Positions 1-64,000 of a stretch of DNA of 64,000 nt are shown here, one piece after another (position 1 is the first letter of the stretch; the number at the start of each line of letters is the position of its first letter). The stretch comes from Cyclobacteriaceae bacterium (GTDB taxonomy: Bacteria > Bacteroidota > Bacteroidia > Cytophagales > Cyclobacteriaceae). Location of the stretch: positions 7,208 to 71,207 of the forward strand of contig JAAUQL010000012.1 of assembly GCA_012033595.1 (NCBI GenBank), written 5' to 3'. The notes beneath the pieces are model-generated. The model was not told where the DNA came from. It saw nothing but the letters and a program-made list of their open reading frames with translations, and made no database searches. The position numbers and the translations under genes are program-made.

Positions 1-220
1 ATTCCATGCCAATGGTAAATAGCAGGATGATGACACCGATCTCGGCCATCAATTCTATTTCGTGCCGAGCGTGTATCAGAGATAGTACGTGGGGTCCGGC
101 GATTACACCGGTCATCAGGTAGCCTACCACATTAGGTACCTTTATCTTGGTAAATACTAAATTGACAAAAGTGGACAAGGCAAAGATTATGACTATGTCC
201 TTGAGAATAATCGATTCCAT
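1..220 (-). CDS. cation:proton antiporter (CPA2/Kef-type), N-terminal fragment running off the left edge
   Basis: Own translation from ATG at 220-218: MESIILKDIVIIFALSTFVNLVFTKIKVPNVVGYLMTGVIAGPHVLSLIHARHEIELMAEIGVIILLFTIGME. It fits the conserved VGYLxxGxxxGP...LLFxxGxE N-terminal TM pattern of Kef/NhaP exchangers. It is absent from the ORF track because it leaves the window. Confidence 0.6.
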   Translation of the reverse strand, partial: MESIILKDIVIIFALSTFVNLVFTKIKVPNVVGYLMTGVIAGPHVLSLIHARHEIELMAEIGVIILLFTIGME

Positions 221-381
221 GTGCTGACCTTCTACTTTAGTGATAAAATAAGCAAATAGATATCAATCGAATGATATAATACAGGAAAAAGAAAATATTT
301 ACTGGTTTTTTAGCAAAAAAGTGGGGCAAAGATGCTGGAGAGATGATTTTTTGACAAAGACTCAAGCTGACGATTGTGGAA

Positions 382-798
382 CTACAACCTGTTCAATTCT
401 AGTTTTATATCTGCCCGGGTACCCGCTGTTGCCCATTGCTCTCTAATGATAAAAAGCTGACTGCCTTCTTCGGGTAGCTGAACAATTTCATACTTTTTAA
501 CGCCGGTAACCGTCGATAGAAAAAGCAGGGAATTGCCCTTATCGAGCGACCAACTGCCTTCTTCGAGTTGTCCGTCATTTTGGGTTCTTTGATACGTGCC
601 GTCGATATTGAGGGTAAGCTTGTGAAATGATGGATGGTGCAAGGCAAGCTCCTCTTTGCTTTTGTCAACATTCACCACTTCCCAGGTATCTGATATCATG
701 GCATTGTTGACGGTATCCTTGTTGAAATCATGGTCTGAAAAAATTATCGCCCAAACAACGGCTTGCAAAACCATAAAATTAAATATTGTGGATTTCAT
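382..798 (-). CDS. hypothetical small secreted protein
   Basis: ORF 382..825 trimmed to Met10 (MKSTIFNFMVLQAVVWAIIFS), which gives a signal-peptide-like N-terminus. No recognisable catalytic motif. Confidence 0.45.
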   Translation of the reverse strand: MKSTIFNFMVLQAVVWAIIFSDHDFNKDTVNNAMISDTWEVVNVDKSKEELALHHPSFHKLTLNIDGTYQRTQNDGQLEEGSWSLDKGNSLLFLSTVTGVKKYEIVQLPEEGSQLFIIREQWATAGTRADIKLELNRL

Positions 799-1446
799 GC
801 TAATATAAATAATACCCTGTTTCACATTGACGGTACAATTTTAGTCCGAAATATACTCAAATAACTTTCAGTATGGGGGCGTACATTATAAGTGTATGTT
901 TTACCTATAACTTTTCATTAAAAGTCTTTTAAGCGACCCTTCCTTTTGCCGAATATATATGCCTCATTTTCAGCCATTATGGCATACGGATCAGACTTTT
1001 TGAATTATGTTATCAAATCCGAAACATCTTAAAATAATTAAGTATTATTTTATTCAAATGTAAAAAAACACTACCGATTGTTGCTGGTTTTGGGGTAGAA
1101 GCAGGGTTTATTCTGCTTTTTTTTCTAAAAAGTCATGGCGACTTTCATGCTTTTGGCAACCTGCTGATACTGAGCGTGACAAGCAGACGACTTCCTTTTT
1201 TTTCATATTCTGTTTTTTGCTGATGTTGAAAATAACTAAGGTCGTGAACATTTTTGTAAGCATGAGGCCATACCCAGCCAATTCGTCAATTTTCTCGATG
1301 CAAAAACTTTATACACGAAAGCCTATTATTACGCCCTCCACGTCTGTTTTAAATGCACATATTTTCTACATGACAATGAGCGCCCGGCCTGGATTAAACA
1401 TGCTTCAAGGCTATTCTTTACTGGTGGACACACGTGACCGAAGCTA

Positions 1447-2547
1447 CTACTCTATAGGCACAAATCCGGGCGCCATCGCGGCTCTTGGCTGTCCACCGCC
1501 ACCGCGCGCCTTATCGCTGTTGTTGTCTACGACATGGAGATTTTTTATTATCCTGTCCATATCTTTTGACCAGGGGTGGTGCTGATCTGACTGCGAAAAT
1601 GAAAAACCCCATTGCTGCTCAAATTCTTCAGCAAATCGACCGTCAGGCCCCCATTCTGTTACCAGAGCATATACATCCCAGGCTGTATCATCCACAATAT
1701 ATGCCCCATAATCCTGAAATGCCACCGCCAGGATTTTGGCAGCTTCTGTTTCCAATCCGAGTGAGGCAAGATCGAGGCGGGCAGGCAAAGCCAAAAGCGC
1801 ACCCATTCGGCAGGCTTTTACCGTGGGGTTGGTTCTTTTGGTATAATACTGTTGTTCGGCATAGCCATCAGCTCTTTTTGCCGGCCATCGATATCCTTTT
1901 GTTTCCTGGTCATAATATAGGTTTTTTGCCGCATAGAGATTGATCTTGAGCGCATGCCTGATCGGCCCTGAGCCAGGCAACAATTCGCCATAGCGCAATG
2001 CGCCACCTATAGCCGAAAGCCCCGAGCCACCGTGCGCCCCATACGTCCCTTCCCCATAAATATCCACCTCTTCGAAGACATAGCGCGAAGTGGCCGGGTC
2101 GCCTGGTACACAATGTGCAAAAGGTTGGGTTTGCTTGATGGTACGCTTATCTGGCATCAATACTGCCATGCCAGCATTGGGCGTGGCACCATCCCAGGTA
2201 GTGGGCGAAACGACGAAATCCTGGGGAATTGGTGCCGAAAACAATAATTGGCCTTCTGCCGGGCACCGGTCTTTGGTGCGATCCCACTCTGCAAAATTCT
2301 CATAAATATCCATCAGCTCAGCATCAGGTGTCATCACAATATAATCTTCATCGATGGTCATGCCGGCTGCTTCAGCCAACTCTATTTGCGCCGGAACATA
2401 TATGGCATCATATCCAATGGGGGTATTCCAAATTGAATTGGCAGAAAATGGCCATTTAAATGGATCGCGTAAGGCAGGTTCATTTGGCTCTTGCTTATTG
2501 CACGCGAAGGCCAACATAGCCAGAACTATACTCATTAATCTGTTCAT
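1447..2547 (-). CDS. hypothetical lipoprotein
   Basis: 366-aa ORF with a lipobox (LAMLAFACNKQ). It has strong coding character and many shadow ORFs on the opposite strand. It is adjacent to GH43. Family not recognised. Confidence 0.6.
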   Translation of the reverse strand: MNRLMSIVLAMLAFACNKQEPNEPALRDPFKWPFSANSIWNTPIGYDAIYVPAQIELAEAAGMTIDEDYIVMTPDAELMDIYENFAEWDRTKDRCPAEGQLLFSAPIPQDFVVSPTTWDGATPNAGMAVLMPDKRTIKQTQPFAHCVPGDPATSRYVFEEVDIYGEGTYGAHGGSGLSAIGGALRYGELLPGSGPIRHALKINLYAAKNLYYDQETKGYRWPAKRADGYAEQQYYTKRTNPTVKACRMGALLALPARLDLASLGLETEAAKILAVAFQDYGAYIVDDTAWDVYALVTEWGPDGRFAEEFEQQWGFSFSQSDQHHPWSKDMDRIIKNLHVVDNNSDKARGGGGQPRAAMAPGFVPIE

Positions 2548-2783
2548 TGTTTTACCTATACAGTTTATATCCTAAAGTTGCGCCTGCTGATAACCCAAAT
2601 CATCATGTTTCCGGGTAATTCACCAGGGTTTTGTTTTATTCTTATGCCGCTTTTTAAATGCACATTCAAAAATAAGGCAAATAAACTTGCACGTGAACCT
2701 GTGATGAGAAACTAAAAATAGTAAACAAGCAGCGAATCAACCTGCTTCTTGCCACCCATACTTGCACTGCGATCCGGGAATAA

Positions 2784-3930
2784 TTACTGCATGGAAAAAA
2801 CGCTCAAGTCCCAGCTATCCATCCAACTCAGTGTTGGATTTCCTTCTTCATCCCATTGTAGGGGCAACCATACGTACCTGCCATCAATGGGGTTTTTGGG
2901 GTTCCACCTATCGGCCATAAAAACGAAGGCGTCCTTTTCGCCGCGAATTGGCAGCACAAAGGTGCTCTGCGATTGAAACGTAAGGTCGGCACCTTCTCCC
3001 CTGCACGGATTACCCAGCTCTGTCCAGGGACCAAATATGGCTGGAGCCCAGGCCGAGCGTGCCGCATTGGGTGCCCATCCGGTGCAGTCGGAGGCAATCA
3101 AATAATATTTACCATCCTTTTTGAACATGGCTGGCGCTTCCATATACCTGTTGGTGAATATGCGCACGTATTCACCATTTTCCGACAAATAATCATCAGA
3201 AAGTCGGGAAATGTGCAGGGTACTGTTTTCTTCTGAGGAATAAATATGATAAGCAATCCCATCATCATCAACAAACAGGTTTTGATCACGGGCCATCTGC
3301 CCAGCTTCAAAATCGCGCCCTAGCAGATTGAGCGAGTCTGGAGGTGCCGGCAGACAACCATATCCACCGCAATAGAACGGTTTGATGGTATCCGACACCG
3401 GCAGGTGATGAAAATCCTGTGCATTTTCGGCCAGAAACCAGCATTGGGTCGCACGTTTTCACAAATTCAAATGGCCCTGTTGGCGAATTACCCACCGCCA
3501 CACCCGACTGTGCCGCATCGTAACCCTGGCCTGCAAGCTCCAGGTGAAACCACATTACATAGTTGTTGTTTTGTTTGTTGTAAATCACCTTTGGCCTCTC
3601 TAAAATACAGCCTTTGGTAATGGGAGATTCCGGGTCATCCGACACTGTCAACACAATACCTTCATCCTGCCAATGGTACAAATTGCGCGAGGAATAGCAG
3701 TGAACACCCACCTGGGCAGTGTTGCCGATTTCACCTTCTATTTTGTGTTCCCCATACCAATAGTACACGCCATCATGCTCTAAAATGCCGCCACCATGAG
3801 CATTGATATGAACGCCCTGATTATCGGGCCAAATGCCGCCCGGTACAATCACCGGCTTATCAACTGATTGACACGAAAAGGCAAAAACCACCAAAAAGAT
3901 AAAAAACCCACAAAATCGAATCCTGGCCAT
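2784..3930 (-). CDS. glycoside hydrolase family 43-type enzyme (five-bladed propeller), split by apparent frameshifts
   Basis: ORF 3307..3930 supplies the N-terminal half (lipobox AFSCQ, HINAHGGGILEHDGVYYWYGEHK). ORF 2784..3398 supplies the C-terminal half (RYMEAPAMFKKDGKYYLIASDCTGWAPN). A third-frame piece, RPNAGFWP, bridges them. Two one-base corrections near 3424-3431 and 3459-3472 give a continuous protein. Confidence 0.7.
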
Positions 3931-4026
3931 TGTCGTATTGATTTCTATTTTATTTTAAACTTTAATTAAACATATAAATAATATTGATTCGCAGATATTT
4001 ATAGCCTGCCGATTAACTCAAATTAA

Positions 4027-5358
4027 TCATATTTCCGGGTAATTCATCATGCCTTTATGCTGCTCAGAATCAAGTGGTTCTTCCAGAAGTTTCTTTACAA
4101 AACGGGGAAGCACAAAAGCAGCATGATGCATGTCAAAATCATAATATTGCAAATGGTGGCGCAAAGAAAATTCTTGTATATCAGCTTTGCAAAGCCAGTT
4201 CAATGGATCAATACCTCCTTTGGACGAAAAGGAAAAACTCCACATTCCCGAAGGAAACGAAGGGAGGTACATCAGGTAGCAATGTACATGGGCTTCTCCG
4301 AATATCTGACGATAGCTACGAAATACCTCCATAAACACGTTTTGGTTGTATCGTGGAGATTCGCTTTGAGTCACCATCACACCTTGTGGGCGCAGAATCC
4401 TATAAATATCGCTGTAGAAAGCTTTTGTAAACAACCCTGCCCCGGGGCCAACCGGGTCATCTGAATCCACAATGACAATATCATACACACCATCTTCACA
4501 AGACCGAACAAACTCCACTCCGTCGAATACTTTGATATGCACCCGGCGGTCGTGTAGCGAAGAAGCGATATTGGGCAGATAGGCCATGGCTACTTCCATG
4601 ACCTGTGCGTCGATTTCCACCAGGTCGATTTCCGCTATCTCTTCATGCCTCAGCAGCTCCCTTACGGTGCCGCCGTCGCCTCCGCCAATTACCAGCACCC
4701 GCCGCGCATGGCCGTGGGCGAAAACAGGAACATGGGCTATCATTTCATGATACACATATTCATCTTCTTCTGCACACACTATCTTGCCATCCAACACCAA
4801 TACCCCACCAAAAGCTTCCGTATGATAAACCTCAATTTTCTGATGGGCCGATCGCTGGCAATACAGACGTTCGCCACTGTGCTTTAGCGAAAGCGCTATA
4901 TCTTCGTTGCGCTGAGTAAACCAGATATTCCTGGATGTTTTTATGCTTTTTGGCTTCTCGGTTTGCGGCTCACTTCGGACTTGTGGTGCGTATGATGGCG
5001 GAGCAAGCAGGGAGTTTTGTCCGCGATTCAACTCCACAGTCGATCCGGTCGCCGCGCCAAATGCTTCCTTAAGAAACTGATAGGCGATCCAGGGGTCTAT
5101 GGTATCGCCACAGGTATAGATATCGATGGAAGCATAGCCGAATTCGGGCCAGCAATGAATGGAAAAATGGCTTTCCTGAATGACTATGACCCCTGACACC
5201 CCAAAAGGAGAGAAATGATGAAATGTAGAGTTGATGACCGTAGCCCCTGCCCTGTCTGCGGCAGCGAGCATGGTTTTTTCCACAAAAGACACATCGTCTA
5301 TTTTATCGATTTCGCATTGGTACAACTCTGCAATGATATGGCGGCCAAGGGCGATCAT
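4027..5358 (-). CDS. bifunctional S-adenosylmethionine decarboxylase (pyruvoyl, SpeH/SpeD class 1) / spermidine synthase fusion
   Basis: ORF 4027..5439 trimmed to Met28 (MIALGRHIIAELY), which gives an ATGA overlap with the upstream stop at 5355-5358. The N-terminal domain has the self-processing motif VIVIQES-HFSIHCWPE and IDIYTCGD. The C-terminal domain has VLVIGGGDGGTVRELLRH and VDSDDPVGPGAGLF, the aminopropyltransferase signature. Confidence 0.85.
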   Translation of the reverse strand: MIALGRHIIAELYQCEIDKIDDVSFVEKTMLAAADRAGATVINSTFHHFSPFGVSGVIVIQESHFSIHCWPEFGYASIDIYTCGDTIDPWIAYQFLKEAFGAATGSTVELNRGQNSLLAPPSYAPQVRSEPQTEKPKSIKTSRNIWFTQRNEDIALSLKHSGERLYCQRSAHQKIEVYHTEAFGGVLVLDGKIVCAEEDEYVYHEMIAHVPVFAHGHARRVLVIGGGDGGTVRELLRHEEIAEIDLVEIDAQVMEVAMAYLPNIASSLHDRRVHIKVFDGVEFVRSCEDGVYDIVIVDSDDPVGPGAGLFTKAFYSDIYRILRPQGVMVTQSESPRYNQNVFMEVFRSYRQIFGEAHVHCYLMYLPSFPSGMWSFSFSSKGGIDPLNWLCKADIQEFSLRHHLQYYDFDMHHAAFVLPRFVKKLLEEPLDSEQHKGMMNYPEI

Positions 5359-5864
5359 CCGTTGTTGTTGGATAAGTCTTCCGGAGAGAGATAGTATTCG
5401 AAGCTGGCGTTTTCCTGCGATATCAAATTCCAGTCGCAAGCACTGCTTGCTATCTTCACTACACTACCGGGCTCCATGCCATCGAAATGGTATTCTGTGA
5501 GGTATTCTACAAAATAGGTCAGCACCGGATTATGACCCACTATAGCCACGGAGTTCCAGTCATCATTAAATGTTGATATGAGGTTTTCCAATATCCTTAC
5601 CGAGGCTTCATATAACTCTTCCTCTACTTTTATCTTGGCGATATTGTAGCTGATGCGATCGGCGATTAGTTCGGCAGACTGCCTGGCTCTGGTAGCATTG
5701 CTGCACAGCATGGCATCGATTTCGATATTTTTTCTATTGAAATAAGCCCCTATCCGCGCGGCTTGCTGCAGGCCTTCGGCGGTCAGTTCACGGTCTATGT
5801 CCCGCGAGCCTTTATCGGAATCTTTGGCTTTGGAATGCCTGATAATATATAGTGTTTTGCCCAT
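5355..5864 (-). CDS. sixA: SixA-like phosphohistidine phosphatase (histidine phosphatase superfamily)
   Basis: 169 aa. It has the N-terminal LYIIRHSKA catalytic RH motif and a later VAIVGHNP. Size and layout are typical of SixA. Confidence 0.7.
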   Translation of the reverse strand: MGKTLYIIRHSKAKDSDKGSRDIDRELTAEGLQQAARIGAYFNRKNIEIDAMLCSNATRARQSAELIADRISYNIAKIKVEEELYEASVRILENLISTFNDDWNSVAIVGHNPVLTYFVEYLTEYHFDGMEPGSVVKIASSACDWNLISQENASFEYYLSPEDLSNNNG

Positions 5865-5973
5865 GTTGTGTTTGGTGAAGTGGCCATCCTACAGGGAGCC
5901 TCCCAATGAACGGTTTGCGATTTTAATAAATTTTTATTGATATTTGAGCCTTTATAAAAAAAACAGATTGTAA

Positions 5974-8288
5974 ATGTCGAAGAACCTAGTTATTGTAGAG
6001 TCACCAGCAAAAGCCAAAACGATAGAAGGATATTTGGGCAAGGATTATAAAGTAGTTTCTAGTTATGGACACGTCAGGGACCTACCCAAAGGCGACATGG
6101 CAATTGACATAAAAATGGTTTTAAACCCACTTACGAGATATCCAAAGACAAAAAAGAAGTCATCAAAAATCTGAAATCGGATGCCAAAAGTGCTGAAATG
6201 ATCTATCTGGCGAGTGATGATGACCGCGAGGGAGAGGCCATTTCCTGGCACCTCAAAGAGGCGCTGAGCCTGGATGACAAGCAAACCCGCAGAATAGTTT
6301 TCAGGGAAATCACAAAAAATGCCATTCTGAATGCCATCAAAACACCAAGAGGGCTTGATCTGGATCTGGTTAATGCCCAGCAGGCACGCCGCATTCTCGA
6401 CAGGCTGGTAGGTTTTGAAATCAGCCCTATTTTATGGAAAAAGATCAAAAGAGGCTTATCAGCCGGCAGAGTGCAATCCGTAGCAGTCAGACTGGTAGTA
6501 GAGCGGGAACGTGAAATAGAGAAATTCGATGCTAAATCATTTTTCAAGGTCACGGCCCTATTCGATTTGGAAGAAGGCAAAAAGCTGAAAGCTGAACTTG
6601 GCAAAAAATTCGACACCGAGCAGGGAGCTGCAGATTTTCTAAATAAATGCCTCGGAGCGACGTACAGCATCAGCAATCTGGAGAAAAAACCAGGAAAAAA
6701 AACCGCTGCCGCTCCTTTTACCACTTCTACCTTGCAACAGGAAGCCAGCCGAAAACTTGGTTTTTCGGTTTCTCAGACCATGTCTGTGGCTCAAAAACTA
6801 TATGAATCGGGTAAGATTTCTTATATGAGGACTGACTCCGTCAACCTGTCTGACGAAGCCATAAATGGTGCCAAAGCAGCCATTGAACAGTTGTATGGTG
6901 CTGATTATGTCCATACTCGGCAATACAAAAACAAATCGAAATCTGCCCAGGAAGCGCACGAAGCCATAAGACCCACCAGTTTCATGAATCAGGAAGCCGG
7001 CTCCAATTCCAATGAACAGCGTTTGTACGACCTTATTTGGAAGCGCACCGTGGCCTCGCAAATGGCCGATGCACAAATAGAACGGACCATTGCCACCATT
7101 GCCATAAGCACCACACCTGAAACCCTCACTGCCCAGGGCGAAGTGGTCAAGTTTGAGGGCTTTTTAAAAGTTTATATAGAATCGACCGATGATGAAGAGG
7201 GCAATGGCGAAGATTCGGGCATGCTGCCCCCACTCAATATTGGCCAGCTTTTAGCACTCGACCATGTGCTGGCTCGCGAGGGTTTTACCCGCTCAGCAGC
7301 AAGATATACCGAAGCCAGCCTGGTGAAAAAACTGGAAGAAATGGGCATTGGACGACCCTCGACCTATGCGCCAACCATCACCACCATTCAGAAAAGGGAA
7401 TATGTGGTAAAAGAATCCAGAGAAGGCATAGAGCGCGCTTTCACGGAATTGATCTTGCAGCAAAATAAAATTTCTAAAAAGAAAAAGACCGAAATGACCG
7501 GTGCCGAAAAGAACAAACTTTTCCCCACCAATACCGCCATGATCGTAAACGACTTCCTGATCAACCAATTTCCCAATATCATAGATTACTCCTTCACGGC
7601 TAACGTAGAAAAGGAATTTGATGAAATAGCCAGCGGAAACCTGCAATGGGACAAAATGATTGGCAGTTTTTATGGAAGCTTTCACACCGACGTGACCAGC
7701 TCCGAGAACATCAGCAAAGTGGATATTGGCGCTTTGCGAGAGTTGGGGGTGGATCCGAAAAGCGGTAAAAAAGTTTATGCACGACTGGCTCGATTTGGCC
7801 CATGTGTACAACTGGGCGAGGTTGATGAAGAAGAAAAACCCCGATATTCGAGCTTGCGCAAAGGTCAGCTCATCGAAACCATCACGCTCGAAGACGCCCT
7901 GGAGCTTTTCAAACTACCACGCATAGTCGGGACTTTCGAAGGGGAAACCATCGATGCCAATGTTGGCCGTTTTGGCCCTTATGCCCGGCACAAGGGCAAG
8001 TTTTACGGTCTGTCGAAAGAAGACGACCCGCTGACACTCACCGAAGAGCGTGCCATAGAAATCATAGAAAAAAAGCGTATCGACGATGCCGGAAAGGTGA
8101 TCAAATGTTTTGATGAAAATGAAGAATTCCAAATCCTAAAAGGCAAATGGGGTCCCTATCTCAAGGCCGGCAAGAAGAATGTGAAACTGCCTAAAGACAA
8201 GGAGCCGGCAGACCTTACGTACGAAGAGTGCTTGACACTGGCAGAAAGTGCCCCCACCAAAAAGAAAGTGGTAAGAAAGAAAAAATAA
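5974..8288 (+). CDS. topA: DNA topoisomerase I (type IA), split by one homopolymer indel
   Basis: ORFs 5974..6174 and 6198..8288. It has the Toprim N-terminus [22 protein letters not shown], the DDDREGE motif and the SYMRTDS active-site Tyr region. Adding one A to the A5 run at 6111-6115 restores [44 protein letters not shown]. Confidence 0.95.
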
Positions 8289-8986
8289 TGTCAATGAAGA
8301 AAATCGTAATCCTGTCAGGTGCGGGCGTAAGCGCTGAAAGCGGTATCAAAACCTTCAGGGATAGCGGCGGATTGTGGGAAGGTTACGATGTGATGGATGT
8401 GGCATCGCCCGAAGGCTGGGCACGCGACAAAAACATGGTGCTCAATTTTTACAACGAGCGACGGAAAAACGCCCTCGCCGCCCAACCCAATGAGGGGCAC
8501 AAGATCATTGCCGCGTTGGAACAATACTTTAAGGTCACAGTAGTGACTCAAAATGTGGACAACCTGCACGAAAAAGCGGGCTCTACCCATGTCATTCATT
8601 TACATGGCGAACTATTCAAATCGCAAAGCACTATAGATCCGGGGCTGATCTATGATATCGAAGGCTGGGAGCTTAATGAAGGTGACACCTGCGAAAAAGG
8701 TTCACAGTTGAGACCGCATATTGTTTGGTTTGGAGAACTGGTGCCAATGATGACCAAAGCGGTGGAAGAAACCATCTCTGCCGACATATTTATCGTGATA
8801 GGAACTTCCTTACAAGTATATCCTGCCGCCGGACTGCTGGAATATGTACCCTCCACCAAGCCTAAGTTTATTATCGACCCCAAAATGCCGGTTTTGCCCT
8901 TTAGACCCCACCTCACCCTGATCGAAGAAGTTGGCAGTGTGGGTATGAGTAAAGTTAGGGATATCTTGCTGGAAGAATATCGCTGA
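8288..8986 (+). CDS. cobB: NAD-dependent protein deacylase (Sir2/CobB family)
   Basis: ORF 8228..8986 trimmed to Met21 ([31 protein letters not shown]). Motifs GAGVSAESGIxTFR, TQNVDNLHEKAG and HLHG are present. Its ATG overlaps the topA stop (TAATG at 8286-8290). Confidence 0.85.
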   Translation: MSMKKIVILSGAGVSAESGIKTFRDSGGLWEGYDVMDVASPEGWARDKNMVLNFYNERRKNALAAQPNEGHKIIAALEQYFKVTVVTQNVDNLHEKAGSTHVIHLHGELFKSQSTIDPGLIYDIEGWELNEGDTCEKGSQLRPHIVWFGELVPMMTKAVEETISADIFIVIGTSLQVYPAAGLLEYVPSTKPKFIIDPKMPVLPFRPHLTLIEEVGSVGMSKVRDILLEEYR

Positions 8987-9225
8987 TTTGGATTTGGATA
9001 GCGAAAAGGAAAACACCATTATTCTGAGTTTGCTTCAACATAGCTTGGGAAGTCCGTAGCTCTGCAGACCTTGCATCGCCTATGCTTTATATACTAAAGC
9101 CCAAAAAACCCATCGGCAAACTATAACTCGAGCATTGCAAGGTATAATTATTACCTCCTTTTCCGTTGTTCATAATAATGAAATTAAAAAGTTGTTATCT
9201 TTGAATAACCTGTAACCATATATTT

Positions 9226-10763
9226 ATGCTTGTTTTTATGAATCTACGCATTTTTTTATCCGTCCTGATTGTCACATTGAGTACCCTTAGCGGATATGGC
9301 CAACTCACCAAGACCATAGACTACAATGCCGATAGTACCATACGTGGTGAAGGCATGGTAGATCAGGCAGGGCTTAAGCAAGGCAACTGGTCTTATTACA
9401 ACCTTTCGGGAAATATCGTTCAAATGGGCAAGTTTGAAGATGACAAACGAACCGGAATGTGGCTTGCCTATGATAATCGCGGCAATGTAATTATGGAAAC
9501 CAATTTTGAAAATGGCATTTCGAAGGGCATATTGCGCACCTACTATCCTGATAGAAAAATAAAAGAAGAAGGTGAAATATATGACAACCAAAGGATTGGA
9601 GATTGGAAAGAATATTATCCTTCCGGAAAAATCAAACTGTTGGGCAACTATCACAAAGGCTCCAAGGTAGGTAAATGGCGCAGCTACTATGAGTCGGGTC
9701 GACTGCAAAGCGAAGCCTTGTACACCAATGATTTGCTCAATGGCATCTATACAAAATACTTTCCCATACTTGGCACCAAAGAACTGGAAATGGAGTACAA
9801 GATGGGCGAGAAATATGGCAAATATGAATCTTACTACGAAAACGGCCAACTGAAACGGACAGGAGTATATCAAAATGACCTGGAAATCAGCAGTTGGAAA
9901 GAATACTACGACAACGGCTTTATCAAATCTGAGGAAAAGTATGCAAATGGTATGCCCACCGGCACCTGGACATATTATTACCCTTATTCTGGCATTCTCA
10001 AAAAAATAAGCTTTGAAAATGGCTTGCCCCAAGGGGAATATATTGAAAATTTTCCGGATGGAAGCAAAAGTGTAAGAGGCCAGTACAAAGATGGCATGCG
10101 CACCGGCATTTGGTACAACTACCACGAAAATGGCAAAATATACTCCTTTGGAGCCTATGCAGATGATATGCGCTCTGACAATTGGAAATACTTCGACGAC
10201 AAAGGGAACCTGCTCGCCGAGGGCAAATTTGAAATGGATAAAGAACACGGTCAATGGTTTTTTTATCATCCTAATGGGGTACTACGCGCCATCGGAAACT
10301 ACATTTATGGAGAGGAAGACGGTCTATGGGGAAATTTTCATGAAATGGGATACTGAAAATGGAGGAAAACTGGAGTACAGGCAAACTGTTGTCAACCGGC
10401 CCATACATTACCGCTTATGGCGATACACTTTCTTCAGGCAACCTCCAAGGTGGAGAGGGAATTTTGAAAAAATACCACCACAACCAGCAACTTCAAGAAG
10501 AACTGACGTATAAAAACGGACTAAAAAACGGCCTGGCAAAATTATATACTGATAAAGGTGACCTTGCCGCTGAAGGTCAATATGTAAATGATAAAAAAGA
10601 AGGACTATGGAAATTTTACCATAGCAACGGAAACGTAGAGTCGCAGGGCAATTATAAAGATGACGAACCTGAGGGTCTTTGGATATTTTTCAATAGGTCA
10701 GGCACAGCCATCGACAAGAAAGATTACACCAAATTGAAAAAACTGGAAGAAAGCCTGGACTGA
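9226..10763 (+). CDS. MORN-variant repeat protein (YwqK-family repeats), split by one homopolymer indel
   Basis: ORFs 9226..10356 and 10359..10763. It has a signal peptide followed by about 20 tandem ~23-aa repeats of the type G.W..YY.NG.l..eG.Y..g...G. Adding one A to the run at 10343-10345 gives WGNFHENGILKMEENWSTGKL, which is a perfect repeat continuation. Confidence 0.8.
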
Positions 10764-11104
10764 CAAAGCCAAGTGAGACACCAGATCAAAAACGCAAAAC
10801 CGATCAGCAAAAAATATCAATAAAAAACCTGAACGGATGTCGTGTATGAGGGGCTTTGGTTTTGATTTATGTAGTTGCAAGTACCTTTTTCATACAAAAC
10901 AGGAGTGATGGTAGTTAATCTAAGGGTTGTAGCCGGCTTCAACGTTGTAACAGTTTGATAAGTTTGAAGCCCGCAACCACCCAATGCACTGAAAGGCCAT
11001 GGTTGTTCCACCCACTTCCCAGCGAACCCCAGCTGTTTTGTCAGTCCTACGCTCGTTTTCTCCTAATTTTTCCAATCACAAATTTTTACCTTATTAAGCT
11101 GGAT

Positions 11105-12726
11105 CTATTTATTGAACACAAAAACAGACACACTTTTGGACGGAACCAATATCGTCGTTTTGTCAGAAGCTCCGGTCAGCTGTATGGTTTCTATGTTGGC
11201 ATATGCGCTCATTGCTCCTTTGCTTCGGTCAGAGAGTAAAAAATGCGTATAATCTCCCCGGACTCTTTCCGGAAAAACGACAGCTAATGCTACGTCTTCA
11301 TCAAATGATCTGTTTACCACATGCACATAATATGCGGCCTCATCTGCAGTAACCACCACATCTTGCTCGGCTACTTTCGCCGAAGGTGAAATGCCGCTCA
11401 GGGTCAGTGGCTGCTGGTAGAAACGTGCATTGGCAACTTCCATTTTCATCAGTTGATTACCATGGTTCCTGCTGTACAATCCCGTTACCATGCCGGTAGG
11501 ATACATGGTGGCCGTTTTTTGTTCGGTGGTGTCCACCCTAATGGAAGTAATGCCCCAGCCAGTACCGACCAACATAGATTGGTTGGCAATGCGCACTTTG
11601 TCAGATACACGCAGTATGGCATTCAAATAGCTCCCCGCTCCTATGCCATAAGCTAAAAATTCATTATATGGCCGGGCAGCTTTTGCCTCACCCTGAAACC
11701 AACAATTCAGGTTCCATTCCGTCATGGCCAGAGGCGGCTCAACATGATCGAGCACCCAATCCTCAATTATTGACAATCCGCTTTCTTCATCTATTTTGGG
11801 CGCGGCAGCCAAACCCTGCCAAACGGCCTTGGCAGATACGCTATCTGCCAACACGGTGCTATCTCCCATCTTTATTTGCGAGATACCCCAGGGCGAATAG
11901 GAATGGAAAGTGGTATAACTGACTAAATCTCTGTTGCTTTTTAATATTTCCTCGTTTATCTCCCCCACCCCGTCAATGATCAGCTGTATTGAAGGGTCAG
12001 CGGCCTTCATGGCTTTGGCGTAGGCCAATACACAGGCTGCATAGTGGTCTTTCAATTCAGTAGATCTTTCATTTTTTCTAAACTGATCGAATAGCCATGT
12101 TTCGTTGCCTATTTGGAAATACCTGATATTGAACGGCTCGGCACTTCCATTGGCAGCCCGCAATTCCGCCCATTTACCATCGCTGGCATTACAGTAGTTT
12201 ACCAAATCTGCACCCAATTCTTGTGCGGCTTGTTCTATGGGAATTTTTTTATAAAATGCGTCCCCGAGATTGGTCACAAAAAGCGGGGCAATGTCCAGCT
12301 CCTTGCACAAGGCGACAAACTCGTGCAGCCCCGTTCGACCATCTGAATTTACCACATCTTTTCTGTTAAGATCCTTATAATGCAAATTGCGTGGCCTTTG
12401 GCTGTGTTTGCCGGGCATACTGTCTATCAGGTTGTACCAGGGATAATAATCGATGGCCGTACCACCGGGGAAACGCAATATGGGTATATTCATCCAATCC
12501 ATATATTCCCGTACCTCCGGTATCACTTTGCCTGTGTTCATCGAAATGGCCGCATCGCTGCCAATCTCTCCATTCCAGGTGGCTTTTTCAAAAAAACCTC
12601 CAAAGAGCCGATCATCTACCGGGTTGAGCACTTCGCCGGTAATGGTATAAGTAGGCAGGTTTTTCTGCTGGCTGCAAGTCGCTAAAAAAAATCACAATTG
12701 CCAATAGGGCTAAAAATATTTTTCAT
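11105..12726 (-). CDS. GH51-like alpha-L-arabinofuranosidase (clan GH-A), N-terminal signal peptide disrupted by homopolymer indels
   Basis: The 508-aa ORF 11105..12631 has YFQIGNETW (acid/base Glu context) and LAMTEWN (nucleophile context). Upstream, an ATG at 12726 plus frame corrections in A-runs 12684-12691 and 12712-12716 yields the lipoprotein leader MKNI(F)LALLAIVIF(F)LATCSQQKNLPTYTITGEVLNPVDD. Confidence 0.65.
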
Positions 12727-12761
12727 TTTATTAATACATTTAAAAGTGAAGCCTCAGGATG

Positions 12762-13844
12762 TTAAAAATCAAGAATTGCATGAAAAGCAGGTTTGGGATT
12801 GAATTGTTGGTCGAAAAGCAATGGATAGTCGGTTCTACCTTTCACAAAATAATGGCTCAACCATGATTTGTCATCGGCGACACCCCAAAAAGTGACCGTT
12901 GTAATTTTATCCTTTTTATCCCTCAAGACTTCAAATACCTCCCGGTATTTTTCAGCTTGTTTCTGAGCCAGCTCGGGCGTGAATTCGATGACCTGCTTTG
13001 GCAGCTCTTCCTGTGGTAGATTGTGATAAAAAGGATAAACTGATATATCTAATTCTGTGATTTGAACCTCCAGCCCGAGGGAGGCAAAAAGGTCGATGGC
13101 CTGCGCAAGATTTTCTTTATTGACATCTTCCAATGTCCAATGTCCCTGCATGCCAAGTCCGTGTATTGGCGTGCCCTTATCGAGTAGCTCCTTTAGCACC
13201 CTATAGGTCTTGTCCCGCTTTACGGGGTCTATCAGGTTATAATCATTATAAAAAAGCTTAATCTCCGGATCGGCCTCATGAGCATATCTAAAGGCCATTT
13301 CGATATAGTCAGGTCCACATATCTTGTACCAGTCAATATTGTCGCGGTAGAGATGTGCAGTATCTTCGCTATTGGAAACGGCCTCATTTACCACATCCCA
13401 ACAATATACTTTGCCGCGATAATGGTCCAATACCGTGTGGATATAATTCTGCATCCGGTCGAGCATAGCGTCTTTGGTCAGGTATGCTCCCTGCTCATCG
13501 CGGTAAAACCAGCCATGGGTTTGGTTGTACCATACCAAGGTGTGACCCCTCACCACCATGTCATTGGTCTGAGCAAAATCAACGATCCGATCGCCAGCCT
13601 CGAAGGTGTACTCCCCGTCTTTGCTGAGGCTTGGCTTGGGTTTCATATCGTTTTCGGCTGTAATGCTGTTGAAGTGTGCCTTGAGCAACACCGTATCATA
13701 ATCGCTAAGGTGCGACTTGCCGATGGCCGCGCCAATTCGGAAATAGTCTTTGTATTTACTGGCCAGACTTTCAGTTTTTGGCGGAGCTTCGTTGCATTGC
13801 CACAGTAAAAATGAGCAAAAAATTATCGACAAAAATCTCATCAC
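12762..13844 (-). CDS. endo-1,4-beta-xylanase, glycoside hydrolase family 10
   Basis: 360 aa with a signal/lipobox (FLLWQCNE). GH10 signatures are present: FNSITAENDMKP, WDVVNEAV (acid/base Glu) and QITELDIS (nucleophile Glu). Confidence 0.9.
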   Translation of the reverse strand: MMRFLSIIFCSFLLWQCNEAPPKTESLASKYKDYFRIGAAIGKSHLSDYDTVLLKAHFNSITAENDMKPKPSLSKDGEYTFEAGDRIVDFAQTNDMVVRGHTLVWYNQTHGWFYRDEQGAYLTKDAMLDRMQNYIHTVLDHYRGKVYCWDVVNEAVSNSEDTAHLYRDNIDWYKICGPDYIEMAFRYAHEADPEIKLFYNDYNLIDPVKRDKTYRVLKELLDKGTPIHGLGMQGHWTLEDVNKENLAQAIDLFASLGLEVQITELDISVYPFYHNLPQEELPKQVIEFTPELAQKQAEKYREVFEVLRDKKDKITTVTFWGVADDKSWLSHYFVKGRTDYPLLFDQQFNPKPAFHAILDF

Positions 13845-14057
13845 GTTAGGGTTTTCGTTTAGAATATGTAAAAGAAGGAGGCTAAAAAATACGAATTGAT
13901 TTTAGCACTTATGGTGCTAAAGATACATCTAAAATCTAAAAGAATAAAAAGTACTCCAAAGTACCGCCCTTACATATTTTTTAGGATAAAAAGACCATAA
14001 AGCGCCATTTAACCCTATGGGATGCCTCCAAACCTGTCAGGTACTCTGCGAAGATGA

Positions 14058-15704
14058 TTATAATTTTACCAGCTTCTTGCTTTGGGTCAATGCTCCGTTT
14101 TCTAAGCGATACAGATAGGTGCCACTTTTCAAATGTTGCAGATTGTAGGTGATATGGTGTAGCCCTGCCTTTCTAAATTCATCGAGCACTGTAGCGACCG
14201 ATCGTCCTTGCACATCGAGCAATTCAATTTTCACCTTGCCGTCTGTGTTCATTCTAAAAGCAAACACTGTCTTGTCTGCTACAGGATTGGGGTAGCAATC
14301 GTCCAGAAAATTTCGCTGCGCAAAAAAACCTTCATTCGTACCGGTAATGCCATTGCCCACAATAGGTAGCCTTGAATCTACCCAATCAGACAGTAGTGTT
14401 GCCTCTACCGCTTCTGCATCGGCCTGGAGCCAATCTACCACAGCCGAGGTAAATACCTGTCTGTAGTCGAATTGATGAATCAGGTTTCCCCTGTTCAAAT
14501 TATTAAGATCGGGATTGGTGCCGGTGACGCCCGGTTGAACCATTTTGCCAAATACAAACATCGGAGCCGCAGTGCCATGGTCGCTGCCGTAGCTGCCATT
14601 GGAAAAAGCCCTCCGCCCAAATTCCGAAAAGGTCATGGACATAACCCGGTCTTCGAGGCCCAGCCCCTTGAGATCGTCCTGAAATGCCTTCATGGCTGAC
14701 GAGATGTGGTAAAGCAATGCCGCATGGGTGCCCATGGTGGCATCGTAAGACTCCACCTGCTCGGCATGGGTATCGAAGCCTCCCAATCTGGCGAGGAAAA
14801 TCTTGGTTTTGACACCACCACTGAGCAGGCGGGCAATCATTTTCAGTTGTGGGGCAAGCCTGTTTTTGATCCTGCCCGGAGGAGCGTTAAATGGATAAAG
14901 ATCGGGATATTCCACATCCTGACTGTTGCTTCCCTTTTCATATACCTCTTTGAGCCGACCCGCAAACTGATTCGATTTTTCCTCTATATCCATGATCCAC
15001 CGCAGCTCTTCGCCATAGTGGGTATTGGCGATAGACTCGGGAGGCAATCCGCCCACACTGCTTACCAAGTCATAAAACTGCTCCGGATTTTGGATAGATA
15101 TCGCTGTTGGAATTCCATTGTTGCGATGAAAAGCAAGTGACACCCCATTCCCAATCTCTATCGCCAAAGGATCGGGCATCTGGTCATTGGGATAGCTATC
15201 GGGATAGCCCGGGTATTCATGGTCGAGGTACCTGCCCATCCAGCCCGAAGGCAGGTATTCATTGTAGTCGCCACCCATAAACCAGATATCCCGGCTTCTG
15301 AAATGCGAACCATTCACATTTTCGTAAGCTACATTCTGAACTATATTCATTTTGCCCTGGTCATACAATGCCTTCATGTGCGTAAGATCCGGATGGAGCC
15401 CTGCCTGGTCGGCAGCTGAAAGGGACGAATCGAGGTCGATGTATTTTCTTTTCCCCTTGTCGGGAATGGCCAGGTTTGGCCTCAGATTATAATATTCCGC
15501 ATATTGCTCTATGGGAATGACGGTGTTAAGGCCATCGTTGCCCCCATGCAGTTGTATGAGGATGAGTACCCTGTCATTGTTGCTCGATGCGGCCAGCCGG
15601 TGCAAAGGCGCAGCCTGTGCCAGGGCGCTCAAAGGCAAACTGTTCAACATGAACGATGATCCGGCCGCTAAGGGCAATTTTTTTAAAAATCCTCTTCTTC
15701 TCAT
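14058..15704 (-). CDS. DUF1501 (sulfatase-fold) protein with a Tat signal and a C-terminal T9SS type A sorting domain
   Basis: The N-terminus MRRRGFLKKLPLAAGSS is a twin-arginine motif (RRxFLK). The DUF1501-typical motifs GGFDTH and SEFGR are present. The last ~80 aa (CYPNPVADKTVFAFRM...GTYLYRLENGALTQSKKLVKL) match the Por secretion tail pattern. Confidence 0.8.
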   Translation of the reverse strand: MRRRGFLKKLPLAAGSSFMLNSLPLSALAQAAPLHRLAASSNNDRVLILIQLHGGNDGLNTVIPIEQYAEYYNLRPNLAIPDKGKRKYIDLDSSLSAADQAGLHPDLTHMKALYDQGKMNIVQNVAYENVNGSHFRSRDIWFMGGDYNEYLPSGWMGRYLDHEYPGYPDSYPNDQMPDPLAIEIGNGVSLAFHRNNGIPTAISIQNPEQFYDLVSSVGGLPPESIANTHYGEELRWIMDIEEKSNQFAGRLKEVYEKGSNSQDVEYPDLYPFNAPPGRIKNRLAPQLKMIARLLSGGVKTKIFLARLGGFDTHAEQVESYDATMGTHAALLYHISSAMKAFQDDLKGLGLEDRVMSMTFSEFGRRAFSNGSYGSDHGTAAPMFVFGKMVQPGVTGTNPDLNNLNRGNLIHQFDYRQVFTSAVVDWLQADAEAVEATLLSDWVDSRLPIVGNGITGTNEGFFAQRNFLDDCYPNPVADKTVFAFRMNTDGKVKIELLDVQGRSVATVLDEFRKAGLHHITYNLQHLKSGTYLYRLENGALTQSKKLVKL

Positions 15705-15714
15705 GTCCTTTTGG

Positions 15715-17351
15715 TTAAAACAATTGGTATTCGGGAGATTGCATCATGGTATTGATCAGGTTTTCGAGATGAAAAACCACCTGAAAATCTTCCCCATCTA
15801 TAATGGTGGCTACCCAGTCTGCCTCATCTACATCTATGAGCAGGGTAGATTTGAAATAATCAAAACGCTCGGTGGTGATGGCCTCAGGCAGCAGATATTC
15901 GACAAAAAAAGTAACTATGGCCTGGGGCGAATTGAGGTCTATTCCTTCATCGCGGCAATAGTCCAATATATCGAGTTTATAGAGCAGCACATCATTTTCG
16001 TCTTTCTCTCCCAGCAGCAGGTTTGTGGAAATCTGGTATCTGCGCGCCAGGTTGTTCACGGTTATCCAATTTCGGTTATACGCCGGTTCCTGATAGTAGG
16101 CTTCGTAACCGGCCACATCATATGGTTCATAAAAGTCAAGACCCTGATTTTGAATTTTGTTGAAAAGTAAGTCTTGATAGACGGCATAAAAACGGCTCAA
16201 ATCGCTTTGCTGGTCGGGCAGGGAAACATTGAAAAATCGGAAAGCACCCAGCACCACCTCCAAGGGTGATTTAATAATCCCCCCCCTGTTATCATCTGTT
16301 TCCGTGCCATTGTCTGCATCAAAAAAGTGCTGGCTCGACAGCAATTGCTCCAGCACCGGTAGCAGTTCATATTCGGCTCCCATAAAGGTTTGGGCAAGTG
16401 GCCTTATAATATCGTTTTCTATTTCCGGAGTGATATCGTAATACACAAAATACCGGTACAATCTTCGGCAAATATACCTGGCTGTAGCCTCCTGCATAAA
16501 TATCATGTTCACCAACTGATCGAGCTCATCCAGTGCGGCTTCTTTGCTGGCTTTGTCACCTATCAATTCGATGGGCTGTATCGTGGTATTTTGAAAGTGC
16601 GGACTGAATTGTTTTATTGATGCATCGTGGTTGCTGGCTACGTTGCCCGTTCCTCTTATCACGCCCATGGCCACTCCGGTATCCGGATCGATATTGGAAT
16701 AATCAGGATCTGTATTGTAGCCCGATAGTACCTTGGACGATTCGATAATATCCTGCTCTGTATAGTTAGAATAGTCGTCGTCACTTATCTGATCTCCCTT
16801 TCCGATGGTAAAAAGTTCGAAATATTCACGCGCAAAGTTTTCGTTGGGTCGGCCTACGTCGTTGAGTCTGCCATCGAGATGTATCAGCATGGCATTGTCA
16901 TAGCATATTTTTTTGCCAGTTCCTTGAAATTGCCCCTGGCATAATGTCTGAATAATTTCAACTGATAGTAAATCGCCTCGCCACTTTCAATTCTGGAGCC
17001 AATGGTGGTGAAATGCGTATGGAAAAACCACGCCATGCGGTCTATGATCGAATTGCCCGAAGTCATCATCAGATCGAGCCACCATGCAAAGGTCATCTTC
17101 ATCAATTCATTCCCCTCGCTATTGGCCTCTGTTCGTTTAGGGTTTACCCACGGCGCGCCGGTTTTCAGATCAAGAGGCGGGCTGGCTGCTGGTTTTTCTT
17201 CGAATACGACGGCCAGCGCTTGCGTGATATTGTAACCCGAAAATGTATCAATATCCGTGCGGGATGGTCCAAAAGTGGTTCGCCTTAGAAAATGAGCCGC
17301 ATTTTTTTTGCCTAATGGAGCAGATAAATCGATGGGGTTGAGAGATGGCAT
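15715..17351 (-). CDS. DUF1800 domain protein, split by one homopolymer indel
   Basis: ORFs 16884..17351 and 15715..16890. Adding one base to the T7 run at 16908-16914 gives ELAKKICYDNAMLIHLDGRLNDVGRPNENFAREYFELFTIGKG, the conserved DUF1800 core. It forms the classic gene pair with the downstream DUF1501. Confidence 0.8.
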
Positions 17352-17698
17352 AACAACAGATTGAATTGAGACGCGAAATAAAATATGGAAATAAAGGTTA
17401 AAAGTCAGGAAATAAAAGTTAAGTCAAGACGCAAACCCGCGCAATTTCTTACCTAAAAAGCTTTAGAGGTATTTGTCCTCTTGAACCATAGCTCCACTTA
17501 TCCAGACCGTTTATTAGAGTTTACTTATTTGTAAAGTGCCGGCAAAGGAAAGGATTTGCCTTGTTTTGTGGAAATAATAGCCAATTTAGCGCTTTTTCTT
17601 ACATTTATTCAATATTAATGAAACGATAGTTTTAATGTCATCGTTGAATTTGTTAATTTTGCCTTAACATTTAATTAACATTAAAAAATATAAAGCTT

Positions 17699-17830
17699 AT
17701 GAAAACGCAATATCAAAAGATGTACAAATATGGAATAGACGCTATGGTCTTTGGCAAAGCCAAGAAAAAAGACCACGTTATACTTTGGATCATGATCGGG
17801 ATTATATTCGTCCTGGGGTTGATGATCTAA
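17699..17830 (+). CDS. possible 43-aa single-pass membrane peptide
   Basis: Own reading: MKTQYQKMYKYGIDAMVFGKAKKKDHVILWIMIGIIFVLGLMI. It is below the ORF-track size cut-off, has a hydrophobic C-terminal helix and is followed directly by a strong hairpin. Confidence 0.3.
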   Translation: MKTQYQKMYKYGIDAMVFGKAKKKDHVILWIMIGIIFVLGLMI

Positions 17831-17838
17831 AACTTAGG

Positions 17839-17863
17839 GCATCCCGAACCTGCTTCGGGATGC
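17839..17863. terminator. bidirectional intrinsic terminator hairpin between convergent genes
   Basis: A perfect 10-bp stem GCATCCCGAA / TTCGGGATGC with a 5-nt loop. It sits between the small + strand ORF and the minus-strand gene that ends at 17888. Confidence 0.6.
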
Positions 17864-17887
17864 CGGATTCCCTTTTCAGGGAAAAAA

Positions 17888-18807
17888 TTAAAAATCATCT
17901 ACTTCCTTATAGGCTTCCACCAGCCGTTTTTCTCCTTCAATTCCCTCTTTCGAAATTCCATGCTCCATGCCCATGATAAACTCGGGGTTTTTATCGTGGA
18001 TGAACTTGAATACATTTTTATAATTTATTTCCCCCGTAGTTGGCTCTTTTCGACCCGGATTGTCACCGATTTGAAAATAGGCTATTTCGTCCCAGGTCAA
18101 TTCAATATTCTTAATAATATTGCCCTCGTTTTTTGCATGTGATAGATATCGTAAAGTATTTTGCACGAAGGGCTGTCAACAGCTTTGCAGATCATATAGG
18201 TTTGTTCAGAAGTGCGCAGGTATAGGTCGGGCGAATCTGAAAGTGGCTCCAAGACCATAATCAATCCGTGGGGCTCTAGTATTTCGGCTCCTCTTCGCAG
18301 CGCCTCAATCACATTGGCATCTTGTATTCCCAAGGGCAAATTGCGCTCGTAGCCCCCGGGTACTACGGTCATCCATTTTGCATTTACCCTTTTGGCAACT
18401 TCTACTGCTCTTCTACACCCATCCAGAAAAATATCAATATGTTCCTTTTTGCCGGCAGCCAGGGTATTTTCCATATTACCTCCTTTATCTACGACAAATA
18501 CCCCCATCTGCATATTGAGCCTGGTCATGGCTTCTGCTATTTTGTTTTGCATGCTGATGTCCCGACCCATCATGCCATTGTCTTCCAAAGCTGTAAAGCC
18601 CTGATCGGCCATGTAATTGAGCTGATCCAGGAGATTGTCGCCTGCGGAGTGTTTGAACATGCCAAAATGGGGGGCATATTTCAACTTGAATCCATCCTGT
18701 GTCTGCTTGGGGGTCTTTTTCGCTTGAGCCATCGCGGAGCCTAAGCCCATAGAGGCAGCCCCACCCATAAGGGCACTGTTTCTTATAAAATTTCTTCTTT
18801 CCATCAT
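17888..18807 (-). CDS. Tat-exported xylose isomerase-like TIM-barrel protein (sugar phosphate isomerase/epimerase or hydroxypyruvate isomerase family), split by one homopolymer indel
   Basis: ORFs 18097..18807 and 17888..18166. The N-terminus is MMERRNFIRNSALMGGAASMG (a Tat motif). Adding one base to the T6 run at 18129-18134 gives ILYDIYHMQKNEGNIIKNIELTWDEIAYFQIGDNPGRKEP. Confidence 0.75.
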
Positions 18808-18900
18808 TCAAAATTTTAGGTTTGGTACATATCAAAAAAACCCGGTGCTTATTCAGTTTTTGAATGGAGCACCGGGATTTCACAATTATTTGTGCATTAA

Positions 18901-20226
18901 TTAAAATACGATCGACTTACCGGGCATGGCTATCGGATAGAAACCATCCGGGCCAGGCATTACAGGAGGCTGATCATCCCATGAGTTGCTCGCCGGCATC
19001 AACTGAATCTGCGATGCCAGGGCATCTTCCATGTTAATTTCCAGTCCTGAGTAGGTAGCATACCGACCAAGAATGGAGGTCATGGTAGACATGGCCCCAT
19101 TGTGTAGATCGTTGATCACCTCTCCTTTGCGAATGGCGGCAAACAATTCATCATGCTCTACCTGATATGGGTTCGGATCATCAACGTTGCGGTGTTTGTA
19201 AATACTTCCGCCTTTGAGGTCTTCGATCACACCTGATGAATCGAAATTTGCCCTGCCTTTGGTGCCAATGATGGTTTCAGAAACCTTGTCCATACAACCT
19301 TTAATATGTCGGCATTGGCTGTTGAGAATAGTGCCATCTGCATATTTGAATTCAACATAGTGATGATCAAAAATTTCGCCGTGTTCGCGACCGGTGCGCA
19401 CCTGCCTTCCTCCCATTCCCTGGGCAGAAACAGGATATGCACCTTTAGCCCAGTTGAACACATCAATATTATGTACATGCTGCTCCACGATGTGATCGCC
19501 ACATAACCAATTGAAGTAGTACCAGTTGCGCATTTGGTATTCCATTTCAGAATATTCAGGTTTGCGCTCCCTCACCCATACTCCGGCACCATTCCAATAT
19601 ACCTGTCCGGAAAGCACATCGCCAATTGCGCCGTCGTGAATGCGCTTGATCACTTCACGATAGTTGGTCTGATAGTGTCTTTGCAATCCGACTACGATGT
19701 TGAGTTTTTTGCTTTCCGAAACCTTTACCAGTTCGAGGCATTTTCTGATTCCGGCTGCATCTGTACCCAGTGGTTTTTCACAAAACACGTGTTTGTTTTG
19801 ATTGATGCATTCTTCCAGGTGGTAAGGTCGGAAGCCTGGAGGAGCGGCCAGAATCACCACGTCGGCATCTTTAATGGCATCCTTATAGGCATCGAAACCA
19901 ACAAATTTTTGATCTTCATCCACCTTCACATTTTTCTTTCTGTCCTCGGCAAGCTCGGAGCTCATGATACTATTGAGGCTTCGGTCTATATTGTCTCGGA
20001 ATGCATCGGCCATGGCAATCAGTTGCACATCAGCGTCGGCGGTAAGCGCTTGAACAGCAGCTCCAGTACCTCTGCCACCGCAACCTACCAGCGCCAATTT
20101 CAATTTTTTAGCTTGTGGATTTACAAAGGCGCTTGCCCCAATGGGCAGTCCGGCCATCATTACACCACCTGTGGCCAGGGCAGTGCCTTTCATAAAATTC
20201 CTTCTGTCAATAAGTTTGTTTTTCAT
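18901..20226 (-). CDS. Tat-exported Gfo/Idh/MocA family oxidoreductase
   Basis: 441 aa. It has the Tat motif DRRNFMKGTALATGG and the Rossmann motif LALVGCGGRGTGA, with the EKP motif in FCEKPLG. Confidence 0.85.
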   Translation of the reverse strand: MKNKLIDRRNFMKGTALATGGVMMAGLPIGASAFVNPQAKKLKLALVGCGGRGTGAAVQALTADADVQLIAMADAFRDNIDRSLNSIMSSELAEDRKKNVKVDEDQKFVGFDAYKDAIKDADVVILAAPPGFRPYHLEECINQNKHVFCEKPLGTDAAGIRKCLELVKVSESKKLNIVVGLQRHYQTNYREVIKRIHDGAIGDVLSGQVYWNGAGVWVRERKPEYSEMEYQMRNWYYFNWLCGDHIVEQHVHNIDVFNWAKGAYPVSAQGMGGRQVRTGREHGEIFDHHYVEFKYADGTILNSQCRHIKGCMDKVSETIIGTKGRANFDSSGVIEDLKGGSIYKHRNVDDPNPYQVEHDELFAAIRKGEVINDLHNGAMSTMTSILGRYATYSGLEINMEDALASQIQLMPASNSWDDQPPVMPGPDGFYPIAMPGKSIVF

Positions 20227-20276
20227 TTCCGGTTTATGTTTATGTTCAAAAAAATAAAAGTCTATTTTGCTTCAAT

Positions 20277-21290
20277 TTACTCATCCAAAACCATTGAAAA
20301 AAATTCTTTGATTTGTTCTTTGGACATTTCTTTTGCTGGCCTAATCACCCTAAAACCCAAAAATGGAGCATCGGTATTCCACCAAAAGCTCTTTGGAATT
20401 TGCGGGTCTCTTTTTTGCCAGTCCCGGTTCGACATCAATCGTTCCGACGAACGCAATTTTTCCGGGTCGTCATTCCAGGATCCGCCCCGCACCGTACGCG
20501 GATGCAAATTATCCGGTCTTCTCCAAGGATTTACGACCCCATTTTCCAGGGTGGAATAGAAATCTGCTTGGTATTGATCCAAGGTCCATTCGGCTACATT
20601 GCCGTGCATATCGTACAATCCCCAGGGGTTTGGTTTTTTTCCGGCTACTTCGTGGTATTTGTCATCACTGTTGTCCCAATACCATGCATAGTCTTTCAGT
20701 TCACTTACATCATCGCCAAAAGAATAGGCAGTGCCGGTACCGGCTTTGCAGGCATATTCCCACTCTGCTTCTGTAGGTAGTCGGTAAAATTTGCCGGTCA
20801 CCTCAGATAGCCACTTGCAAAAGTTCAATGCGGCAAACTGGGTCATGGAAATGGCCGGATAGTTGATTTTGCCCATGCCAAAGCTGGGATCCAGATAGGG
20901 GGTACTGGGTCGGGTCACTGCATCGGCCTGGGTTTTGCTATCATCTGATCGATAACCAATAAGGGCGCTTTTTTCGGTATCGATAAACAGCTCAAACAAA
21001 TCCCAGGTGGCTTCGGTCTCCATCATCCAGAATGCTTCGATCTGCACTTTCTTTTGCGGACCTTCGTCTTCGTCTCTATTGGCTTGGCCTTCCGGGCTAC
21101 CCAACAAAAAATCGCCGGCCTGGATGGGTACCATATTAAACGTGACATCAGTTGATTCTATCTTTTCGAGGTATTTTTCAAAATTTCCGTCTTCACTGAT
21201 CTGCTCCGACCCTTTTTCGCTGCTGAAAGAAAGGCTGGTAAAGGCCATGGTTAATAAGGCCATGTAAAAAATAGTTTTTCGTTTTCCCAT
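20277..21290 (-). CDS. formylglycine-generating enzyme (SUMF1/FGE) family protein, secreted
   Basis: 337 aa with a signal peptide. FGE-fold motifs are present: YRLPTEAEWEYACKAG, GLYDMHGNVAEW, RGGSW and LGFRVIR. Confidence 0.8.
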   Translation of the reverse strand: MGKRKTIFYMALLTMAFTSLSFSSEKGSEQISEDGNFEKYLEKIESTDVTFNMVPIQAGDFLLGSPEGQANRDEDEGPQKKVQIEAFWMMETEATWDLFELFIDTEKSALIGYRSDDSKTQADAVTRPSTPYLDPSFGMGKINYPAISMTQFAALNFCKWLSEVTGKFYRLPTEAEWEYACKAGTGTAYSFGDDVSELKDYAWYWDNSDDKYHEVAGKKPNPWGLYDMHGNVAEWTLDQYQADFYSTLENGVVNPWRRPDNLHPRTVRGGSWNDDPEKLRSSERLMSNRDWQKRDPQIPKSFWWNTDAPFLGFRVIRPAKEMSKEQIKEFFSMVLDE

Positions 21291-21301
21291 ATTTATGATT
21301 C

Positions 21302-21904
21302 TTATTTTATTACGATTAATTCAAATTTGATTTCCACTTCCTCTCCGGTCTCAATTTGACCAAACATTGCCGATGGAGGCACCATGTCGTAGTCTTTCAT
21401 ATTGAGTTTGTAGCTGCCGCTAAAACTCATTTTATTGTCTTCAAGTAATTTGCCCTCAACCGGGAAACTGACTTCTTTGGTTTTGCCTGCGATGGTCAAT
21501 TTGCCTTTGCTCGTCACCGTAAATGCCTTGTCGCTACCGACAGTAATTGTGTTTTCGCCCAGGTCGAAAACAATCTCCGGGTGCTGTTCTGCTTTTAGTG
21601 CTTCGTAGGTTTTATTGTCCATGGTGGCTCCTCGTGCACTTATAATGCTTTTAACAGGCACAGTTACCTTCACATTTTTGATATCTTCTCCTTTTTTAAG
21701 CTTTCCTTTATTGATCAATTTATCACTGGTTTCTACATAACCTGTTATGGTTTTCACTTCACTTGTCCAGTCATGCAGCGTAGAAGTGCCAGCCACAGTC
21801 ATCGTTGACGCGTCTGAAATGGTGTACCTGGCCGTCTGCGCCTGTACGGACAGACTGAGCATGGTGATAAAAAAAACCAAAAGGAATAATCTGTAATTTT
21901 TCAT
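21302..21904 (-). CDS. YceI family periplasmic protein
   Basis: 200 aa with a signal peptide. It shows a YceI-like pattern (STLHDWTSEVK... KGKLTIAGKTKEVSFPV... IEFELIV). Confidence 0.7.
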   Translation of the reverse strand: MKNYRLFLLVFFITMLSLSVQAQTARYTISDASTMTVAGTSTLHDWTSEVKTITGYVETSDKLINKGKLKKGEDIKNVKVTVPVKSIISARGATMDNKTYEALKAEQHPEIVFDLGENTITVGSDKAFTVTSKGKLTIAGKTKEVSFPVEGKLLEDNKMSFSGSYKLNMKDYDMVPPSAMFGQIETGEEVEIKFELIVIK

Positions 21905-21952
21905 AATTGTAATTTTTTTTTTGAACCTCCAATCAATTAACAGGCCACAATG

Positions 21953-22405
21953 CTAAGGCAAACCATTTTTTCTGACTGCGGCCACTTCTGCGGGGCTAAT
22001 TTCTTCAGCATTGTTTCCAAAATTTGACCTGACATAGGTGAGCACATCGGCGATTTGCTGATCGTTCAAATAGTCAAGTTTGGCCATCACATTGTTATAA
22101 GTTTCCCCTTTTACCACTATTACGCCTTGCTGTCCATGCAAAATGGTGCCAATCAATTTTGCTTTGTCGCCCAATACCCATTCGGTTTGTGTTAATGGTG
22201 GATATATGCCCGGAACACCTTCTCCATTGGCCATATGACAGGCCATGCAAAACTGCATGTAAATTAATTTGCCGGGATGGGTTTTTGCAACTGAGCTTTC
22301 TGTACTTTGCTGTTTTGTTTTCTTTTTCTCTCCATTCTCTTTGGTATCTACACAAGCAACTGCACTCAGGAAAATACCAAACATACAAACACAAATACCT
22401 CTCAT
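21953..22405 (-). CDS. class I c-type cytochrome, lipoprotein
   Basis: 150 aa with the lipobox SAVACV, the haem-binding motif CMACH and a distal Met region (YNNVMAK). Confidence 0.8.
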   Translation of the reverse strand: MRGICVCMFGIFLSAVACVDTKENGEKKKTKQQSTESSVAKTHPGKLIYMQFCMACHMANGEGVPGIYPPLTQTEWVLGDKAKLIGTILHGQQGVIVVKGETYNNVMAKLDYLNDQQIADVLTYVRSNFGNNAEEISPAEVAAVRKNGLP

Positions 22406-22632
22406 AAATCAAAAAATCTTTGGCCTCCCAAATTAAAATCATTCGCAGGTCAAAAACAAAAATGAAATTAGTATCGAAGAATGATCCCTTCACGTTTTAT
22501 TTTGCCGGCAGCAATGCTCCTTATCGATTTGTTTTTATACTTCTTAATAATCGCATTTCGATGCTTTACCCTGAATACCAAGATTAAAAATTTATTAATT
22601 TGCACTTTCATTAATAAGTAAAATCGCAGAAA

Positions 22633-24081
22633 TTGACTGAAAAAGAGAATCTTCATCATATTTTCGAACGTTGGTCGGGGGAAAAGGTCGAACAGGTGCA
22701 TACCATTCCTCAGTCTGGTTCGTACCGGGAGTACTACAGGTTAGTGGGTTCTTCAAAAACTGCCATCGGGGTATTCAATGAAGACTTAAAAGAAAACAAG
22801 GCCTTTTTAAGCTTTACCAAACATTTTTCAAAATTAGGTTTGGCGGTGCCACAACTACTCGCTGAAGATGATGGTGGCAAAACTTATTTATTGTCCGATC
22901 TGGGCGATGAGGCACTTTTTGATTACTTGCAGAGGAAACGCAACCAGGTAGGTGTATTTCCAGGTACAGGGATCAAAGCTTACAAAGAAGCGCTGAATGA
23001 ACTGCCGAAATTCCAGATACTGGCCGGCCAGCACCTCGACTACTCGGTCTGCTATCCGCGGCCTGCCTTCGACAGGCAATCGATGGTGTGGGATTTGAGC
23101 TATTTCAAATATTATTTTTTGAAACTGGCCAAAATACCATTTGATGAACAAATGCTCGAAGATGACTTTTCCAGATTCATAGATTATCTGCTTCAGGCCG
23201 ATTCCAACTACTTCCTATATCGCGACTTTCAGTCCAAAAATATAATGATGGTAGAGGGCAAGCCATTCTTCATCGATTATCAGGGGGGAAGAAAAGGCGC
23301 ATTGCAGTACGACGTCGCCTCCCTGCTGTACGACTCCAAAGCAAACATACCTGGCGATATCAAGGACATTCTGCTAGATCACTATCTCGATGTACTTAGG
23401 CACTACCTCGATTTCGACAAAAAAGAGTGGGTAGCTTTTTATCGCGCTTTTGTACTTATCCGCCTGATGCAGGCTATGGGTGCCTATGGTTTTCGGGGAT
23501 TTTACGAGCGAAAAACCCAGTTTCTCAAAAGCATCCCCTACGCGCTGAAGCAACTCGACAACATCATCAATTCCAATCTTTTTCCTCCGGGTTTTCCCTA
23601 TATGGAGCATGTGCTGAGCAACCTAACCTCGTCTAAACAGTTGCTCAGGTACCGGCAGGAATTCAATACCCTGGTGCCCTTGAACATCGAACTAATGAGC
23701 TTTTCGTATCACAAAGGATTGCCTGTAGAAAAATACGGTCATGGCGGTGGATTCATTTTTGATTGCCGGGGCATTCACAACCCGGGTCGATACGAGCGCT
23801 TTAGCAGCAAAAATGGGAAGGATGGTGAAGTGATGGATTTTTTGAAAACCGGGGGCGAAGCAGATGAATTTCTCAACAATGCCATTCATTTGGTGGAGCA
23901 AACCATTGATAAATACCTCAACAGGGAGTTTAAACATCTGCAAATAGCCTTTGGCTGTACTGGCGGACAACACCGGTCGGTATATTGTGCTGAGAAAATG
24001 GCAGAAATTCTGAATGATAAATATGAAGACCGCATCAACATCAGGCTTAGCCATCGCGAATTAGACCCATTAGCAGGATGA
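22633..24081 (+). CDS. fusion protein: AmgK-like (APH-fold) sugar kinase domain + RapZ C-terminal domain
   Basis: 482 aa. The TTG start given by the track is uncertain. Residues ~1-330 carry APH-fold kinase motifs (YRDFQSKNIMM, FIDYQGGRKGALQYDVASLLYDS). Residues ~345-482 match the RapZ/YvcJ C-terminal domain (LMSFSYHKGLP, FDCRGIHNPG, IAFGCTGGQHRSVYCAEKMAE). Confidence 0.75.
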   Translation: MTEKENLHHIFERWSGEKVEQVHTIPQSGSYREYYRLVGSSKTAIGVFNEDLKENKAFLSFTKHFSKLGLAVPQLLAEDDGGKTYLLSDLGDEALFDYLQRKRNQVGVFPGTGIKAYKEALNELPKFQILAGQHLDYSVCYPRPAFDRQSMVWDLSYFKYYFLKLAKIPFDEQMLEDDFSRFIDYLLQADSNYFLYRDFQSKNIMMVEGKPFFIDYQGGRKGALQYDVASLLYDSKANIPGDIKDILLDHYLDVLRHYLDFDKKEWVAFYRAFVLIRLMQAMGAYGFRGFYERKTQFLKSIPYALKQLDNIINSNLFPPGFPYMEHVLSNLTSSKQLLRYRQEFNTLVPLNIELMSFSYHKGLPVEKYGHGGGFIFDCRGIHNPGRYERFSSKNGKDGEVMDFLKTGGEADEFLNNAIHLVEQTIDKYLNREFKHLQIAFGCTGGQHRSVYCAEKMAEILNDKYEDRINIRLSHRELDPLAG

Positions 24082-24820
24082 AAGCAATGATTTTTGCCGC
24101 CGGACTCGGCACCAGGTTGAGACCTGTAACCAACGACAAGCCCAAAGCCATGGCCACAATACATGGCACCACACTGCTCGAGATCACCATCAGGCGTTTG
24201 AAAAACCATGGATTCAAAGATATAGTCGTGAATGTACATCACTACGCAGACATGATTACTGAATTTTTGGAATCGAATAAGCATTTCGGCATCAATATTC
24301 AGATTTCCGACGAACGGGCATTGCTGCTGGACACCGGAGGCGGGCTAAAGCAGGCTGCACGTTTTTTTGACGACGGCAAGCCCTTTCTTGTGCACAATGT
24401 CGATACCCTCACGGATGTAAGCCTCAAAGATTTTTATGATTATCATATAAAAAACAGGCCTTAGCCACATTGTTGATCAGGCACCGGCCAGGAAGCAGGT
24501 TTTTCCTTTTTGATGAGGAAAAGAGATTGTGTGGTTGGGAAAATGTGGTCAGCAAGGAAAAAATCATATCGCGCCCCACTCAAAGACCTCCGGAGCAAAT
24601 AGCATTTTCTTGCCTGCATGTTATCGATCCGGACATTTTTAATCACATCCACGAAAGTGGTTGCTTTTCCATTATCGATGTTTATCTGAGATTGGCCAAA
24701 AACCATCCGATATACGGATACCTCGACGACCAGTCTTACTGGCTGGACGTCGGTACTCCTGAAAAATTAAAAAAAGGAGAAATGGAATTTGATATTGAAA
24801 AGTTGGTGGCGAGCAGGTAG
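24078..24820 (+). CDS. MurU-like sugar-1-phosphate nucleotidyltransferase, split by one homopolymer indel
   Basis: ORFs 24078..24464 and 24470..24820. The N-terminus is MKAMIFAAGLGTRLRPVTNDKPKAM. Adding one A to the A6 run at 24449-24454 gives YHIKKQALATLLIRHRPGSRFFLFDE. Its ATG overlaps the stop of the upstream kinase (ATGA). Confidence 0.8.
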
Positions 24821-24969
24821 CAGAATGGGTATCCGGGTATTTGGGCAACAGCGGATGTATAACCCGATGAAGCAGGTTGCCCATATATTTCAGACAAGTT
24901 GTTCTCTGCCAAATACATCACCATAAACCGTGATGAGGCGATGGTATTCAAAAACAATATAGTCACCGG

Positions 24970-26748
24970 CTAATCCTCCGAAAATTCCTTGAGCATCTTG
25001 CGGTATTTTGAAAATACATTGGCGCGCGACACAAAGCCGACATATTTGCCCTTTTCATCCAATACCACAATATTAAAGTGAGGTGTTTTCTGGAATTTTT
25101 CCACTATTTGTTCCATAGAATCGCTCAGTGTGGCTGAGGTCATCGGAGCCTGCATGAGACTCGAAACGGTTACGCTGTCATAAAGTTCCGGCTTAAAAAT
25201 CACCTCTCTGATGTCGTTGAGGTGTACTACACCACAGAATATCCCATTGTCGTCCACTACCGGAAATACATTGCGCTTGGAGGAAGTGATTACTTTTACC
25301 AAATCCCTCAAGGTGCCATCTTTGTGCACCGTGTTGAATTTGGTTTCCAGCATGTCTTTCACATTCATCAGCGAGATCACCATTTTATCTTTGTCGTGCG
25401 TAAACAATTCTCCTTTTCGAGCCAACTGTCTGGTATATACCGAGGTGCTGGTAAAATACTTGATGGTAGTGTAGGAAATAGTGGAAACCATCATAAGCGG
25501 AACAAACAAATGATAGCCACCGGTGAGTTCTGCTATCAGAAAGATGGCGGTGAGTGGTGCATGCAGCACACCAGCAAGCAACCCACACATCCCGATCAGT
25601 GCGAAGTTGCTCGACACCACATGGGTATAACCAAAATACTTAAGTATTTCGGCAAGGAGCAGGCCGGTATTGGCTCCTAAAAACAATGTCGGAGCAAAGA
25701 TACCGCCGATTCCCCCGGCACCAAAAGTGACAGAAGTAGCAAAGCTCTTTAAAAAAATGACCGCCACGAACATCAATAAAATGGCAAACACATTGTCGCG
25801 ATAGGCGTAGAACATGCTGTTTTTGAACAATTGACTGTAGTCGCCCTTCAGGCTGGCGCTCACTACGTCATATCCTTCTCCGTAAAGTGACGGCAAAAAG
25901 AATAGTAAGACCCCCAAAATTGTCACCCCCGTGAATAGTTTGGCATACCAGGATGGTATTTTGTCGAATGTGTCTTCGACAAAGTTGTAAATACGCGTGA
26001 AACTCAAGGAAACAAAACCTGACAAAAGCCCCAGCAACAAATAATAGGGTATATTGGCCAAATTGAACTGTTCTACGATTTCGAATGCATACACGGTATA
26101 TTGGCCCATAAACACATAGCTGACCAATGCCGCAGTAACAGACGAAATGAGCAAAGGCACCATGGCCGCCATAGTAAGATCGAGCATGAGCACCTCAATG
26201 GCAAAGATGATGGCCGCTATTGGCGACTTAAAAATCGCCGACATGGCCGCAGCACTTGCACACCCCAGTAGCAAGGTGATCCGGCGATAGTCGAGCTTGA
26301 GCACCCGGCCTATGTTGGATCCTATGGCCGCACCTGTGGAAACTGTCGGCCCCTCTAAGCCCACTGAGCCACCAAAACCAACGGTAATGGAGCTGGCGAT
26401 AACAGAGGCAAACATCTGGTACGGCTTCATGATGCTGCTGTCGCGCGAGATGGCATAGAGCACATTTGGTATTCCGTGACCGATCGGCTTTTTCAAGATA
26501 AATTTTTTGAACAACACCACGATAAACAGCCCTATGCCCGGATAGATAAAATATGAATAGTTGTGAATGTCGTCCGGAAAGCCTTCGGTAAGCAGGTGTT
26601 CAATCAACTTAACCGATCGCTTAATGATGACTGCACCCAATCCTGCCCCTACCCCAACCACGACACTGAGCAGCATCACAAATTTGGTATCACTGATATG
26701 GTTTCTGCGCCATATCAAAAACCTGGAAAGGAGGCCTATTTTGGTCAC
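24970..26748 (-). CDS. ClC family voltage-gated chloride channel/antiporter with C-terminal CBS pair
   Basis: 592 aa and polytopic. ClC motifs are present: GSVGLEGP, GIGGIFAP and GLLAGVLHAPLT. The C-terminal ~130 aa is CBS-like. Confidence 0.9.
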   Translation of the reverse strand: MTKIGLLSRFLIWRRNHISDTKFVMLLSVVVGVGAGLGAVIIKRSVKLIEHLLTEGFPDDIHNYSYFIYPGIGLFIVVLFKKFILKKPIGHGIPNVLYAISRDSSIMKPYQMFASVIASSITVGFGGSVGLEGPTVSTGAAIGSNIGRVLKLDYRRITLLLGCASAAAMSAIFKSPIAAIIFAIEVLMLDLTMAAMVPLLISSVTAALVSYVFMGQYTVYAFEIVEQFNLANIPYYLLLGLLSGFVSLSFTRIYNFVEDTFDKIPSWYAKLFTGVTILGVLLFFLPSLYGEGYDVVSASLKGDYSQLFKNSMFYAYRDNVFAILLMFVAVIFLKSFATSVTFGAGGIGGIFAPTLFLGANTGLLLAEILKYFGYTHVVSSNFALIGMCGLLAGVLHAPLTAIFLIAELTGGYHLFVPLMMVSTISYTTIKYFTSTSVYTRQLARKGELFTHDKDKMVISLMNVKDMLETKFNTVHKDGTLRDLVKVITSSKRNVFPVVDDNGIFCGVVHLNDIREVIFKPELYDSVTVSSLMQAPMTSATLSDSMEQIVEKFQKTPHFNIVVLDEKGKYVGFVSRANVFSKYRKMLKEFSED

Positions 26749-27056
26749 AAAAAATAGATATTAATACACTTGCGAATATATCAGACTAACATACATAAAC
26801 AATGAGAATACAAGGCAAACTGGCCAAAAGTGGCAATAAAATATCGCACGCATCAGATTCATCCGAAAAATCAGCAATACAACATTAATAAAGGAATGAC
26901 AACCGATCATGTATTTGGATTCTTTCCATCATTATACTTACAAAAAATATTACAGCTTCTGCCAATATCTTACCTCTGGCAAATTCTGTCTACTATATCT
27001 TTGAGCTTCAATACCGCGTTCATTAGCTTCGCAGTTTCACTTTAAAAATTGATTTT

Positions 27057-27527
27057 ATGAAATACATCCTGTTAACCTGCCTGCTGTTTTTGGGAACTAA
27101 TGTGCCTCCGCTCAATCAAAAGGTGGTGGACTATTTAGATACGGTCATCGGCAAAAAAGTAGATCGTGGAGAATGTTGGGATCTGGCCGCCGCCGCCCTC
27201 GACCATGCCGGAGCCTTTCTGGATCGCAGCAGTCAAAAATCCATCTATGTTTTTGGCAAGGTAGTCAACCCTAAAACCGACGAGATCTTTGCCGGTGATA
27301 TTATCCAATTAGAAAATGTAAAGCTGGAATATACCAAAGACGATGGCATCTATACCGAAAACATGGCTCATCACACAGCGATAGTGTATAAAGTGCTTGA
27401 CAAGAACCATTTCGAGATTGCCCACCAAAACACCAGCTTTAGCGGAAAAAAAGTAGGCGTGAGCGAGTTTAAACTCAGTGATGTTAAAAAGGGCAAAATC
27501 ATCTTTTACAGACCGGTAAAAAAGTGA
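27057..27527 (+). CDS. secreted papain-fold (CHAP / NlpC-P60-like) protein
   Basis: 156 aa with a signal peptide. The candidate Cys is in RGECWDLAAAAL and the candidate His in MAHHTAIVYKV. The assignment rests on motif resemblance only. Confidence 0.4.
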   Translation: MKYILLTCLLFLGTNVPPLNQKVVDYLDTVIGKKVDRGECWDLAAAALDHAGAFLDRSSQKSIYVFGKVVNPKTDEIFAGDIIQLENVKLEYTKDDGIYTENMAHHTAIVYKVLDKNHFEIAHQNTSFSGKKVGVSEFKLSDVKKGKIIFYRPVKK

Positions 27528-27652
27528 ATTTTTATTTAAACATTGCATTTGCCTTTTAATCAAAAGGACAATTTTCCATTATCAGAAAAAACAATATACC
27601 AACAATTAAAAAGGGAAAGCAAAATCTTATTTTGCTTTATTCCCAGATATGC

Positions 27653-28591
27653 CTATTCCAAAAATATATGTCTTAAATGTGTTTCACCATTGCTTATTAT
27701 ATGTAAAATGAAATTACCTTTTGGGAGGTCGTCAACAGCTATAGTTGTTGAATTTGAATCCCGAACTTTGACTGATTTCACTATTTGCTGCTTATCGTTA
27801 AAGATGTGTATAATAAATGGAATTTGTCTTTCTAAGTTTGGTGCTTCAGTTGTATTAGTGGCAAATGTGATATTAATTTCATTAGTGGCCGGATTAGGGT
27901 TTACCGATATAGTAAAGAAACCAAATACTTGAATATATCCTTCTATCAATTGGCTACCTGAACAATTATAAAGTCTTAAACTATAGGTATAAGTTCCGTT
28001 GGGAACAATGGTACCAGTACCATTCACACGCCCGTTCCATTCAATGTTGCCCCCTAGTAAGCCGTTGCTACCTAAAGTAATGGTTTCGCTCTTTGAAAAT
28101 AATGAGTATCCGCTGGTATTGAAAATACTGAGTTCGTACCGGTAAGCATTTATTGCCCCGAATCCTTTATCCGCATCTGCTACAAACCAGGTATCATTAT
28201 ACCCATCACCGTTTGGAGTAAAAACATTGGGAATGAAAATATCAAAGCTACCCAAAAGTATCCGGGGAACAGTGACTGAAGAATATCCTGTAGCTCCAGT
28301 TGAAACATCTCTCACAAATACGATAAAATCAGTAGTGATATCGAGGTAAGTTGTAACCGTCCTTAAATTATTCGGCCCTGGAAAAGGTATCCCGGGGGCT
28401 GTAAGCGACCATTGATAGGTGTAATTCCCCGATCCATTTGATACATGGGTTGTAAGTGTTCTTGCGCAAGAATTTGCAGAAAATCCTACCTCATCAATGG
28501 TTACTAGAAGGGTTTGTCCGAATAAACCACTTGTCGAAATGATCATAGAGGTTATAAAATAAGTCAGCCATACAGATGTTTTAAGTTTCAT
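27653..28591 (-). CDS. T9SS cargo protein with tandem C-terminal sorting domains (type B gliding-associated CTD followed by type A Por tail)
   Basis: ORF 27653..28642 trimmed to Met18 (MKLKTSVWLTYFITSMIISTSGLFGQ). IPNVFTPNGDGYNDTWFV...WNGRVNG...PNGTYTYSL is the type B CTD signature. The final ~85 aa (ISVNPNPATNEINITF...LPKGNFILHIISNGETHLRHIFLE) is the type A signature. Confidence 0.7.
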   Translation of the reverse strand: MKLKTSVWLTYFITSMIISTSGLFGQTLLVTIDEVGFSANSCARTLTTHVSNGSGNYTYQWSLTAPGIPFPGPNNLRTVTTYLDITTDFIVFVRDVSTGATGYSSVTVPRILLGSFDIFIPNVFTPNGDGYNDTWFVADADKGFGAINAYRYELSIFNTSGYSLFSKSETITLGSNGLLGGNIEWNGRVNGTGTIVPNGTYTYSLRLYNCSGSQLIEGYIQVFGFFTISVNPNPATNEINITFATNTTEAPNLERQIPFIIHIFNDKQQIVKSVKVRDSNSTTIAVDDLPKGNFILHIISNGETHLRHIFLE

Positions 28592-28605
28592 TTCAGTTTT
28601 TGTTT

Positions 28606-29768
28606 TTAGATTTTGAACAATATATCTACATTCATCCCCCATTGCCCTGTATTTCTCTTCATATATTCACCATTAACTTTGTTGAAGAAATACTTATAGT
28701 TGGGCATTAGGCTTATATGCATTCGGGATTTTAACTCATAGGCTGGCCTGACTCCTACAATTCCACCAAAAAGTGTTCTGTTGGCATTTTTGGAAAAAAC
28801 ATCCGTATTAACTAAGTCTTCATTGTTTTCAAAGGAGGTATGCTCAGCTTTTTTTAGCAAGAAACTAGCAAATCCCCCAACTGCGCATGACAGTTTGAAT
28901 GCTTTTTTTTTACCATATTCAAATTAACAAGCACGGGGATATCTAAATATGCCAGATCCAAGCAGGTTTCTTTGGGAATGGGTGTTGGATCGTTGATATC
29001 GAAAATCCTATAATGATACATATAGGAAAAATTCCGTGTGGTGTAAACGGGAATCAACTGAAATGAATATGGAGAAACTGACTCAAAAAGCACAGAAAGC
29101 CCTATACTATAATTAATGTCCGTAGTGTAGGTTTGATCCCCATTCTCCGGTGTCTTGAAACTAAACTGGTAGCGATTGAAAGAGAAGTTGGGTCCAAAGA
29201 GAATACTTACCTTACCTCCAACATTTTTAGATGTATAGCCATTCTCAGATGGGATTGTTTTTATCTTTTCAAATGGCAGCGATGCTTCATGTTGGTTGCC
29301 TAAATGCTCCATTAAGCCTTTTCTGGAAAAACATGGGAATGTGGCATCTTGAATGCCTCCGCTATGCTTCGACCTCAATGACGAACTGGTTAATGTATCA
29401 TTTACATCTATGCTTGTCGAGGAAATAAGAGTGGTGACTGTGGGAGAGAATTGATGCTCTGACTCATCCACTTTCCTAAGTACAACATGGTTTTCGATTA
29501 CTTTGAATTCAATATGTAAACCTGAAAAAAGCTCCTTTAGCACAATATCCAAGTGTTGTTCCACTACTTGATAATTAACCTTCTGCGTGAGAGGAACCTG
29601 CACATTGCCATATGAAAAATCAATGCAATATGTTTTACCGATATAGTCAAGTACTTCCTCCAACTGAGCCTCTTCAAACTTAATGGTCACCTTTTGCTGA
29701 AGGTCTTGTGCAAAAGCTGTCAGACAGACTAAACGAATCAAAAGCTGAATCAAAATTGCTTTATTCAT
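28606..29768 (-). CDS. STN (secretin/TonB N-terminal) domain fused to a small porin-family outer-membrane beta-barrel, split by one homopolymer indel
   Basis: ORFs 28854..29768 and 28606..28860. After the signal peptide comes VTIKFEEAQLEEVLDYIGKTYCIDFSYGNVQVPLTQKVNYQVVEQHLDIVLKELFSGLHIEFKVIENHVVL, an STN pattern. The C-terminal half has LDLAYLDIPVLVNLN and alternating beta-strand character. Adding one base to the T9 run at 28903-28911 joins VKKKAFKLSCAVGGFASFLLKKAEHTSF. Confidence 0.65.
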
Positions 29769-29784
29769 AGCTTATTGGATCAAC

Positions 29785-30773
29785 CTATTTACACCCTTTG
29801 CCTGAAAGAATATATTCATTGTGATCATATGAATAATCAATTCCAAGGCTGTATTTCAGAACTTCCATTACCGTGTTAAGCCGGGCATTATCGAATGATC
29901 CCGTAAAACGACAATTAAGAATTTCCGGCGTATTTACTTCAAACTTGATGTCATAATACACTGATAATGCATATATCACATTTTTAAGCTCCGTATTATC
30001 AAAAACAAGCTTTTGGGTCTTCCATGACAAAAAATTGGGGTTGGTATTCATGGAAATTCTTGTCGACTTTTCCGGTGATTGACCAAAGCCATTTCACCAG
30101 CTCCTAGTAAGTTGTTTTCTTGTCCATCAAAAACTTTTACTATGCCCTGAACAACGGTTACCTGAAGTTCATCTTTATTCAATTCTTTTACATTAAAAGA
30201 AGTCCCCAGCACCGTAACAGTAGCTTGTTGAATTTTTATAATGAAAGGTCTCTTATCATTTTTAACCTCAAAATAAGCCTCTCCTTTCAAGTCCACTATT
30301 CGCTGGCGTGACCCTTGGTTGAAAACGATCTGGCTTTCTTTATGCAAATAAATTCTACTACTGTCTGGTAGATCAATATTTGTCACCGAATGCTTGGAAG
30401 CCATGATTTGAACACTTAAAGTGACGGATTTAACATTTCTGTAATACATCCAGGCTAGAAAAGTTGTACTTGCTAATAGAAAGATCATTGCCGCGGCAGT
30501 TAGCAGGGAATTAAAGTTGGGTCTGCTATGTCCATTATGCGCTGCCAATACCCTTTCACAGCTGTCAATTTGCCGCAATAATTTTTGTTTTTCTTCTTCC
30601 AGATCGTAAACAGGTTCCTCAAATTGACCGGTAAGTTCCCAGACTTCCTTTAGCTCTTCAAATTTTTGACGATTGCTGAGATCATAGTTTAGCCACTCCT
30701 CCAACGCTTCTTTTTCGGCAAAAGAAATGTGCCCTTTCAAAAATTTTCGTATGAGTGTCCAATGTCCCTTCAT
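29785..30773 (-). CDS. FecR-family transmembrane sensor (anti-sigma-like), split by an apparent frameshift
   Basis: ORFs 30048..30773 and 29785..30051. It has a cytoplasmic N-terminus, a TM segment (LLTAAAMIFLLASTTFLAWMYY), a FecR domain (GEAYFEVKNDKRPFIIK...VTVLGTSFNV) and a C-terminal DUF4974-like piece (LSWKTQKLVFDNTELKNVIYALSVYYDIKF). One extra base in the T4 run at 30068-30071 joins the two frames. Confidence 0.75.
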
Positions 30774-30917
30774 ATCAGCTAATCTATTTCAAATATAATC
30801 TTTAAACTTTTTTACTTCTGCCAGAGAATTATAATTTAATATCCAATGTCGTTTAATTAGCGAATTGGGTTTGACTCCGAAGGAGTCATAAGTCTATGCA
30901 AACAATGTTTCTATAGA

Positions 30918-30954
30918 TATTCGACGCCAAACGGGGTCGAATAAGGTCGAATAA
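30918..30954. promoter_or_regulatory. candidate operator: tandem direct repeat 2 x GGTCGAATAA plus an inverted half-site TATTCGAC
   Basis: GGTCGAATAA occurs at 30935-30944 and again at 30945-30954. The inverted copy TATTCGAC is at 30918-30925. The site lies 145-180 nt upstream of the FecR-like gene start (30773). Confidence 0.3.
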
Positions 30955-31107
30955 TCTAAACTAAGCGACATTGATTTAATATTTGCAAAACATTTGCAAA
31001 AAGGTGAATAATCAAAACATTCCTTGTTCGATGCTTTTCAATGAAAAACAATATCTTTTGCAATACTAGATGTTGCATGCTTTTAATTAATATCTTGATT
31101 TCATGTT

Positions 31108-31763
31108 TTAATAAATGGTTTTAAACTTAGGCGAGAATAAGGTATATCTGGTATTGGGCTGCCCGTTGGTTTCAGTAAATATGTGGATACGTCCTTGTCT
31201 AAAACCTGTAGGAACCTCTATAATTATGGAGTCAGAACTCGCAGTAAGCAATGTACTCAAATACTGTCCACTTTCTGTCAAAGGAATAAAAAAGCCATTC
31301 AATGCATCTTCATAAAGGATCAGGTATAGTTCCTCATTTGGGTTAAAATTTTTCCCAATCATTTTAATAATTGTTCCCGGGGGTCCTTCTTGAGGAATCA
31401 TTGCAGTAATTTCTGCCAAAGGATTTTCAGAAACAATTATAAGGATTGTATCAGCTAGCAGACCAGGGCTGGATACAATAAGTTCGGCCTTGGAATAAGT
31501 TGACAGTTTGGGGATGAAAAAGGATAAAGAAGTATCAGAAGCCGATATTGCTTCGGCAACAACACCATTTACCGCTATTCTGTTTTTTTCAAGCACCAGA
31601 CTAAATCGCCATGTACAGTAACCAACGTTCCCGTAGGGCCACCTAGAGGGTTTACATAGTATAAAGCTACGCAGCTAAGTCGACCGGGTTGCCAATCATT
31701 GTCTTCACATCCTGCACTTGCGAAGCAAAATCCAATTGCTAAAACAATAGCCAACAGACTCAT
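31108..31763 (-). CDS. IPT/TIG-domain lipoprotein (two IPT repeats), split by one homopolymer indel
   Basis: ORFs 31575..31826 (trimmed to Met22, MSLLAIVLAIGFCFASAGCEDN lipobox) and 31108..31596. Adding one base to the run at 31603-31605 gives VNPLGGPTGTLVTVHGDFSLVLEKNRIAVNGVVAEAISASDTSLSFFIP, a textbook IPT pattern. The second repeat is IPQEGPPGTIIKMIGKNF. Confidence 0.65.
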
Positions 31764-31898
31764 ATTTTTAGCTTCTTTTTCTCTAAAAACATTCGAGCCG
31801 TAATAAATTTTAAAGTGTGTTTGCATAACCTTTTAGTGTTTTAAGGTAATCTTAACATGTAATGAAAGAAATAATTAACTTCTTGCTTGTCATGTAAA

Positions 31899-31933
31899 TA
31901 CACACTAAAAACCATCTCCTACCCCCCCCTATC
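31899..31933 (-). repeat. copy 1 of a conserved 35-nt upstream element containing a G8 tract (minus-strand reading GATAGGGGGGGGTAGGAGATGGTTTTTAGTGTGTA)
   Basis: 31 of 35 positions are identical to the copy at 35496-35530, in the same orientation. It lies 73-136 nt upstream of the IPT/TIG gene and downstream of the hairpin at 32077-32097. Confidence 0.6.
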
Positions 31934-32076
31934 TGGACGAAAAATTTAAATATAGCAATTAACCCGAACTGAGGTTAATATTATTCCCCTATTTGCAGGT
32001 GTAAATCAGCTCAAGATCATGCTCACACAGTTATGCGTTACAATAGCTCAAAGATTAAGCTAATCTAGCATTAGAA

Positions 32077-32097
32077 GAGGCTCCTTCAAACAGCCTC
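32077..32097 (-). terminator. possible terminator hairpin after the lipoprotein paralog operon
   Basis: GAGGCT / AGCCTC, a 6-bp stem with a 9-nt loop, about 90 nt after the stop at 32188. The U-tract is weak. Confidence 0.3.
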
Positions 32098-32187
32098 CTA
32101 TCCCAACTGCATCATGGTGACAAAAAAAGTGATAGTTGCTATTACTTCGCTAAGTATAAATGGTATTTATTTAAATGCTAAATGTTT

Positions 32188-32898
32188 CTATTCAAACGAT
32201 ACAGTGATGACATTTGTCATTTGTACCCATGTTGAATAGCGTATCTCACCACTAGGCAATTCCTCATACGGCATTTCTTTTGGGTTTTTTGCATAAGCAA
32301 CCATATAAAGAGGTTGATTAAGAGGTAAATTCAATTCTTTAGGTGTCATCTTTTTTTCGAAGTGGGTCACAGGTTCTGAAAAACAACAATAGGCCACAGG
32401 GATTTGATATGACCATTTCTCTGTATCTACTTGTTTGCCGGTGGAAAAAAAAATCTTCATGTCGTAGTTGGATATAGGCGTGCTGGCAAATTGGAACACG
32501 AATGAAGCTCCGTCTTTGAATATCTCAAAGTTTTTGATTTGATAATCTGGCTTTTCGTACATTAAAAGCGGTAGATCCAGGAAAACCTGCTTTGGGCCAG
32601 GTGTCACCTCAAAACTGAAAACCTTCCTTATCCCCAAATCAGCCCTTTCAAAGGTAAGGTTATAGGTTCCTACAGGCACATTGGTCATTGAAAACCTTCC
32701 ATTATTGTTTGTTATAGCAATAATATCCGTATCGTCCAACTTAATTAAAATCCCAGCTTGTTCGGAGGATAGTTTACCGGCTTCATCCAATATCTGAACA
32801 AAACCAACAACACCACCATGCAATATTATGGTCTCTTGCCGGCAGCCGGTAAAAATAACTATACAAACCAGCCATAAATAGACGATAGTCTTTTTCAT
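32188..32898 (-). CDS. lipoprotein with carboxypeptidase-regulatory-like (CarboxypepD_reg) domain, paralog 3
   Basis: 236 aa with the lipobox IFTGCRQE. GGVVGFVQILDEAGK...ITNNNGRFSMTNVPVGTYNLTFERADLG is the CarboxypepD_reg pattern. The C-terminal beta domain carries PLYMVAYAKNP. Confidence 0.6.
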   Translation of the reverse strand: MKKTIVYLWLVCIVIFTGCRQETIILHGGVVGFVQILDEAGKLSSEQAGILIKLDDTDIIAITNNNGRFSMTNVPVGTYNLTFERADLGIRKVFSFEVTPGPKQVFLDLPLLMYEKPDYQIKNFEIFKDGASFVFQFASTPISNYDMKIFFSTGKQVDTEKWSYQIPVAYCCFSEPVTHFEKKMTPKELNLPLNQPLYMVAYAKNPKEMPYEELPSGEIRYSTWVQMTNVITVSFE

Positions 32899-32903
32899 TC
32901 AAA

Positions 32904-33659
32904 TCAAGGCATAAATGCTTCTGCCACGTTGGAACTACGTATGTTAGTCGTGTAATATACATTGTTGCCACTGACATTATCTATATAATAAAGTTCACAT
33001 GAGGAACAGGCATAGACTATGAGATAGATTTTTCTGGCTGCAAGCAATGCCTTGTCTTGGATTGGGAAATTAAACGTTACCCTTTCGACTCCTACACGAT
33101 TGCCTGTGACACCAGTTTGCAAGTAGAAGTTACTCGAAACGGCATCGCTGGTTGATAAAAAATACCTTGCACCGGTATAGCTAAGTTTTTTCGGATTGTA
33201 TAGCAGTTCCGAAGTTGCCGAAAAGTATGTTGACCCGTCTATCAGATAAATTTTCATTTTCAGGTTTGCCAGATAAATATGAGATTGGGCCACCAGGTTT
33301 ATCGTTTCTGATAATTGAGCTGTTTCTTCACCACCCACAAAAGCATATCCATATTTTTTGTAAGGATTAAAGCCCTCCTTTGAAAAGGTAATATCGTATG
33401 TTCCTGAAATCAACCCATACATAATGAAACCCCCATCTTTGTCTGAAAAGGTTTTGTGAATATTTTTGCCATTATCCATAGTTATTAGTACTCCTTCATG
33501 CGAATCACTATCTTTCCCAGCTGCATCTTTCAGAAATACTTCCCCTGCAAGACTTCCGTTGATCCCAACAACCTCTGTATTCTCCGAGCAAGCTACAAAA
33601 ACCAGCAAATAAAAAAGCATGTAAAAGTAATCGGCAATTTGAAACCTCAAGAAATTCAT
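32904..33659 (-). CDS. lipoprotein with CarboxypepD_reg domain, paralog 2
   Basis: ORF 32904..33767 trimmed to Met37 (MNFLRFQIADYFYMLFYLLVFVACSEN lipobox), which removes the overlap with the upstream gene. GSLAGEVFLKDAAGK...DKDGGFIMYGLISGTYDITFSKEGFN is present, and the C-terminal domain carries KIYLIVYACSS. Confidence 0.6.
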   Translation of the reverse strand: MNFLRFQIADYFYMLFYLLVFVACSENTEVVGINGSLAGEVFLKDAAGKDSDSHEGVLITMDNGKNIHKTFSDKDGGFIMYGLISGTYDITFSKEGFNPYKKYGYAFVGGEETAQLSETINLVAQSHIYLANLKMKIYLIDGSTYFSATSELLYNPKKLSYTGARYFLSTSDAVSSNFYLQTGVTGNRVGVERVTFNFPIQDKALLAARKIYLIVYACSSCELYYIDNVSGNNVYYTTNIRSSNVAEAFMP

Positions 33660-33660
33660 A

Positions 33661-34404
33661 TCATGGAATACATATGGTGAGAATTTCTGTTGGTGATCCC
33701 AATCCGGTGTATATCTTTTCTTGGTTTTCATTATAATGATTACCAAAATCCCTTCCATCCGCACCATAGGCTATCAAATACAAAGTGTCACCCGTAAAGA
33801 GTAAGGGCATAAACAGATGAACAGTGATCGAATTCACCACCCCGGGTATAACCAATAAATCATAACCCCTGGAACCGATGTACTCTTTCGATGACACCTT
33901 CGAAAGGTCACCAAGGAATAATTGAACACCTGCAACTGCCTTTTTGTGTGTACTCATTTCGGTTTCGATATCCATATTTATAATGATTAAATACTCATTT
34001 ACCGCTTCTACATTCATATTTTTTATCTCGGTCGCTGAGTGGTACATCGTCATTTTTGTGTTGAGATAAACGGGGGCTTTCCCACCCAAAAAAGGAATAG
34101 CTTCTATCTTGGCTGTATCGAAGCCATCTTTTGCAAAAAGAAATTTGTAGGTGCCGGTGGTCAGCTCATCGATCATAAAATCCCCCTGTTCATCGGTAAC
34201 GGCGATGGGCTCAGAAAGATCCGTTCCCACGTAAACCTTCACGTCTGCATGGTTGTCCAGCATGGATCCGGCACCATAGGTCTGTACATTCCCTTTAATG
34301 GTTCCTTTGAGCGCCAAGGGTTCCAGCCTTGTTTCCTGGCAGCTTGAGAAGATCAAGCTTGTCCACAAGCATAACATAACTGCTTTGCCGTGAATCATAG
34401 CCAT
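33661..34404 (-). CDS. lipoprotein with CarboxypepD_reg domain, paralog 1
   Basis: 247 aa with the lipobox LIFSSCQET. GTIKGNVQTYG...TDEQGDFMIDELTTGTYKFLFAKDGFD is present, and the C-terminal domain carries TLYLIAYGADG. Confidence 0.6.
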   Translation of the reverse strand: MAMIHGKAVMLCLWTSLIFSSCQETRLEPLALKGTIKGNVQTYGAGSMLDNHADVKVYVGTDLSEPIAVTDEQGDFMIDELTTGTYKFLFAKDGFDTAKIEAIPFLGGKAPVYLNTKMTMYHSATEIKNMNVEAVNEYLIIINMDIETEMSTHKKAVAGVQLFLGDLSKVSSKEYIGSRGYDLLVIPGVVNSITVHLFMPLLFTGDTLYLIAYGADGRDFGNHYNENQEKIYTGLGSPTEILTICIP

Positions 34405-34474
34405 AGTCTAACCTAAATTACTGATTCCATTATAATACAAACTTGAATACCTGCTATTTTATCCGCATTATGAC

Positions 34475-34522
34475 AAATATCGGATGTTTCACTCCTGACA
34501 TCAACTAAAACATCCGATATTT
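34475..34522. repeat. perfect 15-bp inverted repeat (AAATATCGGATGTTT ... AAACATCCGATATTT) with an 18-nt spacer
   Basis: The arms are at 34475-34489 and 34508-34522. It lies in the intergenic gap between the HU-DUF4469 gene stop (34626) and the first lipoprotein paralog start (34404). Confidence 0.7.
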
Positions 34523-34625
34523 AATGCATAAAAACTTAACGCAAAGGCTATGCGACCATGGGCAAACTGGCTCATCGACCATAGACGAACAAACAATGCG
34601 ACTATTAGCATATAACCATTACACT

Positions 34626-35324
34626 CTAACCCACTTTCAGGTTGGGTGCAAACACGCCAACCCTAAGTGTTTTACCATCATGGCGTGTATTGCGTACCTC
34701 CAGGCGATAATTACCTGCCGGCAGATCAGGAATCTTGAGGGTCAGCGTCTTTGGTTCATTGGTACGGATCAACGCTGTTTTTACCTCACTCCCGTCTGAC
34801 TGATTATGAAAAAAAACACCTTCCTCTTCCAGATTGTTATAGACCTTGAGCAATTGGCCTGAAATTTCCAGCACATCTCCAGGGCTCAGTTGGCTATCAG
34901 AAGTGTCACTGCCCCAATCATATACTCGATCTACTAGGGGCTGGTTCTGACGTACATCTACCTTTTTCAAGGTCACGCTGTCCACTGCACTGCTCACACC
35001 GGATTTCAGCTTAATACCTACGATCAGGGAATGTCGAGCAGGATCAAATTGGTCATCTTCGTTTTGGAACACCCCGCTTATGTCAAAGCGGGTGTTCACA
35101 TATGTGTCGCTATAGGCTTCTCCTTCCCGGATGTAACCGGTGATGGTGTCCCAGTAGGCATCAATTACCGCCTTTACCTCTGTAGGTTTGAGGATAGAGC
35201 CGGGACCGGTCACTTTTTTTATAAGGTCTTCCAGTTTATTGGTAGTGATATCCACAGGCCGGGCTATCTGGTCTTCAGGATCGTCTTGGGTGAGTTCGTT
35301 CGGGTAAAGTGCGTAATTCAACAT
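34626..35324 (-). CDS. Bacteroidota HU-like DNA-binding domain protein with C-terminal DUF4469 (Ig-like) domain
   Basis: 232 aa. The N-terminus MLNYALYPNELTQDDPEDQIARPV...LKPTEVKAVIDAYWDTITGYIREGEAY...NTRFDISGVFQNEDDQFDPARHSLIVGIKL fits the HU-HIG/CCDC81-like bacterial family. The C-terminus (TLTLKIPDLPAGNYRLEVRN) fits DUF4469. Confidence 0.7.
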   Translation of the reverse strand: MLNYALYPNELTQDDPEDQIARPVDITTNKLEDLIKKVTGPGSILKPTEVKAVIDAYWDTITGYIREGEAYSDTYVNTRFDISGVFQNEDDQFDPARHSLIVGIKLKSGVSSAVDSVTLKKVDVRQNQPLVDRVYDWGSDTSDSQLSPGDVLEISGQLLKVYNNLEEEGVFFHNQSDGSEVKTALIRTNEPKTLTLKIPDLPAGNYRLEVRNTRHDGKTLRVGVFAPNLKVG

Positions 35325-35495
35325 AGCTTTATTGGTTTTGAGGTGAACAAAAATAATATGACAAATGGATAGTTTATAACTGGCCTCAAACCTGCGGTGG
35401 GCAACTTACAAAAACTATAAACTCTGAAACCAAAAGGACAATGAGTTTACTGGTTTTTATAAAAGCATGCCACAGGATTTGACCCTTTTATTGAC

Positions 35496-35530
35496 TACAC
35501 ACCAAAAACCAACCTCTACCCCCCCCTATC
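35496..35530 (-). repeat. copy 2 of the conserved 35-nt G8-containing upstream element (minus-strand reading GATAGGGGGGGGTAGAGGTTGGTTTTTGGTGTGTA)
   Basis: 31 of 35 positions are identical to 31899-31933. It lies 172 nt upstream of the HU-DUF4469 start codon. Confidence 0.6.
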
Positions 35531-35609
35531 CTATAAAAAAATATGTCTTACATGCTTATAGCTGTATAGTTTACGTTAAAGACTACCATTAAGGGAGAAA
35601 AATCTGGCT

Positions 35610-36097
35610 TTACCATTTTTGATCAGGCCATTTAGCTAATGTCTGTTTCAAAACAGTATTCTCGAAGCTCGATTGCCAAGTAGCACTTTGTGGTAAAACA
35701 AGCGCTTTTGGCAAGCATCTGTTTAAATCATAGTATTTCTGCGATTTTTTGATAGGTGCTGTTGGTAGTTTTTTGATCAAATTCATTTTCATCACCTTTT
35801 CACATCTTCTACCTAAATTTGCTTGACGCTTGTGTACCGAATTGAAGCGTCTTTAAATTTTGCCAGTGTCGGGTTTCAGTTGTTCTTCTTCAAAGTCTGC
35901 GCCACTCCAGAAAAATAACCTTATTCCATCTTTTAGTTTACTATATCCGACTATCGGATTTTCGTCTAAAAACCATACAGGGTGTGCTTGTTTTCAGCAT
36001 TTGGAAGACTTTCAGAAATATGCGTAAATAAATAATTGCAAATCTCCTTATCTTCTTCTGATTGAGACTCATTGAAAACTTTTACTTCCTTGTTCAT
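35610..36097 (-). pseudogene. degraded DUF1801 (YdhG-like) gene
   Basis: Own translation from ATG at 36097: MNKEVKVFNESQSEEDKEICNYLFTHISESLPNAENKH.. then, after a frame change, HPVWFLDENPIVGYSKLKDGIRLFFWSGADFEEEQLKPDTGK.. then KFKDASIRYT... At least three frame changes plus an in-frame TAG are needed. The 3-prime end coincides with track ORF 35610..35795. Confidence 0.45.
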
Positions 36098-36107
36098 TTT
36101 CAGCCTG

Positions 36108-36593
36108 TTAATTAAGCTTAAAAATAAACGCTTCTATTTCAGTTTTCCTTGCATTGGCAAAACCCTTTTCAAAGCCTATTTTAACAAACCCACATTTTTC
36201 CAAAACCTTTTGCGAACCAAAATTATCAAAGGCAACACGACCGAAAATAGGTCTGCTTGTTTCAATCGCTAGAAATTTTTTTAATGCTAGTGTGGCAATA
36301 CCTTGTTTCCAAAATTTCCTCTCTATCCAATACGTAATTTCTGTTTTGCCTTCCACAACAAACTTAGCAATTCGACCTACAATATTACCGTCTAAAAGAA
36401 TTGTTTGATTGTTGACGGATGGGTCACTTAACAACTGTGTGTGCTTAGTTATGTAGGCATCTTTATCTGTCGGGTCTTTCGGCATAAATGCTGCCAAATA
36501 TCCACCTTCCTTGTCTAGTTGAAATTGAAACAGTACTTCTAAGTCTATAATTTCAGTTGCTCGTAGTAATATTTTTGTTGTGTCGTTCATCAT
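36108..36593 (-). CDS. GNAT family N-acetyltransferase (RimJ/RimL-like)
   Basis: ORF 36108..36635 trimmed to MMNDTTKILLRATE. The acetyl-CoA binding region is WIERKFWKQGIATLALKKFL. The size is typical. Confidence 0.75.
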   Translation of the reverse strand: MMNDTTKILLRATEIIDLEVLFQFQLDKEGGYLAAFMPKDPTDKDAYITKHTQLLSDPSVNNQTILLDGNIVGRIAKFVVEGKTEITYWIERKFWKQGIATLALKKFLAIETSRPIFGRVAFDNFGSQKVLEKCGFVKIGFEKGFANARKTEIEAFIFKLN

Positions 36594-36753
36594 TGTAGTT
36601 TGTGTCGGAACTGTATGTTTAAGGTCGTATTGCATCCGCTAATGGTATTGGAAGGTATTTCCCAAGCCGAACGGTTTAGTTCAACATCAAGCACCTATTC
36701 TGGCTAAGGCCGGAAAGCGATGCTTAAGTGTTAGTGGGTTGTTGTTTCTTTGG

Positions 36754-38070
36754 TTAGTTTTTTTCGTATTGTAGATTCATCCCTAATCCAAAGTAAACAT
36801 AAATTCCTTCACTAAAAGGTTTGCCCATTAAGTTTCCATATGACTTATAGCCAATATTTCCATTCATCGAAAACAGATTGCTTTTATCAGCCAGACCAAT
36901 TCCAGTTTGAATATTGATGTTATTCGTTTCGGTTCTTTCATTATTCCAATAATCAAATTGTCCATTTATTCTAATTCTGTCGGTTAAGATCAGGTTTCTA
37001 AATTCTGTTCCAAATCCTTTTGTTTGATGAAACATATTTCCTCCTGTTCTGTAATAAACACTAAATGCAGGCATCTTTTTTACACGGAAAAACATATCAA
37101 AGTAGTTTTCTATTCCATTTTCTCCCATGTTTGCCCTTACCGAAGGCATAAAAGATACATTTTTTACTGTAAGCATAAATGGTTTATAAAAAGTCTGCCC
37201 TTTTACCAAATACAATAAGGTCCCATAAATAAAATAAAGATTTGTGGGATCTAAAGCTGTCAGCAGGTATGCATACTTCATCCTACTATATTGGTCGTTT
37301 ATAAATTCATTTTGAGTATAAACACTCATATCAGGAAGCTTCTGTACCCACGTTGCATTATCATCTAAAAAGGCATCATAATAACCATAAGATTCTGTAA
37401 GAGCTAACACATAAGACACTGGATCGTTGGGGACAGGGTTTCTGCTAAAGTATTCAGCATTTTGTGTATAATATTTGTTGGGATTTTCCAGAAATGGCTT
37501 CACGTTGTTTTGCAGATAGATATACTGGTCGATTATTTTGCCGGCAAGCAGGTAGTTGCCCAAATAATTGGGTGAATATTCGGCAGAATAAAGTTGCTGA
37601 GTGGCATGATATGCAATTGTAGCTGTTACTTCCGGACCCGCAGCTACAATCATCTGTCTCTGAAGTACTGGCATATTTTGGGAAACTATAAATACATTGT
37701 CACCACCCAAACTCGGAAAATCAAGATTCAGTTTTGGCGTAACACCAAATTCCCTTGCTCTTAAATAGTGTCCGAAGTATTCGTGCGGAATAGTTGCATA
37801 CAACTGTGCTCCAAAATAAAATTGTACAAGTCCAAAGTTCCCAATTCTTGCAAACAGATTGGCTGATTTACTTTTCACCTTATTTTTTATAAGAAGACTT
37901 GTCTGGTCAAAAATCAATGAGCTAATGCCAATGACTGATTGGGAGCCTGATTCAATGTTTGGATTGGTTCCATATTGAATTTCGTAGTGCCTCGTGAATA
38001 TAGAGTCTTGCTGTGCAAAGACCTGAAAATTCAATAACGAAAGCGTGATAAAAAGAAATGTCCTTTTCAC
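36754..38070 (-). CDS. hypothetical secreted / outer-membrane protein
   Basis: 438 aa with a signal peptide (FITLSLLNFQVFAQQ) and an aromatic-rich, beta-strand-like C-terminus ending in F/Y-rich strands. Family not recognised. Confidence 0.5.
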   Translation of the reverse strand: MKRTFLFITLSLLNFQVFAQQDSIFTRHYEIQYGTNPNIESGSQSVIGISSLIFDQTSLLIKNKVKSKSANLFARIGNFGLVQFYFGAQLYATIPHEYFGHYLRAREFGVTPKLNLDFPSLGGDNVFIVSQNMPVLQRQMIVAAGPEVTATIAYHATQQLYSAEYSPNYLGNYLLAGKIIDQYIYLQNNVKPFLENPNKYYTQNAEYFSRNPVPNDPVSYVLALTESYGYYDAFLDDNATWVQKLPDMSVYTQNEFINDQYSRMKYAYLLTALDPTNLYFIYGTLLYLVKGQTFYKPFMLTVKNVSFMPSVRANMGENGIENYFDMFFRVKKMPAFSVYYRTGGNMFHQTKGFGTEFRNLILTDRIRINGQFDYWNNERTETNNINIQTGIGLADKSNLFSMNGNIGYKSYGNLMGKPFSEGIYVYFGLGMNLQYEKN

Positions 38071-38288
38071 GATATTAGGTTTATTGTATTGGTATAAAAA
38101 TAGAAATCATCAGATCAAAACCCATTGCCAGCTATTTCAATGCTTACTACGCTAACATTTAGCGGATACTGATGGCCTTATATATCTAAGGGGGTCTTTG
38201 TGAAGAATGGCTTTTATAAGTTCTTCCACGGAGAAAATGCTTTTATAATTCTCATCTATGATAAAACCCAACACTAATTTTTTTTTAA

Positions 38289-38768
38289 TTAATCCCAAAC
38301 ATATTTCCAAGTATCGTCATTTTGTTTTTTCCAAACTGTATGGTAAGTTCCTTTTATTTGCTTTACGTTTTGATAATGATCTTCAAATTCCCAAATGTAC
38401 TGTCCGTATGTGTAAGCTAAGTCGCCACATTCAGAGACATCTACAAAATCAGGTGTCCAGACAATCCTTACACCATCCAAATTCTTATTCTGATAATACA
38501 GTTTAATATTTTCTCTACCTGTAATGAGTGTATCATTTTCTCTTTTTATCACAGCGTTTTCATCAGCAAAAAAATAAAATGCTTCGGGAATCCCCTTCTC
38601 TTTTGTCATATCATAAAACTGCTTTTCTACCTGAACTATTTCATATTCAGTCATCTCGTTGTCTTTTGTATTTTGGCAACTGCTAAACAATGGAATGACA
38701 GCTATAAAATAATACATTGGCTGAATAACATTAAAGGTGCATTGGGGCTGTATTTTTTTCTCTTTCAT
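38289..38768 (-). CDS. SnoaL-like / DUF4440 (NTF2-fold) protein, probable lipoprotein
   Basis: 159 aa. An internal Met18 followed by the lipobox PLFSSCQN suggests a shorter true start near 38717. The pattern EKQFYDMTKEKG...AYTYGQY...GTYHTVWKKQNDDTWKYVWD is typical of DUF4440. Confidence 0.6.
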   Translation of the reverse strand: MKEKKIQPQCTFNVIQPMYYFIAVIPLFSSCQNTKDNEMTEYEIVQVEKQFYDMTKEKGIPEAFYFFADENAVIKRENDTLITGRENIKLYYQNKNLDGVRIVWTPDFVDVSECGDLAYTYGQYIWEFEDHYQNVKQIKGTYHTVWKKQNDDTWKYVWD

Positions 38769-38982
38769 TTTGAGCTAGTTTTTTTTTGGCTTAATAATGC
38801 TGGTCTATTTGTGATTATTGCAGGTTTCTCATTTTACTTAAAATCAAGGCCCCAAGTTCTTTATCGGAGGGGCTGGAACTATTTTTTGAATTCATAACCA
38901 TAAAGTTATTCTGCTGTCCGCATAGTAAAAAGTGGTATCCCTTTTTATCCCCCATTTCATAGTATCCATTTGCACCAAGTTT

Positions 38983-40059
38983 TCAATTATGTTTATTAAT
39001 AAATGAAACCACTTCCAGATAGAATTGCTCGGGAGCGTATCCGGGCAGTTCGTGCATAGTGTTTGGAAAAATAACCAGTTTTTTATCTGCTTCCGGGGTG
39101 CTTATTTTTTCATATGCTCTGTAAGCCAGCGTATCCGGAACACGAATGTCCATATCACCCCAAAGGAATAAGTAAGGGATATTTATCAAGGAAAGATTAT
39201 CCGAGACATAGGTGTCAGTCATTAGATGGCTCCATACATGACTGTTTGGCCGCGCTAAGATATCGCCGAAAATAGAAGTCAAGGAATTTGTAGGTGAGTT
39301 AAAAAATGCTTTCCAAGGCTTATCAACTTCTACGGAATAACTCACGACACCGTCTTTTTCTAATATCTTTTCTGCTTTTAATACGTGCTGATAATATTCA
39401 ACCACATAATCTAGGTCGATGCGTGATGTATCGAATTTGTCTGCGACCTCCTTAAGTTGAGTCCATTCGTTGATTGAATTTCCAATACTTATTTGCTGGT
39501 CTGCGATACTCCTTAGCTTCAAATAGGATGTTCTGCGGATCAATGGCCAATCATGACCACCGTTTATCTCAATCCAACCCTTCACTGGATGGTTACCATG
39601 ATGTCGAATCAAATAGCTGGTGCCCAGCATTCCGCCCCAACTGATTCCCATTAAAAATATTTTTGTATCTTTCCCATAACGGTGCTGAATCAGTTTGACG
39701 AGCTTGTCCAAATCATCTACATATTGATCCCTGATTAGTAAATCCTTACTGAAGTTTCCTTTCGATTCACCGGTAGCTCTTTGATCCCAATAAGCTACTG
39801 CAAATTCTTTTTCAAGCCTATTAAAAATGGATGAATATGCCAATATCTGCGAACCACCTAAAGGGCCTCCTTGCAAGAATAGCACAAGCGTTTTGTCTTT
39901 GAAATTACCCTGTACAGTCACTGGCATGTCAGCCCCGGCATTTCTTAAATAGAAATGATCATCCAGAAAATCGTCTACAAGAAAATCGTCCCTATCACAA
40001 CCAGTAAATAATATGGCAGTCAGTGAAACAACATATACTATCTTTATTCTGATTTTCAT
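38983..40059 (-). CDS. alpha/beta hydrolase (proline iminopeptidase-like), lipoprotein
   Basis: 358 aa with the lipobox LFTGCDRD. It has the HGGP-like oxyanion region LQGGPLGG, the nucleophile elbow GISWGG and a C-terminal His region (NTMHELP). Confidence 0.7.
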   Translation of the reverse strand: MKIRIKIVYVVSLTAILFTGCDRDDFLVDDFLDDHFYLRNAGADMPVTVQGNFKDKTLVLFLQGGPLGGSQILAYSSIFNRLEKEFAVAYWDQRATGESKGNFSKDLLIRDQYVDDLDKLVKLIQHRYGKDTKIFLMGISWGGMLGTSYLIRHHGNHPVKGWIEINGGHDWPLIRRTSYLKLRSIADQQISIGNSINEWTQLKEVADKFDTSRIDLDYVVEYYQHVLKAEKILEKDGVVSYSVEVDKPWKAFFNSPTNSLTSIFGDILARPNSHVWSHLMTDTYVSDNLSLINIPYLFLWGDMDIRVPDTLAYRAYEKISTPEADKKLVIFPNTMHELPGYAPEQFYLEVVSFINKHN

Positions 40060-40063
40060 GAGC

Positions 40064-40663
40064 CTAATTGATTTTGATTTTATACATGATACCGGCTTCC
40101 AAAGCTACACGCGGTAAAAAAGTAGTATTATGTGGCGCAAGAAAAAACAAACGAGGTCTTATATACCAACCTAAAGGAACATTAGATTTTCGGAAGAAGT
40201 CTTGACCCACTTCAAGGCTCATATCAAACATTATCTGTCCCTTGCCAGCCAAGCGCACTCTAGATATCTCACCATTATCGCCCACTTCAAATGTAGCAGA
40301 GTTGTAAAAATACCTGAAATAACCTACCCCCAAAGAACTCCCCAACATAAATCCATTTTTATAGATACGCTTACTACCATGAGAAACAAGCAGAAAAGTG
40401 CCCACATGATTTTGCTGGTGATTGTAAATCCCAAAACCAGCAGACAAGTATTTCCACTTTTGCCTGTCATTCTTTGTTTTGATTTGCAACTTATACGGAG
40501 CCATTATTTCCGTATTTAAACCAGGATGCGTGATGAATTCCCCAAGATAACCGATCTTCAGATCAAAGGATTCTCCAAACGAAATTTTTTGTGTTGTCTT
40601 TTGCCCAAAAGCTTGAAAAATAAATATGGAGAATACCATGAAGATAAATGAAGTTTTAACCAT
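40064..40663 (-). CDS. hypothetical secreted beta-rich protein (possible small OMP)
   Basis: 199 aa with a signal peptide (IFQAFGQ) and alternating hydrophobic pattern. It ends in an aromatic-rich strand. Confidence 0.45.
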   Translation of the reverse strand: MVKTSFIFMVFSIFIFQAFGQKTTQKISFGESFDLKIGYLGEFITHPGLNTEIMAPYKLQIKTKNDRQKWKYLSAGFGIYNHQQNHVGTFLLVSHGSKRIYKNGFMLGSSLGVGYFRYFYNSATFEVGDNGEISRVRLAGKGQIMFDMSLEVGQDFFRKSNVPLGWYIRPRLFFLAPHNTTFLPRVALEAGIMYKIKIN

Positions 40664-40675
40664 GAAATTTTTAGT

Positions 40676-41755
40676 TTATTCTATGCTTCTCATTTTACTT
40701 AAAATCAATGCCCCAAGTTCGGTCGCAGGAAGTGCGGTGCTGTTTCGCGAGTTCATCACCACAAAAACGCCTTGCTGTCTATTTTCATCAAAGCCAATAA
40801 ACGAATTAAAACCGTCTGTCCCCCCATTGTGCCAAGTAGCTGTATATCCTTCTTCCACTTTAGTGATAAACCATGAGAGTCCAAACCCATTTTGTTCATC
40901 TTCTTCAAAAGTGAACGTTTGAGCAAGTTCAAATACCTGCCCTAAGTCTGGATGGGTCTTTTGTATATTAGCAATTAGGTATTTCATCATGTCAGATGGG
41001 GTGGAAATAATAGAACCGGCAGCTTGGTTGGCTTGGGTCATTTTAAAAGGCTCCTGCTTATTTATACCGATGTATCCTGTTGCAAAATTTCCGTCTTGCT
41101 CCACGTTTGTATTTACATAAGATCGAGTCATCCCAAGTGGATTGAATATTTGTTGCTGAACTAAGGTCTCGTAACTGGTATTTTCTACCCGTTCCAATAA
41201 ATACCCTAGTAAACCCACTCCTACATTTGAATACTCATGCATTACACCTGGCTTTACGGATGGATTCCAGTTGTTTAAAAAACTAAAGAGTTCGGGCAAT
41301 CCATAGTCAGAAAACTTATCTGTATCGTTGTCAGGTTGACGCGGCATGCCCGATGTATGATTTGCCAAATGAACAAATCTTATCGAATCAGTAGCATAAA
41401 TATTCATATTTACACCTGATGGAAGGTAATCGTAAATAGGCTGGTTGAGTGAAGTACTTCCGTTTAGATGACTTTTTGCCAATAAAGTAGAAGTGAATGT
41501 TTTGGTAATCGAACCTATTTCAATCAATGTATTTTCATCAAATGGTTGGCCTGAATCGAGGTTTCTAACCCCAAAAAAATAATACGATATTTCATTATTT
41601 TGAAATACACCTATTCCAATACCTGGAGTGTTGGCAGTAAATAAATAAGGTTGAACAGTTTGGTTAATATATTCTGCTAAGTTATTTGGTTGTAACAACT
41701 CTTTATCAGAACAACCGAACATTAATATTATCAACGAATAAAAAACTTTTTTCAT
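40676..41755 (-). CDS. serine hydrolase, class C beta-lactamase / DD-peptidase family
   Basis: 359 aa with the lipobox LMFGCSDK. It has the SxxK motif in EIGSITKTF, a Tyr-x-Asn region (YSNVG) and a late HNGGTDG motif. Confidence 0.75.
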   Translation of the reverse strand: MKKVFYSLIILMFGCSDKELLQPNNLAEYINQTVQPYLFTANTPGIGIGVFQNNEISYYFFGVRNLDSGQPFDENTLIEIGSITKTFTSTLLAKSHLNGSTSLNQPIYDYLPSGVNMNIYATDSIRFVHLANHTSGMPRQPDNDTDKFSDYGLPELFSFLNNWNPSVKPGVMHEYSNVGVGLLGYLLERVENTSYETLVQQQIFNPLGMTRSYVNTNVEQDGNFATGYIGINKQEPFKMTQANQAAGSIISTPSDMMKYLIANIQKTHPDLGQVFELAQTFTFEEDEQNGFGLSWFITKVEEGYTATWHNGGTDGFNSFIGFDENRQQGVFVVMNSRNSTALPATELGALILSKMRSIE

Positions 41756-41760
41756 AACGA

Positions 41761-42408
41761 TTAAAATTTACGTGATACACCTAATGAAAATGACGGAACT
41801 ACAACCTGATAAACAATAGGTTCGGTTTTTATCACGCTGCCAAGAGTTGAGGATAAACCAATGTTTAGATTTATCAGATGTAATTTATCTACTTTAACCT
41901 TAATGCCAGAACCTATTAGTAAACCGCTCTGCCAAGAATTAAACCATGCGCTTACATTTTCATCTGAAACGAATAGTTCATCGCTGGTCTTAGCATTTAT
42001 CAATCTTCCCAAGCTATAGCCCAAATGAATATCGAACCTAAGCCTTTGTCTTTCGAACGCAGCATATCCTATGAGAAAATTAGAATTTATATAATTAACA
42101 TTGGTTTGCCGTATAGATTTGTAGCCGCCACCTTCCGGAGAATAAGCCAATTGTAATTCGGCATAGAATCTTTTTAAGAGATAGTATCGCCCAAAACATG
42201 AAACACCTACCCGAAAACGACTACCTGATGGAGAAAATCCAAAATCTATCGGGTGCCCGTGCGAAAATTTTGGAGAATTAAGGAGTAGATATAAACCAAG
42301 TTCAACCTTTGTAAATATGTATTCATCCTTCGTAGAATCACCTTGCTGGCCTTTAACAACTGGAGCCAGGCATAAAAGAATAATGATGATAATTGATATT
42401 TTTTGCAT
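41761..42408 (-). CDS. porin-family outer-membrane beta-barrel protein
   Basis: 215 aa with a signal peptide and repeated amphipathic strands. The C-terminal residue is F. Confidence 0.55.
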   Translation of the reverse strand: MQKISIIIIILLCLAPVVKGQQGDSTKDEYIFTKVELGLYLLLNSPKFSHGHPIDFGFSPSGSRFRVGVSCFGRYYLLKRFYAELQLAYSPEGGGYKSIRQTNVNYINSNFLIGYAAFERQRLRFDIHLGYSLGRLINAKTSDELFVSDENVSAWFNSWQSGLLIGSGIKVKVDKLHLINLNIGLSSTLGSVIKTEPIVYQVVVPSFSLGVSRKF

Positions 42409-42489
42409 AAGGGCTAATAATTAATGTCATTTTCATTTATGCAGCAAAAATATATTCAATCAATGAATACCAATTTGACCTAAGTCAAT

Positions 42490-43053
42490 TCAACTTATCT
42501 TTTTTCTAATCCGGCTTAAACGCTCCTTAGAAATACCCAGGTAGGATGCCATGTATTTTAAGGGAATCAGAGAGGCTTCTTTTGGCTGACGTTGCAATAA
42601 TTTTAAATATCGCTGCTCTGCTGTAAGTATTTTTGATTCAATACTTCGATAAGTAAGTATCTCGATATAATTACTGAGAAGTTTTTCGGTTAAGGTACTT
42701 ACTATAGGATTTCTAAGAAAGTATTTTTCAAACTCATTTTTTCTGACAACTAATATTTCACTGTCTTGCAATGCTTCAATACACTCTTTAGTGGGAGTTC
42801 CATGAATATAAGCAAAGGGGGAAGTATCGAAATCTCCTTTAAATGAAAACCCAACTGTAACTTCTTCATTTTGAAACCATCTGAATGCTCTAAAACAACC
42901 ACTTAGCACAATCCAGAAAAAGTCGACTTTTTGACCTTCTAAGACAATAATATCCGCTGCCTCAATTGTTCTTTTTTTGCCTATTAGTTCAAATAAAGCC
43001 AGAAGTTGTCTTTCCTCATTCTCTGCAAAAATATTATTTGGATTTAGTGTCAT
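42490..43053 (-). CDS. Crp/Fnr family transcriptional regulator
   Basis: ORF 42490..43086 trimmed to Met12. It has a cNMP-binding beta-roll (VLEGQKVDFFWIVLSGCFRAF) and a C-terminal HTH (MASYLGISKERLSRIRKK). Confidence 0.75.
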   Translation of the reverse strand: MTLNPNNIFAENEERQLLALFELIGKKRTIEAADIIVLEGQKVDFFWIVLSGCFRAFRWFQNEEVTVGFSFKGDFDTSPFAYIHGTPTKECIEALQDSEILVVRKNEFEKYFLRNPIVSTLTEKLLSNYIEILTYRSIESKILTAEQRYLKLLQRQPKEASLIPLKYMASYLGISKERLSRIRKKIS

Positions 43054-43108
43054 GGTGAGTCTCGTACAATGCCCGCAAACGTTCAAGGCTATACGCAGGC
43101 AAAGTTTT

Positions 43109-43827
43109 TTACGTATGTCTGATAAAATGAGCCTGATCTGTGTAATCTAGGATGTGGGCTATTTCCGTCAATTTAAAATCTGAATTTTTAATAAGCTCAT
43201 TGCTTCCCTGAAATGGGTTATTTTTACAAAATGACGAGGAGAAACCCCAATGGTTTGCTTGTACCGTCTCTGAAGCTTCCGTTCAGAAGTATTATAATAG
43301 CTTACCAGATCGCGCACATTGAGTATTCCCTTGCTCTGCTGAATTTTAAGAACACTATCTTTTACCAACAGGTCTGTACCATGTGTATGCTTTAATCGTG
43401 CACGTAAAAAATCAAAGAGAATATTGACCTGCTGCTGAAGATCAGGGGTGCTGATGATGTGATTTGTAATGTTCCATCCAGCAAAGTCATCCAGAAAAAT
43501 CTCCTGATCGGTTAATTCAGAGGCATCAATACCAAAGAGCTCATAAATCCCATGGGGATGAAATACTGCGGCTACCGCAGAGAATCCCGAAACAGGCACA
43601 TTGGACTTAGAGGCGGTTGACATTCCATATAGCATAGAGAAGGGAATGAACTGTCCACCTTCCATCATAGCACTTCTGCCATTGTCATGTTGAACCACAA
43701 AACAAGATGCATCATTGACCAGGGTGCTAATTTGCAAGTTCTGATGAATATGATCCATCTTATATCCCCCAAAATATTTTACATAGGGAGCCAGTTCGGC
43801 AGGAGGTGGTACAATTAAATAGTTCAT
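43109..43827 (-). CDS. AraC-family transcriptional regulator, C-terminus disrupted by a homopolymer indel
   Basis: ORF 43168..43827 ends after the first HTH (VRDLVSYYNTSERKLQRRYKQTIGVSPRHFVKITHFREAMSLL). Adding one base to the T5 run at 43186-43190 continues as KNSDFKLTEIAHILDYTDQAHFIRH, the second AraC HTH. The true 3-prime end is uncertain. Confidence 0.65.
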
Positions 43828-44025
43828 CGGTCTTATGAATACTGCAACGATAGAGACGTATAAAACTTCATTTCTTTCATCTGATCATCTAATAATATTC
43901 ATCCATAAACGTTTTTGTCGCACAATTGGTTGATCATAACCAGACTCAATAAAAGTCTGATAGAAAAGATTTGATAAGCGGCTATCATTAATGTAAATGA
44001 TCATATCCTCTAATAGAAGCACCAA

Positions 44026-45306
44026 TTATTTTAAGCCAAGGTTCAATCTGAGGTTTACCCCTGCTGTACTAAAGGATAATTCGCTACTGCTCAATCTGCT
44101 CAATGGATGCTTGTAATAAGGTTCTACAATTAAACGCAACTGGCTATTTAATTTATAGGAGTATCCAAACGAAAGGTTTAACTGTCCGGCAAGGTCAAAC
44201 TGCTCAAATGCTTCAGATTGCCTTATCTCTGTCTCGGAAATCTGGACAGTCTGATAAACTTCAACAAGTTTCCCATTCTGACCTTCCTGATAGGTGGTTA
44301 TGATATTTGGTATAAGAAATTCCGATTCGGTTTTTTCTCCCAGGTATGCCAGAGAGGATACACCTACTGCCACATACATAGCATTATCTTTTCGTTCCGA
44401 AAAAGTATATCTTATGTTCACCGGAATGTCCAGGTTCAACAAATCAGTGGTTACAGACTGCAAAGCTTTGGAACCGGTAAGTACTGAAGGGTTTTCATTG
44501 ACCTCACTGGTCAACGTTTGATCTGATAGATGTACTCCGGTGTATAGCGCAAATTTTTCATTAAAGGGGATTTCCGTAGTCAAACCGCCACCTACCCCAG
44601 GTTGTGGAGATGATGTCCCCGGTGAAGAGCTCATCAATGATGATAAGACGATGCCAAAGACAATTGGGGTGTTATTGGTTTTAGCCTCTAATTCCTCCAT
44701 ATTCTGCTTAGCAAGCAAATGCTCTTCTAATGAAGATTGAGTCATGGTAGTATGATTTGTTACCAGACTGGGAATAGTTTGTGGTGATAGATTGAAGGAT
44801 AACCCTATTGGGGAAATCTTTTCAAGATTTAGAACCAAAGGATTTATTTTAGCACCCTCCTCTTTGGCATTAGTATTATTGTAGAACTGATTATTGGATG
44901 CTATAAATACATCTGTTTTGCCGGACGGCTGCTCTGATTGTTTTTTGACTTTAGTATCAGTTTCTGATGATATTAGGTTCTGAAGTGACGACCCTTCATC
45001 AGAGTCTAAAGCATTGTCAGCATTCGTAATATCTTTTTCTTTCTGTTCAAGGGTATCTTTTTCAACTGCTTGCCGGTAAATAATTGTCTCTTGAGATGCG
45101 CCAGGAAAAAGTTCATTCTGGAACAATACAGCAAATACAATAAGCGATATGGAAGCTGCAATTCCTGCCGCTTTATAAAAAATAATAAAACTTCGCTTAC
45201 GATTACGTTTTTGTTCAAACCTTTCCCAGGCACCTTTTTCATATGGAACTTCGTAGTCGGTTAAAATCTTTCGGACTTCAATTCTATGGTGATTTTTATC
45301 TTCCAT
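44026..45306 (-). CDS. membrane-anchored protein with low-complexity linker and C-terminal porin-family beta-barrel domain (sits in the anti-sigma position)
   Basis: 426 aa. It has a ~45-aa cytoplasmic N-terminus, a TM segment (FIIFYKAAGIAASISLIVFAVLF), an S/T/N/Q/E-rich linker and a C-terminal OMP_b-brl-like part (LLNLDIPVNIRYTF ... GVNLRLNLGLK). It overlaps the upstream ECF sigma gene by 11 nt. Confidence 0.6.
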   Translation of the reverse strand: MEDKNHHRIEVRKILTDYEVPYEKGAWERFEQKRNRKRSFIIFYKAAGIAASISLIVFAVLFQNELFPGASQETIIYRQAVEKDTLEQKEKDITNADNALDSDEGSSLQNLISSETDTKVKKQSEQPSGKTDVFIASNNQFYNNTNAKEEGAKINPLVLNLEKISPIGLSFNLSPQTIPSLVTNHTTMTQSSLEEHLLAKQNMEELEAKTNNTPIVFGIVLSSLMSSSPGTSSPQPGVGGGLTTEIPFNEKFALYTGVHLSDQTLTSEVNENPSVLTGSKALQSVTTDLLNLDIPVNIRYTFSERKDNAMYVAVGVSSLAYLGEKTESEFLIPNIITTYQEGQNGKLVEVYQTVQISETEIRQSEAFEQFDLAGQLNLSFGYSYKLNSQLRLIVEPYYKHPLSRLSSSELSFSTAGVNLRLNLGLK

Positions 45307-45886
45307 TGTCTATTCCAAAGTAAGCATGACATAACTCTCTCAACCTTTGCTTTGCCCTGGTGAGATATACCCTGGAAGAACTTTCAGGAATGCCTAACTG
45401 GGTGGCAATTTCCTGATGGCTGTATCCCTCTATTTCATAGAGATTAAAAGTATAACGCTGTATATCTGGTAACAGAGCAATAATTTGTAATAGATCCTCA
45501 GCTGACAGTTTGGAAAAAGCACTTTCATTTGATGTAACAAAAAAGTGGTCAATTTCAATATAATGAGAGTGGCGTTTATTTCTTCGCAAATGATCTAAGG
45601 CAGAATTGATGGTAATTTTTCTTAACCAACCCTTAAATGATTGTTGCAAGTCAAATTTGTTGATGTGAGAAAAAACTTTCATAAAAGTATCATTCGTAAT
45701 TTCCTGGGCATCTTTTTTATCAGAAGCATAACGTAAACAAATGGCCATAACAAATCCATAAAAATGCTTGTAAAGCTTCTCTTCAGAATGATTGATGCCT
45801 TGCTGGCAAGCATGAACAAGTAGGGCTTCAATCTGAGGACGTTTAAATTCGTCAGAGGATACCTCCGGGTTTGATTCTTTATACAC
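45296..45886 (-). CDS. ECF-type RNA polymerase sigma-70 factor
   Basis: 196 aa. Region 2 is DAQEITNDTFMKVFSHINKFD...FKGWLRKITINSALDHLRR. Region 4 is IQRYTFNLYEIEGYSHQEIATQLGIPESSSRVYLTRAKQRLR. Confidence 0.85.
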   Translation of the reverse strand: MYKESNPEVSSDEFKRPQIEALLVHACQQGINHSEEKLYKHFYGFVMAICLRYASDKKDAQEITNDTFMKVFSHINKFDLQQSFKGWLRKITINSALDHLRRNKRHSHYIEIDHFFVTSNESAFSKLSAEDLLQIIALLPDIQRYTFNLYEIEGYSHQEIATQLGIPESSSRVYLTRAKQRLRELCHAYFGIDNGR

Positions 45887-45943
45887 TTTTTTTCGTCATG
45901 ATCACAGCGCATCCCGGACTGTTCCGGGAGCGCTGAAAATACA

Positions 45944-46462
45944 TTAGCCGTTGGACACAGTTTCATCACAATTGCCCTCACAAGTGACACCTTGAAGGGA
46001 AGATGCGTTGGCGACATGAAAAATTGTTTCTTTCACCAATTGCTCGTCACCAATAAATCCTACCAAGTCAATTGTGATCACCTTTCGGACAGTCTCATCC
46101 AGGATGAACTTATTGGGACAACCAGTGGCCTGAAATTTAAGGAACAGTGTAGCCTGCATAGGGTATGATTCCATGATAGCCCCATCCCAAATCACATGAA
46201 AAGTACCTTCACAACCTTTTGCATATGAGACTTCTACTTTTAGCGTATCTCCAGTTCGCTGAATGTGGTCAATTGAAAATGGACTGCTATAGTCATCGGA
46301 ACGGAGGCGGCTGGCCTCATCAAACATAGCTTTGTTTTTGTAAAAATTTACCGGTTCAGAACCCAGTATAATGGGTTCATTGGTAGCTTCAAGGTCATCC
46401 TGACAGGATGTGATGCTTCCTATCAGAATCAATAGCAAGCAAAAAAACAGTTTCTTTTTCAT
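45944..46462 (-). CDS. hypothetical lipoprotein
   Basis: 172 aa with the lipobox GSITSCQDD. Family not recognised. Confidence 0.5.
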   Translation of the reverse strand: MKKKLFFCLLLILIGSITSCQDDLEATNEPIILGSEPVNFYKNKAMFDEASRLRSDDYSSPFSIDHIQRTGDTLKVEVSYAKGCEGTFHVIWDGAIMESYPMQATLFLKFQATGCPNKFILDETVRKVITIDLVGFIGDEQLVKETIFHVANASSLQGVTCEGNCDETVSNG

Positions 46463-47254
46463 TTTTTGTTCGTTTTATAGTACAACATGCTCCCAATACG
46501 TCCGCCTTGATCAAAACGCTACAGCAGAATTAAAGAAATTGGAGTTGATTGATTTAATCAAGCTGAAGAGGTGCTTTGATCTTTCAATATTTTCAGGCCA
46601 CTGGATATGAAAGAGAGATTCTTCCGCAATGATCTCTAAAGAAAATGCTGAGAAATTGTATGTTTCCGACAGGTAGACAATTTGATATAAAGGAAGTGAG
46701 TGTAAAAAGATAAATAGCCCATGTCATCTAGCAGCTCTTTACCAAGAAGGTCAATATATATATATCAGCTGGATTTGCAACAAAAAACTGGACAAATTAT
46801 TAAGCCCGGTATTTATTTAATGTTCAACTGCACTAAACATTAATAGATGTAAAATACTCAATTTTAGCGATACAGCGCTCACTATCATTTATACATTGTT
46901 GAACTAAACCTCCCATTCGGGAGGTAGTCTGAGCATTCTGCATAAAATGAGTATCATGCCCATTATCAAATACATTTAGGACATGGATGACAGGTAGATA
47001 TTCATACCAGAAATCCACTTCAGGCAGATAGCCAAACAGGTCTTGCACAATACTTATCCCGGTTTGATCTTGAGACCGACCGAATCAAAGGGGACCTGTA
47101 CCATCTTCAAAAACGATACAAACCTCACAATAGAATACAATCTGACACCCACTACAAAAAAATCCGAACTAGAAGGGTGGGTAGACCCCTTGCCCTGGTG
47201 TAAACAAAATAAGCGCGCTTATACTGTTTTGTTTACATTCTAAATTTTATCAAC

Positions 47255-47788
47255 ATGAAAAGTCTATTGAAATTATCTTTGATCCTGCTGCCTTTTTTGG
47301 CAGCAGGTGAGATACAGGCTCAGTGTAGCATTACTACTGATGGAGACCCAAACGCTTGTCCATCCAGCAATTTATCAGCACGGTTGGAGTTTTATGAACT
47401 TCCAGGTCAACCCCCTACAGGTATGAATCCCAATCCGGCACGGATTATTACCAGTGCAAGCCAGCTACAACCCAATACACAATACAGGTTGTATATATTT
47501 CACGACAGTTTTCCCAATGAAAATGTAATCGCTTGTATGGGCAATCCCATAGGATTTTTACCGTCCGGCTTTACACCATTTTGCCCCACATGTAGGGATA
47601 TGGGTAGTTTTGCTTATTTTCTCATCACTACCAATCCAAGTTACCAACCAGGGGATCAACTGACGTTTGCTATTTATGTGGGTTGCTCACAAGATAAAAG
47701 TTGTGGATCAACATATTGTGGAAGCCCTTACGAAATTGAGTATGTATTATTTGGATCTGATCCCGAAGCATCATTCTCCCTTCCTTAA
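47255..47788 (+). CDS. hypothetical secreted Cys-rich protein
   Basis: 177 aa with a signal peptide (LPFLAAGEIQAQ) and 10 or more Cys residues. Confidence 0.45.
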   Translation: MKSLLKLSLILLPFLAAGEIQAQCSITTDGDPNACPSSNLSARLEFYELPGQPPTGMNPNPARIITSASQLQPNTQYRLYIFHDSFPNENVIACMGNPIGFLPSGFTPFCPTCRDMGSFAYFLITTNPSYQPGDQLTFAIYVGCSQDKSCGSTYCGSPYEIEYVLFGSDPEASFSLP

Positions 47789-47821
47789 TCTATCTGTCGA
47801 AATCCTTTAAATTATAATACG

Positions 47822-48349
47822 ATGAAACATGCAATCTTATTTAGTGTTGGCGTGATGTTCTTTTTGTGTTCCTGTGAACAGGAGTTGGCTGAAATAACTA
47901 GTGATGACCAATTCGCAGATGATGGGAAAGTAGCTAACGTTCACTCAGAAATGGCTTATATTACTACAGATCCCGATGAGTATCTGCACCTTTTGGCCTC
48001 CAATGAAGTTTTTCAAGATTTTCGGGAGCATTTGGGAGACCAATTTACCTTGAAGAATTTCCGGATATTCCCAGCAGCAAAAACTGATAACAGTATTGTC
48101 CATATACCTGTTATCCTGGAATCATCAGGTTTTATGTCGGTAGTAGCTATTATTGGGAACAAAGAAGTACAGGATGTTTATTTGCTTAATACAGCGCAAA
48201 GCAGTGTTACATCCGGTATTCAAATCAATCTGTATGACCATGAGTATAAACTCACCTATTCTGAACAGATAGAGGATGATGAATTGATGTCTGAGAAAAA
48301 GGTGGCTGAAATAGAAAGAATAGATCATATCATATATCATTTATTCTGA
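47822..48349 (+). CDS. hypothetical lipoprotein
   Basis: 175 aa with the lipobox FFLCSCEQE. Confidence 0.45.
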   Translation: MKHAILFSVGVMFFLCSCEQELAEITSDDQFADDGKVANVHSEMAYITTDPDEYLHLLASNEVFQDFREHLGDQFTLKNFRIFPAAKTDNSIVHIPVILESSGFMSVVAIIGNKEVQDVYLLNTAQSSVTSGIQINLYDHEYKLTYSEQIEDDELMSEKKVAEIERIDHIIYHLF

Positions 48350-48417
48350 GTAATTTTTTAAGCAAGGCAGACGTTAATATAACTTCTGTCTTACTTAATA
48401 CCTTTTGATGTGCGATT

Positions 48418-49920
48418 ATGAAACTAAGCGTATATTTGCAGTTTACACTAATCATTATTTCTTTTGGTATGCCGGCATACGCCCAGCTGGAAACTGCTCA
48501 CTGGTTTTTTGGCAAGAAAGGCCTTAATTTTCAGCAATTACCTCCACAGCTGATCACCAACCACAATGTTTTAAGAGCCGACCAACCTGTGGTATTGAGC
48601 GACCCCGGTACAGGTGATTTGCTGTTTTATAGTGACGGCAACATGGTATGGAACCGGAATCATACCGCTATGTCAAATGGATACAATTTGCAAGGTCATT
48701 CACATACTAGCGGACATTCTTATTTAGCGGTACCGTTTCCCGACGATGCAGATAGGTATTATCTGTTCACCATGAGTTATTTTGGGGAAGCAAAACATGG
48801 AGGCTTAAGTGTTTTTTCCTTGTATTATTCGGAGATCGATATGGACCGTAACAATGGCCTGGGCGAAGTAACACAGAAAAACATGCATGTGTTTGACAGT
48901 CTTGGAAGTGTTATAACGGCTATCCCCTTCGCCAATCGGCAGGGTTATTGGCTCATTGCCACCAAAACTGAAGAGGAACATTGCTTTGTGATATGGCCGG
49001 TTACTGCAGTAGGCATCGGAAACCCGGTAAAGCAATGCACCGGCCTACGCCCCTTAAATACTGCAATGACTTTCAATCCAAGAATGAAACCCTCGCCCGA
49101 TGGAAAGATGCTGGCCCTGTCTCATCATATACTCGGTACCGGGCCGTTGTATTTGTGCCGTTTCAATGATACTACCGGCATTGTATCTGAACCCCTAGCC
49201 ATAGGGAATTTGGGATGGCAAGGTGGTATCTCATTTTCACCAGACAGCAAACAGCTATATGTTGCAGCCTTGGATTCTACGACCTTACCTGGCTATGATC
49301 CTAACCTACATAATGTCTTGCACCAGTTTGATGTGAGTACCTACGATTCTCTTGCCATAGCTCGGACCTTAGCCTCAATAACCATACCCCATTTTCACTT
49401 CAATTTTGATCGAGTAGGTGATCTTCAATTGGGCTTAGATGGAAAACTGTATGCTTCAAGAATGTTTAGGCTTTCTGATAACCAAGCCACATCCCGTAGG
49501 TTTTTGGCCATAATCCAGGATCCAAACCAGCCTGGATTTAACAGCCAAATAAGATATGAGTCATTTCAAGGACAATATCCGTTACATTCCACTTTTCCCA
49601 ATTTTATGTCGCATTACTTCGAAGGGCTCACACCACAGGGAGGGAGCCCCGTCACTGATGCGCCTTGCCAAACGGCCAGAGCCTACTCCCTTTACCCCAA
49701 TCCCACGGATACAGATATAGCGATCAGCGTATCGGAGGAGTGCTTTCAACCCTACATATTGAGTATCTATAATGCAGTCGGACAATTGTTGCTTGATAAT
49801 TATCGTGTAAATGAGCAGGCCAGTGAAACCATAGAAGTAAGCGCTCTGGCCAGTGGTGTGTACTTTGCGGTAATATCCGCAGAAGGGAAAAAAATTGGAA
49901 AAAAGTTTGTGAAGCGATAG
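48418..49920 (+). CDS. T9SS type A sorting-domain protein (probable beta-propeller N-terminal region)
   Basis: 500 aa with a signal peptide. The C-terminal ~80 aa (YSLYPNPTDTDIAISV...LASGVYFAVISAEGKKIGKKFVKR) is the Por secretion tail pattern. Confidence 0.7.
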   Translation: MKLSVYLQFTLIIISFGMPAYAQLETAHWFFGKKGLNFQQLPPQLITNHNVLRADQPVVLSDPGTGDLLFYSDGNMVWNRNHTAMSNGYNLQGHSHTSGHSYLAVPFPDDADRYYLFTMSYFGEAKHGGLSVFSLYYSEIDMDRNNGLGEVTQKNMHVFDSLGSVITAIPFANRQGYWLIATKTEEEHCFVIWPVTAVGIGNPVKQCTGLRPLNTAMTFNPRMKPSPDGKMLALSHHILGTGPLYLCRFNDTTGIVSEPLAIGNLGWQGGISFSPDSKQLYVAALDSTTLPGYDPNLHNVLHQFDVSTYDSLAIARTLASITIPHFHFNFDRVGDLQLGLDGKLYASRMFRLSDNQATSRRFLAIIQDPNQPGFNSQIRYESFQGQYPLHSTFPNFMSHYFEGLTPQGGSPVTDAPCQTARAYSLYPNPTDTDIAISVSEECFQPYILSIYNAVGQLLLDNYRVNEQASETIEVSALASGVYFAVISAEGKKIGKKFVKR

Positions 49921-50068
49921 TTGTAATATGGCAATCTTCAATGTTATATCAACTTGACAGGTTCTAGTCTATTGATTTCATTTAAAAAATTGAACAGTTT
50001 GCTATATGATTTGAGGAAACCAAAATTCAAAAAATTAAATAGATCGCAATGTAATAGATAAAATTTAG

Positions 50069-50743
50069 TTAAATCTTACTCGCCTCAAAGATAAAAGAGA
50101 ACAGAACAATATTGTTCAGGTATGACTTCAAATGACGCCGAAGGTGTTTCAAAGCTTTGGTAATTTGTTTTTCTACCACTTTTTTTGAAATATTCAGATG
50201 CCTGGCAATCTCTATATAGCTCATTTCCCCTGAACGGCTTAGATTAAAGATTAATTTGCACTTGGGAGGCAATGAATCTATTGCCAGCTTGGCCAAGCGC
50301 TCCAGGTCTTCGCGTTCTAACGAATCTTGTCCAAGATTTCTGGTGATTTCATCGATGGCTTGCAAGGGAAGGACATTTCGTGTTTTTCGGTTGTCTCGAA
50401 GATAATTAAGGGAACGGTTAACTACAGCTCTCGCAAGGAAAGGTGCAATTGGATCTTTAAGTCCTAGTCGATGACGTTTTGTCCAAATATTTAAAAACAT
50501 CTCCTGAACTATATCCTTGGCGGCTTCATTGTCCCCGACAATTTTAAAGGCCACTCTGATCATCCGATCAAAGTACAAATCATATAACAAATTAATGGAC
50601 TGCACATGATTTTTGCGCAACAATTCGAGGATGTCTTCATCACCTTTTTTGAAATGATCTGCCAACAAAGTATGGTTTTTAAAAATTTGTTTCCAATACA
50701 ATAAAGATAGGATAATTTCACATAAGTGTAGTTTATGGATCAT
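50069..50743 (-). CDS. ECF-type RNA polymerase sigma-70 factor without an adjacent anti-sigma gene
   Basis: 224 aa. Region 2 is AAKDIVQEMFLNIWTKRHRL...APFLARAVVNRSLNYLRD. Region 4 is KCKLIFNLSRSGEMSYIEIARHLNISKKVVEKQITKALKHLR. The start codon choice is uncertain. Confidence 0.8.
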   Translation of the reverse strand: MIHKLHLCEIILSLLYWKQIFKNHTLLADHFKKGDEDILELLRKNHVQSINLLYDLYFDRMIRVAFKIVGDNEAAKDIVQEMFLNIWTKRHRLGLKDPIAPFLARAVVNRSLNYLRDNRKTRNVLPLQAIDEITRNLGQDSLEREDLERLAKLAIDSLPPKCKLIFNLSRSGEMSYIEIARHLNISKKVVEKQITKALKHLRRHLKSYLNNIVLFSFIFEASKI

Positions 50744-51267
50744 GATTTCAAAATACGTTACTCTAGATTGAGTTAAGTGGAATCAAGTTACCTTCCAAAA
50801 CACATACACCTTTCATTACAATGGACACCATTTAACATTTTCGTCAACAAGCGGAACAATACCATTTTTAACGTAGACCATGTTTTAGATTATCTGGAAA
50901 TTTGCCCACCATTTCCTGTGTTGCTGAAAAGGGTTTTTAGGTAAAAATGGATTTTTGAGAAGGAAGATTGCAATTAAAAGACCTTGCTCTGTACAATTCA
51001 AATCAGTTCTAAATGCTAAACTCCACTAGTTTCGCTTCTCAGTTGACACTCCGAATAAAACTTATTGTCCTTAGTTGACTATGTCGTCAGAAATTCTAAA
51101 AGGACAAATATATTAAGCAACAGTTTATGGAAATGCAGACATTGACGGGATTGAATAAAAATGCATGAAATATTTAAGCTATAAGCTTTGAAATTAAAAT
51201 TATATCCCACACTTTTGTTTTCGCTTAAATCAGCAGAATAAAATTTTAAAATTTATATATTATTTAA

Positions 51268-51333
51268 ATGAAAGTATTGTCTTCTATAGTAGTTCTAGTC
51301 CTTTCTGTCGTGGTCCTAATTAGCGGTGCATGA
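51268..51333 (+). CDS. branched-chain amino acid leader peptide of the ilv-leu operon (21 aa)
   Basis: Own reading: ATG AAA GTA TTG TCT TCT ATA GTA GTT CTA GTC CTT TCT GTC GTG GTC CTA ATT AGC GGT GCA TGA = MKVLSSIVVLVLSVVVLISGA. 14 of the 21 residues are Val/Leu/Ile. It lies immediately upstream of a terminator and ilvD. Confidence 0.7.
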   Translation: MKVLSSIVVLVLSVVVLISGA

Positions 51334-51365
51334 AGTGAAAGGTATGCTATAGTCACAAAAAACTG

Positions 51366-51398
51366 AAACCTTTCTCCAAAACAGAAAGGTTTTTTTTT
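51366..51398 (+). terminator. attenuator terminator of the ilv leader
   Basis: AAACCTTTCT (51366-51375) pairs with AGAAAGGTTT (51383-51392). This is a 10-bp stem with a 7-nt loop, and the T-run continues to 51398, 8 nt before the ilvD ATG. Confidence 0.75.
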
Positions 51399-51406
51399 AA
51401 TCTAAT

Positions 51407-53082
51407 ATGAAAATGGATATAAACAAGTACAGTAGTAAAATTACCCAGGACGAGAGCCTTCCCGCCGCACAGGCCATGCTTTATGCCATAGGCATGAAAG
51501 ATGCGGACATGAAAAAAGCCCAGATCGGAATAGTGAGCACAGGATACCAGGGCAATCCTTGCAATATGCACCTCAACGGCCTGGCCGATCGCATTAAGCA
51601 GGGCGTCGATCAAAACCCGGGACTTTTAGGATTGATATTTCATACGATTGGTGTAAGCGATGGCATCACCAATGGCACCGAGGGCATGAAATACTCCCTT
51701 CCTTCCAGAGAAATAATTGCTGACTCTATAGAGACCGTAGTGTGTGCTCAATTCTACGATGCGGTAGTTCCGGTGGTAGGTTGCGACAAAAACATGCCCG
51801 GCGCGATGATCGCCATGGGCAGGATAAACCGGCCTGGCATATTGGTATATGGAGGTACGGTAAAAAAAGGATCATGGAAAGGAAAAGACCTCAATATCGT
51901 TTCGGCTTTTGAAGCTTATGGCGAAAAACTGGCAGGTAAAATCAGCGAAGAAGATTATAAAGGAATCATAAAAAACTCCATACCCGGAGCGGGCGCCTGT
52001 GGGGGTATGTACACCGCCAATACCATGGCTGCGGCCATCGAATGCCTGGGCATGAGCTTGCCTTATTCCAGCTCTAACCCGGCCATAAGCGAAGAAAAAG
52101 GACACGAATGTTTTGATATTGGCAGGGCGATCAAACACCTGCTCGAAACAGACCTAAAACCCAGAGACATCATGACCAAGGCATCGTTTGAAAATGCCAT
52201 AGCCCTGATCATGGCCTTGGGCGGCTCTACCAATGCGGTGCTGCATTTATTGGCAATGGCCCGATCGGTGGAAGTAGATCTGAGCATAAACGATTTTCAG
52301 CGCATAAGTGACAAGACACCATTTGTTGCTGACCTGAAACCGAGTGGCGAATATCTGATAGAAGATCTGCACCACGTCGGTGGTGTACCCGGAGTAATGA
52401 AAATGTTGCTCAGAGAAGGCTACTTTGATGGCAACTGCATGACGGTGACCGGCAAGACACTGGGAGAAAACCTGGAGATGATCCAGGATCTGGAAAAGGC
52501 CAGAAAATCATCAGGCCGTTTAGCGACCCCATCAAGCCGGTCGGACATATACAAATACTCTATGGAAACCTGGCAGAAGAAGGTTCTGTGGCCAAAATCA
52601 CCGGCAAAGAAGGTGAATTTTTTACAGGGCCGGCCAAAGTGTTTAATGATGAGTTTGAAGCCATAAAAGGTATAGGTAGCACTGTGCAAAAAGGCGATGT
52701 GATCGTGATCAGGTACAGTGGACCAAAAGGTGCTCCCGGAATGCCTGAAATGCTTAAACCAACAGGAGTAGTGATGGGCGCCGGTCTCGGAAAAGACGTC
52801 GCGCTGATCACCGATGGCAGGTTTTCGGGAGGTTCACATGGATTTGTTGTCGGGCACATCACCCCGGAGGCATCGGAAGGTGGCTTGATTGGACTGCTAA
52901 AAGATGGCGATATCATTACCATTGATGCCAAAAACAACCGCCTTGAAGCCGATGTTTCAGAAGAAGAAATCGCTTTACGCAAGAGTCAGTGGCAAAAACC
53001 AGCTTATAAAGCAAAAACAGGAATTTTAAAAAAGTTTATTGATACCGTTTCCACAGCCTCGACGGGCTGTGTTACAACTTAA
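51407..53082 (+). CDS. ilvD: dihydroxy-acid dehydratase, split by one homopolymer indel
   Basis: ORFs 51407..52666 and 52588..53082. IlvD/Edd motifs are present ([33 protein letters not shown]). One extra base in GGAAAAGG (52504-52509) gives [43 protein letters not shown]. Confidence 0.95.
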
Positions 53083-53093
53083 AATTATCTAAT

Positions 53094-54833
53094 ATGGGAC
53101 AGATGGAAACATTAAAAGAATCATCGACCGGCATCACCAAAAAGAAAATGAGGATTTCAGGGTCTGAAGCTGTAATCTTATCCTTGCTCGAAGAAGGTGT
53201 CGATACAGTGTTTGGTTACCCGGGAGGAGCCATCATGCCGATTTACGATGCGTTGTATGGGTATAAGGAGCAATTGAACCATTATTTGGTCAGGCATGAA
53301 CAAGGCGCTGCACATGCAGCCCAGGGATATGCACGTGTCACCGGAAAAGTTGGTGTATGTTTTGCCACCAGTGGGCCAGGCGCTACCAATCTAATGACGG
53401 GCATAGCCGATGCACAAATAGATTCCACCCCTATTGTGTGCATTACCGGCCAGGTGGTGGCTCATCTGTTAGGTACCGACGCTTTTCAGGAATCTGATAT
53501 TCTGGGCATTTCCATGCCCATCACCAAGTGGAATTTTCAGGTAACAAAAGCAGAAGAAATACCTGCTGCCATAGCCAGGGCATTTTACATAGCAAAAACA
53601 GGAAGGCCGGGGCCGGTGCTTATCGATATTACTAAAAATGCCCAGTCTGCTGAGTTGGATTTTGAGTACACCCCCTGTAAAAAAATCAGGAGCTACCATC
53701 CCTACCCCGTCATACAGGATAAGGACATCATGGATGCGGCAAAAGTGATCAACAATGCCAAAAAGCCATTTTTACTTTCAGGACATGGAGTCTTGATCTC
53801 CGGGGCAGAAAAGGCCGTGCTTGCGCTTTCCGAAAAGGCGAATATCCCCGTAGCTTCTACCCTATTGGGTCTTTCTTCTTTCCCACCAGACCATCCCAAC
53901 TATGTGGGCTATCTGGGAATGCACGGCAATTACGCCCCCAATGTGCTCACCAACGAGTGCGATGTGCTCATTGCCATAGGAATGCGCTTCGATGACCGGG
54001 TGACCGGCGACGTAAACCAATATGCCAAAAAGGCCAAGGTGGTACATATAGAGATAGACCCGGCTGAAATTGACAAGATTATTAAAACTGAAGTTGCCAT
54101 CAATGCCGATGCCAACCAGGCTCTTGAGTGCCTGTTGCCATATATCAACAAGGCCGACCATAGTGAGTGGATCAATGAATTTAGAAAACTCGATAAAATA
54201 GAGTATGACAAGGTCATTAAAAACGACCTATACCCCACCAGCGATAAAATAAAAATGGGGGAAGTAGTGCGTCTGATCTCAGAAATATCTAAAGGAGAAG
54301 CCATAGTGGTGACGGATGTAGGCCAGCATCAGATGATAGCCAACCGCTACTATAAATACAAGAAGCCCAACCATATCGTTACCTCCGGTGGTTTGGGCAC
54401 CATGGGTTTTGCCTTGCCGGCGGCCATGGGGGCGCAGATTGGCAAAATGAAAGAAAAAGTAATATCCATTGCCGGCGATGGTGGTTTTCAAATGACACTT
54501 CAGGAATTAGGAACCATTTTCCAATACAATATCCCGGTAAAGATCGTGGTACTCAACAACAACTTCCTGGGGATGGTAAGGCAATGGCAACAGTTGTTTT
54601 TCAAAAAAAGGTACTCTTTTACTGAGATGACCAACCCTGATTTTATTAAAATTGCAGATGGTTACGGAATAGTTGCCAACCGTGTAGAGCAACGTGAAGA
54701 TCTGGAAAAAGCTTTGCAAACCATGTACGATCATGATGGGCCTTATTTTCTGGAAGTAAAAGTAGAAATGGAAGAGAACGTATTCCCGATGGTACCTTCT
54801 GGGGATTCAGTATCCAATATCCGTTTGGAATAA
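53094..54833 (+). CDS. ilvB: acetolactate synthase (biosynthetic), large catalytic subunit
   Basis: 579 aa. It has a ThDP enzyme N-terminal domain (GYPGGAIMPIYDAL, RHEQGAAHAAQGYARVTGK) and the ThDP-binding motif GDGGFQM...NN. Confidence 0.95.
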   Translation: MGQMETLKESSTGITKKKMRISGSEAVILSLLEEGVDTVFGYPGGAIMPIYDALYGYKEQLNHYLVRHEQGAAHAAQGYARVTGKVGVCFATSGPGATNLMTGIADAQIDSTPIVCITGQVVAHLLGTDAFQESDILGISMPITKWNFQVTKAEEIPAAIARAFYIAKTGRPGPVLIDITKNAQSAELDFEYTPCKKIRSYHPYPVIQDKDIMDAAKVINNAKKPFLLSGHGVLISGAEKAVLALSEKANIPVASTLLGLSSFPPDHPNYVGYLGMHGNYAPNVLTNECDVLIAIGMRFDDRVTGDVNQYAKKAKVVHIEIDPAEIDKIIKTEVAINADANQALECLLPYINKADHSEWINEFRKLDKIEYDKVIKNDLYPTSDKIKMGEVVRLISEISKGEAIVVTDVGQHQMIANRYYKYKKPNHIVTSGGLGTMGFALPAAMGAQIGKMKEKVISIAGDGGFQMTLQELGTIFQYNIPVKIVVLNNNFLGMVRQWQQLFFKKRYSFTEMTNPDFIKIADGYGIVANRVEQREDLEKALQTMYDHDGPYFLEVKVEMEENVFPMVPSGDSVSNIRLE

Positions 54834-54849
54834 CTAAAGCTTTAAAGAA

Positions 54850-55449
54850 ATGACAGATATATATCAAGATTCACCAGAACAGTTGGGCGAAAAGCAATAC
54901 ACCATTTCGATCCTAACCGAAGACAAGCCAGGCTTGCTCAATACAGTCACCATCGTCTTTACCAGGCGCAAGCTAAATATCGACATGATCAACGTTTCTG
55001 CCTCTGAGGTGGCAGGAGTAAGCAGATATACCATTGTGCTCACCACCACCAAAGACCAGGTAGAGAAGGTTGTGAAGCAAATCCGCAAGCATGTGGACGT
55101 GCTCGGCGCCTTTGTGTATGAAGAAGACGCCATACACTACCAGGAAATCGCCCTCTACAAGGTGCCTACAGAAATATTTATGGACAGTGTAGAAGTGGAA
55201 CAAATAGTAAGGGCAAACAATGCCCGAATACTGGTGATAGAGCGCGACTATACCGTAATCGAAAAAACCGGACATAAGGAAGAAACCTCTGCCCTATTCA
55301 ATACATTGAAAAAATATGGGGTATTGGAATTTGTGAGATCAGGCCGGATTGCGGTATCTAAATCAAAAAGAAAAACGGAGGCTTACCTCGAAGAATTGGA
55401 AAATTCAACAACACATAGTTTATATAATAATAACGGAACAGTTAAATAA
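54850..55449 (+). CDS. ilvN: acetolactate synthase small (regulatory) subunit
   Basis: 199 aa. It has an ACT domain N-terminus (YTISILTEDKPGLLNTVTIVFTRRKLNIDMINVS) and sits between ilvB and ilvC. Confidence 0.85.
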   Translation: MTDIYQDSPEQLGEKQYTISILTEDKPGLLNTVTIVFTRRKLNIDMINVSASEVAGVSRYTIVLTTTKDQVEKVVKQIRKHVDVLGAFVYEEDAIHYQEIALYKVPTEIFMDSVEVEQIVRANNARILVIERDYTVIEKTGHKEETSALFNTLKKYGVLEFVRSGRIAVSKSKRKTEAYLEELENSTTHSLYNNNGTVK

Positions 55450-55450
55450 A

Positions 55451-56497
55451 ATGGCAAAAATCAATTTTGGTGGCGTCGAAGAAAACGTAGTGACGCGAGA
55501 TGAATTCCCATTGGAAAAAGCAAGGGAAGTAATGAAAGATGAAACGATAGCTATAATTGGCTATGGCGTGCAAGGTCCCGGACAGGCGCTCAACCTGAAG
55601 GATAATGGTTTTAATGTAATCGTAGGTCAGAGAAAACCTTCTAAGTCTTATGACAAAGCTATGCAAGACGGCTGGGTGCCCGGCAAAACCTTGTTTTCCA
55701 TAGAGGAGGCACTCGAAAAAGGAACCATCATTTTCTACCTGCTCTCTGACGCAGCTCAAATCGCCATGTGGCCCACAGTGAAAAAACACCTCACCGAAGG
55801 AAAATCACTGTATTTTTCTCACGGATTTGGCATTACATACAAAGAAAGAACCGGTATAGTGCCTCCGGAAAATATCGACGTGATGCTAGTTGCCCCCAAA
55901 GGTTCGGGCACCAGCCTGAGAAGACTTTTCGTTGAGGGAAAAGGCCTCAACTCCAGCTTCGCCATCCACCAGGACTACACCGGCAACGCCAGGGAAAAAG
56001 TAGTGGCATTGGGTATCGGTGTGGGATCGGGTTATCTGTTCGAAACCACCTTCAAAAGAGAAGTCTATAGCGACCTTACCGGCGAAAGAGGCACGTTGAT
56101 GGGCGCTATCCAAGGTATATTCGCCGCACAATACGACCTCTTGCGCAGCAAGGGTCACTCTCCTTCTGAGGCATTTAACGAAACAGTGGAAGAGGCTACA
56201 CAATCGCTCTATCCTCTGGTGGCCGAAAACGGCATGGACTGGATGTACGCCAACTGCTCAACCACTGCCCAGCGGGGTGCCCTTGACTGGTGGAAAAAAT
56301 TTAGAGACGCGACCGCTCCTGTATTCAAAGAGTTGTACGAAAGTGTGGCCGCTGGTGAAGAAGCACAAAAATCGATCGATTCCAACAGCCAGGAAGATTA
56401 CAGGGTAAAATTGGAAGCTGAGTTGAAAGAAATGAGGGAATCTGAAATGTGGATTGCCGGTGCTGCGGTCAGGAAATTGAGACCGGAGAATAATTAA
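55451..56497 (+). CDS. ilvC: ketol-acid reductoisomerase (class I)
   Basis: ORF 55349..56497 trimmed to Met35 (MAKINFGG), one nt after the ilvN stop. It has the Rossmann motif IIGYGVQGPGQALNLKDNG and the motifs FSHGF and ERGTLMG. Confidence 0.95.
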   Translation: MAKINFGGVEENVVTRDEFPLEKAREVMKDETIAIIGYGVQGPGQALNLKDNGFNVIVGQRKPSKSYDKAMQDGWVPGKTLFSIEEALEKGTIIFYLLSDAAQIAMWPTVKKHLTEGKSLYFSHGFGITYKERTGIVPPENIDVMLVAPKGSGTSLRRLFVEGKGLNSSFAIHQDYTGNAREKVVALGIGVGSGYLFETTFKREVYSDLTGERGTLMGAIQGIFAAQYDLLRSKGHSPSEAFNETVEEATQSLYPLVAENGMDWMYANCSTTAQRGALDWWKKFRDATAPVFKELYESVAAGEEAQKSIDSNSQEDYRVKLEAELKEMRESEMWIAGAAVRKLRPENN

Positions 56498-56515
56498 TAA
56501 AAATCAATGCATAAG

Positions 56516-56544
56516 TGGAAGGCCATAGCGCCTTCCATATTTTT
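56516..56544 (+). terminator. intrinsic terminator-like hairpin between ilvC and leuA
   Basis: TGGAAGGC (56516-56523) pairs with GCCTTCCA (56530-56537). This is an 8-bp GC-rich stem with a 6-nt loop, followed by TATTTTT. Confidence 0.5.
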
Positions 56545-56567
56545 CAACAACATAAATCATTTACACG

Positions 56568-58069
56568 ATGGCTGATAGATTATATATATTCGATACCACG
56601 CTGAGGGATGGGGAACAAGTACCCGGCTGCCAATTAAATACAGTTGAAAAAATTGAAGTAGCCAAGAGACTCGAAGAACTAGGCGTGGATATAATCGAAG
56701 CCGGCTTTCCTATTTCCAGTCCCGGCGATTTCAATTCCGTGGTAGAAATCTCCAAGGCCGTCACCTGGCCAACCATCTGTGCACTGACCAGAGCAGTAGA
56801 AAAAGATATCGACGTAGCAGCAGATGCTTTGAAATATGCCAAAAAGGGCCGGATTCATACCGGTATTGGCACGTCACCCTACCACATTCAGTACAAACTA
56901 AAATCCAACCAGGAAGAAATCATCGAACGTGCCAAGCGGGCTGTTGCCTACGCCAAAAAGTATGTTGAGGATGTGGAGTTTTATGCTGAAGATGCCGGAA
57001 GGACTGATAATGAATACCTGGCCAGGTGATAGAAGCGGTAATCGCCGCCGGTGCCACTGTTGTGAATATTCCGGATACCACAGGCTATTGCCTGCCCGCA
57101 GACTATGGCGCCAAGATAAAATATCTAGTAGATAATGTTAAAAACATAGATAAAGCCATCATATCCACGCATTGCCACAACGACCTGGGAATGGCCACGG
57201 CCAACTCCATTTCGGGCGTGATCAACGGCGCACGACAGGTTGAAGTCACCATCAACGGCATTGGCGAACGCGCAGGCAATACCTCGCTGGAAGAAGTGAC
57301 CATGATCTTGCGCAGTCACAAAGAATTGGGCATCGACACACAAATCAACTCACAAAATATATATCAGATGAGTCGGTTGGTCTCCAACCTAATGAATATG
57401 CCGGTGCAACCCAACAAGGCAATCGTAGGTCGAAATGCTTTTGCACATTCATCGGGCATCCATCAGGATGGCGTTTTGAAGCACCGCGAAAACTACGAGA
57501 TTATCGATCCCAAAGATGTGGGCATCAACGAATCGAGCATAGTGTTGACTGCACGAAGTGGTCGCGCTGCCCTCAAACACCGTCTGAGCATATTGGGCTT
57601 TGAATTGGAAAAAGAAAAACTTGACGAAGTGTATGAGGAATTTCTGAAACTTGCAGACAAGAAAAAGGACATTAAAGATGAAGACATCACCATGCTGGTG
57701 GGTGATGTGAAAAAAGAAGACCGCAAGTTGAACCTGGAATATTTGCAGGTGGTCACCGGCAAAGGATTGGAACCGATGGCTTCGGTACGCATTTCTATTG
57801 CAGGTGAGTTGTTCGATGCGTCATCTGTAGGCAACGGACCCGTAGATGCGGCGATTAAGGCCATTAAAGTTATCATTAAGAAAAAAGTAATCCTCGAAGA
57901 ATTCCTGATCCAGGCGATTACCCGTGGAAGCGATGACGTGGGCAAAGTGCATATGCAGGTGGCATATAACGATCAGATTTTTTATGGTTTTGGAGCCAAT
58001 ACCGATATAGTCACTGCCTCGGCAGAGGCCTTTATTGATGCGCTCAATAAAATCCCCAGCAAACAATAA
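56568..58069 (+). CDS. leuA: 2-isopropylmalate synthase (LeuA/CimA family, short form), split by one indel
   Basis: ORFs 56568..57029 and 57026..58069. The N-terminus is [26 protein letters not shown] is present, and there is a C-terminal LeuA dimerisation/regulatory domain. One extra G at 57025-57026 gives [27 protein letters not shown]. Confidence 0.9.
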
Positions 58070-58426
58070 CACTTGAGGGCCGTCTAACGGCTCTTTTGTT
58101 TTGATCGCGTGCATGCGCCTCATCTGGCATTCATGCCAAATATTTAGATCTGATTCACCACATCTCTACTATTTCTGATGAGCTTGCTCATGGACTGCAC
58201 CGGCAACTGGGTATTGGATTTGAAGCCATAAAGCCACTTTGTTGACAGTTGGTTCGTTTGTCAATTTAAAAGTCAGAAGGTTGTAGTAGAATTGGGCAAC
58301 AAATAAAAATTCAGACTTGGACTAGAAGCAAGTTTATTGCAATTTTGAACTTTAGCTAGTCTATCACAAAGCTCACATCCCTGGGCAGGCATCTATTTGC
58401 TATCGTCCGGTCAAACAAATTTTGAA

Positions 58427-59034
58427 ATGGAAGAATTTTTCTAGAATCTCTCGGGATCAATGCTACCATATTCAGTTACGTCGTATTGCCCTTGCTTATT
58501 TTCTTTGCACGCATTGCCGATGTTTCCATCAATACCATCAGGATCATCTTTGTGATGAATGGAAATAAGTTTATCTCCACCATACTGGGATTTTTCGAAT
58601 CCTTAATCTGGCTGGTGGCCATAGGGCAAATTTTCCAACATCTCAACAACTGGGTGTCTTATGTAGCCTATCCGGGCGGCTTTGCTATGGGTATTTTGGT
58701 TGGTATGATCATCGAAGAACGAATGGCGCTGGGCAAGGTGGTGGTAAGGGCCATCACCTCAGAAGACCTCACTCGAATATTGAGTTACATGGTAAAACAA
58801 AACATGCGCTACACCGTAATGTCGGGCGAATCGTCAACCGGCAATGAAAACATCGTTTTTACGGTAGTAAAAAGGGATCAATTGCAAAGTCTTATTGACG
58901 AATTTAACGTGTGTCTGCCGCAGGCCATGTACACTGTGGAATCGGTAAAAAAAGCCAGCGAAGCCGGACTGATGCCAGAAAGCCCAAGCCGACGCGGTAT
59001 AGGTTCCTGGCTCAGTTCCATCAAGAGGAAATAG
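58427..59034 (+). CDS. UPF0316 / DUF2179 membrane protein, N-terminus disrupted by one homopolymer indel
   Basis: ORF 58486..59034 starts at TTG. Using ATG at 58427 and adding one T to the T5 run at 58436-58440 gives MEEFFLESLGINATIFSYVVLPLLIFFARIADVSINTIRIIF, a typical family N-terminus. Confidence 0.7.
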
Positions 59035-59113
59035 CTTGGGAGATTGTGGAGAGATGCCATTTACCCAACGCTCATTGCGTGGCCAATTTTCTGCTGCATC
59101 TTATCGCCAAAAA

Positions 59114-59950
59114 TCAAAGTTTCAAAATCAACAGCGGATAAGTGGAAAATTTGTCAAGGTGCTCGATCAGACTGGTATGAAAGAGGCTTTCCAGAAAATT
59201 TAGCTTTTTATCCAGCAAAACCAGCACATCAGCCCCGGTGGATTGCATATGTTCGTCAAGTCCGGTAGCTACATTTTTATACACCACACGCCTGATGCTT
59301 ACGCGGTCTGAATCGATAAAATGTTCCAACTCGTTTCTGAATTCCTCGAAGATGGCCTTATCTATGGTATTGTCATGAGTGGAGACGTGGAGCACTTCTA
59401 TTTCGGCATCCAGCACCTTGGCCAATGCCGATAGTTGCTGAATGGCCAGTTTGTCCTCTTCCTGATAATCGGTGGCATATACGATTTTTTCGATTTTATG
59501 AAAGCTATAATTGGCCGGAACCGCGAGTACCGGGCATGTAGTATGAGCGATGATGTCCTGTGCTTTTCCTCCGAGATATTTTTTGTCGTACGAAGAATGC
59601 CCCGTAGTGCCGAGTACCACCAGATCACATTTTTCTTCCCTGGTCATATCAGCAATCGTTTCCACTATTTTTCCGGAGACCAGCCGATGGCTACATTTCA
59701 AAAGGCCTTTTTTCAGGCTTAAACGTTCCACTTCTTGGGCAATAGCATTAAGTTTCGCTTCCGCCATTTTCAACAATTCATCATATTGCTCCTTCACATG
59801 ATCAGATCCCACTATTTTGTTGAAGTCGGCAGGAGTGAAAATATTGAGCAGGGTGATCTCGCTTTGTTCTTTTTCACCCAGGGCTACGGCAAACTCCAGG
59901 GCATTGAGAGAAACTTCTGAGAAATCGATGGGGCAAAGTATCTTTTGCAT
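59114..59950 (-). CDS. universal stress protein, tandem UspA domains
   Basis: 278 aa made of two Usp repeats. Each has the ATP-binding-type motif (LVVLGTTGHS in the first). Confidence 0.8.
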   Translation of the reverse strand: MQKILCPIDFSEVSLNALEFAVALGEKEQSEITLLNIFTPADFNKIVGSDHVKEQYDELLKMAEAKLNAIAQEVERLSLKKGLLKCSHRLVSGKIVETIADMTREEKCDLVVLGTTGHSSYDKKYLGGKAQDIIAHTTCPVLAVPANYSFHKIEKIVYATDYQEEDKLAIQQLSALAKVLDAEIEVLHVSTHDNTIDKAIFEEFRNELEHFIDSDRVSIRRVVYKNVATGLDEHMQSTGADVLVLLDKKLNFLESLFHTSLIEHLDKFSTYPLLILKL

Positions 59951-59989
59951 GATGATGTCTTTTTTCAGACCAATTTACACCTTATCCAA

Positions 59990-60622
59990 TTAATATTTAC
60001 TGACCCATGGGTTTTCTTTAATGTAAAAACGCCATGGTTTCAGCGCATCTTCTTCGGCATACTCCACTCCTATTCTCGTGCTGCTCACCACCTTGTCGTC
60101 AGCTATTTGCGGGGCATCCTCAATCCACAGGATATTGCCATCGAGGGGCACACCATATTGTTTTGTGGTGATGCCAAGCGCCTTCGAAAGCACCCCCGGG
60201 CCAGCGGTCAACCTTTTTGCCGGTTGACTCATATTGCGCCTTCGCAACATTTCATCTATTCCCAGTAGTGGCTGCAGGGCTCTTATCAATACCGCATCGG
60301 CTCTACCTGCCACATTCGTGACCACGTTTACCAAATGATGTAAACCATAGCACAGATAAATATAAGCTTTGCCACCGGCGTCAAACATTACCGCATTCCT
60401 GTTGGTTTTGCGCTGATTGTTGGCGTGGCAGGCTTTGTCATTGAAGCCGGAATATGCCTCTGTTTCTACTATGATCCCTTTTGTCAACACACCGTCTAGT
60501 TGGGTGCAGAGTACCTTGCCCAGCAGCAGCTTCGCCACCCGGGTCACATCATCGCTTTGGTACCATGTCAAATCTATTTTATCTTCTACTTCCATCTCGT
60601 TCCCGATATTGGTAAAAACCAC
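59990..60622 (-). CDS. DNA-3-methyladenine glycosylase (Mpg/AAG family)
   Basis: 210 aa with the motifs GIIVETEAY, KACHA, YIYLCYGLHHLVNVV and IRALQP. Confidence 0.85.
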   Translation of the reverse strand: MVFTNIGNEMEVEDKIDLTWYQSDDVTRVAKLLLGKVLCTQLDGVLTKGIIVETEAYSGFNDKACHANNQRKTNRNAVMFDAGGKAYIYLCYGLHHLVNVVTNVAGRADAVLIRALQPLLGIDEMLRRRNMSQPAKRLTAGPGVLSKALGITTKQYGVPLDGNILWIEDAPQIADDKVVSSTRIGVEYAEEDALKPWRFYIKENPWVSKY

Positions 60623-60700
60623 ATTTTTCCATAAAATATCAGAAAGACGTTAAACTTTCCTATTTTCGGAGAATTAATCTAACTAAAACCAAGTATTACC

Positions 60701-61563
60701 ATGAATTACAGTCGAATCAGTCTGATTGCCCTGCTTTGCTAGGAATGTGTTTCGGAAATTCCTTTGCACAAATTACCCTGCCAGCCTCAAGTCCAACTGC
60801 CACGTTTTCACAAAAAATCGGCCTTACCGATGTGAGTATCACCTACTCGAGGCCCAGCAAAAACGAACGAAAAATATTTGGGAGCCTTGTGCCTTACGGC
60901 AAATTATGGAGGACAGGTGCCAACATGGCCACACAGATCACGTTTTCCGATGAGGTAAAAGTGGCAGGCCAGCCCCTAGCTGCTGGTACTTATGCCCTGT
61001 TTACCATTCCAGGCGAAAAAGAGTGGACCGTGATATTCAATAAAAACTATAACCAGGGCGGCACAGGCAACTATAGCGAAGCCGAAGATGCCCTGCGTGT
61101 ACAAGTAGAATCGTACAAGATGCCCGAGGTGACCGTGCAAACCTTCCTGATCAATATAGAAGATGTAAAACCAAATGCAGCTATGCTAGAATTACTTTGG
61201 GATGATACCGTAGTGCCCGTGCCGATAGAAGTTTCCATCGATGAGCGCATCATGACCTCGATTGAAAAATCGCTGAAAGTAAGTCCCGATGCCTATCAGC
61301 AGGCAGCAATTTACTATCACCAGTCGGGCAAAGACCTCAATCAGGCATTGGAATGGATGAACAAAGCCATTGCCCAGTACGAAGCCGACAACAGGAATGT
61401 GTTTTGGGTTTATCGTCAGAAATCTTTGCTTTTGGCAGATATGAAAAAATATGATGAGGCCATTGCCACTGCCAAAACCTCACTTGCCAAAGCCAGGGAA
61501 GCCGGCAACGATGACTATGTGAAAATGAATTCAGATGCTATTGCGGAGTGGGGCAAAAAGTAA
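60701..61563 (+). CDS. DUF2911 domain protein with C-terminal TPR-like region, signal peptide disrupted by one homopolymer indel
   Basis: ORF 60736..61563 starts at TTG. Using ATG at 60701 and adding one T to the TTT at 60735-60737 gives MNYSRISLIALLLLGMCFGNSFAQ. The DUF2911 core is ITYSRPSKNERKIFGSLVPYGKLWRTGAN. Confidence 0.7.
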
Positions 61564-61667
61564 ACTGAATTAGAAAATTGCAATTTCACACCTAAACCGT
61601 CATCGCCGGACGTAAAACCGGGAATGACGGTTTTACTATGGTTTTTCTAAACTGTCCGCAAGTTCTA

Positions 61668-63387
61668 TCAGACACTTGCCGGCTTTTTACCCATGATTCC
61701 CTGCAGCATAAAACCCAAAATCACTACCAGCAAACACCCAAAGGCATTGTACCATAAAAAACCCATGGTGAATAAGCCGGCTTTGCCCAATACATTGAGA
61801 TAATGGACAAGAATAACTATAGCCTGACTCACCAATGCCGCAATAAACACGGCGTTGCCCCCAATACGTTTGAAGAAAAACGCTACCACAAAAATGCCCA
61901 GCACAATAGGATAAAACAACGAGCCGATCAGGTTGACGGCCTGGATCAGGTTTTCGAACAAAGAAAGATAAGATGCGAATAATATGGCGATGATGCCCCA
62001 GAGTAGCGTCATAAACTTGGAGGCACGTAAATAATGCTTGTCGCTGGCTGTTTTGATGATGTTCCTTTTATAAAAGTCGATGGTGGACGTGGAGCCCAAG
62101 GCATTTAATTCTGAAGAGGTAGAAGACATGGCCGCCGAAAAAATGACCGCAAAGAGCAAGCCTACCACGCCTACCGGCAGGTTGTTCATCACGAAAATTC
62201 ATAAAGATATAGTCCTTGTCGTTGGTCTCAGCCTCGGGCAAGGTTTCGCCAATAAGCTCGCTGGCTTTTTGACGGATTTTATTCGATTGATTTTGGAGTT
62301 CGTTAACCTTTGCCGCAGCAGCATCTACTTGCTCATCCGTGCCGTTATCTACCACTTGCTGCAACGTATGTACTGCCTGCATTTTTGTTTCGAAAATAGC
62401 GTCATAATCGCTCTGAAGCGCCTGGAATTCTTCTGCCTTTACCGATGTGGTCATTTCTTCACGCAGGGGTTCATTAAAGAATATCGGCGGCTGGTTATAT
62501 TGATAAAAGACGAATACCATCACCCCGACAAAAAGGATAATAAATTGCATGGGCACTTTAAGCAATCCATTCATCATTAGCCCCAGCCGGCTCTCGGTGA
62601 GCGACTTACCAGAAAGATAGCGCTGCACCTGCGACTGATCCGTGCCAAAATATGACATGAACAAAAAGACGGCGCCGGTCATGCCAGACCAGAAATTATA
62701 ACGATCGTTGAGGTCGAATTCAAAATTGACCACATTTAGTTTGCCCATTTTGCCGGCGATATGCAATGCATCTATAAAGCCAACATTTCCCGGAAGGGAA
62801 TAAATGACTAAAATACCAGCAAGCACCATACCACCCATCATCACGGCCATTTGCTGTTTTTGTGTTTGAGTCACTGCTTTGGTACCACCCGAAACGGTAT
62901 ATAATATCACTAAAATACCGATAACGGTGGTAGTATAACCCAGCCTCCAGCCAAGTAACGTAGAGAGTATAATGGCAGGTGCATAGATGGTAATACCTGC
63001 GGCCAGGCCTCTTTGAATAAGAAATATACCTGCGGCCAGCAAACGGGTTTTCAGATCAAACCTATTTTCGAGAAATTCATACGCGGTGTAAACCTTGAGC
63101 CGGTAATACAGGGGCAGAAAAAAAACTGAAATGATGATCATGGCCAGGGGCAGGCCAAAATAAAACTGGATAAAACGCATACCATCGGTATAGGCCTGGC
63201 CGGGAGTAGAAAGAAAGGTGATGGCGCTGGCCTGAGTGGCCATAATCGACAATCCGATGGTCCACCATTTGGTGCTGTCGCCACGCAAATAGCTGTCCAT
63301 GCTGTGGGTGTCCCTGGTTCGCCATATCCCATAGGCTACGATGGAAACTAGGGTGGCAAATAATATGATCCAATCGATATTGCTCAT
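61668..63387 (-). CDS. sodium:solute symporter (SSS) family transporter, split by one indel
   Basis: ORFs 62068..63408 (trimmed to MSNIDWIILFATLV) and 61668..62192. A correction in the A4 run at 62194-62197 gives DYIFMNFVMNNLPVGVVGLLFAVIFSAAMSSTSSELNALGS, the conserved SSS TM region. Confidence 0.85.
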
Positions 63388-63515
63388 GAAAAATACCTGG
63401 TAAACCAATAGAATAAAGCGATAAGTACGACCAGATGCACCATCAGCAGAAAGTAGAGTTTTTTCCAGGTGCCCAGTATTGGAGGGCGGTCTTCCAAATC
63501 GCTTTTTTCACTCAT
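63384..63515 (-). CDS. 43-aa membrane peptide encoded between the phosphatase and the SSS transporter
   Basis: Own reading: MSEKSDLEDRPPILGTWKKLYFLLMVHLVVLIALFYWFTRYFS. ATGA overlaps occur at both ends (63512-63515 and 63384-63387). Confidence 0.5.
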   Translation of the reverse strand: MSEKSDLEDRPPILGTWKKLYFLLMVHLVVLIALFYWFTRYFS

Positions 63516-64000
63516 TTCAAATTGGCTTTTTTCAGATGTGCACGATCGTCGTGAGTTTCAATAGTCCACTTTTTATCTTGATAATCCAAAATATACAAGC
63601 TCAAATTATCATGGTCGAATTGATCCATCTCTTTGATGTGCAGTCCGGTGATCCAGGCGAGCATGATTTTGAGTGCCCGGCCGTGCATGCACAACAGTAC
63701 GAGGTCTTCGGGCTGTGAAGCGATGTAGTCTAAGGCTTCCTTCTGACGTTCTTGCACGTCGAGGGGGTTTTCGCCTCCTTCAAGCCTGGGGTGTAGTTCG
63801 CCCGACTTCCAGGTATTGATGATGTCGATATATTGCTTATTGTCTTCGCTTTTGGCAAACAAGCCTTCAGCGGCGCCCCAGCATATCTCATCCAATCCCG
63901 GCAGAGCTTCGTGCTGTATGCCCCTATCTAAAAACGGTCGAACCGTTTGTACGGTGCGCTGCAAGGTGGACGTATATACCTTCTGAAAAGGGACATGCTG
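63512..64000 (-). CDS. histidine phosphatase (phosphoglycerate mutase-like) family protein, 5-prime end beyond the right edge
   Basis: Track ORF 63512..63964, but the frame stays open to position 64000 (...HVPFQKVYTSTLQRTVQTVRPFL, the typical STLxRTxQT motif). A late catalytic His is present in LLCMHGRAL. Confidence 0.7.
   Translation of the reverse strand, partial: QHVPFQKVYTSTLQRTVQTVRPFLDRGIQHEALPGLDEICWGAAEGLFAKSEDNKQYIDIINTWKSGELHPRLEGGENPLDVQERQKEALDYIASQPEDLVLLCMHGRALKIMLAWITGLHIKEMDQFDHDNLSLYILDYQDKKWTIETHDDRAHLKKANLK

What the first reader, a model, noticed from the sequence alone, without database searches (positions are those of the whole stretch)
22633..24820. AmgK-like anomeric sugar kinase fused to a RapZ C-terminal domain and translationally coupled to a MurU-like nucleotidyltransferase
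The 482-aa protein joins an APH-fold kinase domain (YRDFQSKNIMM, IDYQGG...YDVASLLYD) to a clear RapZ/YvcJ C-terminal domain (LMSFSYHKGLP, FDCRGIHNPG, IAFGCTGGQHRSVYCAEKMAE). The first domain is the fold of the MurNAc/GlcNAc anomeric kinase AmgK. In canonical RapZ the C-terminal domain follows a P-loop domain and is the amino-sugar (GlcN6P) and RNA-binding module. Here the P-loop half is replaced by a different kinase fold. The next gene overlaps by ATGA and is a MurU-type sugar-1-phosphate nucleotidyltransferase. The pair therefore looks like the AmgK-MurU cell-wall sugar salvage route with an added amino-sugar sensing or binding module. This suggests either allosteric control of peptidoglycan-sugar recycling or an unrecognised catalytic role for the RapZ C-domain. 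I cannot judge from the sequence alone how widespread this architecture is.
Basis: partly seen in the sequence, partly recalled or inferred. Interest (0 to 1): 0.65.

Follow-up and report, generated by a model that had tools for sequence, protein, structure and literature searches.

The report
AmgK-like kinase carrying a RapZ domain
This gene encodes a cell-wall-sugar salvage kinase with the sugar-phosphate-binding half of the regulator RapZ welded to its end; the architecture is real, common in Bacteroidota and their relatives, unstudied in the papers I could search, and labelled "RNase adapter RapZ" in public databases.

Summary
ORF 22633..24081 (482 aa) joins an APH-fold, AmgK-like kinase (residues ~1-335) to a RapZ C-terminal domain (349-478). 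Support for the RapZ domain: Pfam PF22740 E=3e-31, and a domain model that matches the E. coli RapZ C-domain crystal structure (TM 0.91, 1.7 A).

A MurU-like nucleotidyltransferase gene follows with an ATGA overlap. The window carries at least four more such deletions, including in topA and ilvD, so this is most likely a sequence-quality artefact.

The fusion is widespread:
- at least 589 species genomes, and about 150 listed clusters at 50% identity;
- Bacteroidales (including cultured Bacteroides and Phocaeicola), Cytophagia, Ignavibacteria, Calditrichia and Marinimicrobia.

The MurU-like gene lies directly downstream in 45 of 82 loci. Eight cluster representatives are kinase-RapZ_C-nucleotidyltransferase triple fusions.

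The RapZ anion pocket is essentially invariant. RapZ's P-loop half and basic RNA-binding tail are absent.

Best reading: an AmgK/MurU-type UDP-MurNAc salvage pair whose kinase carries a phospho-sugar-binding module, which either regulates the kinase or hands its product on. The ligand and role are inferred, not shown. I call it a new variant of a known kind, of moderate interest.

The parts
22633..24081 (+). Whole ORF, 482 aa, TTG start: AmgK-like kinase fused to a RapZ C-terminal domain
   Evidence: The AF2 model has mean pLDDT 87.7.
22633..23637 (+). APH-fold (AmgK-like) kinase domain, residues ~1-335. Catalytic-loop residues D198 and N203 (YRDFQSKN) and D215 (IDYQ).
   Evidence: PF01636 E=7e-07. 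AmgK models NF045759 and NF045698 give 47 and 44 bits over nearly the full model length. The best solved structure is 3csv, by sequence E=6e-12 and by fold TM 0.77. D198, N203 and D215 are 100% conserved in 133 diverse members.
23638..23676 (+). Variable inter-domain linker, residues ~336-348
   Evidence: No position is conserved at 95% or more, and the mean top-residue frequency is 0.08. pLDDT drops to 59 for residues 341-350.
23677..24066 (+). RapZ C-terminal domain, residues ~349-478. Anion-pocket residues R379, N383-P384-G385-R386, C442-T443-G444-G445, H447-R448-S449.
   Evidence: PF22740 E=3e-31. PDB RapZ 5o5s E=1.5e-10. The domain-only model has pLDDT 90.4. Its only significant PDB matches are E. 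coli RapZ chains (best 5o5s, TM 0.91, rmsd 1.7 A). The pocket residues are at least 95% conserved.
24078..24081 (+). ATGA: the start of the MurU-like gene overlaps the stop of the kinase gene
   Evidence: The same 4-nt overlap is seen in relative L001.
24078..24464 (+). 5' part of the MurU-like sugar-1-phosphate nucleotidyltransferase gene (128 aa, then a premature stop)
   Evidence: PF00483 E=1e-19. MurU NF045761 scores 108 bits.
24449..24459 (+). Site of the 1-bp deletion. It lies at the A6 run 24449-24454 or the following CAGG. A7 would read HIKKQALATLL in one frame.
   Evidence: DNA alignment with L001 and L002. Logan contigs of the same run agree with the window. Deletions of the same type occur elsewhere in the window.
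24456..24820 (+). 3' part of the MurU-like gene, in a different reading frame
   Evidence: tblastn of the L001 orthologue switches frame at about 24450. Read through, the 247-aa protein best matches P. putida MurU 4y7t (E=2e-20) and the NCBIfam MurU model (132.6 bits, cut-off 250).

Best explanation
The locus is a two-gene operon for salvage of a cell-wall amino sugar, most likely MurNAc (possibly also GlcNAc), into its UDP-sugar.

Proposed steps:
1. The N-terminal APH-fold domain of the 482-aa protein phosphorylates the anomeric hydroxyl, as AmgK does.
2. The downstream MurU-like nucleotidyltransferase converts the sugar-1-phosphate to the UDP-sugar.
3. The kinase carries, on a flexible and unconserved linker, a RapZ C-terminal domain that keeps RapZ's phosphate/anion pocket but lacks RapZ's P-loop half and basic RNA-binding tail.

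I propose that this domain binds a phosphorylated amino sugar of the pathway. Candidates are the product MurNAc-alpha-1-P, or GlcN6P, MurNAc-6P or a UDP-sugar. In doing so it either tunes kinase output to the precursor pool or holds the product for the nucleotidyltransferase. It probably also dimerises the enzyme, as RapZ C-domains do.

Shown here: the domain identities, conservation of both active-site or pocket residue sets, the gene linkage and the triple fusions.
Inferred: the sugar specificity, the ligand of the C-domain, and whether its role is regulation or hand-over.

The split MurU-like gene in this window is most likely a sequencing artefact.
For: Domains:
- Pfam and NCBIfam assignments.
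- PDB matches by sequence and by fold.

Pathway assignment:
- AmgK is the only named kinase family hit, and MurU is the top nucleotidyltransferase hit, in the window, in gut members and in triple fusions.
- The best PDB hit of the second gene is P. putida MurU.

Functional linkage:
- A MurU-like gene lies directly downstream on the same strand in 45 of 82 loci. No other neighbour recurs in more than 13 loci.
- The pair is also adjacent in gut Bacteroidales, once behind mreB-mreC-PBP2.
- Eight 50%-cluster representatives are kinase-RapZ_C-NTP_transferase fusions. Several were seen at identical length in independent sources.

Selection on both halves, in 133 members at 37-51% identity to the query:
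- D198, N203 and D215 are 100% conserved.
- The C-domain has 24 of 130 positions conserved at 95% or more, against 29 of 335 in the kinase.

Pocket:
- E. coli RapZ pocket residues C247, T248, G249, H252 and R253 map to the near-invariant C442, T443, G444, H447 and R448.
- This pocket binds sulphate or malonate, contacts RNA phosphates, and is the proposed GlcN6P site (PMC9841335; mapping from the alignment).

Literature:
- The AmgK/MurU pathway operates in Tannerella forsythia (Bacteroidales), and its genes work in E. coli (PMC7670621, PMC10941766, PMC13046382).
Against: - Scores are far below the curated equivalog cut-offs (AmgK 47 against 550; MurU 133 against 250), so substrate identity is not established.
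- In 37 of 82 loci no MurU-like gene lies within 4 kb.
- I could not obtain the T. forsythia AmgK sequence. The link from this fused family to the only Bacteroidota enzyme tested experimentally is therefore unverified.
- RapZ pocket residue H190 is replaced by an invariant Gly-Arg (G385-R386), so ligand specificity may differ from RapZ.
- No model coordinates or PAE were available. pTM is 0.69 for the full length against 0.87 for the C-domain alone, and the linker has low pLDDT, so the geometry between the kinase site and the pocket is unknown.
- Three of RapZ's RNA-path basic positions stay basic in at least 80% of members, so nucleic-acid binding is not excluded.
Confidence: 0.5

Rival explanations
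1. Same architecture, different sugar. The kinase and nucleotidyltransferase activate another hexosamine or sugar, for example GlcNAc/GalNAc-1-P or a glycan or capsule precursor, rather than MurNAc. The RapZ_C domain binds that sugar phosphate.
For: Both genes score far below the AmgK and MurU equivalog cut-offs. Other nucleotidyltransferase families (mannose-1-P guanylyltransferase, archaeal GlmU, HddC) also match at E<1e-20. APH-fold kinases act on many substrates.
Against: AmgK and MurU are consistently the top-scoring named families across the family. The best solved structure for the second gene is MurU itself. One gut locus sits behind mreB-mreC-PBP2. The literature places AmgK/MurU in Bacteroidota.
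Confidence: 0.2
2. The RapZ_C domain is itself catalytic. It transforms a phospho-amino-sugar, for example dephosphorylating MurNAc-6-P as MupP does in Pseudomonas, and so feeds the kinase. That would make the protein a bifunctional enzyme.
For: The pocket is the most conserved part of the protein, with invariant Asp, two Cys, two His and two Arg (D377, C378, R379, C442, H447, R448, H474). [quoted passage not shown] In the triple fusions the domain sits between two enzymes.
Against: No enzymatic activity has been shown for any RapZ C-domain. Most of the conserved residues are the general RapZ-family signature. Fold search finds no phosphatase or other enzyme fold, only RapZ, and my C-X5-R phosphatase-loop idea found no structural support there.
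Confidence: 0.15
3. The domain is only an oligomerisation or scaffold module with no ligand. It dimerises the kinase or docks the nucleotidyltransferase.
For: RapZ C-domains form symmetric dimers in the tetramer (PMC9841335). The linker is flexible. Triple fusions show that proximity to the nucleotidyltransferase is selected.
Against: A pure scaffold would not need near-invariance of the buried anion-pocket residues across phyla.
Confidence: 0.1
4. It is an RNA-binding adaptor like RapZ, as the RefSeq name 'RNase adapter RapZ' implies. It would couple amino-sugar status to RNA decay.
For: The RapZ pocket contacts the RNA backbone in E. coli. K170, R184 and R196 equivalents stay basic in at least 80% of members. 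A Paludibacteraceae variant carries an N-terminal 3'-5' exonuclease domain, with an RNase E/G gene 1.7 kb upstream.
Against: There is no P-loop domain. The C-terminal tail is about 9 residues with net charge 0, instead of RapZ's basic cluster. K194, K203, R211, R238 and K251 equivalents are not basic. The exonuclease and RNase E/G association is found in one lineage only, in none of the other 85 loci. The conserved partner is a sugar nucleotidyltransferase.
Confidence: 0.05

Closest known systems
AmgK (MurNAc/GlcNAc anomeric kinase) with MurU (MurNAc-alpha-1-P uridylyltransferase): the anabolic peptidoglycan recycling shortcut of Pseudomonas putida and P. aeruginosa, also shown in Legionella, Caulobacter and Tannerella forsythia
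   Same: An APH-fold kinase followed by a small NTP_transferase gene on the same strand, often overlapping. AmgK and MurU are the best-matching curated families, and MurU 4y7t is the best solved structure for the second gene.
   Different: Proteobacterial AmgK is a single-domain protein of about 38-39 kDa (PMC11957156). This one has an extra 130-residue RapZ_C domain. Sequence similarity is remote, at 47 and 133 bits, well below the equivalog cut-offs. In some relatives all three modules form one polypeptide.
RapZ (E. coli; YvcJ in Bacillus): RNase E adaptor and GlcN6P sensor
   Same: The C-terminal domain is homologous at profile level (E=3e-31) and superposes on the crystal structure (TM 0.91, 1.7 A, 28-29% identity). 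Pocket residues C247, T248, G249, H252 and R253 are conserved.
   Different: There is no Walker A/B P-loop N-domain; an unrelated kinase fold takes its place. The basic C-terminal RNA-binding tail is missing. H190 is replaced by Gly-Arg, and most RNA-path lysines and arginines are lost. The genomic partner is a nucleotidyltransferase, not the rapZ/ptsN-type context.
PDB 3csv, 'putative aminoglycoside phosphotransferase' from Silicibacter sp. TM1040 (structural genomics, function not assigned)
   Same: It is the closest solved structure to the kinase half, by sequence (E=6e-12) and by fold (TM 0.77).
   Different: It is a 333-aa single-domain protein with no RapZ_C. Its own substrate is unknown, so it does not settle specificity.

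Membership tests
AmgK (NCBIfam NF045759 / NF045698) | APH / eukaryotic-like kinase fold with catalytic Asp and Asn in the catalytic loop and a metal-binding Asp | tested here: met
   PF01636 hit. Fold matches to 3csv, APH and choline kinases. D198, N203 and D215 are invariant in 133 members.
AmgK (NCBIfam NF045759 / NF045698) | Whole-protein score at or above the curated equivalog cut-off | tested here: not met
   47.2 bits against 550, and 43.6 against 500. Gut and triple-fusion members score 46-72 bits.
AmgK (NCBIfam NF045759 / NF045698) | Genetic linkage to a murU-type nucleotidyltransferase | tested here: met
   ATGA overlap in the window. The gene lies downstream in 45 of 82 loci. Triple fusions exist.
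AmgK (NCBIfam NF045759 / NF045698) | ATP-dependent phosphorylation of MurNAc/GlcNAc at the anomeric position | not testable with these tools
   This needs an enzyme assay. The T. forsythia enzyme was assayed by others, but its sequence could not be retrieved here.
RapZ (NCBIfam NF003828; Pfam PF03668 + PF22740) | C-terminal RapZ domain (PF22740) with the GCTGGxHRS pocket | tested here: met
   E=3.1e-31. TM 0.91 to 5o5s. Pocket residues are at least 95% conserved.
RapZ (NCBIfam NF003828; Pfam PF03668 + PF22740) | N-terminal P-loop (Walker A/B) NTPase domain | tested here: not met
   Only model positions 156-278 of 278 align, at 94.9 bits against a cut-off of 244. The N-terminal 335 residues are APH fold.
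RapZ (NCBIfam NF003828; Pfam PF03668 + PF22740) | Basic C-terminal tail and basic surface path that bind GlmY/GlmZ | tested here: not met
   The tail after H474 is about 9 residues with median net charge 0. Five of eight RNA-path basic positions are not basic (residue list from PMC9841335).
MurU (NCBIfam NF045761 / NF045697) | Small single-domain NTP_transferase, best match to MurU among solved structures | tested here: met
   PF00483. 4y7t at E=2.4e-20 is the top PDB hit for the read-through protein.
MurU (NCBIfam NF045761 / NF045697) | Score at or above the curated equivalog cut-off | tested here: not met
   132.6 bits against 250, and 117.9 against 370.
MurU (NCBIfam NF045761 / NF045697) | Intact reading frame | tested here: not met
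   There is a 1-bp deletion at about 24449-24459. It is probably an artefact, given at least four other such deletions in the window.

The most novel reading that the evidence does not exclude
RapZ_C is an ancient phospho-amino-sugar module that works with kinases of unrelated folds: a P-loop kinase in RapZ/YvcJ, and an APH-fold kinase here. On this reading it binds, and possibly chemically processes, the kinase's amino-sugar substrate or product. RNA binding by enterobacterial RapZ would then be a late add-on. The long-unknown substrate of the RapZ/YvcJ NTPase half would be an amino sugar of the UDP-GlcNAc/UDP-MurNAc pathway. The Bacteroidota protein would be a two- or three-step salvage enzyme.
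Probability: 0.15. Interest if true: 0.8.

Novelty: new variant of a known kind. Interest (0 to 1): 0.5.

Why it matters
What the RapZ C-domain binds and does is still open. For E. coli RapZ, GlcN6P binding is known but the site is described as uncharacterised, and the role of the NTPase half is unclear (PMC9841335).

This family offers a natural experiment. The same domain, with the same invariant pocket, is attached to a different kinase fold. It sits beside, or is fused to, a UDP-sugar-forming enzyme, in a lineage without the RapZ RNA-binding tail. That makes the ligand question directly testable on a soluble enzyme with a measurable output.

There are practical consequences too:
- The AmgK/MurU route bypasses MurA, the fosfomycin target.
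- T. forsythia AmgK/MurU is already used to install MurNAc probes in E. coli. If that enzyme carries this domain, its regulation matters for those tools.
- RefSeq currently names many of these proteins 'RNase adapter RapZ'. The evidence here does not support that name, and it will propagate.

Tried and rejected
- Retrieving the T. forsythia AmgK sequence or any description of it. The papers by Hottmann 2021, Wodzanowski 2022, Ruscitto 2018 and Renner-Schneck 2015 are not held. No supplement is held. Three name look-ups gave Bacteroides, Phocaeicola, Paludibacteraceae, Muribaculaceae and Chitinophagaceae, but no Tannerella.
- Literature on the fusion. No paper holds both 'AmgK' and 'RapZ'. The 'RapZ' plus 'Bacteroid*' hits are unrelated.
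- The idea that GCTGGQHRS is a C-X5-R(S) phosphatase loop. Fold search of the domain finds only RapZ and no phosphatase fold, so I dropped it as a structural argument.
- Programmed frameshifting or slippage at the A6 run. Relatives have neither a frameshift nor a conserved slippery site there, so I rejected it.
- Reading the MurU-like split as a real pseudogene. This is weakened by the same kind of 1-bp deletion in topA, ilvD, DUF1800 and an AP-endonuclease-family gene.
- Promoter and terminator consensus scan. Counts are at chance level, and Bacteroidota promoters are not covered.
- Looking for other conserved neighbours. Only lineage-specific ones turned up: DUF218 in 13 loci, a cluster of 9 that I did not scan, and PAP2 in 6.
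- Exonuclease or RNase E/G linkage. It is seen in one lineage only.
- Inter-domain geometry. Model coordinates and PAE are not available to scripts.
- Naming the organism of the large gut cluster through sequencing runs.
Full report
**1. What is in the sequence**

- Pfam finds the RapZ C-terminal domain PF22740 at E=3.1e-31 (residues 351-477) and the APH phosphotransferase family PF01636 at E=7.2e-07 (residues 53-252).
- NCBIfam returns only three families. RapZ aligns over its C-terminal model positions 156-278 only, at 94.9 bits against a cut-off of 244. The two AmgK equivalogs align over almost their whole length, at 47.2 and 43.6 bits against cut-offs of 550 and 500.
- Among solved structures, the kinase half is closest to 3csv (E=6e-12) and the C-terminal half to E. 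coli RapZ (E~1e-10).
- The TTG start is supported. Conserved residues F11 and W14 lie before the next candidate start, and relatives start at the same point.

**2. Structure**

- An AlphaFold2 model of the whole protein has mean pLDDT 87.7 and pTM 0.69, with a dip to pLDDT 59 at residues 341-350.
- Its PDB matches are APH-fold kinases, led by 3csv (TM 0.77), then the corramycin, choline, homoserine and aminoglycoside kinases.
- A model of residues 343-482 alone has pLDDT 90.4 and pTM 0.87.
- That domain model matches only E. coli RapZ chains at significant E-values. The best match is the isolated C-domain 5o5s (TM 0.91, rmsd 1.7 A, 28-29% identity). Nothing else has E below 0.8.
- The two-domain description is therefore robust.

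**3. The second gene and the frameshift**

The next gene starts at the ATGA at 24078-24081. It is not one ORF.
- Frame 0 stops at 24464 after 128 aa, and the rest (116 aa, to 24820) lies in another frame.
- Two close relatives have intact 247- and 243-aa genes in the same synteny. L001 is 79% identical and L002 is 77% identical.
- DNA alignment shows a single missing base in the window at or next to the A6 run 24449-24454. With A7 the protein would read ...HIKKQALATLL....
- Read through, the protein best matches P. putida MurU among solved structures (4y7t, E=2.4e-20) and the NCBIfam MurU models (132.6 bits, cut-off 250).
- The window comes from a stromatolite metagenome run. Logan's independent contigs of that run carry exactly the same sequence, at word depth 17.5.

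The same kind of 1-bp deletion also interrupts several other genes in the window:
- topA, at the A5 run 6111-6115;
- DUF1800, at 16884-16890;
- an AP-endonuclease-family gene, at about 18110-18133, next to an A6 run;
- ilvD, at about 52495-52507;
- probably leuA, at about 57026.

Essential genes broken at this rate point to read or consensus errors, so I treat the murU-like split as a probable artefact. Relatives show no conserved slippery site, so programmed frameshifting is rejected.

**4. How widespread is the fusion**

All 120 listed proteins are about 475-505 aa and carry PF22740, most with PF01636 as well.
- An exhaustive search of representatives at 50% identity gave 766 proteins at E<=1e-30. 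Nearly all of the best 150 are 470-495 aa and match the query end to end, down to 37% identity.
Taxa include Prolixibacteraceae, Draconibacterium, Labilibaculum, Mariniphaga, Carboxylicivirga, Saccharicrinis, Alkalitalea, Cyclobacteriaceae, Saprospiraceae, Ignavibacteria, Calditrichia and Neomarinimicrobiota. Several are cultured strains.
- A second search seeded from a Paludibacteraceae member, followed by name look-ups, showed the family in Bacteroides gallinaceum, Phocaeicola sp., Bacteroidaceae, Muribaculaceae and Chitinophagaceae. Clusters at 90% identity reach 1063 member sequences.
- Sources name these proteins 'phosphotransferase', 'RapZ C-terminal domain-containing protein' or 'RNase adapter RapZ'.
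- The refutation condition 'two separate genes after polishing' is therefore excluded.

**5. Linkage of the three modules**

- In 45 of 82 loci a MurU-like gene lies directly downstream on the same strand. In the other 37 loci none lies within 4 kb.
- No other neighbour recurs in more than 13 loci. The lineage-specific neighbours include DUF218 and PAP2 proteins.
- Gut Bacteroidales keep the pair. In one locus it follows mreB, mreC, a PBP2-type transpeptidase and a NUDIX gene.
- Eight cluster representatives of 714-816 aa are kinase-RapZ_C-NTP_transferase fusions. Several have members of identical length from independent sources. Their nucleotidyltransferase part again matches MurU best.
- This is Rosetta-stone evidence that the three modules act together.

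**6. Conservation**

I aligned 133 full-length representatives, each 37-51% identical to the query.
- The kinase residues D198, N203 and D215 are invariant.
- The C-domain has 24 of 130 positions conserved at 95% or more, against 29 of 335 in the kinase.
- The linker, residues 336-348, has none.

Residue mapping onto E. coli RapZ uses the alignment and the residue lists in PMC9841335.
- The sulphate/malonate pocket residues C247, T248, G249, H252 and R253 correspond to C442, T443, G444, H447 and R448, all 98% conserved or more.
- H190 is replaced by G385, which is followed by R386 (R or K in 92%).
- Of the basic residues that line the RNA path, the K170, R184 and R196 equivalents remain basic in at least 80% of members. 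The K194, K203, R211, R238 and K251 equivalents do not.
- The tail after H474 is about 9 residues with net charge 0, unlike RapZ's basic C-terminus.

**7. Interpretation**

- The best-supported reading is an AmgK/MurU-type salvage pair in which the kinase carries a phospho-sugar-binding RapZ_C module on a flexible tether.
- The literature shows that the AmgK/MurU route exists in Bacteroidota: T. forsythia depends on it, and its genes function in E. coli (PMC7670621, PMC10941766, PMC13041923, PMC13046382).
- I could not obtain that enzyme's sequence, so its membership in this fused family is likely but unverified.
- What the C-domain binds, and whether it regulates, channels, catalyses or merely dimerises, is inference.
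- The RapZ paper notes that GlcN6P binds the C-domain at a site not yet characterised. It also reports that density in the pocket after soaking looks like a chemically transformed product. This keeps a catalytic role open.
- The RNA-adaptor reading implied by the RefSeq name is the weakest. The P-loop half and the basic tail are missing, and the conserved partner is a sugar nucleotidyltransferase.
- One Paludibacteraceae lineage adds an N-terminal 3'-5' exonuclease domain and has an RNase E/G gene nearby. This is not seen in any of the other 85 loci.

**8. Novelty and score**

- The architecture is visible in domain databases and is common, so the window's copy is an ordinary member.
- No paper in the searchable library connects AmgK with RapZ, although several key papers were not available.
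- I rate it a new variant of a known kind, with interest 0.5. It offers a clean system in which to ask what the RapZ C-domain binds. It also flags a propagating misannotation.

Noticed in passing
window 6111-6115; 16884-16890; ~18110-18133; 24449-24459; ~52495-52507; ~57026: Recurrent single-base deletions, several at or next to A5/A6 runs, split topA, DUF1800, an AP-endonuclease-family gene, the murU-like gene, ilvD and probably leuA. GH43 (2784-3930), a His_Phos_1 gene (5355-5864) and an SSF transporter (62068-63408) also look truncated. The contig appears to carry systematic indel errors, so any pseudogene call in this window needs raw-read support.
   Followed up: partly
Relatives: P0439 (WP_204471731.1, Bacteroides gallinaceum), P0453 (WP_340321238.1, Phocaeicola sp.), P0345, P0483, P0523: RefSeq names members of this kinase-RapZ_C family 'RNase adapter RapZ'. 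They lack RapZ's P-loop domain and basic RNA-binding tail and score 95-105 bits against the model's 244-bit cut-off, so the name is probably a misannotation that is spreading.
   Followed up: partly
P0172, P0191, P0193, P0201, P0208, P0250, P0251, P0140 (proteins): These are natural triple fusions, APH kinase - RapZ_C - NTP_transferase, of 714-816 aa. In P0172 the join is only a few residues long (...HRELGIEREMGKKALVLAAGLGTRLRP...), as if a stop codon between overlapping genes had been lost.
   Followed up: partly
L086:5001-7157 (P0256, Paludibacteraceae; also P0306): This variant has an N-terminal DNA_pol_A_exo1 (RNase D-like 3'-5' exonuclease) domain ahead of the kinase-RapZ_C protein. An RNase E/G family gene lies 1.7 kb upstream on the same strand, and no MurU-like gene follows. 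It is not seen in the other 85 loci. It is curious because RapZ is an RNase E adaptor.
   Followed up: partly
L083:1013-8194: In a very abundant gut Bacteroidales lineage (a 90% cluster of 1063 sequences), the pair sits at the end of a same-strand run: mreB, mreC, a 169-aa ORF, a PBP2-type transpeptidase and a NUDIX gene. That is a cell-wall elongation context.
   Followed up: no
window 22406-22632, compared with L001:4733-5683 and L002:4731-5837: Both close relatives have a guanylate/adenylate-cyclase-domain gene (PF00211) between the cytochrome c gene and the kinase gene. The window has only a 227-bp intergenic gap there.
   Followed up: no
window ~28000-51000: A long stretch of lower G+C (0.36-0.40, against 0.42-0.48 elsewhere). 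It encodes type IX secretion cargo (CHU_C and Por_Secre_tail), FecR-like proteins, outer-membrane beta-barrels, a beta-lactamase-family protein (40676-41755) and an HU/DUF4469 protein. It may be an acquired or accessory region.
   Followed up: no
L009, L014, L020, L027, L033, L040, L044, L046, L048, L050-L052, L080 (upstream of the kinase gene): In Prolixibacteraceae and Draconibacterium the MurU-like gene is not adjacent. Instead a DUF218 gene lies divergently upstream in 13 loci, and a second conserved gene (cluster c3, which I did not scan) lies downstream in 9. A PAP2 phosphatase gene is nearby in 6 other loci.
   Followed up: partly

Follow-up and report, generated by a model that had tools for sequence, protein, structure and literature searches.

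A FecR, STN-barrel and CHU_C gene cassette of Cytophagales and its sigma-less copy, frameshifted as assembled, in a Cyclobacteriaceae genome

Genes and features of the locus

The window, the whole 64,000-nucleotide stretch of Cyclobacteriaceae DNA analysed here, contains four genes at 27653-31826 that run in one direction, all on the minus strand of the ORF listing. They encode an IPT/TIG lipoprotein, a FecR-type anti-sigma factor, a protein with an STN domain on a small outer-membrane barrel (STN-barrel) and a small T9SS substrate. An earlier note on this DNA had described a co-directional four-gene locus here, and that locus is present at the coordinates it gave. In this assembly one frameshift each splits the STN-barrel, FecR and TIG lipoprotein genes. 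Lengths of 387 aa (STN-barrel) and 328 aa (FecR) refer to the frameshift-repaired proteins; the ~387-aa protein of the earlier note thus exists as a repaired form only, its ORF being broken as it stands. Intact homologues of 391 aa (STN-barrel), 331 aa (FecR) and 231 aa (TIG) confirm the forms expected after repair.

The TIG gene occupies 31108-31826 on the minus strand (ORFs 31108-31596 and 31575-31826), with its frameshift within 31578-31674. The product has two IPT/TIG domains (Pfam score 30.7 bits) and a lipobox, ASAGC, conserved in the homologue at locus L002, the closest relative, where a TIG gene in the same position is 56% identical. Score and lipobox sustain the naming of this gene as an IPT/TIG lipoprotein at 31108-31763, but not its start, which is probably ATG 31826 rather than 31763. 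An AAACACTAAAA element before this ATG is conserved in the window and L002. An element GGTAGG-N11-AGTGT (31902-31923, minus strand) lies upstream of this start codon at a distance of ~76 bp and is the sole match in the window (0.05 expected) to a pattern partly built from this sequence. L002 has a similar element upstream of its TIG gene.

Between the TIG and FecR genes is a 334-bp spacer (30774-31107, minus strand) in which no ORF of >=60 aa and no sigma remnant was detected, as expected from the earlier description of an ORF-free region upstream of FecR. A second cargo gene occupies this position in L002. The spacer includes a hairpin, GACTCC-TTCG-GGAGTC.

The FecR gene (29785-30773, minus strand; ORFs 29785-30051 and 30048-30773) is shifted within 30051-30093, outside any long homopolymer. 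The repaired protein consists of an N-terminal anti-sigma motif, a transmembrane helix, a FecR domain (PF04773, 65.9 bits) and a FecR_C domain (PF16344, 59.3 bits). Both scores exceed the gathering scores and each half-ORF passes Pfam unrepaired, confirming the FecR-like identity; no Pfam match to DUF4880 was seen in this protein.

The STN-barrel gene (28606-29768, minus strand; ORFs 28854-29768 and 28606-28860) has its frameshift most likely in an A9 run at ~28903-28911. The repaired protein comprises a signal peptide (cleavage between AFA and Q), an STN/N0-fold domain (residues 26-99), a disordered linker (107-182) and an OMP_b-brl_2 barrel (188-386). Its AlphaFold2 model has a pLDDT of 84 overall and >90 for the barrel and N-domain.

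The STN assignment holds for the family and for the fold, whereas the window protein itself scores 23.7 bits, under the Pfam gathering score of 28.4 (PF07660), and the same residues also match FecR_C at 20.6 bits. STN is matched at E<=0.01 in 30/48 family members (best E 2e-11), and FecR_C in 34/48. Modelled alone (pLDDT 88), the N-domain folds as beta-alpha-beta / beta-alpha-beta-beta, as in solved signalling/N0 domains. Its Foldseek matches are FecR-like 4M0H (TM 0.73), FpvA 2IAH (0.70) and PupA 2A02 (0.70), with FoxA, PupB, FecA 2D1U and PilQ / secretin N0 in addition; a profile search of PDB sequences gave PilQ N0 (7e-4) and PupA (0.011). By its model, then, the N-domain has the STN/N0 fold, within which TBDT signalling, FecR_C-type and secretin N0-type domains are inseparable by fold.

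The barrel scores 41.6 bits against OMP_b-brl_2 (PF13568, GA 27) after repair, and 48/48 aligned family members match that domain. In the model it is small and closed, with 8-10 strands. The architecture put forward earlier, an STN domain directly on a small barrel with no plug, is therefore correct, but the barrel measures ~200 aa and not ~250 aa. Its Foldseek neighbours are OmpA, OmpW, OprG, OmpX and Pla. No Pfam match to Plug or TonB_dep_Rec was found in the repaired protein at E<=1 and, given also the size of the barrel, a TonB-dependent transducer was rejected. A PorP/SprF homologue was likewise ruled out: PF11751 gave no match at E<=1, and the structural neighbours are 8-10-strand barrels of the OmpA/OmpW/OmpX/Pla kind, not 14-strand FadL-like ones (best FadL-family match TodX, Foldseek probability 0.28). 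The linker was searched for a TonB box; a D-[ST]-[ILV] island present in ~37/48 family members is too short to call. The most conserved motif of the family, DPxPIPDxT, with nearly invariant P261, P265 and T268, maps to loop 2, which is predicted to be extracellular.

The T9SS substrate (27653-28591, minus strand; 312 aa) has a signal peptide, one SprB-type Ig-like domain (ANSC...GSGxYxYxWS), a CHU_C / type B CTD and a C-terminal type A CTD. CHU_C (PF13585) scores 50.4 bits against a cutoff of 27, and TIGR04131 (type B CTD) 33.5 bits, just short of its cutoff of 35. The type A CTD is recognised by Por_Secre_tail (PF18962, 33.6 bits vs 27) and TIGR04183 (24.3 bits vs 23). The call as a T9SS cargo is well founded on CHU_C and Por_Secre_tail, and the L002 gene in the same position is 56% identical.

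Conservation of the cassette

The STN-barrel family comprises ~50 representative clusters at 50% identity, 360-405 aa long, and the repaired protein can be aligned with 47 homologues from one end to the other. We surveyed synteny at ~20 loci (25-46% identity) spread over ~ten branches of the family and ten named Cytophagales genomes. At all loci where the contig allows, FecR lies directly upstream of the STN-barrel gene and a homologous CHU_C gene directly downstream (counted were L002-L008, the P0015 locus, L009-L018 and L020-L023). The synteny check proposed for the four-gene locus thus gave a FecR-barrel-CHU_C block conserved in every relative examined, and the association of FecR, barrel and type B CTD, first noticed from gene order, is no accident of that order. 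An ECF sigma gene adjoins the cassette FecR in L008-L013, L015-L018, L020, L021 and L023. The canonical order is ECF sigma, FecR, STN-barrel, CHU_C protein; a gene for a ~400-aa helical protein often comes next. This cassette, conserved in Cytophagales, is apparently undescribed.

The FecR proteins of the cassette resemble one another at both ends. Alignment of the window FecR with sigma-linked cassette FecRs shows a conserved N-terminal motif (LIxKxLxGxISxxExxxLExWL...VWE) and hydrophobic segment, and the motif is kept in the window at the same identity as the remaining protein. The window FecR_C is 70% identical to that of L002 and 35-47% identical to those of cassette FecRs outside its own clade, whereas its identity with a SusC-type FecR on the same contig is just 19%. 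By these comparisons the cassette FecR_C domains form a distinct conserved subtype, consistent with a dedicated STN partner.

When the cargo is aligned with 10 homologues from cassettes, the ones that do not belong to the window's clade stop right after CHU_C, L021 excepted, and CHU_C lies at the extreme C-terminus in L008, L009, L012, L018, L022 and L023. Within the clade of the window, CHU_C has an internal position with the type A CTD after it, so that its role there as a type B secretion/anchoring signal is uncertain.

Sigma factors

The window has only two sigma-70-family ORFs, one at 45296-45886 and one at 50069-50743, which lie 14.5 and 19.3 kb, respectively, from the start of FecR; there is none within 14 kb of the locus, in agreement with the earlier note. 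The whole window yielded no TonB-dependent receptor, and with no Plug or TonB_dep_Rec match in the STN-barrel, the locus is without a TonB-dependent transducer, as had been claimed. Of the observations that the earlier note said would refute it, a failing STN assignment, a plug or sigma gene in the locus or a lack of synteny, none was made, with one reservation, the sub-threshold STN score of the window protein itself. What did not hold is the view that a parts list lacking a sigma factor is inherent to the system: wherever the contig of a locus from outside the window's clade reaches far enough, the module begins with an ECF sigma gene, and upstream of its TIG gene L002 keeps a sigma pseudogene, a decayed fragment of region 4. 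These two observations mark the sigma-less condition as a lineage-specific derived state. Canonical cassettes carry GGTAGGGT-N13/14-GTGT[CT]AC upstream of the sigma gene, with a spacing 4 nt longer than in the window's GGTAGG-N11-AGTGT, for which an ECF-type promoter is a possible identity and a weak lead.

The ORF at 50069-50743 (minus strand) encodes an orphan FecI-like ECF sigma (TIGR02985, 143 bits) with no anti-sigma gene adjoining. It is 33-38% identical to cassette-linked sigmas and scores 164 bits with a cassette-sigma HMM, against 23-25% and 44 bits for the sigma at 45296-45886. Its neighbour, 48418-49920, is homologous to T9SS proteins flanking the cassette in L002. Since the two proteins are both orphans and the sigma is similar in sequence to those of the cassettes, it is a sensible candidate for the trans partner of the orphan FecR. 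The earlier note had named it as one candidate, and of the sigmas in the window it matches those of the cassettes best.

State of the locus

The locus may be a decaying relic: with its adjacent sigma gene gone, the cassette would be pseudogenising, the three frameshifts would be real and nothing would function. Frameshifts break three of its four genes, and they are denser here (3 in 4.2 kb) than in the rest of the window (>=4, that is at least four, in 59.8 kb; Poisson P ~0.003) even though homopolymers per kb are fewer; this over-representation means that the copy in this genome is possibly damaged and may be dead. In the same direction point the position of the FecR shift, the sigma decay already seen in the sister lineage L002 and the absence from the window of the second cargo gene of L002. 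A second assembly (Logan, SRR11470444) has identical frameshifts, but its contig may derive from the same reads. However, topA, which is essential, and the ilvD, GH43 and nucleotidyltransferase genes elsewhere in the window are split as well, which suggests a general indel error in the assembly. Each broken gene of the locus has a single shift and zero in-frame stops, the repaired proteins align in full to intact homologues at 46-56% identity, and L002, likewise sigma-less, has every gene intact. We therefore regard an inert relic as possible but rather doubtful.

Proposed mechanism and alternatives

The earlier description of the locus as cell-surface-signalling-like is supported, and we lean towards reading it as a derived, sigma-less member of a module for a TonB-independent, T9SS-linked variant of such signalling. 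The signalling steps are modelled on Fec, Fox and Pup; domain content, folds and invariant gene order are observed. The STN-barrel would be seated in the outer membrane, and its periplasmic STN domain, on the long flexible linker, would bind the FecR C-terminal domain and so control the stability of FecR, much as the FoxR C-domain is bound by the FoxA signalling domain and shielded from proteolysis (PMC11637429). The conserved N-domain of FecR would keep the ECF sigma at the inner membrane. The CHU_C protein, exported by T9SS, would be the cell-surface partner of the barrel, in the way that proteins with a type B CTD are bound by PorP/SprF barrels (PMC9143113, PMC12618676), and what is sensed would be the presence of this CHU_C protein, or of a load or ligand on it. 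TonB-independence would follow from the absence of a plug and of a large barrel. In this genome, whose operon would have lost its sigma gene, FecR would have a target in trans, most likely the sigma at 50069-50743; the anti-sigma motif that FecR retains, the sigma pseudogene fragment of L002 and the rank of this sigma as best cassette match all argue for it. In full, the chain would start with the CHU_C protein docking on the conserved extracellular loop; its occupancy, ligand or load would then pass along the linker and, by way of an STN:FecR_C contact, reach an ECF sigma, here in trans 19 kb away. We offer this full chain as a tentative model.

The module might instead be a periplasmic sensor of T9SS status. 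The CHU_C protein would then serve as a reporter substrate, and on a stall in secretion the STN domain or FecR would detect its CTD in the periplasm. The CTD of a T9SS cargo can indeed act as the periplasmic ligand of a regulatory sensor, as with PorA and PorY (PMC12152298, PMC7712824). The cargo here is minimal, an Ig-like domain plus CTD of ~195 aa when mature with no enzymatic domain, and its gene is always within the sigma/anti-sigma operon. This leaves unexplained the constant presence of a barrel with a strongly conserved extracellular-loop motif, and we consider it unlikely. Cell-surface signalling is defined by the pairing of STN and FecR, and FecR directly precedes the STN-barrel gene in every locus with upstream flank. 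That pairing, the distinct FecR_C subtype and a barrel unlike PorP/SprF in sequence and size make it improbable that the STN-barrel is only a shuttle or anchor of the CHU_C protein, with sigma and FecR regulating expression on another signal and the STN-like domain docking, for example, T9SS or peptidoglycan-associated proteins, even though barrel and cargo genes adjoin in all loci, the genes of type B CTD proteins typically come linked to those of their shuttle barrels (PMC12618676, PMC9143113) and secretins share the STN/N0 fold with no role in sigma signalling.

Comparison with known systems

The signalling variant that we favour shares with FecA/FecR/FecI, FoxA/FoxR/FoxI, PupB/PupR/PupI and the SusC-type sigma/anti-sigma/transducer systems of Bacteroidota a FecR-family anti-sigma with FecR_C, an outer-membrane protein with an N-terminal STN-fold domain and, in canonical relatives, a FecI-like ECF sigma (TIGR02985) first in the operon. 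It differs from them in its ~200-aa, 8-10-strand OMP_b-brl_2 barrel with neither plug nor 22-strand barrel, in the lack of apparent TonB-driven transport, in an invariant extra part, the small T9SS substrate, and, in the window, in a sigma gene that is not adjacent.

PorP/SprF systems likewise have a barrel gene beside a CHU_C/type B CTD gene (PMC9143113, PMC12618676), and holding that protein at the cell surface is a plausible common role. PorP/SprF, however, is a 14-strand FadL-like barrel (PF11751) with no STN domain, whereas the cassette barrel is OmpA/OmpW/OmpX-like, and the cargo of the window's clade carries an additional type A CTD. The STN-barrel may thus hold the PorP/SprF slot beside the cargo, as the earlier note suggested from adjacency, but not as a PorP/SprF homologue. 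The PorA-PorXY-SigP pathway of Porphyromonas gingivalis (PMC7712824, PMC12152298) also includes a small T9SS cargo and ends at an ECF sigma; its sensor PorY is a two-component histidine kinase, not a FecR/STN-barrel pair, and the PorA CTD is type A.

Dma anti-sigmas have an OMP_b-brl_2 barrel attached via a disordered linker (PMC10927553). Common to Dma and the cassette are this barrel, the long disordered periplasmic link to an anti-sigma/ECF sigma pair and occurrence in Bacteroidota. Dma is one polypeptide across both membranes, with no T9SS partner and no FecR domain, whereas the cassette has two proteins and a proposed STN:FecR_C contact. We do not class the locus as Dma, the elements of which are divided here between FecR and STN-barrel. 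A Dma-like pair is found elsewhere in the window (44026-45886), in which the gene at 44026-45306 has the one-polypeptide layout.

If the proposed reading is true, the cassette would add to SusC-type transducers and Dma a third architecture by which Bacteroidota control sigma factors across the envelope, and it would be the first pathway with FecR to be tied to T9SS.

Gene models at the locus

The four co-directional genes that the earlier note described are real and lie on the minus strand (27653-31826, from ORF calls), but three of them required frameshift repair. The STN-barrel gene is split into ORFs 28854-29768 and 28606-28860, with the frame change in or near an A9 run at about 28903-28911; the FecR gene into 30048-30773 and 29785-30051 (frame change within 30051-30093); and the TIG lipoprotein gene into 31575-31826 and 31108-31596 (frame change within 31578-31674). 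One frame change per gene yielded an STN-barrel protein of 387 aa, FecR of 328 aa and a TIG protein of 218-239 aa, which align over their full length to intact homologues in other assemblies (391, 331 and 231 aa, respectively). Because they match end to end, the repairs recover the ancestral genes.

STN-barrel protein

The repaired barrel protein scores 41.6 bits against OMP_b-brl_2 (cutoff 27). Its N-domain scores 23.7 bits against STN, under the 28.4 cutoff, and 20.6 bits against FecR_C over the same residues; no NCBIfam model matches the protein. AlphaFold2, run with the repaired protein and 47 homologues (mean pLDDT 84), predicted a beta-alpha-beta/beta-alpha-beta-beta domain at residues 26-99 (pLDDT above 90), disorder at 107-182 and an all-beta barrel at 188-386 (pLDDT above 95), whose predicted pattern fits ten strands best. 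The barrel's Foldseek neighbours are OmpA-TM, OmpW, OprG, OmpX and Pla/OmpT; it does not cluster with TonB-dependent receptors or FadL/PorP-type barrels. Membership in the PorP/SprF family was rejected, with domain search and Foldseek both against it.

Modeled separately (pLDDT 88), the N-domain matches a Parabacteroides FecR-like C-domain (4M0H; TM 0.73, rmsd 1.6 Å), signalling domains of FpvA, FoxA, PupA, PupB and FecA, and secretin N0 domains. Its sequence profile finds PilQ N0 (7e-4), PupA 2A02 (0.011) and 4M0N (0.07). Since model and profile both match signalling/N0 domains, the STN domain proposed for this protein holds at the level of predicted fold, despite the sub-cutoff score; the fold fits the transducer type and the FecR_C type alike. 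The sole conserved feature of the disordered linker is a short D-[ST]-[ILV] island (window residues 142-144; columns 174-176 of the family alignment), located where TonB-dependent transducers have their TonB box.

Family and conserved neighbourhood

An exhaustive phmmer search of 1.84 billion representatives gave 373 matches at E<=1e-3, about 50 of them clusters of 360-405 aa that match the repaired barrel protein end to end. All 48 members of the family alignment match OMP_b-brl_2, 34 match FecR_C and 30 match STN. Conservation peaks at a DPxPIPDxT...YLExP motif in predicted extracellular loop 2.

Family members are denoted P0002-P0038 and loci of relatives L002-L023. In the closest relative, P0002 (46% identity; L002/L003), the order is TIG, cargo (T9SS substrate), FecR, STN-barrel, cargo, all intact. 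P0003 (40% identity) and P0004 have FecR, STN-barrel and cargo, and P0038 has FecR, STN-barrel and CHU_C. The order sigma, FecR, STN-barrel, CHU_C, the canonical cassette, occurs in P0005, P0015, P0021 and P0025, up to a contig end after STN-barrel in P0007, and tightly packed in ten loci, one of them cut before sigma, that come from Ohtaekwangia koreensis DSM 25262, Chryseolinea spp. and MAGs of Flammeovirgaceae and Cyclobacteriaceae. The cultured isolate O. koreensis DSM 25262 has the full cassette, which on NZ_FUZU01000004.1 runs from sigma (3407-3997) through FecR (4073-5056), STN-barrel (5071-6246) and CHU_C (6257-6910) to a gene for a helical protein (6967-8211). Other searches were narrower: the related-locus search with a narrow alignment reached only the Chryseolinea/Ohtaekwangia branch, a metagenome scan with a close-clade query found nothing beyond L002, and a word-indexed search with the repaired protein recovered nothing but the truncated ORF of the window itself; with the family profile the last gave three matches, low-complexity candidates dominating.

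Domains, fold and conserved neighbours across the loci inspected thus uphold the earlier reading of an STN-barrel linked to FecR and a T9SS cargo. The absence of a TonB-dependent transducer likewise stood: long STN-bearing proteins used as probes found none in the window. No PorP/SprF-like or TonB-dependent gene adjoins the canonical cassettes. On the L023 contig a classical sigma/FecR/SusC(STN+Plug)/SusD set (11251-17161) lies directly downstream of the cassette. Since L023 has both side by side, the STN-barrel and SusC-type FecR architectures coexist.

Cargo and TIG proteins

The cargos are homologous throughout; in all of them a signal peptide precedes one SprB-type Ig-like domain and CHU_C. 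Those outside the window's clade stop after CHU_C (216-240 aa), whereas the cargos of the window (27653-28591), L002 (5148-6113 and 8410-9345), L004 (1828-2766) and L021 (9124-10080) go on into a type A CTD of about 85 aa. The window cargo carries a type B domain (CHU_C, 50.4 bits) and a type A CTD (Por_Secre_tail, 33.6 bits) in tandem. In the L021 cargo a deletion removes CHU_C's TPNGDGxND motif, as though secretion had passed to the type A signal. Two TIG stretches and a lipobox are present in the TIG protein. Conserved cysteine pairs occur in cassette FecR_C domains (CRFTG / G.GC) and in cargos (ANSC / NCS).

In L008 (3904-5412), L009 (6967-8211), L012 (9917-11173), L018 (9835-11022), L022 and L023 (9951-11135) the CHU_C gene is followed by a gene for a helical protein of 395-502 aa that has no Pfam family or signal peptide and is 28-50% identical between branches. 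No homologue of it was found in the window.

FecR and the missing sigma factor

The window FecR has FecR (65.9 bits) and FecR_C (59.3 bits) domains. Its FecR_C is 35-47% identical to those of cassette FecRs versus 19% for a SusC-type FecR. The N-terminal anti-sigma motif is retained, in a region whose identity to L002 (54%) equals that of the remaining sequence, which would fit ongoing sigma binding in trans.

The earlier note took the absence of sigma as intrinsic to this parts list; the sigma-first relatives refute this, as does L002, where the spacer upstream of TIG holds a degraded fragment of sigma region 4 (E 2e-7) running on in a second frame. Because L002 retains this fragment, the sigma-less layout is derived from the sigma-first cassette. 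No remnant was found in the window between 30.76 and 36.2 kb. Beside the L002 fragment lies a MITE-like insertion of ~430 bp (about 3590-4060) with ~23-bp terminal inverted repeats (TTAATTAGAGTCTGTCTATAAAG...).

Only two sigma-70-family ORFs occur in the window, both on the minus strand. The sigma at 45296-45886 already has a partner, because it forms a Dma-type pair (PMC10927553) with an overlapping 426-aa gene (44026-45886 together), whose product begins with a short N-terminus and a transmembrane helix (about residues 41-62) and continues through a long low-complexity linker into an OMP_b-brl_2 barrel at its C-terminus. The sigma at 50069-50743 is TIGR02985 FecI-like, has no adjoining anti-sigma gene, shares 33-38% identity with cassette sigmas and reaches 164 bits on the cassette-sigma HMM versus 44 for the other. 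Beside it, a 500-aa type A CTD protein (48418-49920) is homologous to proteins flanking the L002 cassette. A possible promoter element upstream of the window TIG gene (GGTAGG-N11-AGTGT, 31902-31923) is a suggestive lead only, its spacing being off by 4 nt from that in canonical cassettes and the pattern partly derived from the window itself.

Frameshifts

Pure homopolymer sequencing error is not fully tenable as the source of the frameshifts, because the FecR and GH43 shifts lie outside runs of five or more and the locus is homopolymer-poor. Two broader explanations are both carried forward. Indel error in the assembly is favoured by the breakage of an essential gene, topA (5974-6171 / 6108-8285). 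Decay would fit the enrichment at the locus, which speaks against assembly error: three frameshifts in 4.2 kb versus at least four in the other 59.8 kb (Poisson P about 0.003, provided that the outside count is complete), despite fewer homopolymers (1.9 per kb versus 3.0 in the window). Also split outside the locus are ilvD (51407-52666 / 52588-53082), a GH43 gene (2784-3930) and a nucleotidyltransferase gene (24078-24820), which points either to indel errors in the assembly or to an unusually pseudogene-rich genome. The Logan assembly of SRR11470444 is identical over 15.3 kb, all three cassette frameshifts included, apart from a single T near window position 20248; the reads behind both assemblies may be the same. 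The window copy is an atypical and perhaps decaying member of the family.

Genomic context

G+C content dips to 0.36-0.39 at about 28000-51000, versus 0.42-0.48 in the flanks. Besides the cassette and the two sigmas, the stretch contains three paralogous CarboxypepD_reg-like lipoproteins (32188-34404), an HU/DUF4469 protein (34626-35324) and a beta-lactamase-family gene; it may be an island. No tRNA genes were found in the window. Among relatives, tyrosine integrases adjoin the canonical cassettes of L021 and L023, and an HTH_17 excisionase-like gene is present in L008 and L021.

Proposed mechanism

FecR anti-sigma factors are taken to respond to TonB-dependent transducers. FoxA's signalling domain binds the C-domain of the anti-sigma FoxR, shielding it from proteolysis (PMC11637429); by analogy, the barrel protein's STN domain is likely the partner of the cassette-specific FecR_C. 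PorP/SprF barrels retain type B CTD proteins on the cell surface (PMC9143113, PMC12618676), and the CHU_C protein is likewise a likely surface partner of the barrel, with the conserved extracellular loop as a candidate site for docking. A TonB-driven step would not be expected, because the barrel has no plug. The Dma anti-sigma is one dual membrane-spanning polypeptide (PMC10927553); the cassette layout resembles it divided over two proteins. As an alternative input, the cargo CTD could be sensed in the periplasm, as PorA is by PorY (PMC12152298).

Significance

Within the literature library searched, no description of the FecR/STN-barrel/CHU_C module was found, and databases give the barrel proteins no names beyond 'STN domain-containing', 'PorT family' and 'hypothetical'. 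The family looks like a previously undescribed form of cell-surface signalling, in which an STN signalling domain is carried on a tiny plug-less barrel with a T9SS substrate always alongside. This suggests that FecR pathways could run without TonB-powered transport, coupled instead to the secretion of proteins or their display on the surface. The cassette of O. koreensis offers a concrete, testable system, one that could bear on how Bacteroidota sense what happens at the outer membrane or outside it and on the role of small type B CTD proteins.

Follow-up and report, generated by a model that had tools for sequence, protein, structure and literature searches.

A predicted leader-peptide attenuator upstream of ilvD-ilvB-ilvN-ilvC-leuA in a Cyclobacteriaceae bacterium, with counterparts in other Bacteroidota

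A probable attenuator upstream of ilvD

The leader of the ilvD-ilvB-ilvN-ilvC-leuA operon in the stretch of Cyclobacteriaceae DNA analysed here (64,000 nucleotides, the window; features lie on its forward strand unless stated otherwise) very probably acts as a ribosome-mediated leader-peptide transcription attenuator keyed to how much charged Val-, Leu- and Ile-tRNA is available, as judged from its sequence, its predicted folds and its relatives. An earlier note on this DNA had likened the region to the ilv and leu leaders of enterobacteria, and every core feature of such an attenuator that lends itself to testing in silico is indeed present and conserved: a short ORF rich in end-product codons ahead of an operon making those same amino acids (51268-51333), an intrinsic terminator between this ORF and the first structural gene, an alternative helix using the 5' arm of the terminator (seen in all 30 relatives), and a spacing of regulatory and stop codons that suits a stalled versus a terminating ribosome (in the window and the 30 relatives). 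The four-segment scheme proposed in that note holds for its core, segments 2, 3 and 4, throughout these relatives; the pairing of segment 1 with segment 2 is supported in the window's own family only.

The leader peptide

The leader ORF (51268-51333) consists of 21 codons and a TGA, and translation confirms that it encodes MKVLSSIVVLVLSVVVLISGA, with 13 branched-chain residues out of 21 (7 Val, 4 Leu and 2 Ile, a fraction of 0.62) where 14 had been counted before. The sensor region, codons 7-18 (IVVLVLSVVVLI, 51286-51321), specifies Ile, Leu or Val at 11 of its 12 positions. Among the 637 ATG ORFs of 10-40 codons on both strands of the window, just two contain an eight-residue stretch with at least seven Ile, Leu or Val, the MKVLSSIVVLVLSVVVLISGA ORF being one of them. 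The 151-nt leader folds with a z score of -3.57 relative to dinucleotide shuffles.

The start, stop and reading frame of the leader are kept in 12 close relatives, one of which (L004) has an in-frame 3-nt deletion. Codons 9-12 and 14-18 specify Ile, Leu or Val in all close relatives, save for the in-frame gap at codon 17 in L004. At codons 14-16 (GTC GTG GTC) the amino acids are invariant and even the synonymous sites almost so, which suggests a constraint on the RNA level. The conserved ATG, TGA and frame, along with the in-frame indel, lend indirect support to translation of the leader ORF.

Candidate promoter, and operon

A candidate -33 element of the Bacteroidota sigma-A type, TTTG (51187-51190), lies 19 nt from a candidate -7 element, CACTTTTG (51210-51217), and we take the pair to represent the Bacteroidota promoter consensus TTTG ... 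TAnnTTTG; transcription is predicted to start at about 51222-51226. A CTTTGAA(A/T)TTAAA block is found at the same position in close relatives and in other leader families, and families G1, G2 and G4 all keep (G/C)ACTTTTG ahead of the leader.

Pfam matches bear out the gene order downstream of the leader that the earlier note had given. The dihydroxy-acid dehydratase gene ilvD (51407-53082; ILVD_EDD_N and ILV_EDD_C) is followed by ilvB (acetolactate synthase large subunit, 53094-54833; TPP_enzyme N, M and C), ilvN (small subunit, 54850-55449; ALS_ss_C and ACT), ilvC (ketol-acid reductoisomerase, 55349-56497; KARI_N and KARI_C from residue 62 of the listed ORF) and leuA (2-isopropylmalate synthase, 56568-58069; HMGL-like, HCS_D2 and LeuA_dimer). 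The true start of ilvC is probably further downstream, since the listed TTG start overlaps ilvN. Alignment to relatives indicates that ilvD reads as two ORFs (51407-52666 and 52588-53082) because one homopolymer base is missing near 52496, and leuA is likewise split, through the absence of one G at AGG(G)TG near 57026; the first leuA ORF aligns to PDB entry 3eeg up to ...FLAR, its own end being ...YLAR. If these apparent frameshifts in ilvD and leuA were real, the operon would be decaying. A tRNA scan found no tRNA genes in the 64-kb window.

Predicted terminator

Segment 3, the 5' arm of the putative terminator (GAAACCUUUCU, 51365-51375, with the core AAACCTTTCT at 51366-51375), pairs with segment 4 (AGAAAGGUUUU, 51383-51398), which begins with AGAAAGGTTT (51383-51392) and runs into a U9 tract. 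The T-run ends at 51398, 8 nt before the ilvD ATG at 51407; direct reading of the sequence places all four segments, the U9 tract and this ATG where the earlier note had put them. A consensus terminator scan describes 51365-51393 as an 11-pair hairpin with a 7-nt loop followed by a T-tail. Over 50700-51500 the scan returned two terminator-like sites, which are one hairpin seen on the two strands, against 0.2 +/- 0.5 in shuffles. The stem has just three G-C pairs and an energy of -11.1 kcal/mol. Across 25 aligned relatives the 3:4 pairing is maintained at 91.3%, with three covarying pairs, and the hairpin would be expected to terminate transcription.

Two other origins of the hairpin were considered and rejected. 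The CCTTTCT...AGAAAGG hairpin occurs once in the 64-kb window, which rules out a generic repeat or REP-like element. Neither is it the end of an upstream gene, because the upstream neighbour of the leader is a divergent ECF sigma factor gene (minus strand, identified by Pfam); the hairpin sits between the promoter-like region and ilvD.

Predicted antiterminator

Segment 2a (GAAAGGU, 51337-51343) is separated by 3 nt from the TGA at 51331-51333 and has two alternative partners, segment 1b and positions 51368-51374 of segment 3. The second pairing is the 7-bp 2:3 helix of the earlier note, which is present at -6.9 kcal/mol and is the weakest of its family (8-12 bp in relatives), shortened by a T at 51336 that stands where relatives have the A of AGAGAAAGG. 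Within the window it is less stable than the 3:4 hairpin and beats shuffles only by a slim margin (52/1000 as good, p = 0.052). Its significance comes from the relatives, where shuffles did as well in 0/1000 cases for L001, L007 and L042, 2/1000 for L049, 6/1000 for L040 and 72/1000 for L066. Homologues of segment 2 are 92.4% paired with segment 3 in the 25 aligned relatives, compared with 41-67% in slid controls.

The segment 2 strand also covaries with both arms of the terminator across families (GAAAGG, GAATGG, GGGAG). Where the 2:3 helix of L040/L050 has one A-U pair flipped to U-A, 3:4 carries the corresponding flip; L040 combines GAATGG in segment 2a with CCATTC/GAATGG in segments 3 and 4. 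The Myroides family, to which L066 and L071 belong (M. odoratimimus or M. pelagicus), has an entirely different terminator (GCCTCCC/GGGAGGC) together with a matching GGGAG strand. These cross-family changes amount to few independent events, and within the closest family no 2:3 covariation was seen because the terminator arm is invariant there.

Folds with a masked ribosome footprint agree with the logic of stalled and terminating ribosomes put forward in the earlier note, at codons 14-15 and at the stop codon. When the mask sits at A-site codons 14-15 and the RNA is cut off at 51379, the 2:3 helix is part of the minimum free energy (MFE) structure; a mask at the stop codon hides segment 2, and only 3:4 forms. 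With the ribosome at codons 16-18, the nested fold favours a helix between segments 1a and 2b over 2:3, a 1a:2b helix that would have to form around the ribosome.

Conservation of the leader among relatives

In Cytophagales and Myroides genomes and metagenomes, 30 distinct sequences, which form about seven families, have an ILV-run mini-ORF 50-180 nt ahead of ilvD, so that the BCAA-rich mini-ORF with covarying helices on which the earlier note made its reading depend does recur in relatives. Each of the 30 combines such a mini-ORF with an intrinsic terminator and with a strand, in most cases TGA-GAAAGG, that lies at or across the stop codon and is complementary to the 5' arm of the terminator. 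The leader peptides of the families differ widely from one another; they are MKVLSSIVVLVLSVVVLISGA, MRLISLLLVSVVVIVDNPC, MPILVVITIIVIIVIVQWRG, M..SILSVIIINVLVVPYQDS, MIKSFELIVILINVVVIQMTG, MIPRLIDILLILVVVLIQHKE and MKNLVNILVVLIIVIVVNTFARESLC.

In 30/30 relatives, segment 2 begins to pair 13-19 nt downstream of the final ILV-run codon, a spacing that fits a stalled ribosome in every one; its pairing ends 8-12 nt beyond the first base of the stop codon, except in Myroides, where it ends ahead of the stop. In the window, segment 2 begins 18 nt downstream of the first base of codon 18, and its end falls 12 nt past the T of the TGA. The leading edge of a ribosome reaches about +12 nt from the A-site codon, and this is the footprint that was used.

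Short conserved 'ORFs' upstream of ilvD in Chitinophagales (L072, L073, L075 and L138) and in L053, L123 and L127-L132 were not counted as leaders, because they lie within long conserved stretches that continue up to ilvD and resemble the 3' ends of upstream genes. An ATG-only scan of up to 3 kb upstream found no ILV leader at Bacteroidales-type loci L008-L039 (Prolixibacteraceae, Marinilabiliaceae and similar).

The 1:2 domain

The earlier note described the 1:2 pairing as a 6-bp helix, which proves to be part of a nested multi-helix domain of about 83 nt (51277-51358) with 25 predicted pairs. Segment 1a (CUAUAGUA, 51284-51291) pairs with segment 2b (UGCUAUAG, 51345-51352) in both the MFE and the centroid structures; this helix is 87.5% paired in 12 relatives and is retained in the RNAalifold consensus. 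Segment 1b (CCUUUC, 51300-51305, codons 11-13), which lies within the CCTTTCTG at 51300-51307 first read as segment 1, pairs with 2a and is 90% paired in relatives, its register being ambiguous in those that have a longer segment 2. An inner hairpin (UCGUG:CAUGA and CC:GG, 51308-51333), which includes the stop codon, is 92.8% paired in relatives. That note had also held that the short helices called for thermodynamic support, and the three alternatives were computed at -21.8 (1:2), -6.9 (2:3) and -11.1 kcal/mol (3:4).

How much of the regulation depends on this domain bears on the one alternative that retains some weight, namely that the attenuator has three segments and works without a functional 1:2 anti-antiterminator, the position of the ribosome relative to the stop-codon strand alone choosing between 2:3 and 3:4. 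On this view the window's family would carry a 1:2 domain that is incidental, or that serves just in polymerase pausing or RNA stability. As this alternative would have it, all of the seven or so families share the 2/3/4 core and its spacing, and the 1:2 pairing is no better than shuffles in L040 (621/1000), L042 (922/1000) and L049 (456/1000), so that it is unsupported as a universal feature beyond the window's own family and the four-segment scheme applies less generally than its three-segment core. The inner 1:2 register, moreover, differs between the single-sequence MFE structure and the RNAalifold consensus. Against this, no other structure of the window's leader is as stable as the 1:2 domain (-21.8 kcal/mol, z = -2.96, with 18/1000 shuffles as good); it is 90% paired in 12 close relatives compared with 34-54% when slid, with two covarying pairs in 1a:2b; CUACUUCUC of family G2 likewise pairs with GAGAGGUAAG; and the synonymous sites of codons 14-16 hardly vary. 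We regard the three-segment version as unlikely for the window, though it deserves more credence than the other alternatives considered below.

Proposed mechanism

According to the four-segment attenuator that we favour, transcription would start about 45 nt upstream of the leader ATG at the Bacteroidota-type promoter, and the 21-codon leader would be translated as RNA polymerase advances. When Val, Leu or Ile is scarce, the ribosome would stall within codons 7-18 (51286-51321), over 1a and 1b; reaching about 12 nt past its A-site codon, it would leave 2a (51337-51343) free to pair with 51368-51374 once these are transcribed. With the 5' arm of the terminator thus occupied by 2a, the polymerase is proposed to read into ilvD. 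When all three amino acids are plentiful, the ribosome would proceed to the TGA at 51331-51333 and its leading edge would cover 2a, so the 3:4 hairpin with its U9 tract could form and transcription would end at about 51398, giving a predicted leader transcript of roughly 170-180 nt. Were the leader not translated at all, the 1:2 domain would sequester segment 2 and termination would again be the predicted outcome. On this model, read-through into ilvD would respond to the branched-chain amino acids.

It is very improbable that the mini-ORF instead encodes a real small hydrophobic membrane peptide, a toxin-like or regulatory micro-protein with a terminator of its own whose position next to ilvD has nothing to do with amino-acid sensing. 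Its 21 residues do include an unbroken hydrophobic core like a single transmembrane segment, but the hydrophobic residues are almost all Ile, Leu and Val, the core being nearly devoid of Phe, Met, Ala and Trp, and the peptides of the different families are unalignable outside the ILV run. The element is found upstream of branched-chain amino acid biosynthesis genes every time, and a membrane peptide would give no reason for the covariation of the stop-codon strand with the terminator or for the fixed spacing of the ILV run.

Less probable still is that the 3:4 hairpin acts chiefly on the translation of ilvD, as a structure near its start codon, or on RNA stability: initiation in Bacteroidota is considered to depend on upstream regions that are unstructured and rich in A/U, and within the close family of the window, itself included, only 6-13 nt separate the U-tract from the ilvD ATG, but in other families the hairpin lies 17-124 nt upstream, too distant to mask the start, and it is always followed by at least six U, the signature of an intrinsic terminator. 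In Flavobacterium psychrophilum, leader and hairpin units also occur in tandem, far from the first gene, as a transcriptome study shows (PMC9723704).

Comparison with known leaders

The leaders of ilvGMEDA (ilvL), ilvBN (ivbL) and leu in E. coli and Salmonella contain short ORFs rich in codons for the end products, and their 1:2, 2:3 and 3:4 helices are mutually exclusive, 3:4 being an intrinsic terminator and a stalled ribosome selecting the antiterminator. The 32-codon ilvL is multivalent for Ile, Leu and Val. The leader of the window resembles ilvL in being multivalent for the same three amino acids and in its mutually exclusive helices, but it is shorter (21 codons) and its helices are shorter and A/U-rich. 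It shares no sequence or structure homology with the enterobacterial leaders and differs from them in an antiterminator strand that abuts or contains the stop codon and in the gene order ilvD-ilvBN-ilvC-leuA. Bacteroidota, unlike the enterobacterial hosts, also largely lack Shine-Dalgarno-led initiation. PMC1183508 gives a summary of how ribosomes mediate attenuation in operons for amino acid biosynthesis.

In agreement with this lack of homology, the leader is not recognised by existing Rfam models. No family reaches its gathering score in the 64-kb window or in 16 related loci, and none of Leu_leader (RF00512), Thr_leader (RF00506), His_leader (RF00514), Trp_leader (RF00513) and Phe_leader (RF01859) fits the element. 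At E <= 10 the best match over 50700-51500 is to Phe_leader (20.8 bits, gathering score 55, E = 0.79), which we put down to chance or to generic terminator similarity; over the same interval and threshold there is no match to the T-box (RF00230) or to any other known riboswitch. No family in Rfam 15 matches the element. The comparative-genomic study of attenuators by Vitreschak et al. (FEMS 2004) reportedly mentions candidate attenuators in Bacteroidetes/Chlorobi, and we found nothing specific in the literature on leader peptides in Bacteroides Ribo-seq.

A close counterpart comes from the same phylum. The ilvE operon of F. psychrophilum carries ILV leader ORFs (MRKFNIIPSIIIAIVIITTAKGML; MTTNTIIIISIIIRSFE) in its mapped 5' transcribed region, followed by AAGCCTTTCTC...GAGAAAGGCTTTTTT hairpins, and the passages of that study on this operon propose leader-peptide attenuation from the ORFs and the transcript profile (Guerin et al. 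2021, ISME Commun, PMC9723704). Those hairpins closely resemble the AAACCTTTCTCC...AGAAAGGTTTTTTTTT of the window, and in the published sequence, which we reanalysed, the stop codon again carries a strand able to pair with the terminator arm, 12-15 nt past the last Ile codon. The F. psychrophilum leaders differ in being dominated by Ile rather than Val and Leu, in forming three tandem leader-terminator units and in having ilvE as first structural gene; the passages on ilv contain neither a dissection of the antiterminator nor comparative evidence (PMC9723704). Since ILV, His, Phe and Trp leader peptides are proposed in those parts of the same study that deal with leaders, the remark in the earlier note that such attenuators have little experimental description in Bacteroidota is fair, although such leaders had already been put forward.

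Another candidate cis-regulatory RNA of Bacteroidetes, the Bacteroid-trp motif (RF01692; Weinberg et al. 2010, PMC2864571), maps upstream of trpE in F. psychrophilum, where a Trp-run leader, MNTFLNNTWWWNNLRQTS, figures in the list of leaders (PMC9723704). This shows that a leader-peptide strategy exists in the phylum; the motif differs from the window's leader in both amino acid and RNA, RF01692 having no match at the window locus.

Outside the phylum, several reports bear on cis-acting or BCAA-dependent control of ilv and leu expression: one on Staphylococcus aureus names a leucine-rich attenuator peptide (PMC5794164), one concerns Listeria (PMC5864092), and one names a conserved uORF in the ilvBNC mRNA of Corynebacterium (PMC10272879). 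For Actinobacteria, candidate leader peptides rich in Ile, Leu and Val and followed by terminators are reported ahead of ilvB (PMC1262725). The last of these reports also records that mutation of the regulatory codons was without effect in Streptomyces, and an ILV-rich uORF with a terminator is therefore no guarantee of classical attenuation. The firmicute and actinobacterial leaders appear to be independent inventions with unrelated sequences.

Within the Bacteroidota, ILV leaders are found in Cytophagales and Flavobacteriales (Myroides and Flavobacterium), at times in tandem copies. We lean, with some reserve, towards the view that the element of the window belongs to a single homologous family of ILV-leader attenuators, widespread in the phylum and absent from Rfam, whose signature would be an antiterminator strand joined directly to the stop codon, TGA-GAAAGG, and pairing with the CCTTTCT of the terminator.

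Implications

No concept is altered by these results, as the mechanism is a textbook one and similar leaders had already been flagged in F. psychrophilum. RNA-based regulation in Bacteroidota is nevertheless poorly charted; a mean of only about 6-8 Rfam-type cis-regulatory sites per genome was reported for Bacteroidaceae, Chlorobia, Cyanobacteria and Thermotogae by one survey (PMC3766115). Mini-ORFs and premature terminators like those described here otherwise go unannotated or are taken for hypothetical proteins, and the leader alignments could serve as a starting point for a new Rfam family and for better annotation. A single family, if it is one, would be a ready system for testing whether classical attenuation, with transcription and translation coupled, operates in Bacteroidota, whose ribosomes initiate largely without Shine-Dalgarno pairing. 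For the uncultured Cytophagales-like bacterium represented by the window, the leader provides a testable regulatory model of branched-chain amino acid biosynthesis. Taken with its 30 relatives, it suggests, at the level of sequence, that Bacteroidota have conserved leader-peptide attenuation as a device whose geometry is constrained.

Leader ORF and genetic context

The operon composed of ilvD, ilvB, ilvN, ilvC and leuA, recognised in the earlier note and borne out by Pfam assignments, is preceded on the forward strand by a leader ORF (51268-51333) whose translation is MKVLSSIVVLVLSVVVLISGA followed by TGA. The peptide contains 13 branched-chain residues (7 V, 4 L, 2 I), not 14 as first counted. 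Direct reading of the sequence places the four proposed leader RNA segments where that note had them: CCTTTCTG at 51300-51307, GAAAGGT at 51337-51343, AAACCTTTCT at 51366-51375 and AGAAAGGTTT at 51383-51392, with the T-run likewise ending at 51398 and the next ATG, 51407, opening ilvD. A content of 7/8 Ile/Leu/Val (ILV) is reached by only 2 of the 637 short ATG ORFs of the 64-kb window, one of them being the leader ORF. The sole other is MILILLRLIQI (21295-21330, plus strand).

As the upstream neighbour, an ECF-type sigma factor gene (50069-50743, minus strand), is divergent, the gap of ~660 nt is a promoter/leader region, and the hairpin formed by segments 3 and 4 (3:4) is ruled out as the terminator of an upstream gene. 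A candidate promoter on the plus strand (TTTG at 51187-90, 19 nt, CACTTTTG at 51210-17) resembles the Bacteroidota -33/-7 consensus, and we take it to be of the -33 TTTG / -7 TAnnTTTG type; its position would put ~45 untranslated nt ahead of the leader ATG. The same element is conserved in front of leaders from several families, the block CTTTGAA(A/T)TTAAAAT...(G/C)ACTTTTG being found ~50-80 nt before the ATG of the leader in the window (51187-51217) and in the ilvD loci of relatives L001-L007, L041-L047 and L081-L146.

In both ilvD (at 52490-52500, GGAAAA-GG versus GGAAAAAGG/GGG in relatives) and leuA (at 57020-57029, AGG-TG versus the expected AGGGTG), one missing homopolymer base breaks the gene into two ORFs. 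With two indels of this kind in genes that are well conserved elsewhere, long-read consensus errors seem a likelier cause than pseudogenisation.

Predicted folding of the leader

The 3:4 hairpin and its T-tail were called a terminator by a consensus scan (2 sites versus 0.2 in shuffles, both being this single hairpin read on either strand), and the hairpin sequence occurs once in the 64-kb window. Folded without constraints, 51255-51405 (-34.3 kcal/mol, z = -3.57) resolves into two parts, the terminator and a 1:2 domain. The latter, described in the earlier note as a 6-bp helix, is predicted to be far larger (-21.8 kcal/mol alone, z = -2.96), with five helices: 51277-80 with 51355-58, 51284-91 with 51345-52 (1a:2b), 51300-05 with 51337-42 (1b:2a, the 1:2 helix of that note), 51308-12 with 51329-33, and 51315-16 with 51325-26. 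The antiterminator hairpin 2:3 (51337-43 with 51368-74) has a computed energy of -6.9 kcal/mol, weaker than the terminator (-11.1 kcal/mol), as is also the case in classical attenuators, and is short in absolute terms.

The model was tested by refolding the RNA with a 28-nt ribosome footprint masked. Placing the A site at codons 14-15, on an RNA that stops before segment 4, gives a minimum free energy structure that includes 2:3; a ribosome positioned on the stop codon instead hides segment 2, and 3:4 forms. For A-site positions at codons 16-18, nested folding favours 1a:2b over 2:3; the 1a:2b helix would need to close around the ribosome.

Conservation among relatives

Relatives were anchored on the N-terminal part of IlvD (80 loci drawn from GTDB species genomes, 80 more from metagenomes). 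Those nearest by IlvD identity (92-82%) are MAGs labelled Cytophagales, Roseivirgaceae or Cyclobacteriaceae, and a type IX secretion sorting domain near the leader locus fits Bacteroidota. The mini-ORF proves conserved: one with an ILV run immediately precedes ilvD in 30 distinct sequences, whose peptides form ~7 families mutually unalignable outside the run (for example MRLISLLLVSVVVIVDNPC, MPILVVITIIVIIVIVQWRG, M..SILSVIIINVLVVPYQDS and, in Myroides, MKNLVNILVVLIIVIVVNTFARESLC).

The proposed 2:3 pairing is recovered throughout, the best complement of the terminator 5' arm lying at or over the leader stop codon in 30/30 leaders, most commonly as TGA-GAAAGG(T). This strand varies together with the terminator across families: GAATGG accompanies a CCATTC/GAATGG terminator in three loci (L040, L044, L050), and GGGAG a GCCTCCC/GGGAGGC terminator in Myroides. 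When 25 sequences are aligned, pairing in 2:3 reaches 92.4%, versus 41-67% in slid registers, and an A-U to U-A change in 2:3 coincides with U-A to A-U in 3:4 at the same column. Shuffles with complementarity at least as good numbered 0 of 1000 in each of L001, L007 and L042, 2 in L049, 6 in L040, 52 in the window and 72 in L066. The weakest 2:3 copy is that of the window. Here position 51336 is a T instead of the A found in its sister's AGAGAAAGG, which reduces a 9-bp helix to 7 bp.

Counting from the first nucleotide of the final ILV-run codon, segment 2 begins to pair after 13-19 nt (30/30); its pairing ends at most 12 nt past the first nucleotide of the stop codon (30/30; 5 nt before the stop in Myroides), although the length of the peptide tail varies among families. 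Ribosomes protect roughly 12 nt past the A-site codon, so a ribosome stalled on the run would just free strand 2 and one at the stop would cover it. No other observation argues as strongly as this conserved spacing that ORF translation would serve as the sensor.

In 12 close relatives the ATG, TGA and reading frame are preserved, and codons 9-12 and 14-18 are invariably I/L/V save for a single in-frame 3-nt deletion, in L004. Among the same 12, the Val triplet GTC GTG GTC (codons 14-16; 51307-51315) is nearly invariant even at synonymous sites. Its CTGTCGTGGTC string recurs in L006 and L007, which are more distant. This points to a constraint on the RNA or on codon choice in addition to that on the residue. 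In these 12 sequences the 1:2 domain is 90% paired versus 34-54% when slid and helix 1a:2b has two covarying pairs; the RNAalifold consensus retains 1a:2b and the terminator, with the inner register shifted. In other families a shuffle test found a segment 1 partner no better than chance. Of the four-segment scheme, the core of segments 2, 3 and 4 can therefore be considered established by comparison, and the fourth, segment 1, is probable for this locus and its own family only.

Other ILV mini-ORFs lie ~1 kb upstream of ilvD, where they presumably precede an earlier operon gene: MKQAIIIPIIIIIPME in L068-L070 and L137, two tandem copies of MNSYINSIIVIIIVNSH in the Flavobacterium MAG L074, and MFKVVTLILEIILISES among the Flavobacterium/other Bacteroidota MAGs. 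A T-run follows 51-59 nt downstream of each of those at L074 892-945 and 1048-1104, L068 1980-2030, L069 612-662, L070 1979-2029, L137 179-229 and L063 1970-2023. An ATG-only scan of the sequence fetched (up to 3 kb upstream of ilvD) found no ILV-run leader in the Bacteroidales-type loci L008-L039 (labelled Prolixibacteraceae, Marinilabiliaceae and other Bacteroidales; 72-79% IlvD identity). Control of the branched-chain amino acid genes there may differ, or may be exerted from an operon start lying farther away.

Relation to known attenuators

The element shares its functional logic with the enterobacterial ilvGMEDA, ilvBN and leu leaders and, like ilvL, is multivalent, combining Val, Leu and Ile codons in a single leader. 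The element and those RNAs are not homologous. No Rfam model matches the leader region or 16 related loci; across the 64-kb window as a whole, no Rfam family reaches its gathering score and tRNA genes are absent.

Candidates in Bacteroidetes/Chlorobi were reportedly already mentioned by Vitreschak et al. in 2004. According to a 2010 survey, leader-peptide systems were at that time unknown outside Proteobacteria and Actinobacteria (PMC2965389), and a Trp leader motif has been catalogued in the phylum as Bacteroid-trp (PMC2864571). A Flavobacterium psychrophilum transcriptome map proposed leader-peptide attenuation for the ilvE, hisG, pheA and trpE operons, with ILV leaders followed by AAGCCTTTCTC...GAGAAAGGCTTTTTT hairpins that are nearly the window's terminator; in our reanalysis of the published sequence the antiterminator strand is likewise embedded at the stop codon (PMC9723704). 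The three published leader-terminator units of its ilvE are echoed by the tandem leaders of L074. Caution comes from Streptomyces, where mutated ILV-rich uORFs with terminators did not act as classical attenuators (PMC1262725).

The conserved ORF, terminator, covarying antiterminator strand and spacing support the enterobacterial ilv/leu-type reading of the earlier note, and the element very likely works as a leader-peptide transcription attenuator. A joint role of the four segments, as envisaged in that note, is less certain but more likely than not. The mechanism is of a textbook type suggested in the phylum before. What the comparative picture adds, for many families and an element with no Rfam entry, is the antiterminator fused to the stop codon and the conserved spacing, which is useful and directly testable.
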